A stretch of 64,000 nt of DNA, taken from NCBI GenBank assembly GCA_004431415.1, contig QPMI01000151.1, forward strand, positions 1 through 64,000. The letters are read 5' to 3'. Shown piece after piece: positions 1-64,000 of this stretch. The position numbers and the translations under genes were made by a program. The stretch comes from Cyanophora paradoxa CCMP329. Taxonomy: Eukaryota; Plantae; Glaucophyta. A model generated the notes under the pieces. That model ran no database searches and had not been told where the DNA came from. It saw nothing but the letters and a program-made list of their open reading frames with translations. The number at the start of each line of letters is the position of its first letter. The first letter of the stretch is position 1.

Positions 1-492
1 CCAAGGCTGCCAAGACCCGAGGTCCTGGCTGCGGCCCGCCTCTGCGGCCTCATCCCTGGCGGCCCGCAGGCACCGTCCTACAACGCGGTCCCCCCGCCGT
101 CGAACTCTGTACCCGTCGCTCCGGCGCAGCTACAAACCGCCCCTTGCAGGAACTGCGGCGAGCACGGCCACCACGCGTCGGCGTGCACGAAGCCGGTGCG
201 CTGCTACAACTGCGGAGGGGAGGGTCACACGCAGAACCGCTGCCCCAGTGGCAAGCGCCAGCACGACGGCGGTCCCCCACACGGTCCGTCCCCGAAGCGT
301 GGCCCCGATGGTGGTGCTGGCGGCGCAGGAGGCGGCGGCACCGTGGTGGCCATCGCGGCGGTGGCAGGGGCGGCTACCAGAGCGGCGGTGGAGGCGGCGG
401 CCAAGGCGGGACGGGATCTAACGCCACCCTCCTCGGCAATCCCGCCCGAGCAGCCCGCTGGCCCCGATGAGCGCGCCCGACTGGCCCCTTGA
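1..492 (+). CDS. gag: Gag C-terminal part with two CCHC zinc knuckles (5'-partial)
   Basis: Frame 1 is open from base 1 and reads CRNCGEHGHHASAC then CYNCGGEGHTQNRC (145-243), two CX2CX4HX4C motifs. TGA at 490-492. Confidence 0.85.
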   Translation, partial: PRLPRPEVLAAARLCGLIPGGPQAPSYNAVPPPSNSVPVAPAQLQTAPCRNCGEHGHHASACTKPVRCYNCGGEGHTQNRCPSGKRQHDGGPPHGPSPKRGPDGGAGGAGGGGTVVAIAAVAGAATRAAVEAAAKAGRDLTPPSSAIPPEQPAGPDERARLAP

Positions 493-545
493 CGCGCCCC
501 GTTGCGCGCCGCCGCTCTCCGACGCTCGACCGCTGGCCCGTTGTT

Positions 546-668
546 GACGCGCCGTCTTCGCGCCCGGCTGGCCCCGTCACTGACGCGCTGCCTTCGCGCC
601 CGACTGGCTCCGTTGCTGACGCGCCGTCTCCGCGCCCGACCGGCCCCATCGCTAACGCGCCGCCCCCG
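546..668 (+). repeat. 36-bp coding tandem repeat, ~3.4 units
   Basis: DAPSSRPAGPVT / DALPSRPTGSVA / DAPSPRPTGPIA / NAPPP; units start at 546, 582, 618 and 654. Confidence 0.85.
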
Positions 669-3600
669 AACCCTCGCCCGACTGACCACGGAGACGCCGT
701 GCAGTCCGGTGGTCCTGACTCGGGCCGGGAGACCGAGGCTACGACGGACAGCCTGGCCATGGTACCGATCGCTCCGGTGCAAACTGTCCCGATCACGCCG
801 ACGCAGCCCTCGCATCGGACATCGCGCACTTCGTTCGGGACGTCAACGCCACGACGGCACGCAGCCGGTAACGTCGCGGCGGAGAGGACGGCCCCCGTCC
901 CGTCGCCATCCCGTCGCTGAACCCGCGTCGCCGTCCCCTCGTCGACTCACGCGACCGGCCCGTCGTCGCCGGCCCGTCTGACTTGTCGACAGAGATGGAA
1001 ACGGGAAGCCGTACTGCGGCCGAGTCCCGTGTTTCCAATTCGGTGTGCGCAGCCCCGGCGGGCGTCACTGCCGGCAGTATCCGCGACCTCATCAACGCTG
1101 GCCTCCGCCGCACGACCACACTCGCATGTCCGCCGCCTTGGCTCCCGTCACGTCCAAGAAAACCCCGCTCTTCACTCGAAACTTTGGCCGTATGCACCGC
1201 CCGCGCCCGAACGCCATCAATCCGTCGCCCGCGTCGCAGTCACGAGGTCGCTCACCTTCGCGGCCGCCCCCTCGGCGAAGAGCACGAACTCCGACGCTGA
1301 CTCTGTGCGGGAGCCGAAGACCCGGACGTACTGCGCCCTGGGGACCCCGTCACAGAGTCGCCGATGGACACTGCACTCGGCCCGCTAACCTCCAAATCGA
1401 GCACCGACTCCCCCGCAGCCACCTCGCAGCAGGAGGGAACGTCTCGAAGGAAGTGGGCGGCCGAACCCGAACTACAAGGCCCCGCCGCCAAGATGCCCGA
1501 AATCGACTCGCTACCGGCGGTCGAGGGCTGCGAGTCCTTGGTACCCCTTTGCACTGACTGGCTCGACAACGTTGCTTACAACATGCACACTCGCCGTGTT
1601 AACAACCGCATGCACGTCGACGGCATCCAGTGCACTGACTGGCTTCGTGATGGCATCCCTTCGAGCGACCAGCGCCAGATCCACGCGCGTACCATCCTTT
1701 ACTGCCCGCCCTCCAGATGCTCACGACGTACCTCGAGCCGAAGGGCCCCGGTGTCTGCTGGCTCGCGTCCGCAACGCTATCGATGCGGAAGGCGACTCGG
1801 AGGAGGCGCGCGCGCACCGCTTCCCCAAGCCCCACGACAACATGTACCCCGTCTTCACGCAGGCCTCCAATTACCGTACCGCGGTATTCACGGAGGATGC
1901 GCACATGCCTCGCCGTCGGGACCTGTCTTTCGCCAACGAGACGTGTGCTGACTGCCACCCCCATGTCGTCGGCCGCCAGGAGAATGGTACCCTTGTTGCC
2001 CGCCCCATTCCCTCGGCACACCGTCGTGACGCGCCCAATGACGGACTTCGTACTGCTCACTCCGCGCTCATCGCTGCGCTTGAAAGCCTCCCTACGTCGC
2101 ACCCCGTTCGTGACCCGACCAGGGAGATGGAGTTCTTTGTGATCGCCCGCGACATCTCCGGACACGCGAAGAACGGGCGGTTCCCGATCCGCCGGCGCTC
2201 GACGTGAACCCCGGCATCCCGTGCGCTGACGCACTCACGCTCACCACAGCACCCGCATTGGCACTTGCTGGCGACCCGCCCGCTCATCAACCCGAAAGCC
2301 ACAGTGAGCACAAGCGTCTGAATGCGGCCGTCACACGCATCATTGCAGACACGGCCACTGAGGATGACGTGACAACGTTGCGCACGTGGATCGCAATCGC
2401 CCGTGAGACGACGACTATCGCGGCAATTAACACTAACATCTCGAACACCAACGAGCAGCTTCGCCGCCCTACCGGGGCTGAGGGCGAGCAGCTGTTACAC
2501 TTGGTTGAAATGGCAGCGATGGCCATCACGAACACGGGCGCCCCGCCGCCTCGCACGCGGCAGGCTGCGGCCAACCACGTCACGAGTGTACTGCGTAAGG
2601 AGCTCGAGGCATTCGATGTTGACACTACGGTTCAGGCAATCGTCAACGCTCTGTGCGCCCGTCGTGTCTTCACTTCACCGACGGCGCCATGGACACAACC
2701 GACGCGCCGCCTGCACCTACGACAACGCTGACGCTCCCAGGAGTGCTGTCGTCGAGTCCCTCCTGAACCGTGTCAAGACGTCCTTCACGACGCGCGTAAC
2801 CGCAGCCCAACATTCATGCGCCCCAACCGACGAACGGCCGCTGTCAATTACGTTGAGAGCACACTCCGCACGTACCTCCGTGGCTACGACGTCGAGTCTA
2901 CGATCCTACTTCTCGTCTACATTCTCGAGCGCGAGGTGAGCTACGTTCGCCTCAGGCCCTGACGCGACTTCGGCAAAGGCTGCTGACGCCTACGCTCGTT
3001 TCGTCGCGGCAAACGCTCCGACCGACCCCGTCGCCGGACCCAGCTCTGTCGCGACGGCAGAGGGCCTCGCCCTGAGGACAAGACGCCAATCGTCCCGCCG
3101 ACCACGCCCACTCCACCCGCGCCCGCCGTACTGCGGCCCAAGGCGTCGGAGGACAGGGCTGACAATGACCCCATCAACCGCAACCGAAGTTGCGCGAGAT
3201 GCTGATGGACATTGCGGAAGACTCGATCACGCTCATCGCTCGTCGCCACCAGGCAGCGGGAGGTATGAGCGCGAGGGTGGAGACCGCGTCTTCGCCTCTC
3301 GCACGGTCGAGAAGATCATGGTCAGTGTTGGGGACAGCAAATTCTTCTCTTCCTGTCGCCAGTCGACATGCCTGCACCGTGCCACACGTGCAGCATCGGC
3401 CCGATGGCTCACCCGTCATCGTGAACCACCGGCTCCGTGCATCAGTGATCAGCATTGCGCACCGCTACTACGAGTACATCGACTCGACCACGGGCAACAC
3501 GGTGACAATGACTAACGTCGAGCTTCAGGAGCACTGCCGCCTCTGCACAACGCCGCCGTACATGGAGTTCGTCCGCAATTGCCCCGTACCGTCGCCAACC

Positions 3601-4778
3601 TCACGCCAGCGCACGCCGTACCCGAGTACTCTGCGACCTGACGATGCACCGGCGGACATCACGCTCGACGCTCTGTACGGAGTGACGATGGAAATGAAGA
3701 CGCTCTTCCTGCGGATTATCGGTCTGTTAATGGATATCACCCCACAGGGAACGACGTCTTGACGGGGAACGACGACTGGCCTCGGGTCGCTGACATCTTC
3801 CTTAACGTCGACGTCGGCCCCTTCACCGTCCGCGCCAGCACCCTCCGGCCTGGCGTTCGCGACGCGAGTACTGGACCGATAGGCACTCGGCCAATCATTC
3901 TCGCCCCGGAGTTGTCAACACCTCTGGGCAGGACACGTCCCGACTCGCGCGAACGACTGTGAACGCGTCGCTTCCCGTCTGCTTGTCGGCACCGGCGTTC
4001 TACCATGCTCACGCGTTAATGCACCCCGTCGATGAGCCGAACACGCGCCTCGCCCGACACCAACTGATCTTCTGCCCTACCCGGTGCCTGAGACCACGGT
4101 CGCTGCAGCTGGGGAGTGAGCCGCAGTTGGCGTCGATTTACGTCGCTGCCGTTCTACACGACTGGCCGGCTCGACAGCGGGACAAGATTAAGCCGCATCT
4201 CACTCTCCGAACCAACGACGTCGACATGGAGTACTTGCGACTCGCCGCCGAGAACGCGCGACTTCGGGACCCGACGCAGTTTTCGGCGAGGTACCTCGAG
4301 TCCACAACGTGTTGACAGACATCCTTCGTCGCCGCACGCCTGGAACGCCGTCCCCGACCACTCCGCCCGACAAGCACGCGCAGCTGCTGGCCGACGAACA
4401 GCTCGCACGTGAACTGCAGGCTCGCCTCGACGCCGAAGCTGCCAAGGGAGAGGACCGGTGCAGGCCGCGGCGCAAGCCCCCTACTTGCAGGCTGCAATCG
4501 GTGGTATTGCTCGTGCCGCACCATGGACGCCCGTCGCCGTACTGCGGCAGCACAGGCTCCACCGCGCCAATCGGCGAGGCACGGGGAACGGTCAGGGGCC
4601 GCGCCGCGCGCTCCCGATTCATACCAGCCGGCCCCAGACCCCGGGCAACCCTCACTACCACGACGACGACATGACGTGCCCAACGGCACCGGTGACACCG
4701 CCGACCGACGCCCCGGAGCCCCCGGCCCCGCGGAACGACCCACCCCCTGCGCCCGAGGTGACGGCCTCGTCGACGGAC

Positions 4779-4857
4779 ACTCCGGACGCCCAGCCCGTTG
4801 CACCCGCGACGACGACTCCGGACGCCCAGCCCGTTGCACCCGTGACGACGACTCCGG
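4779..4857 (+). repeat. 36-bp tandem repeat (2+ units)
   Basis: TPDAQPVAPATT / TPDAQPVAPVTT / TP; units start at 4779 and 4815. Confidence 0.85.
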
Positions 4858-5696
4858 TGGCCCCGACGCCCGCTCTCGAGACGCGGTCTCGTCGACGGCC
4901 GCTCGAGATGCTTCGCCCATCGCACCGGCGATGGCGACCTCGCTGACGACCCCGCACAGCGTCCCGTCCCCACGGCCGTGGCTGCGGTCTCGACGGCCCC
5001 GTCGCCTGCGCCTGAGCTACTGGCCCCGTCCGACGCCCCGCCAGCCCGGCCACGACTGTGACGGCGGCCCCGCCGCAGAGCCCGCCCAACCCCCGATGCT
5101 GCCGATCCCGTCACTTCACCCGACTACACTGCACCGACCGACGCGTCGATGCCTGACTCGACGACTGCCGACTCGTCGGGCACTGAGAGGACCGAGGACG
5201 TGCCCATGGGCGACCCGCGCGTTTCGAGGGGGATCATCGTCGACACGCCGACCTTGCCGAGCCCTCACGACGACCGTGACAGTCCTCCTGACACCGACGA
5301 AGACATGTCCAGCGACTCGGAGCCCGAGATCAAGGACGTGGCCGCCGACCTTGGACACCGCCACGCCTGGACGATCCTTCGCCTCAAGCCCGTGGTGCAC
5401 AACCAGCTGCGTGCGTACCTGGACACGCCGCGACGCTTCATGGTCACAACGACGACGACGGATTGGCGCAAGACCCCTGAGACGCCGACCCTCTTCGCCG
5501 CCAGCGAGCTCACGAGCTGCATGCACCTCGCAGCTGCCCGCAGCAACACGCCTACTGGGCAACCGTTGCTGGGTACTCGCCCGAGTGACCAGGCTCACTA
5601 CCTCCTTCAACATCTGACCGAATTCCGCTCCGTCATCCACGTCATCATGCGCCTCGCGCGGGCTCAGCCCTTCGCGCCTGGGGAGACGGCGACCAC

Positions 5697-7160
5697 GTGG
5701 CCTCACCCGAACGACCGCTCGCCGATGTCCTCGGACGGCCAGAGATGCTGGAGCTGTTTGGTTTGACACCGACAGAGTTCACTCTTGTACACCAGTCCAA
5801 GACTCCAGTCGTACCGTGCATCCTTCAGGTGGCTGTCAACCTTGCCCGCAATCTCCGGACGCTGCACTACGACGTGGAGATGACGGAGAGCGATGAACGG
5901 TTCTTGAACTTCGACAAGATCACGAACACGGCGACGCGCCTTGCAACAATCAGGCAACTGGTCCAAACTGTCAAGTTCACGGCCCCGCTCACAGGACCTG
6001 ACGACATCTATCTGTCTACGCTTCGACACGGTTCACCGCCGCCCGACATCGCCTTGTCGATGCGTTCGACGGCCCTGGCGCGGGCGTGGGACATCGCTGC
6101 ATACTTCGACCATTACAAGTGGGACGAGACGCGCGACCGCTACGGGGATAGCCGATTTGCTCACCTCTACGACGTTCGTGACCCAGCACCGAGCTCCGAC
6201 CGTCCATGGCCGACGAGTCACGCGCCGTTGCTGTCAATGCTCACCGAGCAAGTCGAGAACGTACTCCGCCTCGTCAACATCACAGCCGACGTCGAGGGCC
6301 CCGGCAACTTCCTGCGCCGTTACTACACGTCCCGTTTCAACCCGAAATCCGACGCGAACCCGGCTACGAACCTGCGGGCGACCGCCGAGCTCGCGGAGGA
6401 GATCCGGCTGAACAGCCAGTTAGCAGTGGTCGCGGCACGCGATGTCCATCGTCTGCGCACGCCCCCCGTCAGCGAGTCCGACCTACACCACTGTCTTCGG
6501 CACGGACTGTCCCGTCACCGCTCCGGCGTCCTCCCCTCAAATTTCACGAACGTCGTCGCCGCGTCTGTCACGGAGACGACTGCGCTGGCAAGGCTCGCCG
6601 AGCTACATGACACCACCGTTGTCGCGATGTCAATCACTACGTTCATGCACAAGCGTCAACTCGCCAAGAAGGGCAAACCGATCCGTCTCGAATCGCGACT
6701 GCACGCCCCCGTCTTCACCCCGAAGCAGCCCGAGCCAGCTGTCGAGCTCTATTACAACTCTGACCGTTACATAATGGTGCACCCTGAAGAGGCGGCGCTC
6801 CTGGCGTGCAAAACTGCGTGGCGCTCCCATATCCTCCAGCTGACTCTCGAGGCCATGCGTCGCGCGTACAAGCTCGAGACGGAGTCAAGCACTCGTACTG
6901 CGAGCAAGCTTGCTTTCGGCCTCGTCGCTCGACTCGACACTGCACTTAGCAAGGCTACGACCACCCAGCGCTTGGCGGTAACACGGGCCTTCCTCCTGGA
7001 CGCCGAGCATCGATTGAATCTGTTCTACTGCATGCTTTACCCGCGCTACCGCGATCACCTACTCCCTGTCCTCCCCAGTCCGATGGTACCCGTCACCGAC
7101 CCTCTCGCCGTCCCGGTCCCACGGCCCCTGAGCGCGACGTTGACGAGTACGGATACCTGA
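5697..7160 (+). CDS. Hypothetical, probably helical protein segment of the retroelement (487 aa open frame)
   Basis: Longest clean ORF in the spacer, with globular-type composition. No motif recognised. Confidence 0.6.
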   Translation: MASPERPLADVLGRPEMLELFGLTPTEFTLVHQSKTPVVPCILQVAVNLARNLRTLHYDVEMTESDERFLNFDKITNTATRLATIRQLVQTVKFTAPLTGPDDIYLSTLRHGSPPPDIALSMRSTALARAWDIAAYFDHYKWDETRDRYGDSRFAHLYDVRDPAPSSDRPWPTSHAPLLSMLTEQVENVLRLVNITADVEGPGNFLRRYYTSRFNPKSDANPATNLRATAELAEEIRLNSQLAVVAARDVHRLRTPPVSESDLHHCLRHGLSRHRSGVLPSNFTNVVAASVTETTALARLAELHDTTVVAMSITTFMHKRQLAKKGKPIRLESRLHAPVFTPKQPEPAVELYYNSDRYIMVHPEEAALLACKTAWRSHILQLTLEAMRRAYKLETESSTRTASKLAFGLVARLDTALSKATTTQRLAVTRAFLLDAEHRLNLFYCMLYPRYRDHLLPVLPSPMVPVTDPLAVPVPRPLSATLTSTDT

Positions 7161-9806
7161 CACAGTGGACGTCGACGGCATCGACATCTTGCCTCGCGTT
7201 CCTGACTGGGATTCCCTCGTTGGACTTGTCGACGACATGAGCAAGGACACTTTCTGGAACTCCAACACGTACTTCGGGCTTCGCGCCCGCGCTATGGTCT
7301 ACGGAACAGAGCGCAAGCGCCCCCGCGAGAAGCGACCGAATGACGAGAAGTTGCAGAAGAAGGAGCGCAAGGCCGCCCGGCTCACTCCCGAGGAGGTCGA
7401 CTCCATCATCTCCAGAATTTTGAGCGAACTCCACACTGTTCCTTTCAAGGAGGTGCTACTCTCGGAGAACGCTGACATTCCTGACGTCTATTTCTGGGCC
7501 TTCCTCAACGAGGAATGGGCGAAGGGCTTCACGGTCGTCGACGGCGCTGGCTACCAGCACGGAGTGTGGCCGGATCTGAGCGGCGTGATGGTCCGACGGG
7601 AACCGCGACCTGATTCGACGGAGAACGAGCGCGACACGTTCTATGCGGGTTTTGGACGGCGCAACAATCACATCAACGGGGAATTATTCGCCCAAACGAT
7701 CAACGACTGGTACCCAATCCGTCTCCACAATCCTCGCCCCCACTCCCGTACGGCATGCGCACATACAGCCCCGAGGAGACGCGAGCTGGAGGTGACTTCC
7801 TACCTCTGGATACTGATCCGGGACGGGATACCTCCTATCACATCTTCATGACACCGCTTCTCTTCACGAACACGGACTTCCTGGCCACAGCGTACTGCAA
7901 AACGATCCAGGAACATGGGCGACACGCGCCCCACATCTTCGCCGTCGCGGCTCACATCCTCGGAGGCCCAGCCCGTTCGGACAGACGGCTGATCTGACCG
8001 AGGAGCTCACTGTGGAGGACGGGCACAGACCGGAGGAGCTCCCGGAGCCGCCGCCGGTCGAAGAGCTGGAGGGAATCCCGACTCGGGACCCACCCCCAGT
8101 TCATCCCGCCACCACGACAAAGAAGTACATGCACGTCCTAGGTGAGGTCCACATGCCATACGTGCTACTCGGCGACTCTGTCTTGAGGCATTTCTCCGGC
8201 GCGTCCCGTACATGCGCCCATTCCTCATGAAGATGCACGTACGCTGGTCGAACTTCTCGCGAGCACTCAGTCGTGTCCTACGCTACGGCGTCGGCCCGGC
8301 ACCTACCCGTACCGCGCCGGTGCTCCCGGCCATGGCGAACTCAGCCAGCACAACCGCGCGGGCCTGCCCTTCCGATCGTTCCTGATCACGGCCGCCGACG
8401 AGTTCCACCCGGCCAACAAGTATGCCGACTACTTCGACTGCATCTACGACGAGGACAACCACGCGCACCTCCGTGACTCCGCTTCACGTCAAGATGTCGA
8501 ACGATGCTTCTACGAGATTGCCATGCCCGACGACCTCAACGCGCCGCCCATGACTCTTACGCCGGCCAATGCTGACCTGTGCGGCCCTCGAATCGTCCGA
8601 TTCACGCACGTTGCACCGGCCGGACCCAGCCGCGGTGCCCCCAACACGATCCAGAACCGCTCGCACATCACTATCTTCGACGCGAACAACCGGAACACCT
8701 GGCAGCAGATCATCGCGGGCACGAGGAAACCCCAAACGAGGCGGCGGGCCGCACCCGTGCGGCCCCGACCCCAAGTACTTCCCGGTGTCCGTCAATGACT
8801 ACACTGGCCCTGGGGGCGTCGTCGTGTCTCTGCGTCGTCGCGGGCCCACGGGCACCGCGCCTGCAACGCCCCCGTCGTCCACCAGGTCCTGGGGTTCCCG
8901 CTTTCGGTACACACTTGGGTGTACGGAATCGCAGCGTACCTGGCGGCGGCAGTCAAGCTGCACGGTGCCTTGTCGTTCTTCCTCGAGCCCCTACCGGGGA
9001 ACTCGGGAACATCATCATCGACTACGTTCGTAGCCACGAGGATGAGCTGCACTTCCGCTTCACGGCTTCAGGCGAAGTGGCGCGCAGTGCCAAACTCGAC
9101 AAATGGTACGAGGTCGAGTACCCTGACTGCGAACGCGTCGACCCGGCACATTTAATCACAGCCTTCGAATCCCTACTGCACAAGGCAACCAACGACTGGT
9201 TGGCGGTCCAGATCAAGCACGAGACACCCCGGCGGCTCGCGAAGATGTCGACATGGATCGAAACCACTGCTGGCCCGTAGCATTCCGACTCCCGGATGGA
9301 GTCATCAACGCACTCAACGCCCAAGTCCGGGGCGCTGACTTCGATCCCACGAACGATCCGTCACACCCGCATCGTCCCAGTGTCTATGACGTCAACGCGA
9401 GCGCAGTGCGCAACGCTATTATGGATTTCGAACAGCGATACGCCGACATACACGAGCAATTCCGTCACGCCGAATATGGCAACTTCACATTCGATCCATT
9501 CTACAATGAATTCGGCGCCGCCATCTTCAGTCGCGAACCGCAGGCGCGGGCGCTACTCCACGGTTGGTTGGAACAATTCGTTTACAATCACGCCACCGTC
9601 GACGCGGCGACGAGGCGGCCCATCACGTTCACTAGCCGCGAAGCCTACCGGGCGGTACAGATCGTCGACGTCCTCCCCTGCGTCACTCCCTGGGCGATCC
9701 GGACAACGACAGCCTCCTTCGTCAGATCCCCCACATTTACATTGGTCACGGCCCCCACGGCGCGCCTGTCGACCCGTACGAAGGCCGCACGCGCTTCACT
9801 AACATC

Positions 9807-12032
9807 ATGAACTACATCACTACGACGAAGGCAGAGGAGTCGCGCGCGTACATTTGGGACCCGCGCCTCGACGGCAAGATCAAGCTCGTGGGCACGGACG
9901 AGTACATTCGTCGGAACCCTGGGATTGCGCGCAAGCCCTTTGTCCGACCCTTCGTCGTCTGGTCGACCGACTTCAAGGATCTGCGCACCAACGAGCCGAC
10001 GGGACTGGCACGCTTCGGTCACATCCAGGGTGTTGTCTTCAAGCCATCTGGCAGTAACAGGCCTCCGCGTCGTAGTCCTACGGGGACCGAGACGACGGGA
10101 ACCTCTGACGGCGACGACTCCAGCTCGGACAGTGGTGGCTCCACCGCCGAGTCCGTAGCTCCATCGGAGACCCCGTCGGCCGGGACGCCGAGCCTAGCCT
10201 CGCGCGTGCAGTCGTCCGCGTTCGCCCCCCACGGCCTCCTTGGACCGCTCACACGGCAGCACACGTACACGATCGCATACAACGACCTCACTAATCCCAG
10301 GACGTCGACGGATCTCACGATGGGCTGCTGGCTCCTCTACTCTGGACGGGGACCGGACTACGAGCGGATCACGTCCGCGCGATACCGTGCCTTCGAGGAC
10401 CCTGAATTCGCTGCCAGTTATCACTTGTACGACTGGTCGCCGCTTCAGCGGTCTCACCAACTCAACGCCCACGCAATCCTGGAGACGCTCCACGAGATCG
10501 AGAACTTTCGGTGGGATTTCACAACCTCTCAGGGCCTGTCAGCCGACCTCGCTTTCACTCGCGCCTTGTTCACTCGGGCGGCCTTCATCCTCAATTCAAT
10601 CGGCCTCGCGGCGTGGGACGTGGTCCTCCACAATGACTTCCGTAGTCATGACGCTCAACGGACACGTTTCTACGAGCGGCACGTACTCCAACGCGACACG
10701 CGCCTCCGCCACGCTTGGCCCCAACTCGTCAAATATCTCCGGGCGTCTCTCTCGCGCCACCGCGAAGCCATCCCGTTCCGATCCCCCGGAGAGCCTGGCT
10801 ACCGGCCGGCTGAACGACGGGATGGCGCAGCGGGGACCGAAGTTGACGCGATCAACGAGATTCACTATGGCTGGCCCAGCAACCGCCACCTCAACAAGCT
10901 CGCAAACGCCGACTGCAAGCCCATCCTTGGCGTCGGATACTTTTCAGCCACAATGCGCAATCACCGGCCCCCGCTGCGTCTGTCGGCAGCTCCCTGCAGG
11001 GCACGCCCATTCGCCGCGACGGACGTCCTCATGAACGTGCACAGGCGGACAACCACGCGGAAGCGACCTCGCCTCAAGCGGACGGCACCGCTCCCGCCAG
11101 CCAGCGTCATCTCCGGTTCGACACCGTGCACACCGTATGAGCAGAGCTACCTCGCCTCGCTTCGCGTCTGCGCGGCACGCATGTTGGGATTTGACGACGT
11201 CGAGGACCCCCTTGACGTTCCCCTCTTCGGCGACGGCGGCCCGTCAGTACCACACCCCATTGCGCGAATGACGGACACGAACCGCACGCTCAGAGAGCGC
11301 ATCAACGACGGCCGAATCTGCGTCAACTTGCACATCGCCGCTATCGATCACCGACGACAAGTCCTTCAATACCTCCTCACCAAGGCATTGGTGGATACAG
11401 GAGCCGCTGCGGACGTACTCGACGGCAGTATCGCCGACAAACTGCCAGGCCTTCGCTACAGCAACGCTCCGCGCGTGCACCTCACCGGCTTTGGAACGGA
11501 CATGACTGCCTATGCGCGCATCGCATTCATTGCAATTAAGGTTGGTCCGGTCACAATTCCGCGGAAGGTCCTCGTCGTCGCGCCTGGTCTCATGGGCAAC
11601 ACTCCAATGCTACTCGGCCTCACAACGCTGGTGGCGCTCAACGCTCACATCGTGCTCGACCCAGCAAATTGGGGAATGACGATCACGTCGCCTGACTCCT
11701 CGGATGGCGAACGATTCCACGTCCCTTTTCGGCTGCGGGCCAGCACGACGGCGGCGTTCTGGTCCGATTGGCGAAGGACATCACTGTACGGCCGGGTGAA
11801 TCGCTCGTTCGATGTTACATGCCACAAACGACTTCGAACACGACTCTCGGCGCACCGGAAGTCCTCCTCACTCCGCCACCACTCCTCCTCGACGACGACG
11901 GCTTCGACGGAGCCGACGAAGTCGAATTCTTGGTGCCATACCAAATTCACCGCAACCCAGCACACGGCACGTTTTTCGTGCAGATCTGCAACCCTCACAG
12001 GCGGCCTGTCCGCCTGCGAGCCGGAACTGTGA
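9807..12032 (+). CDS. pro: Unknown N-terminal region fused to retropepsin-type aspartic protease (coding probably leaves this frame near 11729)
   Basis: ALVDTGAAADVL (DTG at 11394-11402), flap-like LTGFG and closing MLLG motif. Confidence 0.8.
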   Translation: MNYITTTKAEESRAYIWDPRLDGKIKLVGTDEYIRRNPGIARKPFVRPFVVWSTDFKDLRTNEPTGLARFGHIQGVVFKPSGSNRPPRRSPTGTETTGTSDGDDSSSDSGGSTAESVAPSETPSAGTPSLASRVQSSAFAPHGLLGPLTRQHTYTIAYNDLTNPRTSTDLTMGCWLLYSGRGPDYERITSARYRAFEDPEFAASYHLYDWSPLQRSHQLNAHAILETLHEIENFRWDFTTSQGLSADLAFTRALFTRAAFILNSIGLAAWDVVLHNDFRSHDAQRTRFYERHVLQRDTRLRHAWPQLVKYLRASLSRHREAIPFRSPGEPGYRPAERRDGAAGTEVDAINEIHYGWPSNRHLNKLANADCKPILGVGYFSATMRNHRPPLRLSAAPCRARPFAATDVLMNVHRRTTTRKRPRLKRTAPLPPASVISGSTPCTPYEQSYLASLRVCAARMLGFDDVEDPLDVPLFGDGGPSVPHPIARMTDTNRTLRERINDGRICVNLHIAAIDHRRQVLQYLLTKALVDTGAAADVLDGSIADKLPGLRYSNAPRVHLTGFGTDMTAYARIAFIAIKVGPVTIPRKVLVVAPGLMGNTPMLLGLTTLVALNAHIVLDPANWGMTITSPDSSDGERFHVPFRLRASTTAAFWSDWRRTSLYGRVNRSFDVTCHKRLRTRLSAHRKSSSLRHHSSSTTTASTEPTKSNSWCHTKFTATQHTARFSCRSATLTGGLSACEPEL

Positions 12033-15000
12033 TTGCGGAGACTGAATTCGGGACTTGGCCGGAGTCCGAATTCCGTCCACACGAGAATGTCGAGACCTAC
12101 CCCAAGGGGTGTTACAGCTCCTGGACACCTCAACAACAACTGACATTCCCGATCTCTTCCGTAGCCGCGCAAATCTATGAGAACTTCAAGCCTGTTGTCG
12201 TACCCCGACGCTCGCAACCACGGCGCTACATCTCCCGAGCCCGACGCCTCTACCCGGAGGTCTACCACCGACGACCGCCCGAACCCAACTGCAAGGAGGG
12301 CGAGGCGGCGCATGTTGGCTCCGTCGATGCTGCTGCCGACATCCCGCTATCCCACGAGGCCAGCGAGCGTCTCATGTCGTACGTCGCACGTGTCGTCACC
12401 CCTTACACTGCTCGAACCGGCGATCACTTCAACGACAAGGAGCTCATGGAGCTGGCCAGTTTCTTCGAGCCTCACTTCGCCCGCTTCGACTCCGAGCCGA
12501 TGCTGGTTGGCCCCGCAGTCGGCCCCACGGTGCCCATCGCGTCCGTCAATGCCGACGCTCGAATGGAGCCCCCGTCGAGTGACACTGCGCCTCCTACAAA
12601 GCCATCGCCCGAGACCATCAAGGCGATGGTGGACGCCCTGTTGAAACCATCGGAGTCGAACCCCGACGCCCTTCCCGAGGATCGCACTCAACTCCAGAAC
12701 CTTCTCACGCAACGCCAGCACTGCTTCGCCCAGAACATCAATCCACGCGAGCTCCTGAAGTACAAGCACAGCATCCGACTTCTGCCCGGCGTCCCCGCCA
12801 AGCACCTCCCGCTGTACACCGTCCCTCGCCGGCTCTCTCCGCCTGCGGAGAAGGCTGCGAAGGCGGAAATCGAGAAGCTGCTACGCGACGGTCTCATCGA
12901 GCCTTCGCAAGCTGGTTTCGGCAGCCCCGTGGTGCTGGCACCGAAGAAGGATGGCACGATGCGATTCTGCGTCGACTACAGGAAGCTCAATTCCCTCACG
13001 GAACGTGATGTCTTCCCGTTGCCACGCATTGAGGACCAATTGGAGCGCCTACAGGGTGCGTCCACGTTCTCGACTGGCGACGCAACGTCGGGTTTCTGGC
13101 AGTTGGAACTCGACGAGGAGTCACGTGACCTGACGACATTCATCGTCCCCTGGGGAATGTACAGGTGGAAAGTGACCCCTTTTGGTATCACGAACGGCCC
13201 AGCGGCGTTCTGTCGAGCCGTGACGTCAATTTTGGGCAACCTTTTGTCCACCTGCGTCGTGGCGTACGTCGATGACCTCACGGTCCACTCGCCGAACGTC
13301 AAACAACACCTTCTCGACCTGGAGGCCTTCTTCGCTGCGATCGACCGCGGTAACCTCAAACTCAAGCCCAGCAAATGTCGTTTCATGGTGCGGGAAGTCG
13401 AGCTGCTCGGATTCCGTGTCAGCAGCGACGGCATTCGCATGGACCCCAAGAAGGTTGAGATCATCTCCAAGATCACGGCGAACGAACTCCAGACTGTCGA
13501 GCAACTCCGCAGTTTCCTCGGCCTCACGGGCTTCTACCGGCGCTTCGTACAGAGTTACGCGCGACGGGAACTTTCCCTGCGAGACCTCCTCACGGACGCA
13601 CTACGAGCCGACCGGCTCAACTTGGTGTGGAATGACGAGGCTCTCGCTGCGTTGGACGACCTCAAGAAGGCGATGTGCGAGGACATTGTGCTGATGCTGC
13701 CCGACTTCACGAAGCCGTTCATCATTTACACGGACTGGAGCAAACGGGCCATGGGAGCGGTGCTCATGCAGGAGGACAAGGACGGCCGCGAGCGCCCGAT
13801 CGCATTCATCAGTCGTACTCTGACAAACATGGAGCGCAAGTACCAATCACCAACGGAGGGCGAATGCATTGCGGTACTCTGGGCGGTTAAGGTCTGGCAC
13901 CACTACTTCGTCTGCGGCCACCCGTTCACGATCCGCACGGATCATTCGGCGTTGCAATGGTTGAAGACACAGGAGCTGGCGAACAACAAGACGCTTGGGC
14001 GCGCGGCCATCGCCCTCAACCACTACAACTACACTATCGAGTACCGCAACGGGCGGTCGAACGTCGTTGCGGACTGCTGCTCTCGCCTTGCGGAGACACA
14101 CGCAGTGTACAAGCCTGGCGGCGCTGACGGCACTGACATCACGACTTCGATACCAGACGGCGCTCACGGGTTCGGTGTGCCCGATGCGGGAGACTACGAC
14201 GATCCACGCGAACTCTACCGCGTCGCCATCCACCGCACCTCCTCGGCCCTGCAACATACTCTGGACGGGCCGGCGTGGATCCCTACTGGGGATAGACGCC
14301 GCGCCACCACGCGACCCGAGCACCTTGCCCCGGCGCCACCGCGCCGAGACCGCGACGACCCTCAGACTTCACGGCGACGTCCAAGGTCGTTGACGCCCGA
14401 CACTCAGCGAGTGCGTGACATCGTCGAGAACGGCGGCCTGGAAGACGTGGAGTCCCAGATCACGCTGGAACGGCTCCACGAGAACGGCGCCCTCTCTGCC
14501 CCCGACGTCGTACCCATGGAAGTTGACACGCCTGCACCGGCCGCAGCGGCAGACGAGGCGGGCGCGACGGCCCCTCCTGCACGGCGACGCCGCGGGGTGA
14601 CGAACCTCGAGCATACACTCGACGGCGCGGCCTGGCTACCGGCCGAGGGTCGCCGCCGCCGACTTCAAGTTCGAGGACAGGAGAGCTCCGCTGACGGGCT
14701 TCAAGCTCGAGGACGGGAGAGCTCGGCCCGGAGGCCTCGGTCTCAGTCACCGGAAGGAGGGGGAGGGGGTACAGACGAGGAGAGCGAGCCGTCAAGACGG
14801 AGCACGGCTTGGAGTGTCCCGCGCCAATACCAGCGACGGCTTGAAAAGGACTACGCTGACCGCCTCGCCAGTGATCGCGACAGACGTTCGCGTGCGGCCC
14901 GAGATCTGCACGAAGCCTCGCGGGAGAGGACGGCGACGACGCTCGAACGGCGACGCCAACTGGCAGAGATGGGCCGTACCCCGTCTGAGATCGACGCGCT

Positions 15001-15675
15001 CGTACCCCTGCCCTCTGTTCGGAACCGAACCCCGGAGGAGCGGCGCAGACGGCGACAATCCCGCAAGGCGCTGAACGCCAAGGCATGCCCCGTACCGCGG
15101 GTGAAGCCTCCCAAGGGCAAGAATTCACGGCAGTCTCGATATGCCATTGCGCCCCCGTCGCATCTCGACGTTGCTGACGAGGAAGAGTACATGCACTTCC
15201 TGCAGCAAGAACGTGACCTCGGTCGTCCGCGACCTGATCCCACTTCTAGCAGCGCTATCGCCCCGCTGGACGAAGGTGAAGGCGCCCAGAATGAGCCGAC
15301 ACACGTTCGCTTGCCGCGTGGCACCGTTGTCATGGACACCTGGAGCGAGGGCCCCCGCCCCCTCGTTGACGTTCCTCCGCCACCGACGATCCGTGAACTT
15401 GTTTCCGATGGGACCGCGGTCATCATGGCTCAGGCTCGTGACCCTCTTTGCCAGATGGTGTTCGCACTTCTTCGCGAGAAGGAGAACCTGGCGCGCTGTC
15501 ACTCCCACTACACTGCTGGTGAACGTGACCCGGAGGTGCTTGGGAGCTGCATTCTCTGCAAGTCTGCACGCGATCGCTTCGCTCGTGAAGCTACTCAGTA
15601 CACGATCGATGAGCAAGATACCGTACTGCGGTTGCCCTTGCTCCCCACTATGCGGCCTCAGATCGTTGTACCCCA
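11726..15675 (+). CDS. pol: Pol: reverse transcriptase and RNase H, followed by a long low-complexity linker
   Basis: SPVVLAPKKDGTMRFCVDYRKLN, DATSGFWQ, PFGITNGPAAF, YVDD (13265-13276), LRSFLGLTGFYRRFV; RNase H IYTDWS...E...RTDH...NVVAD. Confidence 0.95.
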
Positions 15676-16929
15676 GAGTGGCGGGAGAAGATTGTTCACG
15701 CTTACCACGATGACTGGGCTCACCGTGGTGCCCCCATTGTTGCTCGGCGCATCGCCTCACGGTTTTGGTGGCCGGGCATGACGACTGCTGTCCATCGCTA
15801 CGTGAAGACGTGCCGACACTGTCAGTTTGCCAAGGCTCACAAGAAGCCGAAGTCACAATTCACTGTGATCGAGTCTGAGCATCCTGGCGACTTGCGTCAA
15901 GCCGATCACTTCCCTATGGCGCCCTCTGAGAACGGTCGACTTCACCGTTTCACACTTGTGCACATTGACGTCGACGCTTTTACCAAGTACCCTGAGATTT
16001 TGATGCTGACGGAGGCTGATGGTCGTGCCTGTGAGTGGGCTGCACAAACTGTGTACGCGAATCACGGCCCTTGCAAGCGGTATCTCACGGATAACGCCAA
16101 GGTCTTCACGCCTACTAGTCTCTGGGGCAAATTCTGGACTCGCCAGGGTACTCGGTTGATTTACGCTCCCACGTCCCACCAGTCCACGAACGGCGGTGCT
16201 GAGCGGCTTGGTGGCATTTACAAGCGCTTGGTGTATGCTCTTTGCGATGAGAACGGGGAGGACAATTCCCATTGGCCTTTCTATCATTATCGCGTGCTCT
16301 TCGCTCTCCGGACCACGATTCACGCTGCCACTGGTTTTTCACCCGCCGCTCTGCACTTTGGACGAGAATTGATGTTGCCTGGCGATCTTCGTCTCGACCT
16401 CACCCTGCGCGAACCTCACGAAGATCCCGTTTCTCTCTACGATTACGCTTTGTCGGTCGCTCGAGCCGCCCGCGACCAAATCTCTGCCGTCCGAGAACAC
16501 CGCAAACTTTACAACAAGAAGTTGCTTCGCTATGGCACTGGCCGTGAGCCGCATCGTGTTTTCAAGCCTGGTGACAAAGTGTTGTGCTGGATTATCAGCG
16601 CGAAGACCAGTAACGTCAAGCGCACTGGGCCTCGCAATGGTTGGACTGGCCCTTACACTGTCACTGAGGTTCACTCTCACGGTCTTTTGTACACTGTCCG
16701 AGGCGATGACACTTCACTGGTGTATCGCTCGCGCGAGGTTCTCATGCACGTTGATCTCATGATCGCTTTTCACGAGCGTCCTGCCAATGTTCTCGCTCCC
16801 CGCAAAGCCGGTCGCCCTCGCAAGGCCCCCGTGCCTGTGCCGCCCGATCATGAGGTCCCCGTGCCTCCGCCACCTGCCGTTGATCCCGATTCACTTTCCG
16901 ATGATGACACGACGGATGACGAGTCTTGA
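15676..16929 (+). CDS. Integrase (HHCC zinc finger, DDE core, GPY motif, C-terminal AT-hook-like motif), -1 frame relative to Pol
   Basis: The frame upstream of the track's 15778 start reads EWREKIVHAYHDDWAHRG...RFWWPGM...CRHCQ. Core motifs are ADH, TDN and NGGAER, followed by WTGPY and RKAGRPRK. Confidence 0.92.
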   Translation, partial: EWREKIVHAYHDDWAHRGAPIVARRIASRFWWPGMTTAVHRYVKTCRHCQFAKAHKKPKSQFTVIESEHPGDLRQADHFPMAPSENGRLHRFTLVHIDVDAFTKYPEILMLTEADGRACEWAAQTVYANHGPCKRYLTDNAKVFTPTSLWGKFWTRQGTRLIYAPTSHQSTNGGAERLGGIYKRLVYALCDENGEDNSHWPFYHYRVLFALRTTIHAATGFSPAALHFGRELMLPGDLRLDLTLREPHEDPVSLYDYALSVARAARDQISAVREHRKLYNKKLLRYGTGREPHRVFKPGDKVLCWIISAKTSNVKRTGPRNGWTGPYTVTEVHSHGLLYTVRGDDTSLVYRSREVLMHVDLMIAFHERPANVLAPRKAGRPRKAPVPVPPDHEVPVPPPPAVDPDSLSDDDTTDDES

Positions 16930-18049
16930 ATCACAGCCCGTACTGCGGTTTACCGGATTCACTTCCGTTGTCGATGACGTGCCCTTCACTGGGATGTGGC
17001 TTGCGAGTTTCGGGAATTCTCTCTTGGCGCTGGGTCAGCGGCTGATCACTGCTGCCTGGTTTGCCCTCAACCAAATGCGCAGCTCTACATCTCTTCTGAT
17101 CCAGCCGCGTGGAAGCGTCTGTGAGGACCTGGAGAGCTGTTGCCGATAGGGTTTCCTAGCCGTTAGTGCTTCGTTTGCACTTCGTTCGCAGTAGTACCGT
17201 GACTTGACCCGCGGCTTCTCGCGATTTCCTGAGTCACTGTACCCCTGTACGAAGATGCGACCCTAGCTACTTTTTCTGACTCTAGCTTGATACTTTCCGG
17301 TAGCCGTGTCCTAGGGTACACAGTAGTCTGTGATTAGCAGCTTTCTCTTGCAACGTGACAGCCTGCTCGCCTGCTGCTGGTACGCTACGGGAAGGTTGCT
17401 AAGGTCTACTGGGACGTATAAAACCTCCTAAAACACTCCTCCCGGACTCGTGGTCGTACCCGTCGCCGGCTTGCCGAGCCTACGGCTCCTTCTACTTCCC
17501 CCCGGCGGTTTGCCGGGCCGGACCCTCCGGCCTTTGTTCTTGATACCGGACTGCCGCCTTTGCCTTCGTCTTCTGCTTCGCTGGTCGCGATCGTATCCCG
17601 CCGGCGCCGGCGTACTTCTTCGTCTTCTAGTTTAGTTCGGTCTGGTTCGGATTCTGATCGTAGTGTTGATGCTAGAGTTAGTTTCAATACTAGCTATAGT
17701 CCTCGTGCTCGACCTGTTGTTCGCCGTCGTTTGCAGTTCGATTGCCCGCCTCGAGCCCGGCCGGCTTTAGTGATTCCTTTGACTGTCCTTTTGCCTGCTC
17801 TTGATCCGCCTGCTCCGCCTCCTGTGTCCTCCTCGACCTCGTGCCGTAGCTCTGCCCTTTCGCATCGTCCTGCTTCGCCTCCGCCTCCATGTCGTCTTGT
17901 TGTTCCTCTTACTTGTCTTCTTCCTGTTATTTATCTTTCTCAATTTTGTCCCCCGCTTCTTAGTGATGTAATTCCTTCTGATATTGATGGTATCTCTAGC
18001 TCTGGCTCTTCTTCGTGTCAGTTATCCTCTGTCCCTAGATCTGCTCGAT

Positions 18050-18246
18050 TTATCGTCTCTTCTCGCTATCGATCTGTCTCGAGCTCTGTGTCTTTCCTTT
18101 TTTATTGTCGATTTTGGCTCTTTGTCTTATCTTTCTTCGTGCTCTTGTCTTAGTTTTTTTGCTTTTTTGTCTTTATGCCCCCTGGGCAGCCCCCGCAGTG
18201 CTGGTGTCTAGAGACTGTGGCCGGTAATTCACCAAAAAAAAAACCG
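18050..18246 (+). repeat. 3' terminal segment of the giant element (reference copy of a dispersed repeat)
   Basis: Pyrimidine-rich tract then GCCCCCTGGGCAGCCCCCGCAGTGCTGGTGTCTAGAGACTGTGGCCGGTAATTCACC(A)10CCG. Homologous to 47791-47844, 52666-52828 and 58346-58483. Confidence 0.85.
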
Positions 18247-18863
18247 CGGCACTAATTATAACGCCGCCAGCTGGCGCCGCCGCGGCCCGCCGGCCGCCGC
18301 CGCGTTATGCTGGTAAACGGTTGCGATCAAGATTTCGCTTACCAAAAAAAAGATCTCTATATACTATATAGCTGCAATATTTTCCATACATAAATCATTG
18401 AAATCTAACGACTAACCGCAGGACTTGCGCGCAGGCTCGCGGCGGCCACTGCAGCTGCAGTTCCAGTTCCGCAGCGCCCGTCCCCCCGCGCCCCTTGTCC
18501 CCGTGCGCGCGCTCCACGCCCGCACGCCGTCCCCCGATGTGTGCGCTCCCCGCGCCGCGCTCCCTCCGCGGCCCCCCGCGCCCCGGCTCTGATGCCCCCC
18601 GCGGGCCCCACCGGTCCGCCGCGCCCCTTGCCCATCCTCAAGCCCCCCCGCCGCGCTCCTCGCCTTCCCCCCCCGCCCTCGGTGCGCGCCCGGCGACCTT
18701 CAAAATCCAATCCATCAATCGATGCGCTTCCGGCTCTATAGCTAGATCTGCTCGCTTTTGTGGATACCCATGATATTTACCGGCCATGCATGTGGCGAGT
18801 AGTGGTGCTTTTCGAATCTGACCGGGCCGCGGCCGGGCCGGCACCCGCGCCGGGCGATCGCAG

Positions 18864-21800
18864 CTGCCGCACACGCTGAAGCTGGACGACCACTTCGACT
18901 GCGGCGAGCTGCGCCGCCTCGCCGACGCCGGCAGCGCCGTGCGGCCCGGCCCGCCCCTAAATATGATGCTTATGCTTGCATGCGCAGCCATAATACGATG
19001 CTTATAATTATTATGCTTGCAGCTATATATAGTACGATAGGCTCTCTAAATACAAAGCCTGCGCCGCGCGACCCGCCCCGCGAGCCATGCAGATGGCTAG
19101 CGCACATAGGCAGCCCCTTTGGTGCTGCAGCTGGTGCCCAGTGACTGTGGCTAGCGCTGGTGCCGACACGCGGCTCGGCGCACGCGCGCGCAGGTGGCGG
19201 CGCGGCTGCTGGTCTGCCGGCGCCACTGGGACGCCGGGTTCGCCCTCTGGCACGCCGGCCGCATCGCCGAGGCGGTGCGCTGGGTTAATGTTGGGAGCTG
19301 GATCAGAGCTGCAGCAGCTGTGCAGGAGACCTAGGCTTAGGCCTAGGGGCCACCCTCGCTGATTGTGATCGCGATTGCCGGGCCGGCAGGTGCCGCACAT
19401 GGCGTGCGAATTAAAACCTGCGCCGAGCGGCCCGCCCCGCCCCTTAATATGATGCTTATAGTTAAAGCTATGCTATGATAGGCTATGCAGCTGCGCATGC
19501 GCAGGAGATACTCTAAATTAAACCTCGCTGATAGCGATACTGATTGCCGGGCCGGCAGGTGCCGCACATGGCGTACGCGGTGAAGCGCGAGAGCTGCGTG
19601 GCCGTCGTCCCCCAGCCCCTCGAGGGGCGCCTCCTCGTCCGCCCGCGGCCGCCCCCTAAAGTTAATTAGAGAGAAGGAAGTTAAATTAGCGCTCCTACCT
19701 AAGGCTCCTACCTGGTCCGCGAGTATTATTTATGTATCGAGGGCCGCCTCCTCGTCCGCCCGCCCGCCCCCTTTCTTGATATCGATAAATATATCCACTT
19801 GAACGTTATAATTAGCTTCTCCTCGTCGTTATAATACGTTATAATAACTTGAGGGCGCCTCCTGGTCCGCCCGCCCGCCCCTCCCGCCCGCCCGCCCGCC
19901 CCGCCCCCTTAAGCTCTCTTGATATGCGTCCACTTGAACGTTGACTTCCGCCCGCCCCTATCGCCCGCCCGCCCGCCCGCCCCGCCCCTTAAGCTCTCTT
20001 GATATGCGTCCACTTGAACGTTGACTTCCGCCCGCCCCCTATCGCCCGCCCGCCCGCCCGCCCCGCCCCTTAAGCTCTCTTGATATGCATCCACTTGAAC
20101 GTTGACTTCCGCCCGCCCCCGCCCCCCCCCGCCCCCCCCCCTATTCACTCAACCTTCTCGTGATCATGATCGATTCTCGCTTCTGTTGTTCGCGCAGTCG
20201 GAGGTGCGCGGCTTCGCGAGGGAGAACCCGAACGACCCCGACGCCGTCGCTCTCCTCTGCTGCCTCGTGCGCCCCGGCCCCGCCCTCCGGTCTATAATTA
20301 GACGCACAACCTCGTGGTCGGCTGCCTCGTACGCCCCGCTTCGATCTATATTTAGATGCACAATGCATTTTTTCCTTCCGGAAAGCGCCCGCGCCCGTGC
20401 ACGTCGGCAGCCACCTGGTCATCTCGCTCCGATCGGCGCCTCGAGACGGCTCACGGCGCGCGGCCGCGTGCGCAGGACCCGCGGAGCCGGAGCGCGCCGC
20501 TGGTGGCGGCGCAGGCGCGGCGCGCCCTCGCCCTCGCCCCGACGACTGGGCCCTCCACTCGTCCGTCCGGGCCCCGAGCCCCCGCCCCGCCCCGCGGCCC
20601 CGCCCCGCCCCGCCCGCCCCGCCCCGCCCCGCCCCGAGAGAATTTTGAGAGAGGCGCCCGGCGCGGGGCCGCGGTCGCGGCTGACCGCCCGCCCGCCCTC
20701 CGGATCCGCGGCGCGCGCAGGCTGGCGGCGAGCCTGGTGGTCTTCGCTCAGGTCCGTGCCCGCTCGATCGCTCGCGAGCTCTCCAGGGCAGCCGCGTCTC
20801 GCTCTAAATCTCTAGATCTGCTGCCTTCCTCGTATGAAATGATGTTTTACTTAAAGAGACGACGTCATCGAAATCGACGATGCTTTCAATAAGAAGGGGC
20901 CAGCGCCCGCGCCTGACAGCAGGGCCGCGCAGGACTTTGCGGAGGCGGCGCGGCTCCTGCGGCGCGCCCTCGCGCTCCTCGGCGGCCCCGGGCCCCGAGG
21001 CCGACGCCCCCACCGCCCGCCCCTCCTCTTCTTCCTCGGCTCCGCGTGCGCCCCACAAATATTAATGACCACAACTTTATAGCTGCAAATTAGCTGCGTG
21101 TACAATATCCCCCTAGGTCCCAATCAGGCAATACCTTGACCTGTGAGATTATAATAAGCTAGCGAAGAAGAGCTAAGCGGCCTTGAAGAAGAACTAAGCC
21201 CGTGCCCAACTTGAACGAGATACACGAGTTCTAATCACGCGTGTTTCGCGATCGCAGGGAGTCGCGGGTGCCGGGGCGGCGGGCCGAGGGCATCGCCGCC
21301 CTCGAGTCGTACGTCGCCGTCGCCTCCCCGACGACCGGTGCGCCCTTATATTTGATTGTAAGCTAAAGAAAGCTTGAGGGTCATTGACGCTCTAAAGAAA
21401 GCCTCAGTTCGAGAAATCAGAGGGCTAGGGAATTTATAATATATAACGTTAACATGAATTCCTTGGCGCAGGGAGTTTGCGGAGGGGCACTTCCAGCTCG
21501 CGTACCACTGCATGCAGGAGGCGAGATCTAGATGCCGCCTCCGATGCCGCTTCTTCTTCTTATTTCGAGGGTCGGCATCGCTGATCCGCTGTTGAACGTT
21601 GACAGGGGCGCCCCGCGGACGCCGTCCGTTGGTACGAGAAGGGGCTGGTGAGCCCCGCCCTCGACACTGACTTCCTTATATACATAATTTGTTATCCTAT
21701 GCAACCTTCCCTTATGATAACTTATATAATGGAGCTGGTGAGCCCGGGCATGGCCCCCGGGCATAATCCTTGAGCTTTGCGGCTGGCGTATACAATCGCC

Positions 21801-22623
21801 TTCAGCTTTGTCCTCGGCGGTCCCAATCGCCTTGAGCCTTAATTTTATGCCCGCCCGTCCTGGGACTATGTCTAGACCAGGCCCAGGCCCTTATGTTATG
21901 TGATTAATAAGCTCTTATAATTCAATTATGCCCGGCCGGCCCGCCTGATCTTCAGCTTATGTTATGTGATTCTCGCAGGAGGCGGAGCGGGGCGTGCTGC
22001 GCGTCTTCTCCGCGGCCGGCCTCTGCGACTCGCGCTTCAAGGCGACCCTCCAGGGCGCTCTCGCCGGCCTCCGCGCCCAGGCGAGGGCGGGCGCGGGCGG
22101 ACGCCGCAGCGCGGCCGCCAACGCCACCGGCGCCACCGCCGGCGCCGGCGGTGGCGCCGCGGGCCAGGATGAGCGCCCTCGCGCCCAGGCGAGGGCGGCC
22201 CGTGGCCGGGATCGTGATCAAGATCAGCACCAGGCGAGCGCGAGCGGACGCCGCAGCGCGGCCGCCGCCAGCGCCGGCGGCGGCGCCGCCGCCGCGGCCC
22301 AGGATCAGGATCGTGATCAAGGGAACTGCGAGCGCGCCGACGCCCAGGCGGGCGTGCAGGCGTCCGCCCACCGCAGCGCGCCCGCGGGCCATGATGATCA
22401 GGACCCGGACGAGGGGAACTGCGCGGCCTGCGGCGCCATCGGCTCCTCGCTCCGCTGCGGCCGCTGCCGGTGCGCGCTCGCTAAATCTTGGCCATGGGTC
22501 TGATTGGTATTAATATTGCGTGCGACAAACCTTCGACTCAGATCGGAGTTCTACTGCTCGCCGGACTGTCAGCGCGCGCACTGGCGGGAGCACAAGGCGG
22601 CTTGCCGCCCCGCCGCTTACTAA
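18864..22623 (+). CDS. Multi-exon zinc finger MYND domain protein (5' end uncertain)
   Basis: The last exons give CAACG...LRCGRCR / SEFYCSPDCQRAHWREHKAAC (MYND consensus) with TAA at 22621-22623. Short upstream exons are flanked by cag/gt. Confidence 0.75.
19620..20125 (+). repeat. Intronic tandem repeats (~80-bp unit x3 plus degenerate copies of the exon end)
   Basis: TTAAGCTCTCTTGATATGCGTCCACTTGAACGTTGACTTCCG at ~19909, 19989 and 20070. GAGGG(C)GCCTCCT.GTCCGCCCGC at ~19622, 19739 and 19851. Confidence 0.85.
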
Positions 22624-23699
22624 GATAAGATTGCTTACAAATTGAGGTCTCTAGGAGAAACTTTGAAAGCACATCGATATGAATATCCTCGATCCCTCTT
22701 TACGTGCACTCTATTTTCTGGTGGCCTTGATACTTTAAACTCGGAAATTTAACGGACATCTGTTTTTATTCAAGGCGCGCGGGGGCGCCCGCCGGATGGG
22801 CTTCAATCCGGGGGCTGCACCGGTACCCGGGGCCGTGTCGACGAGGAGGGGGCGGCGGCGTGGCTAGCGCTGTCGGCGGGGCGCTGGCCATGGGGGCCGC
22901 GGGCGTGGGGGCGGCCAACGAGGGGGTGGGCCGGGGGGGGGGGGGGGGGGGGGGGGAGGATGCTCGCCGGTATCCCCGTGGGCGGGGGGGGGGGGGGGGG
23001 GCGCTCCTGGCGGAGGGGGGAGGAGGCGACGTCGAGGCGCGCGCGCCCTTCCACGGAGGTCGGAATTCGAACCGTGAAACAGGCCGTACTCTTCTACGAC
23101 GCCTTCGAATTCTTTTACGGCGTTCATTGCGGGGTGCAACTCGAGCAACCGGTCTGACTACGATTTAAACGCGGCATGCGCACTGGTGCGTGCGCTAGCG
23201 GGGCGCTAATAAATAGTTCAGAACAGGATCTGGTTTCGAGCCATGATCATCGGATCATGATAGCTTTCATGATCAATTGCCGACCGCGAGCTCGAGTCAT
23301 GCGCTGTGCTTCTATCGCAGGTGGACTGCTCAAGCCTTTTCAAGCTTAAGCCATTAGTATTCCTCTTCTTTCCTGGCTTTGATTTGCCTAAATTAAGCTT
23401 CTTTCCTGGCTTTAATTCGCCTAAATTAAGATAGCTGATTCGCGTATCATGCATATCTCGCGATTAGTCGCGGAGTGAAATAAAAAGCCGTCTAGAGAAG
23501 GCCGCAGTTGCAGTTGGCCAGTGATGTAGTGGCGAGCAGTACCTTAATTAAGTGATTAATTTTATTTGCTGATATACATGTTCATATGTACGGCGAAAAC
23601 GAAAAGCGAAAGATCTTATATTATCGATATCTCACTCACTGTGGCGAGCGCTTGCTGCTGAATTCGAATATAAGGATTATGCTTGCAATGGTATTCTAC

Positions 23700-26221
23700 C
23701 TGCAATCAAAGCTGATCATGAATTGCAGGGCTGCCTCACAGCAGCTGGGGCCGGGAGAGCGCCGCGTTGGCAATCGCAAGAGCGGAAGCAAAGGCAACAG
23801 CCGCGCTCCAGATTGAAGACGCTTCTGCGCCTGCAGCTGCGGAGCTTGAGACAAAAGGCCTGCGCTCGGAAATATAACAACCATCAATTGCAACTCGACG
23901 ACGAGTCGACGACACGGGATCAATATTTCATCGGCGTTTAAATTATTCTGATCGAGAACGGACGCACACGGACGCGATCGTCGACGTCGGGGTCCACTGG
24001 AAGGCCTGCGTGCAGGAATTCGAAAGAAATGATTAATGTTCGGGTCACCGGCGGGAATTCGAAGGGTCCAGAATCGAATACGATCTCGCGATAAAATGGC
24101 TCAGAAATTCGCGCACGTTCTGGAGGGTGAACGCCTGCGCGCGCGAGTTTGAAGTGAGCACCCAAGTGCAACCCGGTCCGTCATCCAAATTATAAAGCGG
24201 ACAACACTTTTCGCGCAAGAAAGCGGATTATAAAAAGGATTATAAGGCGCCAAATTATAAAGCGGATTATATTATTAAAGTTCGAAGGAAGCGCAAGTGC
24301 AACCCGGTCCGTCATCCAAATCATAAAGCGGATAACACTCTTTTCAATTACTCAAACGTGCTCACCTGAAAGGCGTCGTTGACGCTCTTGATCTGGATGC
24401 CGTAGCCAGTCCCCTGGGAGAATTGGAGGAGGCTGCGCGCCGTCTGCCGGTTGCAGTTCGCCGAGAAGGGGGGGACGCCTGCGCACATACGGATTACATA
24501 TTATATATATATAATTTAAGATGGCGTGAAACTTGCGAAGTTGAAGCATCGAAATCGATCTCGCAAATTCAAAATCAAGCTTTTGTGCGCACGGAAGGTG
24601 ATTTGGGTCGAAGAAAAGATGCGGGGGTTGAGGGCGGGGCAGCTCAGGCCGGACGACGCGAGGATCAAGATCTCGATAGGCTCCCCGGCAGGGAAGTTTT
24701 CACCGAACAAACTCACTTCTCCGCCCGTCTGCAGAAATAGAAATCGAATTGATTACGTATGCGAGCTTAGCCATCGGATCGTTTTCCGAAGTTAATTAAA
24801 CAGCGGGGCGATATCGATGCGCACGGGAGGGGCCTGGATGACGGGGCGCGTGAGGCGTGCCGAATTCGTCGCATCGAACTCGAGGGTGACCCCGGGAAGG
24901 CCCGTGTTCACGCCTTGCACGATGATCCTCGTGATGTTGAGCGTCTGCGTGCGGGTTCCACGCGTACGTCAGCATGCGCAAAGCAGAACAACATCGACAT
25001 GTACACATAAGGCTTCCGATGATCACGAAAAGTTGAGTAAATTCCATGAGCATGAATTCGAACCTTGTGAATTGCGGGCGGCGCCGGCTTAGCTGTCGGG
25101 GTGGGAGTTGGTGCAGAGGGCGACGTGGTCGGGGTTGTTATTGGGGCCGCGTCAGGGCTTGAGGTTGGGGTCACAACGGCGGCCGTGGAGAGCGACGGGC
25201 TGGGGCTAGCACTGGGCGACGGGCTAGCGCTGGGCGGCGGGCTAGCGCTGGGCGAGGGGCTTGCGCTGGGCGACGGGCTTGCGCTGGGCGACGGGCTAGC
25301 GCTGGGGCTGGGCGAGGGAGACGGGGAGGGCGAGGGAGAGGAAAGACTGATAGGCGTAGGGGGAGGTTTGGGAGGGGCCACGCAGACGTTGCTGGAATTG
25401 ATGTTTGGCGACTGGCAATCGCAGAGAGGCTTGCCGTCTTGGGAGACGATGGGGCTGTTTGGAGAGCATGCGGGGCGCACGCAGAGATTTCCACTGTATA
25501 TCAGAGGAGAGTCGCAGACGCATAGAAGCTTGCCTTCACCGCTGAAGATAGAGTCGTTGGGAGAGCATAATCCGATAGGAACCTTGCTGTTCTTGCAGAG
25601 GAAACAGGCAATTGCAGATAGGGGTGCCGGTTTCGCTGTTGAAGACAGGGGCGTTTAGAGAGCATGTTTGGACACAGTAGTTGTTTCCATCGGTGTGCAC
25701 AACGAACGTAGTTGTTTCCCCGAGGTCGCCGGCGCCGGCTTGGCAGCAGCATGTGCCGTCGGCACGCTGTCCAGTCTTGCAAGGGGCAAGACCTTCGCCG
25801 CAGCCAGGATATCTGTGGGAGATCGACTTCGCACTGACGTAATTGTGATCGAACTTGCGCGTGCGGGGTGCACGCGCACGGTCTGCACCTGCAGCTGCCA
25901 AGGCGGATTCGGATTGAAATTCGTTCATGTATATATGTGCGGGCGCTGATCATGAATTGATCATGACGCACGTGCAAAAGGCTGTACAAGTGTAGAACTA
26001 GTGCGTAGGCTTGAGGCTGCCGGTGCGGAGAATTCGACGCCCACGCGCTCTGAAATGTCCGAGTATACGAAGCTATAGTTGGTGCATTTCGGGTGCTGGA
26101 ACCAGTGGAACGACGCCTCAGACGCGTTCGCGACTGAGGCGCTGGCCGTAGCAAGGAAAAGCAGGCCGAAACAGGCGAACGCCGCGACACCCCACGCACA
26201 CGAACGCGTGCGGTCCATCAT
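23700..26221 (-). CDS. Multi-exon secreted/cell-surface protein: signal peptide, Cys-rich repeats, Ser-Pro stalk, IPT/TIG-like domain (3' end uncertain)
   Basis: MMDRTRSCAWGVAAFACFGLLFLATASA; CSLNAPVFNSETGTPICNC and CSPNSPIVSQDGKPLCDC; (SPSASP)n at 25200-25340; SLFGENFPAGEPIEI...PRIFSSTQITFR. Confidence 0.7.
24163..24340. repeat. Direct repeat (~46 bp x2), probably intronic
   Basis: CAAGTGCAACCCGGTCCGTCATCCAAAT.ATAAAGCGGA.AACACT at ~24163 and ~24294. Confidence 0.8.
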
Positions 26222-27999
26222 GTTGCAGATTGTGCTGCCGCAGCGCTCCGCGGCGGCTGCAGCTGCGCGTACTAGCTATATATAAAGCGCTAGATCGCCT
26301 GCTGCCAAGTTGCCGCAGTGCCACGTGCGCGCGCACGGTGCCGCACTGCAGCCGCAGTGCGCATGCTTCGATTCTGCTTCCGAACTTCGCGTAAGTTCGA
26401 TCGCGATCTAGATCTGCAGGGGCCAGGGGGCCACGGGCCACGGCGCGGGCTAGCCCGGCGGCCGCTGAGCGCTACCGTGGCCTACTAAGTAGTAGATCAC
26501 TGCAGCTGATGAGTCTAACTTGAAAAGAGTCTACAGTCAATATATATATATAATATACGTACGTATACCAGGCCCGGCGGCGGGCCGGCGCCCGGCGCCG
26601 GTTAGTGCGGCCACCGTGGCCGCACCGTGGCACTGCGCCGCCGCTCATAAACTTAGTAAATCATGATCCAGGGCATTGATCATTGCCAGCAAGTTGAAAA
26701 TTGCAGGCTCGAGCTCATATGCATGCACTGCCATGCAGCAGCTGCGCGCAGCAGCAGATAGCCTGCAGGCTGCAGCCTCAGCCAGCCTGCAGGCGCCAGG
26801 CGGTGGCAGGCTGGCAGCCTGCAGCTGGCAGGCGCGCAGCTCATGATCAGCGGCTGGCGCCGGCTGCCACTGCCTGCCGGCCACTGGCAGCCACTGCCAG
26901 CCAGTGCCAGGGCGCGGACTCGCCGAGTCGCAAGTTCTCGCAACGTCGAGTCGTCGTCGACGTTGCGACTCGACGTACTAGTACTCGGCGAGCCTCGGAG
27001 CCGGCCGCGGCGAGCGCTCGCCGACTCGGCGAGCGCACAAGTTATTAACTATTAATAATGATTCTTATAAAGACCCTTTTTTGGGGTTTATTATTAATTC
27101 CATCACTGCGAGTGACCCGTCACTGGGCCGTCAGTGCCCGTCACTGGCCCGTCAGTGCCGTCAGCCGAGTCGATCGCGACTCGCGAGCTCGGAGCTCGAG
27201 GCTCGAGCTCGAATTACGAGATTCACGACTCACGGGCTTGCGATTCAAGTAACTTGACAAGCGACTCAAGTTGCGACTTGACCATGAATCCGAGATTCAG
27301 GAGTCAGGACACAGTGCACGTGACTCAGTGACTCAGTAATCATTGCGACTCGCGATCGATATCGCGAGACGCGATCGTGCATATGAAACGCGTATATTCA
27401 CTGTATATACTTGAATATATACTCTGCGAAGCGGCAGTACTAGCTAGCAGAGTACCAGTATCAGTATTCGCTTCGGCGCCGGCAGTACTCTGACTAGCTA
27501 CTCTGACAGTAACAGAGTCTGACTAGCTACGTATACTCTGACTGAGACTGACTCTGACTAGCCGCCGAGTCAAGCGTTCAACGGTCAACGTTTAACGTTA
27601 ACCGTTGAACACACGTGCCGGTTTGAACACTTGCCAATTGCAAAAAGCTGCCAAGTTAACAGACGAACTGGGTACACGAGAGCGCCCCCTGAACATGAGG
27701 AAACAGACGAACGTGCCCCCTAAAGATGAACAGGCTCCGGCCCGGCCGCGCACGTACCGTCGTCGGTCCGTCGAACGTCCGGTCGGGCCGGCGGGTCGGC
27801 CCGGGCGACCGCGCGGGCCGGCGGGCCAAGCGTTCCGAAGTTCAGGCCCTGTCCAGCGGCTCATGCTCACCGATCGCCGCGCGACTCGCGAGGCCCGCGC
27901 GCGAAGCGCTGATCATGACTCAGTGAAGCTAGGCCAAGCCGCTGAGCTTAAGTTGGCCAACTGCAAGCCTTGAAGCTATTAACTAGTAAGAGGGACCGA

Positions 28000-30900
28000 T
28001 CGCGACCGGCGACGATACCTAGATATTGATCTAGATATATAGAGCTGCAAGTTCGCCTACCGAGCTCGAGGCTGAAAACGCCTCATAGAAAAGGTTTGGC
28101 TGAAGCGAGGGAACGGGAAGCAAGCTGGGAGAAGCCCTTCGGTCTTCGTCCCCCCTTGCAATTTATAATTAATGCACAGCGTCTATACATGTACATCAGC
28201 TTATATATACTGTGATACGTATCAATATAGGACCGTCAACGTCGTGTGGAGAAGAGTACGTATACCGCGACGACATGTGCAGCAAGCAGGGCTGCCAGCT
28301 GAAGCTTAAAGGTGCCCCCATGGCCAGCCAGGCTCAGATCCAGAGCGGCGCCGGAGAGTTGAGGCGCCGCGGTGGTGGATGCCGCGCTGCCCGGGGCGAG
28401 ATCCGTGCTCACGCTCCAGTCGCCAAACTGCAGTTCGCTCATTATGTCGGTAGCGATTTGTATGATACTCATGATTTCGATCGATTTTTGAGTGATTGTG
28501 TGTGAGGGTAGCTATAATTATAGAATATTCAATATTAATGGAGGGCGACGCACTGTGACGGAAGTGATGCCCAGCGAAGCCCCGGCGGCCTTGCCAGCAT
28601 CCGAGTCCGTGTAAGAGACGATGGCGAGGAGAATCGCCTCGGCAGGGGCCCCCGGGATCCCCGTGCTATTGAACGATGTGGTCTGCGAAAGGTCCGCCCA
28701 CATGCGCGGCCATGCCGGGGCGCTTGTCATCAGGAGCTTGAGCGCTAGCGGGCCGCGCCATATATATATATACATATATAGAAGAGCGCACGAAGCTGTA
28801 GGTCATGGTGGACTGCTGGAGGAGACGTCGACTTCGGCCGCGGGCAGAGGAGCGCGTCGCCACAGTCAAACCGGCGACGAGCAACGAGTTCGTGCTGGCG
28901 GCGAGGGCTTGCTCGCAGTTCACGATCACATCCGCGAAGGTAGCTATAGTGCAGACCGCCTGCTCGTTCACGATTCCTTTAGACACGGTTTCTCTCCGAT
29001 GATGTACTACAGTATAATACTACAGAATTCATGACCAATCCACCTTGACAGCATGGGCGATTGAAGCAGCGCGCGAGGCCGCCTGCGTTGCTCCGTTTGC
29101 TGCTCCGTTCGGACAAAATTAATTATGTAAAGAATCAGAATATGTATGGAGCGGCAATTTAAAATATACATCGGCGGACCGCGGATGTAAAGGGGCCCAG
29201 CGGAGCTGTCAGACTCGTGGCTCGAGGGAACAAGGACGGAGCCGTTCTGCGAGTATATATAGGGCGCACGTCACATGTACGGTTATACGTATACGTGCTT
29301 TGAATTCAAGCGAGCGTCACTCAATGGCAAGCGCAATATGATTGCTAGCTTGCCGTGAGTGCGACTCCGTCGACAATGATCTCTTCGGGGCTGGAGGCGA
29401 CGGCGACGCCCGCGATCGCGAGGTCGGCGAAGGCGCCCTCCTCCTTGACGCTAAGAAGCATGTCCGCCGCGATCTGCGCACGAAACCGAATAATTTACAG
29501 GTGTTCGACCCTTCTACAACGACGAGAAGGGTCGACGTCGGGGTGCTCTGCATGCGCAGCTCCAGGGGGCCGTACGGACGGACCTCGACCGCAGTGGTCT
29601 CCCTCTCGTCGTCGTCGACGATGACAAGGTCCAAGAGCGCAGTGCTGGTGCCGCCCACAGCCGCGGCTAGCAGCTCCCTAGCGACAAAGAACGCTGAGAC
29701 GATCTCAAGATTAACGGCCCGAAATATGAATCGGAGCGGACCGCCGCGTTGGATTGGAATCCGGCAGCTGCCTGCACGGCGGTCTGAATCGGAACTGAAT
29801 GCTATTGGACGAAGCCGCAGCCGCTTCTTGAAGGTCGGCCTGGTTTCGAGCGCGCGAAATGTGGCGTGATTAGTATGCAGTTGGATTCGCGTCCGGCATT
29901 GGCATTCGGATCAACCGAGGGCCAGCCGCAATTTTGATATTAAAGCACGCACGAGAAAGCGACTGGACTGCACATTGCACGCTTCCGCGAGCGAGCCCGC
30001 CGCGACCGTGATAACGAAACTCACCTGCGTTCTCGCAAATTTAATTCAGTAACTTCAATTCCCTGCAGCTGCACCGCTAATGCACCTGCACAGGTCCGGA
30101 ACCTCTGAAACGTGTTCGAGTGCACTTCACAGAGAGAGTCGAGAAGGCCCCTGCGAAGCCCGCAGCGGCCGCGGGGTCCGCGGCCGTTACTGCGCATGCG
30201 CATGCCGCAGTGCTCGTGATCGCGAGCCTCGGAGTCGTAATTATGAGAAGACGCACACTGTCCGCGGATCGTTGATCTCGAGCTCTTGACGACATTGCCT
30301 GTGCGGTCCGTCGTCGCCTGTATCTGCAAGGTTTTCATGATCACGCTTACAATTAAGATCGATTTTCCGGATCCGGAATTGATCAGATCGTGATCATATG
30401 CATCACATGTACATACATAAAACTAGTTAGCTCAGCGACTTGTCAATCAATAATGAATGAGATCGAGGAATTCGAACACTTTAATTTGCACCTGTGCAAT
30501 GCTCCAGAATGCTCTCATAATCAACTGGCCGTCAGTTGTGTTGACGGCGATATCGATTGAGGCGAAGCTGCGGTGAACAAGCGAAGGTTAAAGGGAAGTG
30601 CGCGTGCACAGCAAAAAGGCTATGGCCATGATCTATCGGAACGTGCCACTAGTACTGTGTGGGGAATATCCGCGGCGCCTGGCCGGAATTCGAACGTGTA
30701 CATGTAATTGAATAAGGTATATATTTGATCCAATTTGAGTACTACGCCGTCAGTATCTAGGAATGCTGGAGCGCAGATCGTAGTTTTACTATAGCTAGTT
30801 TAGAAGTACATGTTGCTATTCGCGCACCCGTTGTTGGAGGCCAGGGCGGTCAGACCGGTGCTGTTGAGGCTGAGGGGGCTGGCGAGGGTGGCGACCGTCG

Positions 30901-33140
30901 AGCCGGCCTCGCCCACGGCGCCGGCTCCAATCAGGCTCTCGATGCGATTACTGGTCAGCGACGCCCGCGGCCGGTCCGGAAGCACCCTCATTGAGGTCAT
31001 AAACGAGTAGCCAGTGATCGTCGCCTTAATCTTGTTTGCAATCGGGGACACGTAAATCGGCGGAGTCGGAGAAGGCCAAGGCGTGGGGCTGGCCGTGGAC
31101 TCGGTCGCCACGTCGGGATCGGCAGATTGCAAGGCCGAACGCGCACGCGCATGCGTGCGGACGCGCTGGGGCGACGGGCCAGTCGTATCTTGAGGGATTT
31201 CCGGGAGAGGGGTACCGGGCGAGGGATCCTCAGGGATATCGATGGAAGTCGGCGAGGGGCTGGCCATGGGAGATGAGGACGGGCTCGGGCTCGGCGACAG
31301 CTGCACGATCGAGCTCGGACTTGCAGCAGGCGACGGGCCTGGGCTGGGCGTCGGACTCGGATTCGGGCCCGGGCCTATAATTAAGCTTGGATCCGGACTC
31401 GGGCTCGGGCTGGCTGTAGCCATGGTTTGCATGGGCGTCTGATACCGTATCTGCGAAAGCGCATATGTGCAGCACGATATCAATCACGATCGCGATACGA
31501 TCACCACGACCGGCCGCGGTACGGCACCATGATCAAATTAAAAGAATCTATAAATAGTAATGGGTAGAAGATCTAGATCTAGATCAGGTCCCATCATCTG
31601 GACTCTGAGACGTCGGGGTCAATCTAGATCCGATCTAGCCCAGGGACGCACGGAGAAAAGGCCGAGGCCACCTGTGGAGGACAGGGCCCTGAGGGTCTCT
31701 GAAGAGCTGTTGTCCACATGCATGGCAATTAAAGCCTCTGCGCAGTTCGCGAGGGAGTACGCGAGCGTCTCGTCGCGGGCCTTCTCTAGGACCGTCCCGC
31801 TCATGAAGCGAGTTCTCGAAAACTTTATCTGAGCGCGAAAAAAGTCGGCACCAGTACTCATTATTCGAATTCAGACGTTGCGATTGCACTAGTAGGATAT
31901 ATATATATATGTATTAATATCGACATAGCGGCGACGAGATCAGTTCCGTGGATGCTTGCTTGAATTGGGCGAACGCGATCGCGAGCTGGTAATCATAATT
32001 ATGAGGACACGGCTGATTTACACACCTTGAGAATTTTGCCGGCGGGTTTTGACTTGGTTTTGAAGATTCCTGCGTGTCAAAGAGGAGGAATCAAGATCTA
32101 GCTATAGGGCTATATCTATATGAGATTCTGCAGTCGTGTGTTATTGTATTTATTAATTTTAATTACACTCATTTGTACAACTGAAAGCAATCACGTGCAC
32201 CGGCGTTTCTCGTTTGGAGGGATGACGGCTGCGGTACTGTGAGAGCACCTGTCTCGCCACCCAGATCAAACGAATTCGCCCTTGTTGTCAAGCTTAAGGT
32301 GCGGTTGCTGAAGACCTGCAAAAGAGGGCCCGAAGGGGAATTCAAAACTCGGAGGATTCCATGCACTCGGTGCGTTTACATACGTGTACGTACCAGGGCG
32401 TTGAAGCCGCCTTCGCCATCGGAGCTGAAAATGGCCAGGCCTGCGCACGCGCACAATCGCAAGTAAGTACTACCTATATACGGTATGAGCTTCATATTAT
32501 GACCAGAAGCTTATGGGCCGGTCGCGGCCGAAAAACCGGCCGACGGCTGGCCGCCGGGCCATGGACAATCGGCGACTGCTTTTAAGGCCGATATATATTG
32601 AACTTCGGAATGAATGATTTGCCTGCCAACTGTGGATACCACCGCGACCGTCCGCTGCTGAAGACGCGCGTGTCTTGCGATAGAACGGCGTAGAAGTCGA
32701 CTGCGCAATTAATATTGCAAGGCGAAGTACCAGTCAGCAGTCCGAATTTGAAGGCCGCGCGCGCGCGCGGCTGCCACGCTTCAGCTGCCGCAGCGCAGCT
32801 GCAGCTGGCCTATGGCTGCATGCATATGCGCAGCCAAGACTATATGTGTACGTATGTATATGACATGCCATGATGATGTCAACATGCGCATGCATATGGC
32901 CGCGGCCGCCATCAATCTCACCGGTGCCGGCATTCGCGTTGCAATTGTGCGCGACTGCGAGAACCTCCAGGAGCACGAGCGCCAGCTGCAGGCCCATCGA
33001 TATTGCAAGGCCGAGGTCCACTGGGGCCAGGACGAATTCGAACTGTCCGCGGCCGTTCGCCGGCCGCGGCCGTACGCGTCGGACGAAACATGAGCTTGGA
33101 GGCGCCGGCCGCGGGCGCCGGCTCGGACGTCGACGCTCCA
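28000..33140 (-). CDS. Large multi-exon cell-surface protein with Ser/Pro stalk and RRLLQ motif (could be more than one gene)
   Basis: Exon-like ORFs 30800-31483 (SPSPSP-rich), 31619-31861, 29317-29658, 28666-28986 (RGRSRRLLQ), 28518-28775 and 28236-28472. A hydrophobic MGLQLALVLLEVLA lies near 32997. Confidence 0.55.
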
Positions 33141-34593
33141 TATGCGATTGTCGACTCGCGATAGGCATATGCATGCGCAACTTCAGCAGCGCAAGGTATC
33201 GCCAAGGTCGCTGAAGCTTCCAGCCTCAGAGCCTGTTCCAGCCTGAAGAACTTCCACTGTCTTCCAGTCCCTGATCACAGGGATGGCCCTGCACAGTCTG
33301 CCGGCGCCGCAGTTCGATCGGAGGATTCGGAGCTCGAGGACAGGTCGGAGGCCCGACTCCCGAGTCCCGACTCCCGACTCAGAGTCCCGAGGGCCGAGGG
33401 CCGACTCGGCGAGGCCCGGAGGCCCCGGACTCGGCGGAGGCCGGCGGCGGCGGCGGGCCGACGGCGGCCCGGCGCCAGCCCGGCGCCGGCTTGACGGCTC
33501 CGATGATCGATCCCGCCCGGCGGCCGGGCCGGACTCTCGAGCGGCGGATCCGGATTCCGGAGCCTCGGAGATTTACCAATACCGGTACGTACCAGGGTAG
33601 ACATGTACAGCCGCACTGTTGGCAGTCTGCTACCGGGTAACCGCAGCCGCGGCGCATGCGTCGGCGACTCCGAGGCTCGGCGACGAGTCGGCGACTCGGC
33701 GTATAATAGTACTTGTATGACTCAGTGATCATGACCGCGGCCGGCCGCGGGGCCCGAGGGACGGCGGGGACTCGCCGCCGGGCCGGGGAGTCTGTGATCA
33801 TGGTTACATGGTATGGGCGGCATAATGCATATGGGGCTTAAATTGGCCCGGCCCCTCTTCTGAGCATAGAGAATGCCATGGCCAGTCGACGTCATGATCA
33901 TGTGCATCATGGCCAGTAATATATATGTAACGGTAATAATGTTACGGTATGCATCATGGCATATGCGCGATTAATATTGGGGGCCGGACCGCGCGCGGCG
34001 GCCCACAGCCTGGGCCACAGGCCGGCGCCCGGGCCGGGGCAGCCGGATCCGGAGCCTCAGGGCCTGGCCCAGCCTGGCAGCTGCAGTGGCCAATGGCCAT
34101 GGGGGCCCGGCGGCCCCGGCCGCGGCCGCCCGCGGCCGGGGGCCGGGGCCCACTGGGGTGACTGGGCCCCCACGGTGCCTGGGGGGAAGCCAGAGTCGAC
34201 GTCCGACGGTCGGGGGCCCGGAGGCCTAGGCCTAGGCTAGCTATAGGGGACCATATTAGGGGTCTAGTAGGGCACTGTAGGGGAGCTCATGATCAACTTG
34301 GCATTGTTGGCAAGCTTCAGCTTGCATATATGGACCATATATATTAGATGGTATATAAGCTAAGCTAAGCTTGCTCAACGTATATATACGGTACGTATAT
34401 ACCGTGAATCTCCGTGATCGATTCCGGTGCGATCATGATCATTATCTGATCATGATCATATCATGATCATGATCATGATCCGGATCCGGATCCGCGGTCG
34501 CCGAGTCGAACTTGGAAATTCCGAATTGGAATATTTAATGAAATTCGAATTCCGATCCTCGGAAGTTCAAATTTCGAACTCGCGAATCGCTAG

Positions 34594-34833
34594 CTGTCAG
34601 TTCATTATGTTAGACGGATTCTTAGTTAGACGAGTATAGACGAGCGAACTGATTCGTCTAACTAAAACGATCATTACAGGTCGTAGACGGGGCGCTACCA
34701 TAGTAATGCCTCATAGCAGCGATACCCGGTGTGTGACCAAGCTCGTCTATCATTGACCACGTCTATCGCGCGGGGGCTGCAAACGTCTAAGTTCGGTCTA
34801 ACAAAGGCGACGTCTAACATAATGAACTGACAG
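34594..34833. mobile_element. MITE, 240 bp, 23-bp perfect terminal inverted repeats
   Basis: CTGTCAGTTCATTATGTTAGACG (34594-34616) and CGTCTAACATAATGAACTGACAG (34811-34833). Internal TAGACG/CGTCTA motifs are repeated. Flanks are TAG and TA. Confidence 0.85.
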
Positions 34834-35203
34834 TATCGGATCGCCGATCGACGGGCCCGGCGCCGGGTACATGAGCGCAGGCGTTGGCACTGCGTGCACG
34901 TGAGCGGCAGTGTAGTTACAGCCAACTTGCAGGCTCCCGCCGCCGGGCCGCGGCCGCGGCGCGGCCGCGGGCGCCGGCCGCCGGACCACCGCCTACCTGG
35001 TACCCGGCCCTACCGGTACCGTACCGTAGACTCCGTAGTACGGGACCACCGGTCCCGGGTAGCGCTGATATATCGTCGTAATATCGATCGCCGGCGCTCG
35101 AGCTCTGCTTCAACGTTATAATTACTTCGGCAAGCTTTTAAGGGCCCCGCGGAGCTCGCCCGACATCGACGCACGCTTCTTAAGTTACTCTTAACTGACA
35201 GCC

Positions 35204-36600
35204 ATGAACTACGACGACGCCCCGATGTTACGCACCGCGCGCGGCTTCGCCGTCGTCGAGCCGCCGGCCGCGGTGAGCCTCGGAGATCTAGAGCACTTAA
35301 GCTTGCTTGCAATTAAGTCTTGAGGTCTAGAGACATGCATCCGTGACCGGGTGTAATTGAATGATATCGCTGATCATGACCGTCGGACGGCCGCGACCGC
35401 GGCTGCCGCGGCTGCTGCGGCCGCAGGACCAGCAGTATGCGAACCCAACGAATGCGGAAGCGGATCTGAAGGCAACCATCGCGGGCCTGAGCGACGGCCC
35501 GAAGTTCTGTTCCCAGCTGGAGGACCTGCAACACTGGGCCCCCGTCTCGCAGCCGGTCTACAAAATCGTGCGCCCCCGGCCCGGCCCGATTGCGAGCTTT
35601 GCCCCGGGCCGGGCTCATCCTCGCGATCCTAATGCGTGCACGTGATCCCCGTGCAGACGTGCGTCAGTTATCCCGTGCACGTGCCCGCGCATGCGACCAC
35701 TGCCGCTCCTGTCTTAAATTAAAGAGCGCTTTGTCGCAGGAACGGGCAAGCGGTCGCGTTGGACAAACTGGAGCTCGAGCTTCCGTCAGCAGCCAAAGTT
35801 ACCGTGCCGGCCGTCTGCTGCCCGGATGACAACCTAATCCGGGGTCCATACTACATCGTCCAGGAGGGCGGCTCCTACGATGCGCCCATCACGTGCTGCA
35901 AGTTCCAGCGGGGGGCGAGCTCCTTCGCCTCTGCGGACGACGCCGCCAGGCACTTCAGGTCGACTTGCCGCAGTGCGCCCGCGAGTCAATTCTAATACTC
36001 CTGCAATATTTGTGCTGCTGTCATCGCGCTGCCCTGCAGCCGACGACTACCCTTATAATGACGTCGACGCGCAGGCGTTTACGGCATGGGCCATTCTGCT
36101 CAGCACGGGATTAAAGTGGAGAGGGCTCTGAAGGTTTTTGGGGCCCGCTTGAAAGCGGCCAACGACATGGCGGCGCCGGCGCGCTCCCGTCTCCAGCTGG
36201 AGGGGTACAAGCAGTACGTGGCTGACGCCGCCGAGCTCGACCTCGCCGCCTTCGACGACGGTACTCCCGCCCCCGCCGAGGTCTGCATGTACCCCCGCCC
36301 CGCTTTAATTTGCCGCATTGTACCCCCCCTGAACGCGTCCGCAGGGGGATGACGCACTCCTCGAGCTCGACGGTGACGCGTGCGCCTCGGCCGCGGACGC
36401 CGATTGGGCGGCCTCTGCACTCGTCCAGTTCGCCGAGCGCGACGCGTATGGGCCCCTCCTCTGAGCATGCTATAAATATATAGCTAATGCCAGTCGACGT
36501 CCTGTGCTTCTTCTGTTCGAATTCGAACTGGTATAGCGCGAATCGCGCGAGTGATTATGATTATATCCGCCCCTCAACACGAACGGCGGCGGGAGCGGAA
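35204..36600 (+). CDS. Small multi-exon hypothetical gene
   Basis: Exon-like segments bounded by cag/gt: YANPTNAEADLKATIAGL..., LDKLELELP...GPYYIVQEGGSYD, LEGYKQYVADAAELDL. No family recognised. Confidence 0.5.
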
Positions 36601-36955
36601 GGGGACGGGGACGGGCTCCAGGGAAAAAATATCATTCCTCTATTGTTCAAGCGGATTGAATTCGAAAATATCATTCATGCAAGCCATTCCTCTCCACTCT
36701 CAATCCGAATTCTGCGGCGGAGGCGGAAGCGGACGGCGGCGGAGCCCGTCCGAATTCCATGGCCAATCATTAACTGCAGGGGTGCCCCGTTCCGGGATCC
36801 GCCCTCAAGCTTCAAGGGGCCGGCGGCGGAAGCGGAAGGGGACAGGCTCGAGGGGCCGGAACGCTCCGATCAGCTGCGCGCGCGCAGCTGCAGGTCAGCA
36901 GAGAGCTCGAGCGCTGCTAGAACGAGAATCTTGTTAGATGGAAAATCTAGAGAGC

Positions 36956-39900
36956 CTAGATCCGAATTATTGCGAAGAGAGCATTGCTGGTCTGGGAGGG
37001 GATGGAGGGGCGGGAGGGGTGGGGGTGGGGTGGGGGGGGGGGGGGGGGCGGGGTTGGGCATTGCTGGGCTGGGAGGGGTGGAAGGGCAGGAGGGTGGGGT
37101 GGATGGGGGAGGAGGAGGAGGGAGGGAGGGGGGGAGGAGAGGGGAGGGGGAGGAGGGGAGGGGGAGGGGCCGGACCTGGCGGGGGTTGACCCGCGGCTCG
37201 GCGAGGGGCTCGATCTCGAGCGCCTCCATAAGGAGGCAGCCCACCAGCTGCCGGGGGTGGGGGGTGGGGGGTGGGGGCGGACAGTCAGACAGACAGATAG
37301 ATACTGTGTCGGACGGGCAGGGCAGGGCGGAAGCAGCCGGATTTTTGGCTACGAATATTAACTCAGGGGGCGGGGTCACTCAGGCCTTCTAACTCACCGG
37401 TACCCCGGGCATCGAGCGCCGGGGTACGGCAAATAATGAGGCGATCGCGAGGGGCGGGGACCCGGGGGGCGAAGGGGGGCGGGGGTACCTTGAACTCGAG
37501 GAGTGTGATGCGGGCCCCCGCGCATGGGTGCCGCCCCGCCCCGAACACGATGTTCGTGCCCGCCTCCGTCCCTGCTGGGGCCCGGCCCGGGGCCGCGCCC
37601 CGCAGCATCATGATCAGGTAAATCCCGAAGCCTTGCGCTTAGACAGATAGACAATCGCGCTTGGCAAGGAGATCCCACAATCTTATAATTAAGCAGATAG
37701 CTCTAGATGAAAGCATTAACCGCCGCAGCATCCGCGTGGAGATCCCACAATCTATAATTAAGCAGTCTTGGGAAAGCCGGCGGCGCATGCGCACCCTGGG
37801 AGTCCCACCGGTCCGGTCTGAACGAGAGGGGGTCCTCGAAGACCCCCTCGTTCAGGTTGATCCTGCGGGGGGTACAGTCGGAAGGGGGCGGGCGGGGGGC
37901 GCCTAGATACCGGGAGCTCTGGATGGGCCCGCCCGGCGGCCCGGCCCGGCCCGGACCGAGGTATATAGATAGCCAAGTGTGAAAGAGCATAAAACTCGTT
38001 AACTATAAGGTTTCTCGAGGCATGAGAGAGCGAATTATATGAAGAAAGAGAGAGAAAGGGAGCTCTGGAAGGGCCGCGCCGGCCCGGCGCGGACGTCCAG
38101 GCCCTTCCCAGGGGGGGGGGGGGGGGGGGGGGGGCGAGGGTACTGGGCGCACGAATTCCAGAGGAAGCAGCAGAGGCGCCCAGCCGGGATTCTGTACTTG
38201 CCCTGCGCCGCCGCCCCCCTGTGAGACGGAGGGCCCCGGGATGCGGCCGTGCCGCAGTAGTGCACGCCACTGAGATCACTATGGTCGGTTGGTATATATA
38301 CGGCTGGGCCGGCGAGGTGCAGCTAGCCTGGCAGCCGCGCCGTCGACGTCCCCTCTAAACAGGGCGCGCCGTCCCTTCTGTAGTTATAGCTTCATTTTAT
38401 GGGCGGTTTCAGTTCGCCTAGTAGTAGTTCCTTTCTTAGCCTAGTAGTTCCTAGTAGTAGTAAACTCAAGAAGGACGCACGTCGACCAAGGGATCCTATA
38501 TTTATAGTTATAATTTCATTTGTGCACGTGGGTGGTCTTAGTCCACTTTTCCTTTGTTCCGACTATATGGTTTTCAAGTTTCAAGAAGAACGCACGTCGA
38601 CCTCGACGTCCATTGTGTATAATTATAGAGTTATAGTTATAGTTTCATTTGCGGGTGGTTTTAGTTATCTTTCCCGCTTCAAGAAGAACGCACGTCGACC
38701 TCGAGGTCCTGGGTGGCCGCCCGGAAGGAGACTGCCGGCATGTTCAGGCGGATGATCTCGTACAGCAGCCTGCCCGCGACCCCGGGTCAGATCAGATCAG
38801 ATCGGATGAGATCGGATTCGATCGGATTCGCGCGGCTCGGATATATTCATCTTAGGGGGATCGATATCGCCGGGGAGAGGGACGGGAGACAGACGGGAGG
38901 ACGAAAGTGCTAGAAGAGGGTTCGCAGTTCTTTGCGTACCCCTTGACGACCTCGACGCGGTTCGCGGCCTCGTACCCCGCCCCGCCGCACTCCCGCGCGG
39001 CCGTCCGCCACTCGGAAAGTAGCTGGAGGGAGGGGGGGGGTATATAATTACGAGGTTGGAAGAGTGGTACAAGCGGGGAGCGGGGAGGGGTACGGACCCG
39101 CTCCCGAAGTGCGGGCTGCTTGGCGAGGTGGTAGATGAGCCTGGGAAGGGGGGGGGGATCAGCGGCGGGGGGGAACAGGCGGGGGGTACCCGCATCGTAC
39201 CAGCCGACGCTGGGGGCCGAGTTGCTCTTTGGACCGGCGGGGGTACCGATTAGGGGCGCCGGGATTGAGGGTAGAGGGACCGGGGGGGAGGGGGGAGGGG
39301 GAGGGGGTACCGTCGCGCCGAAGAGCGTGCCCCACACCATGCAGAAGAGCTGAAAAGGGGTACGTCTTAGATTTGAAGGGCGTACGTCTTCTTTAAAGGG
39401 CGCGACTACGAACCTCCTGATCGTCGGTGGTTCCATCGGGGCGCCAGACCTGGGGGGAGGGGGGTACACCCGTCGGGGGAAGTGCAAGCGCACAGCCGCC
39501 GGGCGGGGTACCGTTGGGTCGAGGGCCATGACGCCAATCAGGTCGTACCTACGGCAGCTCAGATTTTGGGGGGGAGGGGGGGGGGCAGCGGAGAGGGGAT
39601 ACAGCCCACCGCAGGATCGGATCGTCCATCCAATCGCTTTGGGGGAGCGCGAGCCTCCTCCTGATGAGCTGGGGCGGGCCGGGGGCGTCGGGGGGTACAT
39701 ACGCCCCACCAAACGGGGGGTACGGTACCGTTTTCGCGATATCGATGAACTCCTCGCGCGCGCGCTTCTGCCGCCGGCTGTCCAGACCAACAAGGTATCT
39801 GCAGGGTACGCGTTAGAGCGTCGGGGTACGAGAACTGTCTCGGCAGGGGCGATTACCTAAGGGCCGCCGACGCGTCGCGGAACTAAGGGGGGTATGAGGG

Positions 39901-41737
39901 CGAGCGGAGGGTGCGCGCGCTGGAGGAGGGGTACAGGGAACGCGCCCTGTTCGCCGGATCCGCCGCTTCGTACGCCGCCGTTAGCCTGGGTGGGGATCAG
40001 GGGTACTGACGCGACGCAGAGGGGGTACAGGGTCCCAGCGTACCGCTCGAACATGCCGGGTACAACGAAGACGTCGGGGCCGAGCAGGATCCGGGCCTGC
40101 GGCGGAGCGGGGGGTACAACGTCGCTCAGGTCCCTGGATCTCTACGAACCCGGCGGGATTCGAACCTGCATCCTGAAGATCGTGTCGTTGAGCCACGTGA
40201 AGATGTCGGCGCCCGTACCCTGGCTCGGGAGGCCTGCGTTCGCACCGAAGCTCAGGGGTACGGCCCAAGCAAAACCGCGGGGCAGGGGTACGGCACCGTC
40301 CAGGAACCCGCGGATGACGTCGACGACGAGGTGGGAGAGCTGGGGGAACTGGGGCGGGCACAGAGAGACGGGTCAGCGCGGCTCGGTCGACTCACTGATG
40401 ATGAAGCGAGCCATGGTTTATGCTTCAAGGCTTCAAGTGACGTCACGCCTTGGCGGTGGAGAAGGCGGGGAGAGAGGAGGGGCGGGTGGGGAGGGGCGGC
40501 TGGGGGGGTCCTTAGGGCGAGGCCGGGGGGCTTAGGCCTCAGGGCCATAGTAAAGCGGGACGGCAGAGCGGGGCGGGGCGGGGGGGGCGGGGCGGGGCGG
40601 GCACGCCTTGGCTGTGGATACGGCGCGAGAGATGGCGGGCACGCGGTCCCTCTCGAAAAGCTGCGCCGAAAGTCAGAGGGAGGGGGATCGAGCGCGGCCT
40701 GCCCTGCCGTGCGGGAGGTCCCGGCGGGAGGTCCCGGCGGGGAAGCGGGGCGGTGGCCGGGCGGAGCTGCGCGGGGCGCGCCTCGGGGGAGGGCTCCTCG
40801 GCGGGAGGTGGGGCGGGGGGCCTTAGGGCGAGGCGAGGGGTTCAGGCCTTAGGCTCGTAAAGGCGGGGCGGAGCGAGGGCTAAGGCTCAAGACAGGCGGG
40901 GCGGGGCGGGGCGGGGCGGGGCCGGGCGCGCCTTGTCGGGCATGAACTTGCCGCTGACCTGGATGATCCCTGCGGATGGCGACGGCGAAGTGAGATTTGA
41001 TCCCAAGCTTGACGATCTGCAGAGGTGCAGCCGAGCTCGGTCCCGGATCAAATCTAGATCGAAGCTAGTCCGGCCGGATCAAATGTGGTCTGGACGCGGC
41101 GCACCCTCGTTGGAGAACATGGCGGGATCAAATCTAGATCTCTAGTCCGGATCAAATCTAGATCGAATCCTGTCTCGAATCTGGTCTGGGCGCGGCGCAC
41201 CCTCGTTGAAGGACATGGCGGGGTTGAAGTGGTAGAGGCGACTGCCCTCCGGCCCCGCCAGGAACGTCACCTGAGCCACGAGCCACGAGTTAACGCGAGG
41301 CGCGCGCGGCCGGGCTGTCGGGCCGGGCTCCACTGCGGCGGCCGAGCGGACGCGCGCGCGCGAGATGGACCGGCGGCCGCGGCGCACCGTCTTCGATGAG
41401 AGGCCCAGAGGAACGTCCACGTTGAAGCAGTCCCTGCGACGCGCCGTTGGGCCGGGCCGCCGTGCGCGCGGCGTCCGCGGCCGCCGCTCCGGCCCGAGCG
41501 TTGCAATTGCGAGCTCGCAATTGCAACCTTCGAACAAGGCCAGGGCCGGCGCACCCGTACTTGGCCCTCAGCGCACGGTCGAAGAGCCGCGAGTCGCGGA
41601 ACCACGAGGCTAGGACGGCGAGGAAGCTCGCCTGCCGAGCCGCGCCGCGCGCGGATGACGTGACGCGCGGGCGTCAGCGCCGTCGCAGCGCCAGCCGAGC
41701 GCGGATCGCACCGCGGGAGGTTCCGGGAGCTCTCCAT
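36956..41737 (-). CDS. Cytochrome P450, multi-exon, CYP51/CYP7-like (3' end uncertain)
   Basis: Heme motif FGAGRHPCAG (~37520-37545), VFEDPLSFRPDRW (~37810-37850), ExxR as YEIIRL (~38750-38765), YRIPAG. N-terminal KYG-DCFNV...VTFLAGPEG. I-helix LFGAT-SNSAPSVGW-LIYHLAKQP. Confidence 0.9.
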
Positions 41738-42075
41738 CCTTCGTGCGCCTCCGCCGCGGCCAGAAAGCGTACGCGGCAAGCGCCGCCGCGCCCGCCGCGG
41801 CGGCGAGGCCAGCGACGCCCAGCTCCTGCTGCGCGCGGCGACGCGGTTAAAGTGCAAGCGCGTTTGCTGGCACGCAATGGGGGAGGGGCGCACGCCCTGC
41901 AGCTGCAGTACTGCCATTCGGCGAGTGCCGCTGTACCCCGCAAGCCGGGCTCACACCTGGCTCGCCGGGCTCAGACGGTGCCGACCCGGCGACTACGAAC
42001 GCATCACAAGCACAGCGCAGAGAAGCGCAGCAGGCGAGCGCGGCCGCGCGTGCCGTCGGCGAGAGCCCGGCAACG

Positions 42076-44317
42076 ATGGCCATGGATGTCGAGGAGAGCG
42101 GAGCGGCTGCGACGGGCGTCGAAGCTCTGCCGTCCGAGCTCCTGCAGCTCATCCTCGGCAACCTGGAGCTGCAGGATCGGATGCGCGCCGCGGCGGTCTC
42201 GCGCCGGTGGCGGGCGGCTGCCGCCGAGCCGCCGTTCAGCACGGCGATGACGCTCTGGTGAGCCCGCTTCCGTCCCGGCGCCCCACTCGCATCGACCGCG
42301 CGCTCCGCCTGAGCCCGACCTCGCGCCTTCTTCGATCCAGGGTCGCCGGGGACGTCCGCGGCGGCGACCCGCGGCCGGCGCTCGCCGCGCGGCGGCGGCG
42401 CGCGAGGGACTTCGAGAGCCTGCAGATCAAGGACCCGCACCCCATCGGCCTGGCGGAGGAGAGCGACGAGAGGCGGGCGCTCTCGGTCCTGTCGGCCGCG
42501 GCGCTGCTGCGGCAGCCGCCGTGCGATCGCCTCTCCGAGCTGCGCGTCGTGCTTCTCTACACGGGCGCGCTCTACTCGCTCTCGTCGGGCACGTCCCCCG
42601 AGGCGGAGCTCCTCGACGAGCTGCTGGCCTCGGCGCCCGAGGGGCTCGCCCGCCTCGAGCTGGACGCGCCGGGGGCCCACGCCGGCCACTTCGGGCGCGT
42701 CTGCCGCGGCCTGCGCATCCCGCGGCACGCCCCGTCGCTCCGCGAGCTCGTGCTCCGAGCCTCCGGCGCCCCCGCCACGCTGGTGCGTTTGAATTCGAAA
42801 CTCAATTTGATCTGCACTTCAACAATTTGATCCGAGCGCCGTCTTAGGTCCAGTTCAAGGGCCACCCTACGGTCGAGTTTCTGGGGGCAAAGCTGGTGGC
42901 GCACAGCCCGCCGGACCTGCTGCGCGCCTTCCCCGCCCTCCGGTGCGCCCTTCGAACAAACCACCGCAGTGTGTTTGCGCCGCCTAAAGCTTCAGGCCGT
43001 CTTAAGCTTGAGCGCTTATCTTCAAAAAGCTCTAAACCCGAAAGCCTTAGACCGTCCTAAGCTCGCCAAGTCAAAGTTAATCATCGAATTCGAAGCCTCG
43101 ACCCCTCCTACGCTGCTGCCTAGCCTTGCCCTTGAGCCTCGAACTCGAGACGGGGGCGCGCTGCTGCCTTGGCTTAAGCTTAAGCTGCCCTGGCTGCTGC
43201 CGCGCGCGCAGGCGGGTGCAGCAGCTCGCGGTCTCCGCCATCGAGTCCGGCGACGAGGCGGACGACGCGGCGGCGCGCGGCGACGCCGCGGCGCTCCTCG
43301 CCGCCGCCGCCGCCGCCGGCGTCCGCTGCCGGTGCCGCTGCCCGCCCCGCCCCCGCCCCGCCCGCGCCCCTTTCCTCCTTTGCGCTCTTTCCTTTCCTCC
43401 TCCTCACGGGGCGGCAGGGCGCTCGAGGCCAAGGGGCTCGACCTGAGCGCCGCCGCCCCCGCCGCCGCCCTCTCCTCCCTCCTCCGGTATACGTACCCCC
43501 CCCCGGCACCCGCCACTAGTACCCCCCCGTCTTCTGATCGTGGCGGCAGCTCGTCCTCCGATTGCGTCACCCGCGCGCCCTCGAGCTCCGGTACCCCCCT
43601 CGAGCTCTCCCTGCTCCGCTGCCGCCTGCCCTGCGCGTGGCCCCCGGACGCCTTTCCCGGCCTCTCCAGGCGCGTCTTCCGTACCCCTCCCTGCGTGCCG
43701 TACCCCTTCGGGATGACGCACCCTGCAGGCTCTGCATCCGGGATCCCCCCTCCGCTCTACCCGCGTCCATGCTGCATTGGATCGTCGGTTCGAGTCTCCC
43801 CGGGCCCCCTTTCTTCGAGTCTTCGCATCTCCGAAATCTGAGGGTCCGCGCCTCAGGCGGGTCCCACGCGTGTGCCCTCCGCGACCTCCAGCTCGACTGC
43901 TCCTTCGAGGGAGTCGCCCCCGGTGCGCTTTTCTCTCTTCTTCTCTCGCTGTTAACGCTAACGTTTGCCCCCTCACTTTCTGGCCCGCCCGCAGCGGACC
44001 TCGTCGCCAGCCTCGCGGGGCTGCCGGCCGGCGCGCGCGTCTCGATCGGGCCGAACTGCATCGAGGCGTGGCCCAGCGAGCAGCTCTCCCAGGCGATCTT
44101 AATTTACATCCTCCGTCCCCGTCCCCGTCCCCGGCTAGCTGAGCTCGAGGCCGGCAGGCGATGGCGGCGGCGTGCGGGTCCGGGGCCGCCGGGACGCCGG
44201 CACTGCGGTTGCCCCAGAGACTGCGGCTCCTCGTGGGGCCGGCGGCCACCGCCCGAGAGGCGCCCGCGGCCGGCGGCCGAGAAGCGCCGCTCTCTGGCTG
44301 CACTGCCGCCCGAGTGA
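42076..44317 (+). CDS. F-box domain protein with Leu-rich C-terminal region, multi-exon
   Basis: EALPSELLQLILGNLELQDRMRAAAVSRRWR matches the F-box consensus. Downstream LARLELD, LRELVLR and LRDLQLD are LRR-like. Confidence 0.8.
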
Positions 44318-45051
44318 GCCTCGGAGGGAGGGAAGCGCTGGCGCTCTAAGCGCATGGCTCATGTGCACGCGCTCCCGACCTTCTTCTCTGAGCTTGAGCC
44401 ACCGGCTATGTGAGCTCGAGTGTGTGTACATGTGTGTACGGTTAACTTTGGCGGGCGGGGGGGGGGGGGGGGGGGGGGGGGATGTTCGGGCGGGGGGGAT
44501 GTTCGGAGGGGGGGGGGAGGGGGGGGCACGTAGTCAGAGGAGGTGGAGCACCGTCACGGCGTGGAGGCGGCAGAATAATATTAATAGGAGGGGCAAAACG
44601 ATGACCATTACTAATGCAGCGTGCAGCCTGTGCAGGTACCGTGCCACGGTGCACGAGGACAGGACAGCGCTCGAAGCTGGCAAATTAAATTCGAAGTATC
44701 TGAACTAAATTTCGGCGCGGTAACTTGGCCCAGTGGTATATATCGCGGTACGTAAGTGCACGTGAGTGTGGCGGACCGGTACCGCCGCCGGTCGTACGTA
44801 TACGTATACATACTTGCCGCGCGGCCGGTATACGTACGCATACGTATCATAGCACTGCGGCATACCGCAGCCAGGATACTAGTATCTCTCAGATCTAGAG
44901 TCCGGATCCGACGGTCTGCCGATTCTCTGGGAGACCGATTTCGCACTTGCACTGCCGCGTATACGTAGTAAAATTGCCGCGGAGTTCTTAATTGATCTTG
45001 GACCGTCACTGAGTGAGTCTGAGTCAGTGCTGTACTGTGAGCCTGTACATG

Positions 45052-45086
<35 letters not shown>

Positions 45087-45438
45087 GCGGTTGCGAGTGT
45101 GCGAGTTCATGAGTTCATAGCCTGCATGACCCGCATTCAAATAAACCCACTGCCGGCGCCGGGCTCGAGCTTTTCAGTCTGCATGACCCGCGTTTTAAAA
45201 AACTGTTTGAACCCACCGCCCGGCTCGGGCTTACTGAAATACCCATCTGCAGGTTGCAATTGCCCTTCGAATTTCCGTTGAGATCTAGATCTAGATCTGA
45301 TGATCTCTGCACTTCAGCGCGCAATGATCGCGAGGTCGAGGCACAATCGCGAGTCGCGGACTGTACTGCGGCACATGTACATGTTGTCTGTCCGACAAAT
45401 TTAAACTATGACTAATGCGCCAAACTGCAAGTTTGTTT

Positions 45439-47163
45439 AATCTACAGAAGGCTATCTAAAGGCGCGATTTCAATCAACGTCAGAACAAAGGAATTCGAAT
45501 TCGGCATCTTCGAATTCTCTGTAATTATATATAAGCGAAAGCGAAAGAGCGAAATGCAAAAGCGTATTTATCTGACGATATCGACGAATTGATATCGCGA
45601 GTTCACTGCATTGTGCGTGTGCTGTTATATATATATTAAGGAATGAAAGGCCTCACTGACTCAAATGGCTCCGACGATGCATGCAGATGCTCGCAATCGC
45701 AAGCACCGGGGCTAGTATAAGTAGCCGCTTTCCTGCCATAGTCGGGCATTCTTGTACGACACAGAATCTTGAATATCAGTACCAAAACTCTGCCAATTTG
45801 CATCTGCAACTTGGGAGCACATCGGGAAGGGCTTGAGCTCAACTTAAGCCTTAATTAAGGGAACCTCAACCTAATTCGAAGGGACCGGATCCGGAGATAT
45901 CCAGGTCTGTTATATATTATCCTACCAATTAGGCCTCTGGTTGTGACCCCTAGATTATATCTGGGTTTTACCCGGATTTATCCAGACGCTCAATACGACC
46001 ATCATGAACAGCTGCGCGTCGACGCCCCAAGGACAGTGAGCAAGCTTTTTGTTAAGTGAAGAGCAGCATTGAATAGAAAATATTCGATGGTGAATCTACG
46101 TATCCCGCACCGTCGAGGTTGAGGATGCAGCAGCAGCAGCAGCAGCGTTGGGCCAGTAGGGAACGGACGCGGTCTCCTGCAGCTGCTGGTACACGAACGC
46201 CTGCGCATGCCGCACGCGTCCAACAGCAACCTCAGCTGCACAGTTCTCAAGATTGAACAGCACGGCGCGCGCACGTTTCCGAGGACGAAGGCCCGGAAGG
46301 CAGGAGTGCCCGTGTTGCTGTCACTCTCGATGCGGAGGTTGTAGTTCTTGCCGGCGAGAAGCTGGAGGAGGAAGCGCGAGAGCAGCTGGCGGCCGTTCGA
46401 ATTCCCTCCCCGGTTTGAGTTCAGCGGCGGGATCCTGAAGCGAATCTCTTTCGTCGACACGATGGACGGCTGGAAATTAAATGAATGCGCATGCACGTTT
46501 GTAAGTTGAAGCAAGCAAGTAGAAAATAACACAAAACGGATTGCCTGAATGGTCGCGATTCTGTTCGACGGGTTGTCGGGGTCCTAGGCCTCGATGTAGA
46601 TCTTGATCATGCATATGATGGGTTCTCCGACGGGCAGGTTCTCACCGAAAATGCTAATGAAGCCGCTCGTGCCGGTCTGCGCGAGCGTAGCATTTAGCGA
46701 CGATGTTCATGAGATTGGTATATCTACATCTCTTCAAGCTTAAGGCTTCCAGATCACACCGTGGGAGCAGTCACGACGGGCTTGCTGAGCATAACCTGAT
46801 CATGACCCACTAATGAGTGTGTGGTACTCTCGACGATATCGATCGGAGTAAGCAGCATGCGCACGGCCCGACCTTGACGCTGCCGTCCGCTTGGACTGTG
46901 GCGCCTGTGACGTTGAAAGTGAAGCCGTTGATGTCGACGTCGATGGAGATTTGCACAATGTTGATGACCGGTACCGGCTGCGCATTTCAGATAATATAAA
47001 GCGGACGTTAGACCTGCGCAGGTGAATTGTAACGATCAGAAGACTTTCTTCACCAGCGGAGAGGGCGTCGGCGGCGGGAGGGTCGGTGCAGGCGTCGGCG
47101 GAAGGTCGGCGGGCGGTGTCGGGGCGACAGTCGGGCTCGGGGTCGGCGTTTCGGAGAGAGCTG
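45439..47163 (-). pseudogene. Inverted, 5'-truncated duplicate of the 3' part of the surface-protein gene at 53800-58075
   Basis: Co-linear with 56947-58345 including introns and 3' flank. An inserted TAG lies at ~46584-46586 and no upstream exons are evident. Confidence 0.8.
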
Positions 47164-47790
47164 CGTGCCAGCCAAGCACGCGATCGCTATTACGCGATCG
47201 ACTTTTATTCCATCAGATGGCAAGTGGGGCGGAACTGGAGACGAGAGGAGAGGAGGCCGGGCACGAGGAAAGAGACGGAGGTGGTGGGGGGCGGTGGGGT
47301 GGTGCGGGCCGGGGGCCAGAGAGGATACCGAGAAACACAAGGGGCACGGGGTACTCGTCTGGAAGAAAGGAAAGGGGGTATACGTAGTACGGGCCTTGAC
47401 GGGGGAGCGACAGCGCTAGCGAGCTCGACGGCGTGCGCAGTGCTAGCATGCGCGCATGTGCAGACAGTGCACTGCGGCAGTACAAACGGCCTGCGCGACC
47501 CTCATGAAAAATGGGAACATGGGAACTTCACATTATCGATGATTTAGCGATGTCTTCTAATCATTTGAATCACCCTCCCCTGGCTGCTGAACCTTATAGT
47601 ACAGTATTAATATCATAGTATTAGCGGCGACCGTCGGACGCCGCGCGTGCTTCTGCGCTCCCTTCGAGCAATTCAACTACCCCTCCCCTCCCCCCCCCCC
47701 CCCTCCCCCCCCCCCGGGCCTCAGGTTTAATAGTATCAAAAACTTTAGTACTCAGGCCTTGGAACTTTATACCCCACCTTGCCTGTATAC

Positions 47791-47844
47791 GCCCCCACAG
47801 TGCTGGAGTAGACTAGAGGCTGTGGCCGGTAATTCACTAAAAAC
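47791..47844 (+). repeat. Short diverged copy of the retroelement 3' terminus
   Basis: GCCCCCACAGTGCTGGAGTAGACTAGAGGCTGTGGCCGGTAATTCACTAAAAAC. Confidence 0.85.
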
Positions 47845-48372
47845 AAATAGTACTATAGCTACTAGCTAGTACTATTAATATCCAACCTCTTAAATATTTC
47901 CTAGGCCTGCTTTACAGTATTTCCGAAAGTTCCCCCCGCCGCCGTTAACGTTGGGGCCGCCCGGGCGGCCGGTAGTAGACTAGTATTAGTAGTACTAGTA
48001 TACTAGTGGCCACGGACTCCGGGACTCGGCCGGCGCGGAGTGCCCACTGCCCACTGCCCACTGCCCACTGCGGCACTGCCCATTGCCCACAGTGCCCAGC
48101 GCCCAGCCGCCGCCCATGGCCACTGCCCAGTGCCCACTGGCCATGCATACTGTAATTCGGGTAATATTTAAGACCCCAAAATAATTAGTAATCCCGGGGT
48201 TTGGTCGGTTTAGTAGGCTGATAATATTTAAGAGTTGGCCGCGCGGAGCGCTCTAGTAGCGGCCTTCAGAAGGGCCTAGAGGGTGGGCGCGGCGCGCGCT
48301 AGGGGGTCTAGCTAGCTGTCTCCTCTAGATTTCGGCTAGCTCGTTGCGCGGTTCTGCATGGACTCGTTGGAG

Positions 48373-48523
48373 TTCTCCCTAGCTGTCATGCTCGATCTCC
48401 TCTAGATTTCCACTTCGTCGCACTGCGCCGCGTACGCCGCACGGAACCACTTCTCCCTAGCTGTCTTGCTCGATCTCCTCTAGATTTTCACTTCTTCGCA
48501 CCGCGCCGCGTACGCCGCACGGT
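48373..48523. repeat. Tandem duplication, ~78-bp unit x2
   Basis: TTCTCCCTAGCTGTC.TGCTCGATCTCCTCTAGATTT.CACTTC.TCGCAC.GCGCCGCGTACGCCGCACGG occurs twice. Confidence 0.85.
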
Positions 48524-50958
48524 ATCCGTGCCGCCTAGACTACTTTTCACTGCATCAAGCTTTAAGCTTGCACCGCAGCACGTGTATCGACGCCCGCGCA
48601 GCCCCGGGCCCGTGGGCCGGAGTGTCCCGTATACGTACCGCGTAGCTTTTGCTCGCGATCCAGCCTCTGCTCGCAGCCGCACCGCTAGCGCTGCGGACGT
48701 TGTTGGCGCCCCGCGGCCGGCGGCTGTCCCTTCGCGCCGGGCGGTCCGCACCCTCGAGTGTCGCCTCGGCCCCGCGCGTAACCGCCTCGGGCCTCCGGCG
48801 CCGGTCTTGCAAGCTGACCAGCTCTTGCGAGCGCATCAGCGGCAAACCGAGCGCTCGAATTGCGAATAACAAAGAGGGGCGCGTGTGCAGCTGCAGCGCG
48901 TGAACAGCGAGCAAGCGAGATCATTGCGTGCGCGAGAATTCGGGCGTTAACTGAGCTTCGGAACTGAGCTTAACCAAAAGAAAGCGCCTCGGCAACGAAC
49001 AAGAGAAAGCTAACATGGGACGAGGGCGCAAAGCTGGTGCAGAGCTGCCTGAAGGCATCGCTGAGGGCGTGAGCATACAAAATCCCCCCCCCCCCCCCCC
49101 CCCGAATCGGGAAAAAAACGCCGAAGCCGGAACGGCGCAATGTCGTCGACCTGTCAACCCGTACATGATCGTGTGTACTGCAGGATCGCTCCAGCGCTCA
49201 CGCGGAGGAAGTCGAGGTCGACACAGCATGCCGATCGCAAGCGCAAGCGATGCCCAGCACGTTCGCAAGCGATGCTGAAGGCCGCCGACAGGGCGTTTCC
49301 ATCCAGCCGTAGATCCCGTCAGCCCGCACGCGCGCCCCGCCTTCCCGCTTGACGCCCGCTTGCACCTGACGGTCCCTCCGCAGGCCGTTGTGCCCGTCAG
49401 TCGAACCGGCTGAGTTCTGCATCGAGTCGCCGTCTGAACGCGCCCTCGCCTGATCGTGACTCGTGAGCCGCCGCCCGCGCTCCCGGAACTCGCGCACCCC
49501 GTCTAACGCCTGATCGTGAGCCGCCGCCCGCGCTGCGGGAACTCGCGCACCCCGTCTTACGGGCGCTGTGCGTTGCGTATCAGCCGATGCGGCTAGCGTA
49601 TGCATGGACCCAGGTCCCACATCGTCCCTAGCCCCGTTAGTGCGGCCGCACGCCCCGCCCTCCTCGTGGGCGCGCGTCTGACGGGCCCCGCGCAGGCCAC
49701 CGTGCCCGTCAGTCGAAGCGCTCGGCGCCTGCATCCACTCGGCGTCCCCGTGAGCCTCCCGGCCCGCCCCCGCCCCCCGTGCCCTCGACTGACCGACGCT
49801 TTCCAGGCCTCCCGTCGTCGCTAGCCTCGCCGGCCGGGCCTGCTGCTCGGCCGGGCCTGCAGCCCTTTTCTACTCTTTACAATCATATATAATCTGTTTC
49901 TATCTTTACTACTTCAACCTGCCGCGCGCGCTGGGCCGGGGTCAATCTACATCTGCCCCGTGCATGTTCGTGCCACTACTACTCTTTCATTAGATCCAGA
50001 TTCCCCCCTTGCACCCCCGGCGCGCCAAAACGCGGCCGGGCCACTAGTACTAGTAAATATTTCCCGACTTACAGTATGGTGACGCCGCTGACCGTGGCTG
50101 ACCGTGACGCGAATTTCGAACGGACGGTCACGGCCCCACAGGTACGCCGGGTGACGCGTACGGCGCCGGGCCGGCGCGGCGCGCGCCGGCGCCGCGCCCG
50201 GCGGGCTCAGCGGCTGGCGGCGCGCCCGGATCCGAATTTCAAAACTCCGGCCCGGCGGCACCGACAAACTTGAAAGGTTAAAAAAAAGAAGATGGGGCCG
50301 GCGACCGGCGCGGGCCGGGCGCGCGGCGCGCGGCGCGGCCGCCGGGCCGGGGCGCCGGGCGCGCGGCGGCCGCCGGGCGGCGCGGCCGACCGCGCGGCGC
50401 CCGGCCGGCGCCCGCGGCCGTCGCTTTCAATTTAATTTTTGTTAAACACACCGTGATCGACGGGCCCAATACTAAGTTTTTTTTGGGAGGGGTGAGGGGC
50501 CACTGAGGGCATCGCCCCCACGGTGTTCACTGCCCAATGCGGTCCCCCCGCCCAGTGGGACGGCCGAGCCAAAAATCTTCGATAGCCTGATTGAGGTAAC
50601 AAAACTTACCACTGAATTGGGCCCTTGGATCCGGACTCCGGAGTCGACGTCTCCGAGGCGCCACGGCCCACGTGCACTGCGCGCCAGTCAGGGTTCCACA
50701 CTCGCAGTCCAGGCTGTCCCGGCCTGTACGACGGTCCATGCATATGCTACCGTAGTACTCCATGCCAGTCCATGGCACTCCAGGCCATGCCAGCATCATG
50801 GCATGCGCAGCCGGCCCCGGCGCCAGCTACGTATATACCGGTAGCTATAGATGCAGATCCGATGATCATGCAGTACTAGTGCGCTGCACTGCGGCAGCTA
50901 GCGCTAGCTGAGCTAGCGCTGCGCGCATCACGCGGCGCATGCGCACTGCCTGTGGTTC

Positions 50959-51062
50959 GGGCTACCCCTACAAATTCCCGGCTTTAGCAGGCGGGAAATA
51001 TTTAGTAGATCGTCCAAAACCTTTTAGTACTATAAATATGCAGCCCACTAAATATTTCTAGT
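50959..51062. repeat. Dispersed AT-rich repeat, uninterrupted copy (second copy 52611-52897 is interrupted)
   Basis: GGG.CTACCCCT.CAAATTC.CGGCTTTAGCAGGC...ATATTTAGT.GATCG.CCAAAAC.TTTTAGTACTAT...AAATATGCAGC.CACTAAATATTTCTAG at both sites. Confidence 0.75.
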
Positions 51063-52665
51063 TCTACAGTATACGCGAACGCTGTAGTATAGTACTGTAG
51101 TAGTACTTAGTAGTAGTAGTAGTACTGTAGTAGTACTTAGTAGTACTGTACGCTACGAGTTATGGGCCTTAGGCGGAGTTTCCTGGGCCTGTGGAATTCG
51201 TCGTCTCGGCAATTCCGGGTTATCGTCTCGGCAATTCCGGTTTTTGTCGAATTCGGCAATTTAACTACCGTAGTACGCGGCAATTTAAGCATTCTTACAG
51301 TAGCAGCTATTAGCTATGCAGGCTACCAGTATAGCTACGTATACTGTCACATGTACAGTGTAAACGTACCGTTACGTACGACTCGGCGAATTGAATATCC
51401 GCCATGGCCAGCACTTTATTTCGCCAAAACACGAAAATCCTGGCGAAAATTAGTCCGCCAGCGTCTTGATTTCGCCACTGGGCCACCCCGCGACCCTCGC
51501 CATAGCCGACGCGTTGAACGAAGCTCCGCCGGCCGGGAGGCTACGTTAGCCTACGTATACGTTACCCTACGACGGGGCCTACGTATACTGCTCTGGTATG
51601 AACCGTATGATACGTAGCCTGGCAGGCGGGCCGCGGGCCGGGCCGTCGGCCTGTCGCCGGGCCGACGCCCCGGGCCGTCGACGTCGCCCGGCCGGCCCGT
51701 CGGCGGCTACCGTATACTGTAAACGTAAAAATTTTCGTCGGGACTTAATTTCGACAAAACCCGAAAGTCGTGACGAAAAGATGGTTCGCATATTTTCGTC
51801 AGCCCCAGGACTCCGCCATAGACGGGTCAGCCATTAGTACCCCTCTCCATTCAAACTTTCAGGCTTTCAGTTCAAGAGTATCAAATATTCGTCAAAGTGC
51901 AGGTCTGACGAATATTAATATAGACGAAATGAAGACGCTGTCGAAGATTCCTACGTTTACAGTACGTAGTTGTACGGTAGTACTATACTACTAGTACGTA
52001 CTACGTATACGCGGGAATCGCGGCGGGATCCGGATTCCGGAGCTTCCGAATCAAAGTTCCGATTGCAACTTCCGGATGATCGATTCATTCAATTGCAAGT
52101 TCCGCGAAGTTCCGCTGCGCATGCCGCATGCAGTGCGCCGGAGCTTCGAGCTGAAGCTTAAAAGCTTAATTAATTATAAGCTTATTTTTTCTTCCGCCGA
52201 ATTCGCGGGCCGCCGGAGTCGCGACCGCCGACCGGACGGCGGACACTGCCGGGACCGCGTCACGCACGGTGACGCACCGCGGCTGCCGCAGCCTGCCGGA
52301 GCTTCCGTAACGGCTTCGTCACGCTTTTTACCGGGAAATTGGGGGAATCCTTTTTTTTGCGAACTCGGGAATCCGTGAATTGATATCGGGCCCGGGGTCG
52401 GGACCGCCGGCCGGACAATCCGGCCCCCATTATCCGGGGTCCGGGCCCCGGGGAGTCCGGAGTCCGGATCGATATCGGACCGCGGCCTCGGATCCTATAT
52501 ATACCGTACTAACCGTAGTACTGTACGTAGGATTGCAATAATTGCCACTTTAGCAGCTGGTAAAACTTTGGTATGTCAATCTTGACAGGGCTTTTGTATG
52601 GCGAAGACGGGACTACCCCTTCAAATTCTCGGCTTTAGCAGGCGGCTAAATTCTCGGCTTTAGCA

Positions 52666-52828
52666 GGCCACATGTACAGCCTGTAAACACCAGCACTGCG
52701 GGGGCTGCCCAGGGGGCATATACAACAAAGAGAACGACTGAAATAAGAAAACTAAGGCAAGAGCACTATGGACAAAGACAAAGAGCCAAAATGGACAGCA
52801 GAGGAAGAGAGTCCGAGAAGAGACGACA
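52666..52828 (-). repeat. Fragment of the retroelement 3' terminal region inserted in a dispersed repeat
   Basis: The reverse complement aligns to ~18050-18222 (TTTTGGCTCTTTGTCTT...ATGCCCCCTGGGCAGCCCCCGCAGTGCTGGTGT). Confidence 0.85.
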
Positions 52829-53799
52829 TATTTAGTGGATCGCCCCAAAACTTTTAGTACTATATATATAAATATGCAGCACACTAAATATTTCTAGCTC
52901 TCTAGTATTTCTTAGCCAAGGGGGTAATACCGCGCGCGCTACCAAATTACTCCGTTATAAAAAATTTGAGCGCGGTAATTTGGCAGCGCGGTAGTGGGAA
53001 GTCAGCGAGGTATATACTGCAGTAAGCCGTACACGGTATCCTACCGGTACGGTAGTAAGGCGGCCCCGTCGCCGGGCCATAGGCCTCGAGCTCGCGCGCG
53101 CCGGCCCATGGCCCATGGGCCATGGCCGGCCATCGGCGCGGCAGGGCGACGTCGACCCGTCAGGTCCGTCACAACATTGACTCACAAATGGAATCCGGAA
53201 TGGCCTAGTGGTGGCGACTCTCACTGGCGAGTCACTGGCGACTCACTGGCAAAAGTAATTCACAAGTTCACTGCCGCGGGGGCGCCAGTGGCGAATCACC
53301 GTGGCACTGCCGCACTGGCGCCCGGCCGGCGAATCAACCGTTGAACTTCGGAACCTGAAGTTTATTTGGTTCGAATTCCTTGCAAGGCCCTGATCTGAGC
53401 TCGAGGACTCTGCAGAGTACGTGACTGTACCGTAGTATATATATACGTTCGACACTGTTCTCAGGACTCCGCAATATATATAAATATACAGCTGAAGTTT
53501 AGCTTAAGCTAAGTTGAAGTCCGACGGTCTGGGACTCATCAAGAGAGTCTTTCCGAACTTCTCGAACTTGCCAAAAAGTTGGGAGCAGCATCTAGATCTG
53601 AGTGCGTAGACATCCGACGGTCGCCGAGTCGGTGCCGCAGTGCGTCCACGCGTGCGCGTCGCCGCCGCAGCTAGGATGCGTACGCGTGTAGGCACTAGTA
53701 CTCCCTCAGGCCTACCGTACGCGTAGTACGCCTTCCGCATCCGCTGGCTCGCATGATCACTCCCTTCAGGGCTTCTGCTATATAGCTATCTTCAAACTG

Positions 53800-56700
53800 C
53801 TCCGTATAATACCTCGTGCTCATTAACAATATTAATGCCTGTGTGCTGCAGATCTATATCTAGATTGGGGGGACACATCCGGCGATCATGATCATGCATA
53901 CGGCCACGGCGAACCGCATACGCCCCGACCATGATCTGGTCATGGTCAGAGTGAAACTGGCCGTGTTCGTGATTGGCTTCGGTAAGCGGCCCGCTCTGGC
54001 CCGGCCCGCGGCCGCATTCGCGCAGAAGTGGGGAACTCGCCTAATCGATATCGCAACACACCCAGGCCTCTTCATGTCGATGATGCCGGCCGCGGCTTCT
54101 TCTTTCCCAGCAGACCCTGACTCCATCCCGCACGGATCATCGGCCTTCTGCGTGGGCTCAAATGGGACTTTGACTGGACTTACTGAACTCAGCCATGAAA
54201 TGGACGGTCAGTGCAATTGTATTTACGTATAGCCGATACTATATAGCTAATTATATAATTGCAAACACCCATTCAGGCCAAGGCACCAGCGCTCGCTTCT
54301 TGTCCATCCGTTCGCTCCATCACAGCGCTACTGATGGTACGAATTGAGAATCGATATATACATATCTAGAGTGATTTCTGTTTCGGATCCTAATCGAAGT
54401 GCATCAAGGTCACTTGTACGTCGGAGCAATCGCTGCCGTCCGAAAGGTGGACGCGACATGCACGAGCTCACCGATCGTCGGCAACAGCACGAGATCTAGT
54501 GCGCGATGCAGATCAGTTTCATTTCAGTTTCGATGCACAATTGTGTTGGAGCTCATGATTAATGCACTATCGAATTCGTGCAGTCGAGCTACTCATGCGC
54601 GCGCAACGTCGGTCCCGGAAGCTCCTTCAAAGCCCTCAGCTGCTTGTTCAAGTCAACAATTCGCTGCCAGCACTTGGGAGCACTCTGCCTGCGTTGCAGG
54701 CCATGCCGCTGTGCGTCGCTGTACCCGTATGCGTGTCCTGCTAACAATTTAAAAGGACTATTGTGTCCATGCTGCTGTTAACGCTAACAAAGGATCTGTT
54801 GTTTTCTTCTGCAGCGGCGTTTCCGGCATCGAGACTGCCGGAACCAAGCTGCTTATTTCTGTCAGCGGTCGCATAGTTGGGTGCGAATATTAATGTGCCC
54901 TGGCATCTGAGTGCACTCCTGCACAATACAATGTTCTGAATCGTGTGCACTTCCGCACAGTCCACCGGCGATCATGGTCTATGATTCGGCGGTTTCTCCT
55001 CCGGTTGTCAAGACGATTTTCCGGCGTGCGTTGCGATTTCTTGACGCTGTAAATCGCGATTGAATCGAATTGCATGCGCAGGGAGAGGGTTCTTTCAGAT
55101 CATTTTCGACGTGGAAGCCCAAGGCACTACGCCAGAAGAAGAAAAGGCGATTGTTCGCAGAGAGCCGTTGATTGACATGCCGCTCGGCATCGCCTATGCG
55201 GATCCCTATATCTACTTCCCTACATTCAGCCTCAACATTTCGTTTGTAGCGGCGCGTCGGCGTCACCTGCTGCAAGATCAGGACGCCTCAGAACTTCTGG
55301 ACCGAGCGCTGGCAGATCTTCTTGCGGAGATGGGGGCGTCTACCTCAGCCGGCTCGAGCTCGGGGCAGCGCTCTCCGTCGCGCCGGTCGCTACTCCAAGG
55401 GGGATTAGAAAGCCCTGCGCAATGGCGAGTCCTTCGTATCAAGGCCGATGGTTTGTAACTGCGCATGCTCACAATTACGTATACTGGTTTAAAAAATTTC
55501 TGCTGGCGCCAACATCGCTGCGCGTGCATCCGCGCGCTGCAGGCACAGAGACGGATGCAACGCCGATCTGGTCTCAGGTAAATTGATCTAAAATCGTCCA
55601 ATCAGTTGAAAAATATTCGATTTATTGATAATCGCTGCTTAGTTTGTCGAGAACCCTGAAATTGCTCTTCAAAATTTGATCGGAGCGGGGGGGCGCGCGG
55701 CGGTGGCCATCGACCAAGCCGGCACCAGCGCGCACCTGTACTTCGCTTTTTTGGGCACTCAGATCTACAAGGTTCCTGCATGCGCATACCTCTTGTCGAA
55801 TAGAATCTGTACTTATTGCCATCTGGGTCAGCTGGACGTCTCGAACCCTTCGAGCATCGGTCAGCCGGCAGTATTCAATACAAACGTCAACATCACAGGA
55901 ATCACCGACTTGACGCTTGTCAAGTACCCGTGCGCGCTCGGATCATTTCGCCATATTATACAGTTAACCGCAGCGTGACATTGCCGACTTCAATTTACCG
56001 AACGCATCACGGATGTAGGGAGGACCCCAGCTACTGGCGCTTGTTTGTCGCCGACGCCACAAATAAGACCATTTTCTCGCTGAACGCTCAGGCCGAAATC
56101 AACGTGACCGAGTCTTTCGCCGGCCCCCCAAGGTGCGAGCGTTCTTCAGCAGAGCTCGAGCTCTCTTCCAAACCATAATATTAATCAATCACTCGCAGCC
56201 CCGTGCCGTTTGAAAACCCATCCGTGATCGATGTGCCTGCATGGGGTTTGTGTCGATTAATATTTCAAACGATTACCAAATAAAATTATCTCATCTCTGA
56301 ATTTCGAAGCGCGTCTAAAATCACTAATTACGTGTACCGTGGCGCAGGCATCACCACCGTCGCAGGAGGTCGGTACCCCGCGTTCTACGCGGCCTGGAGC
56401 TCGAGTGGCGCCGGCGCACCCAAGCGAAGCCGGCGTCTGGCGCAGGGGCCCGACGCGATACTTGGGTTCACGAGTGGTGCGCGGCTTCGAGTTGAATATT
56501 AATATTATAATTAATGCTATTTCTGCTGACCATATGCATCTATGCTTACGCATATGTGCCGTCGCCCCCCAGCTGCCATCGTGATGGCCCACCACCGTGA
56601 GCAACCCCGGCCCATGGCCAGCTCATGATCATCGGCCCATTTCTAGATCTCGTGACCCACATTCGAATTCCTCACCATGGCACAGCTCACCACGTGATCG

Positions 56701-56819
56701 TCACTCCGACCCCGTCCCCCTCGCGTGAGCGCCGTTTGGCCGCCGGCGCCTTGATAAATAGGGAAGAATTCGAACTCAGCCCGCGAGCGTGCGCAGCGTC
56801 TCCGAGCCCAAGCCCGAGT

Positions 56820-56851
<32 letters not shown>

Positions 56852-58075
56852 CTCACGTGAGCGCCGCCCTGTTTGCTTGATTTCGAATCGATCGGGGATA
56901 CGGAATAACGCTCGCGCGCTTGGCTGACGCACATGCCATTATGTACAGCTTCGCCCTCCGAAATGCCGACCCCGAGCCCGACGGTCGCCCCGACGTCGAC
57001 ACCGCCCGCTGACCTTCCGCCGACGTCGACGCCTGCACCGACCCTCCCGCCGCCGACTCCCTCTCCGCTGGTGAAGAAATTCTTCTGATCATGAGCGTTA
57101 GAATTTACGTGCACAGGCTTAACGTCCGCTTTATATTGTCTGGAATGCGCAGCCTGTACCGGTCATCAACATTGTGCAAATCTCCATCAACGGCTTCACT
57201 TTCAACGTCACGGGAGCCACCGTCCAGGCGGACGGCAGCGTCAGGGTCGGGCCGTGCTGCTCACTCTGATCGAATATCGTTGGGAGCCCCGCCCACTCAT
57301 TCAGTGGGTTGTGCTCAGGTTATGCTCAGCAAGCCCGTCGTGACCGCTCCCACGGTGTGATCTGGCAGAGATTTCGATATAACAACCTCGTAATTACAAA
57401 CAACGTCGCTAAACTTGAAATGCTCCGCTCGCGCAGACCGGCACAAGCGGCTTCATCAGCATTTTCGGTGAGAACCTGCCCGTCGGCGAGCCCATCAAGA
57501 TCTACATTGAGGACCCCGACAACCCGTCGAACAGAATCGCCGCCATTCAGGCAATCCGTTCTGTGTAATTTACTACTTGCTTGCTTCAACTCACGCGCAC
57601 TTATTTCCAGCCGTCCATCGTGTCGACGAAAGAGATCCGCTTCAGGATCCCGCCGCTGAACTCGAACCGGGGCGGGAATTCGAACAGCCGCCAGCTGCGC
57701 TCGCGCCTTCTGCTGCAGCTCCTCGCCGGCAAGAACTACAACCTCCGCATCGAGAGCGACAGCAGCACGGGCACTCCTGCCTTCCGGAGCTTCGTCCTCG
57801 GAAACGTACGCTTTAAGCTCCAACCAAATACCATCATTCTAATTATATAATCCAACGTTCCTTTTGTACTCTTGCTGCAGGCGTTCGTGTACCAGCAGGA
57901 GACCGCGTCCGTTCCCTACTGGCCGAACGCTGCTGCTGCTGCTGCATCCTCAACCTCGACGGTGCGGGATATGCATGTAGATTCACAATCAAATAGTTTT
58001 TACTGCTGCTCGTCACTTAACGAAAGCTTGCTCGAGCTCACTGTCCATGGGGCGTCAACGCGCAGCTGTTCCTGA
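53800..58075 (+). CDS. Multi-exon cell-surface protein: RRHLLQ/RRSLLQ motifs, Ser/Pro stalk, IPT/TIG-like domain (both ends uncertain)
   Basis: ARRRHLLQ and SRRSLLQ (55060-55458); (SP)n at 56800-56855; SIFGENLPVGEPIKIYI...PSIVSTKEIRFRIPP; many short gt-ag introns. Confidence 0.65.
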
Positions 58076-58345
58076 TGGCGCTTGCGATTGCCAGCATGTG
58101 CATCATCGGAGCCGTTTGAGGCCTCTTTTCCTAAATAAAAACACGCGCGTAATGCAGTGACCTCATGATCACGATATTGATTCATCAATGTCGCGATCGA
58201 TATCGTCAGATAAATATGCTTTCGCATTTCGCTCTTTCTTTCGCTTATACATATATATCATAGTATGTTAAATAAGACGCCGACTTCGATTTCTTTTGTT
58301 CCGAGGTTGATGGACATTGCGCCTCCAGATAGCCTTCTGTAGATT

Positions 58346-58483
58346 CGGTTTTGGTGAATTACCGGCCACAGGCTGTAGACACCAGCACTGCGGGGGCTGC
58401 CCAGGCCTAGGGGGCAGGGGGCAACGTCAAAACAAAAAGCCAAAAACGACAATACTGATAAAAGAAGAAAGACGCAGAGACTC
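58346..58483 (-). repeat. 5'-truncated copy of the retroelement 3' terminus
   Basis: The reverse complement reads ...CTGGGCAGCCCCCGCAGTGCTGGTGTCTACAGCCTGTGGCCGGTAATTCACCAAAACCG, the same end as 18246. Confidence 0.9.
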
Positions 58484-58932
58484 TTAAGATCACATTGAGG
58501 TGTCTTAACGGTGCCCGGCCCCTAACGTCTGCGACGTGCGCGTGCGTACGACGGGTGCGTAATTCGTGGAGCTCTTCGAATTCTGCCCGTCGTTGTCGAC
58601 AGTGAAAGCAGAGGCGCTTGTTCAGAGAGGCGCTTGTTGGGAACCGGAATCGGGTTCGGCACCGACGGCACAAAACGGTTCACGTAGGAATCGTTCCGAA
58701 GTTCCTCGGGGGGAGGGGGGGGGGGGAGGGGGAGGGGAGGGGGGAGGGGGAGCGGGGGTCAGGGCAAGCGAGGTTGCGCACTGCGGCATGCGTGGGGGGG
58801 GATCTCGCGACCCGACCCCCGTATTTCATCGGTTGATTTAGGCACATCTGTTTAGATCCACTATGCCACATCGCCAAAATAACATCGATATCTACGATCT
58901 GCGCTACCTCGACAAGAAAACCCGCCCCGCCC

Positions 58933-61900
58933 CTACTTCTCGAAGCGCGCGAATGCCTCCAGCTCAGTTGCAACGGGCTTCGGCAGCGGTATCTGCGCAG
59001 GCGTAAGCAGAAGGGAAGGCGGCTCCAAAGGGGGAGGAGGCGGGGGGGAGGAGGCGGGGGGAGGAGGCGGGGGAGGAGGCGGGGGGGGGGGGGGAGGCCC
59101 GGGGGGGGGGGGGGACCTTGGAGATGTGCGGCCCGAACTCGGCGGCGATCTTGTACAGGCTCAGGTCCAGCTCTGGCATTGAGGGGGGTACGTCAGGGGC
59201 GGGGTCGAGTGGGGGGGAAGAGGCGGGGGTACGGGACGGCGGCACCCATGAGGAGGGCCTTGAGGTCGGCGGCGGGGGTACCCCCCTCGACGACCTGCTG
59301 CCGCAGCGCCGCTCCGGAGGCGGCCACCTGTAAAAAAAATAGAAAGGGCGTCAGGCGCCCACAAACAGAGCAAACTGAGCAGAAGCGGCGGGGCGGGGCG
59401 GGCCCGGGAAGCGTGGCCGTCGGCGGCCTGGCGGCAGGCCACGAGGCTCGAGATGACCTGCGGGCGGGGCGACCGGCCGTCCGGCCCGCGCCTTAGAAAG
59501 AAAGAAGGACCGAAGGGGCGGGGCAGGGGGCGCCTGGGGCAGGGAGCCGGCGTTCTGGAGGAGGCCGAGCTCGTCCTCGCGCCGCGAGGCAGCCGCCACG
59601 TTCGCCAGCGCTGCCGCCCGCCCCTCAGCAAGCGCCGCGCGGAGCGGGGCGCGGAAGGCACAGGCGGGTGCGGAGTCAAGGGTCTAGATTTTAGGGGGGG
59701 GTATGTGCGGGGTTTAAGAGGTCCTCATCCTAAACCTAAACCAAAAGAGGCAGCGCCAGCGGAGCTGGGCGGGGTGGGCGGTGCGGGGTGGTGGGGTGGG
59801 GTGTGGGGTGTGGGTGTGGGTGGGGGGGTCGGAAGAGAAGGGCGGGGCGGGGCGGGGCGGGGGGCGGAGATAAGGGTCGAGGGTCTACGAGAGGCGGCGC
59901 TGGCGGCGCTGGGCGGGGCGGGGCGCGGGAGGGCGGGGGCGTGGGAGGAGGAGGGTGCGGGAGGGGGCGCTGGGCAGGGGCGGGGCGCAGGAGAAGACAG
60001 GGGCGGGGGGGAGGGGCGCACTCTGCGCGGCCCACGAGACGAGCGGCCAGCGCGCCAGCGCCAGGCCGAGGCGCATCTGCAAGGCAGGGCAGGGCAGACT
60101 TGGGTGAGGACGAGGCCGGGGCGGGGCGGGAGGGGGGATGGGGTGGGGTGGGGGGTGGGGGGGGGGGGGGGGGGGGGGTGGGGGGTGTAGCTAAAGCTAG
60201 TACGGGACGGCGTTCAGGGACGGCGTTCAGCGTACGGGAGTAGGCGGGAAGCTAGTACGGGGGGGGGGGGGGGGGGGGGGGATCCAGGGCGGGGGACGGG
60301 GCGGGGCGGACGATCGCGGGACGGGGCCGGGCGAAGATTGAAGAGCATGATATGATTTCTGGAGGAGGATTCTAGAAGGAAGATCATGCAGAAGCTCAGA
60401 AAGCGAGCTTAGGATAGGGGTCGGGCGGGGCGGGGCGGGCGGGGCGGGGCGGGGCGGGCCGGGGCGGGGCGGGGCGGGGCGGGGCCAGGGCCTGCCTTGT
60501 GCGCAAACGCGTCGAAGGCCTCTCGCGGGCTGCGGAGCGCGCTTCCGGGTCCGGAGCCGCCCGCCGCCACCGCCGCAGCCTTCGCGCCCGGCGCCTTTGA
60601 CGGGGAGGTCGGGGCGATCCCCCCGCCCCCGCCGGCCGCGGCGCCGCAACAGCCGGCGCGGGCGCCGGGGCCGTCGCCGCCTGGGGCGCTGCGGTGCGGG
60701 GCGGGAGCGCGTCGGCGCGGCGCCCAAAGCTGCGCGGAGGGCCGCGCACGCTTCTCGGCGATGTCGCGCGCAAACGCGTCGACGATCGCAGTGCAGGAGC
60801 GAACGACGTGCCCCAGCGCCGCCCCAGTCGCGTCCCTGCGGCTCGTAAGGAAGGGGCGTGCGGGCCGGGCGGCGGGGCGGCGCCCACCGGAAGAGGGCGG
60901 CGCGGTGGGCGGGCCAGCGCGTGGCTGCGGCCCAGTGCTGCGTGGGCAGGCGGGCGGGGCGGGAGGGAGGGTAAGCCATCGCCCGCGTATCGCGGGCGGT
61001 CGAGGCCGGATCGGGCCCCTGGACGCGCCTGCAGGAGCAGGTGCAGCAGGACGGGGTGGTCGGTGGGGGGCGCGGCCCCGAGCAGCGCCGCCGCCGCCGC
61101 CGTCGCGGGACCCTCCACCGGGATCGGCTGCGTGCGGCGCAAGCGCGTGTGGGCGGGAGAGGCGTGAACCGGGCGGGGCGGAGATCGCACCTGCCCGCAG
61201 ATGGACTGGGCGACGCGGGCGCCGGCGAGCCAGGCGACGCGGCACCACGCGGCGGCGGCCACGAGTCCAACCGCGTCCGCCGCGGACGGGAGGAGCGAGG
61301 CCTGGGCAAGCCCCGCGACGCGGAGGGCGAGGTGGGCGAGGAGCGCGGCGAGGGCGGCCGCTGCGCCCTCCCGCGGGCCGTCCAGCAGGCTCTCGAGGTA
61401 CGCGGCCTTCACGCGGAAGTAGCGCGGCCGCTGAATACAGAAGCGAGCGCGTCGGGCCGGCGGTGAGCGGCGCGGCGCGGCGTGCAGCGGAGCGCGGCGA
61501 AGGCGCACCACGACGGACTGGAAGCGGAGGCGTAGCTCCTTCCGGCGGACGACGCGCGCCGCGAAGAGAAGAGCCATGAGGAGGCCGAGCAGGGCTGCCA
61601 GGTACGACGGGCGGCCCCCGCACAGCAGCCTGCCGGGCACCGTCGGGGCGCGGCGCCGCGCGGCGCGGCGCTGGGGCGGGAGGGGCGCACCCGAGCGCCT
61701 TGTGCGGGTGCGCGTGCCCATCGCAGGAGACGAGCCAGTCGTCGCCGGCGCCCAGGAGCACCAGAGTGCTCGCGCCCGAGGCGACAGTCGCCGCGAGGAA
61801 CGCCCCGTAGCCGACGTGCCAGCGGACCACGCGGGTGTCCGACCCGACTGCGCCGCGCGATTGGCGGGAGCCCCCGCGCCCAGGGAGCGATGCGCGGCAT

Positions 61901-62202
61901 ACCCGTCAGCAGGCGCGCGTAGGTGAAGATCGCCGCCGTGTGCAGCGCGGCGACCAGCACGAAGCGGAAGAACGTTAGCTGCAGCGCCCAGCCGAGGCCT
62001 GCGGGACCATCGGAGCGCAGTTAGACCGTGCACCGGCGTCAGGGCCACCCGCTCGCGCCGGCATGCGGCGAGTACATCGGGATGGCGCACCGACGAGCCC
62101 GAGGACGAGTCGCGAGGTCACGGCGTGCGCCGCGAGCGTGCAGAAGCCGAAGAACGCGGCGTTGAACGGCCGCAGGTCCACGCCGCGCCTTATTCGATCC
62201 AT
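58933..62202 (-). CDS. NDC1: Nucleoporin NDC1-like transmembrane protein, multi-exon
   Basis: Hydrophobic N-terminal half, then NDC1-like blocks recognised from memory of the family: DWG-HVVRSCTAIVDAF, NVAAASRREDELGLLQ...VISSLV, LSLYKIAAEFGPHI, ELEAFARFEK-stop (TAG at 58933-58935). Confidence 0.75.

Positions 62203-64000
<1,798 letters not shown>

Follow-up and report, generated by a model that had tools for sequence, protein, structure and literature searches.

A ~195-bp terminal unit of a Cyanophora paradoxa Ty3/Gypsy retrotransposon, possibly an LTR or part of one, and its dispersed copies

A unit of ~195 bp that stands at the 3' end of a Ty3/Gypsy element of Cyanophora paradoxa was found in four copies (A, B, C and D) in the window, by which the whole 64-kb stretch of GC-rich eukaryotic DNA that was analysed is meant. 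Our preferred reading, held tentatively and put at somewhat less than even, is that the unit is a Gypsy LTR or the terminal part of one, and that the copies are LTR-derived fragments, at least one of which was captured by end joining. Under this reading the unit would be either a whole, short LTR or the R-U5-like terminal portion of one that is longer, the Gypsy family would move whole by its own integrase, and the three short copies would be LTR-derived pieces rather than products of a separate transposition mechanism. Copy C would be a piece of DNA or cDNA from the element end that error-prone end joining placed in a broken chromosome; copies D and B may be solo LTRs that have decayed, terminal repeats of a non-autonomous relative with another body (segment X, below), or further captured fragments. 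The conserved 3' core of the unit would be the part needed for replication, with the T-rich 5' part drifting between subfamilies.

The Gypsy element and its terminal unit

The element that carries copy A is a Ty3/Gypsy retrotransposon. Its partly degraded polyprotein region of Ty3/Gypsy type (1–16929, +) keeps the order Gag knuckles, protease, RT, RNase H and integrase H2C2. The element begins before the window, which opens inside Gag, with zinc knuckles at 1–489 (+). Reading frames follow for the aspartyl protease (9636–12029, +), for the reverse transcriptase and RNase H (11696–15778, +; Pfam RVT_1 and RT_RNaseH) and for the integrase (15613–16929, +), which is directly observed and has the Pfam Integrase_H2C2 zinc domain with D98, D160 and E197. 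From the Gag knuckles to the protease, ~9 kb (within 1–9800, +) are open in shifting frames and gave one weak Pfam match, EAD10 at 2114–2728 (E 9.5e-5; 22.8 bits against a cut-off of 24.1 bits).

The integrase gave a 41% alignment over the rve region of the C. paradoxa homologue P0004, in which D98, D160 and E197 are kept. Pfam rve is not called for the core: the window copy and P0001 gave no match, and P0004 scored 31.4 bits where the cut-off is 32.6. In this family the integrase core is too divergent for Pfam rve, though D, D and E align. The closest relatives of the frame, at most 68% identical, were found only among EukProt gene models of C. paradoxa, and a search of viral contigs with the integrase returned nothing. 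The younger relatives are the models tig00000480_g1292, tig00020510_g9903 and tig00020904_g15143, with an integrase that is 68% identical or falls in the same 90% cluster. Since its catalytic triad is intact, the integrase argues for insertion of double-stranded cDNA with defined, repeated ends, and LTR-type transposition of the whole element by the integrase would be the default expectation. The original prediction had suggested that the element itself might move by a non-canonical route; because the integrase keeps its zinc domain and all three catalytic residues, LTR-less movement of the whole element is unlikely.

The 1.3 kb from the integrase stop (16929) to 18246 show no recognisable coding sequence. 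An open frame of 243 codons within this interval (17422–18150) was considered as a gene and treated as non-coding; it gave no homologue of 134–425 aa and no Pfam match. Just past the element end, at 18258–18308 (+), GC-rich repeats of CGC type lie between 7-bp inverted arms (ATAACGC and GCGTTAT), and a second ...TTACC-A8 motif that resembles the unit tail lies at ~18339–18352, ~100 bp past the element end.

The four copies and their ends were observed directly. Copy A (195 bp; 18052–18246, +) is the 3' end of the Gypsy element and lies 1.1 kb past the integrase stop; copy B (~100 bp; ~47745–47847, +) has clear homology at 47791–47847 and a weak 5' part; copy C (162 bp; 52827–52666, −) has a 5' end that is set by an empty site; and copy D (153 bp; 58498–58346, −) has the 3' terminus of A. 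That four copies of one end are present, as had been claimed, is real and exceeds chance by far: 3 matches to a 17-mer of the unit terminus were found in the 64-kb window against 0.17 expected, BLAST E-values among the copies were 1e-12 to 2e-21, and an nhmmer profile built from the four copies found exactly A, B, C and D in the window (E 2e-18 to 3e-44). The predicted end positions likewise agree with ours (A at 18246, +; B at ~47844–47847, +; C at 52666, −; D at 58346, −).

By BLAST and local alignment, A 18181–18237 matched D 58405–58349 at 96%, A 18106–18218 aligned with C 52797–52676, and A 18189–18242 aligned with B 47791–47847. Gentler gap penalties were used to extend the 5' homology of C and D. 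With these, D extended back to 58498 (A ~18069) and C to the equivalent of A 18052, its exact start being given by the empty paralogous site; B, which starts at A ~18148, is the sole clearly shorter copy. The lengths of homology, earlier put at ~55–160 bp, are corrected to ~100 bp (B), 162 bp (C) and 153 bp (D), and the 5' ends are less variable than had been described. Since the starts of C and D lie no more than 17 nt apart, the unit is discrete at ~195 bp. A weak look-alike of the core, GGCAGCCCC ... GACTGTGGC, is present at 19105–19152 (+), lacks the T-rich part and the A-run, and is not significant (nhmmer E 0.45). A 19-nt core pattern was searched against metagenomes and found at 16 loci, none of which (0 of 16) had the extended motif; these were taken as chance matches.

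The unit has three parts, namely a T-rich pyrimidine stretch, a conserved core (18181–18233, +) and a tail that consists of GGTAATTCACC, an A-run and CCG. The first 42 nt of the core are 95% identical and ungapped among A, C and D, whereas the 5' part is only 76–89% identical with 35–41 gap positions, a contrast typical of LTRs from diverged masters and counted for the LTR reading. The core can be folded as a hairpin with a predicted stem CCGCAG/CUGUGG; among the four sequences there were 0 compensatory pairs and a single change of G-U to A-U. At its 5' start, C reads (T)GTCG and A reads TATCG. C may therefore begin with TG, its T being ambiguous with the flank; A begins with TA.

At the 3' terminus (18234–18246, + in A), A and D both end AATTCACC(A)nCCG, the run being A10 for A and A4 for D, which bears out the earlier statement that two copies end identically. 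Copy B ends AATTCACT-A5CA3 and is without CCG. The three copies A, B and D have the common 3' end ...AATTCAC[C/T](A)n, and as the A-run is common to all three it belongs to the unit. Copy C ends at GTGGCC, equivalent to A position 18222 and 24 nt short of the unit end; the fixed 3' end that had been proposed therefore holds for A, B and D and is absent from C.

Copy C and its empty site

Copy C lies in a repeat of ~115 bp, here called Y, of which the window has two copies: one is uninterrupted (51072–50958, −) and the other holds C (52908–52608, −). The uninterrupted copy serves as a paralogous empty site, identical to the left flank of C at 67/75 positions and to the right flank at 46/51. The left flank matches the empty site up to ...ACTAAATAT, and the right flank picks up again at GCCTGCTAAAG. 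Comparison of the filled with the empty site gave no target duplication, and five bases of empty Y (TTCCC) are absent at the filled site. The last bases of C, GTGGCC, overlap the target GCC as a 3-nt microhomology, through which C is joined to a perfect tandem of target sequence (21 bp x2, period 25; 52668–52648 and 52643–52623, −).

This anatomy was observed directly. From the lack of a duplication, the loss of TTCCC, the GCC microhomology and the 21-bp templated copy, C bears the signature of a fragment joined into a break by end joining of a kind that uses microhomology and copies template. The same anatomy shows that C was inserted neither by integrase nor by solo-LTR formation, and it is not that of target-primed reverse transcription (TPRT). 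Tested as a solo LTR, C showed no duplication, its last 24 nt were missing and the target was otherwise intact. The capture anatomy was found, by comparison of filled and empty sites, in C only. The original prediction that the end of the element is mobilised by a non-canonical route is thus borne out in part, for C, which is 3'-truncated and attributed to end joining, and not for the TPRT or rolling-circle routes that had been proposed.

In yeast, Ty1 cDNA fragments are captured at double-strand breaks, with the 3' LTR region as a hotspot, and many captured Ty1 inserts hold nucleotides that are present only in replication intermediates (PMC11372161). Such capture is an established way in which short pieces of LTR ends can arise, and cDNA may have been the source of the fragments in C. 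paradoxa.

Three further observations were made at this locus. Relative to A and D, copy C has a 6-bp insertion at 52675–52670 (−), by which TGT has become the fold-back TGT-ACA-TGT. Repeat Y is short and AT-rich, with 13-bp inverted arms (AGAAATATTTAGT and ACTAAATATTTCT, by eye), and C lies inside the right arm; Y could represent a fragile site or else a small element of foldback or MITE type. A partial Y-like stretch (47867–47900, +) adjoins copy B.

Relation of the unit to the element, copies B and D, and segment X

The whole 64 kb was scanned in 100-bp windows for T of at least 0.40 with pyrimidines of at least 0.70. This T-rich pyrimidine texture was found in three places only, at 17836–18215 (+), inside C and inside D, the latter two on their own strands. 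In A the tract spans the 5' boundary of the unit and reaches 215 bp upstream of the start equivalent to those of C and D, into the Gypsy tail; the upstream flanks of C and D are of ordinary composition. An internal duplication was considered as the source of the T-rich tract and rejected, as it scored no better than shuffles. When A was taken as an insert of its own, no target duplication was found around it. The continuous texture, the absence of a duplication around A and the sense position behind pol together argue that the unit is, most likely, an integral part of the Gypsy 3' terminal region, with some residual probability that copy A only represents a longer member of an independent retroposon family.

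Target duplications were searched by comparing the first 6–20 nt past each copy with the 300–400 nt upstream, at several end offsets. None of at least 8 bp was found at A, B, C or D. At B there was just a 7-bp word, TAGTACT, and several equally good 7-nt matches were present elsewhere in the 300-nt upstream flank; the whole window has 30 occurrences of the word, and a stretch of 1.5 kb has 4. ARAGORN found 0 tRNA genes and Rfam 0 matches in the units, and no B-box was found. The larger ORFs, which are part of the ORFs of the window, gave no Pfam match to RT or to any other domain, and no Rep/HUH or helicase domain was found in the ORFs scanned. When pieces of the polyprotein were used as tblastn queries, the window yielded no additional remnant of Gypsy coding sequence, and B, C and D thus have no degraded Gypsy body attached. 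A Fanzor-tail reading was also tried and rejected: the frames scanned held no Fanzor or TnpB domain, and there were no GCA-anchored duplications.

The lack of duplications, of a tRNA or Pol III head and of a LINE argues against TPRT and against a SINE. Of the mechanisms in the original prediction, TPRT is not supported at D, where no duplication of at least 8 bp was found, at C, where there was none of any kind, and at B, where only the locally recurrent 7-bp word was seen; rolling-circle transposition finds neither an HUH/Rep domain in the scanned ORFs nor the TC start and CTRR end of a Helitron, the unit ending instead in CCG. From the four copies in the window, TPRT, SINE and rolling-circle movement are all unsupported.

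The prediction had also offered that a separate short-element family caps the Gypsy element. Here a non-LTR family (a LINE 3' tail or SINE-like) with a hairpin and an A-run end would supply the cap, B, C and D would be copies 5'-truncated by TPRT, and A would be the longest copy, landed in or just past the Gypsy 3' region. We consider this unlikely, yet several features agree with it: the A-run is common to A, D and B and of variable length (10, 4 and 5+3), the copies begin at different points (no later than 17836 in A, and at the equivalents of 18052, 18069 and 18148 in C, D and B), the conserved 3' core with its possible stem-loop resembles LINE/SINE recognition tails, the unit has neither a CA end nor a polypurine tract (PPT), and the chance of a sense landing within ~2 kb of the integrase stop is estimated at ~0.06, which is not negligible. 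It is opposed by the results above, since no target duplication accompanies A, C or D, the unit has no tRNA, Rfam or B-box head, Pfam searches of the larger ORFs and tblastn revealed in the window no LINE RT that bears such a tail, and C is 3'-truncated; CCG after the A-run in A and D further implies that the tail is not plain poly(A). Nothing found here supports a separate cap: there is no Pol III head and no duplication around A, and the T-rich texture continues 215 bp into the Gypsy tail.

Whether the unit that is integral to the element is also an LTR was judged on several features. That the unit closes the element and lies in the sense direction argues for the LTR reading. Counted against it are a 3' terminus of ...CACC(A)nCCG in A and D instead of CA, as had been noticed before, the TA rather than TG with which A starts, and the absence of a PPT. 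On the last point the earlier observation is upheld at the unit start: no PPT abuts 18052, as judged from purine runs of at least 7 over 16900–18260, which were only GGGAAGG (17389–17395) and the terminal A-run. GGGAAGG is followed by T-TG and, taken as the PPT, would imply an LTR of ~850 bp. The A-run was itself considered as a PPT with an LTR after it, and this was rejected because nothing is shared downstream of the A-run in A, B and D; a reading of the reverse-complemented end as a tRNA primer site was rejected on inspection. No clean solo LTR with a 4–6-bp duplication was seen among the three short copies, the 5' ends of D and B being uncertain. There are, moreover, four copies only, and the 5' end of the element is outside the window. 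Self-comparison gave no second copy of the unit upstream of the coding region within the window, which starts inside Gag; under the LTR reading the unit would recur farther upstream, where the element begins.

Several of these features would also suit a Gypsy family that is truly without LTRs, with a specific A-run terminus and an end that is copied one-endedly: there is no CA and no PPT, the 3' end is fixed in three copies, and no 5' copy is visible in the window. The 5' end of the element is simply off-window, though, and the intact catalytic triad argues for LTR-type ends; to our knowledge there is no precedent for an LTR-less Gypsy element with one-ended copying, and we regard this explanation as very improbable. 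A Gypsy element without a conventional LTR, in which the hairpin, A-run and CCG form a terminus at which RT or repair starts and from which insertion is one-ended, is improbable as well.

Copy D adjoins a repeated segment, X, of ~1.5–1.75 kb. Copy 2 of X (58345–56901, −) begins at the base after the terminal CCG of D, and copy 1 (45439–47194, +), which is inverted relative to copy 2 and 72–80% identical to it, has ~290 extra bases at 45708–45998. Both copies begin at the same base, so that the start is sharp and common to the two, and X then fades out with no sharp 3' end and no poly(A). X gave no Pfam match, and its start has no primer binding site of TGG type, which was counted against the LTR reading. 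Copy B lies ~550 bp past X copy 1 on the same strand, an arrangement with an estimated chance of ~0.02 for three stray copies in 46 kb. The simplest reading of a unit-X-unit layout is a non-autonomous relative with the same terminal repeats, and this layout favours the LTR reading. Against that reading, X copy 1 is without an upstream unit: comparison of the 240 bp upstream of it with the units gave homology that was not significant. A 12-nt look-alike of the terminus, TAATGCGCCAAA, is present upstream of X copy 1 at 45414–45425 (p ~0.03, noticed post hoc). On the other side of D, on the same strand, what look by eye like the final exons of a host gene, its introns rich in C, are present at ~58933–60100 (−); they end ...FARFEK-stop at ~58935, the apparent stop lying ~440 bp upstream of D.

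The junction of D with X may alternatively be a template-switch chimera, and neither reading explains it fully. LINE-made chimeras, of which L1 chimeric retrogenes are examples, are built as such exact end-to-start fusions. In the explanation to which a chimera belongs, the A-run is a retroposed poly(A) and Gypsy RNA was copied by a LINE RT, as processed pseudogenes are, with full-length RNA giving A and short 3'-terminal or R-only transcripts giving B and D. Retroposition agrees with the continuity between the unit and the Gypsy 3' region, with the fixed end at CACC|A, a plausible cleavage site followed by an A-run that varies in length, and with the fusion of the exact 3' end of D to the exact start of X, the same start base being found in X copy 1. 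It is nonetheless hard to credit, given that A and D alike carry CCG past the A-run (a chance of 1/64), that the A-runs are short and target duplications absent, that X is without poly(A) or a sharp 3' end, and that a retroposed RNA of at least 18 kb would be needed for A.

Meaning and comparison with known systems

If the LTR reading is true, the copies would be ordinary retrotransposon debris with two points of interest. The first is a non-canonical terminus, an A-run and CCG in place of CA, in a little-studied lineage, which would bear on what glaucophyte integrases recognise. The second is copy C, a clean natural case, with its empty site preserved, in which an end-fragment of a retroelement appears to have been patched into a break with a templated duplication. 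If the unit is not repeated at the 5' end, the element would be an integrase-encoding one with a terminus of non-LTR type, which would be surprising.

The unit shares with Helitrons one fixed end and ragged opposite ends, and differs from them in having no Rep/HUH or helicase in the scanned ORFs, no TC/CTRR ends and an insertion that is not between A and T. With 5'-truncated LINEs and LINE-dependent SINEs it has in common a fixed 3' A-run end, copies that are short at the 5' side and a foldable conserved core; unlike these, it lacks 8–20-bp duplications and a Pol III head, carries CCG after its A-run and is not accompanied by a partner LINE in the window, and its longest copy, A, is continuous with the Gypsy element. 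Capture of Ty1 cDNA in yeast is an experimental system outside the glaucophytes, and the corresponding anatomy comes here from 1/3 fragments, the one with an empty site. Copy C resembles such inserts in being a short LTR-end fragment with no duplication, a small loss of target, microhomology and a templated duplication.

Compared with the LTRs of Ty3/Gypsy elements (Metaviridae), the unit departs in its 3' end, (A)nCCG against CA, and in the absence of an abutting PPT, and its copies depart from solo LTRs in that no 4–6-bp duplication is present and C is truncated in a target that is otherwise intact, the 5' end of the element being off-window. In other respects the two agree: the unit is terminal behind a gag-pol region with integrase, it is discrete at ~195 bp and has dispersed stand-alone copies, its 3' part is conserved and its 5' part fast-evolving in a U3-like manner, and one of its copies, D, stands directly 5' of the repeated segment X.
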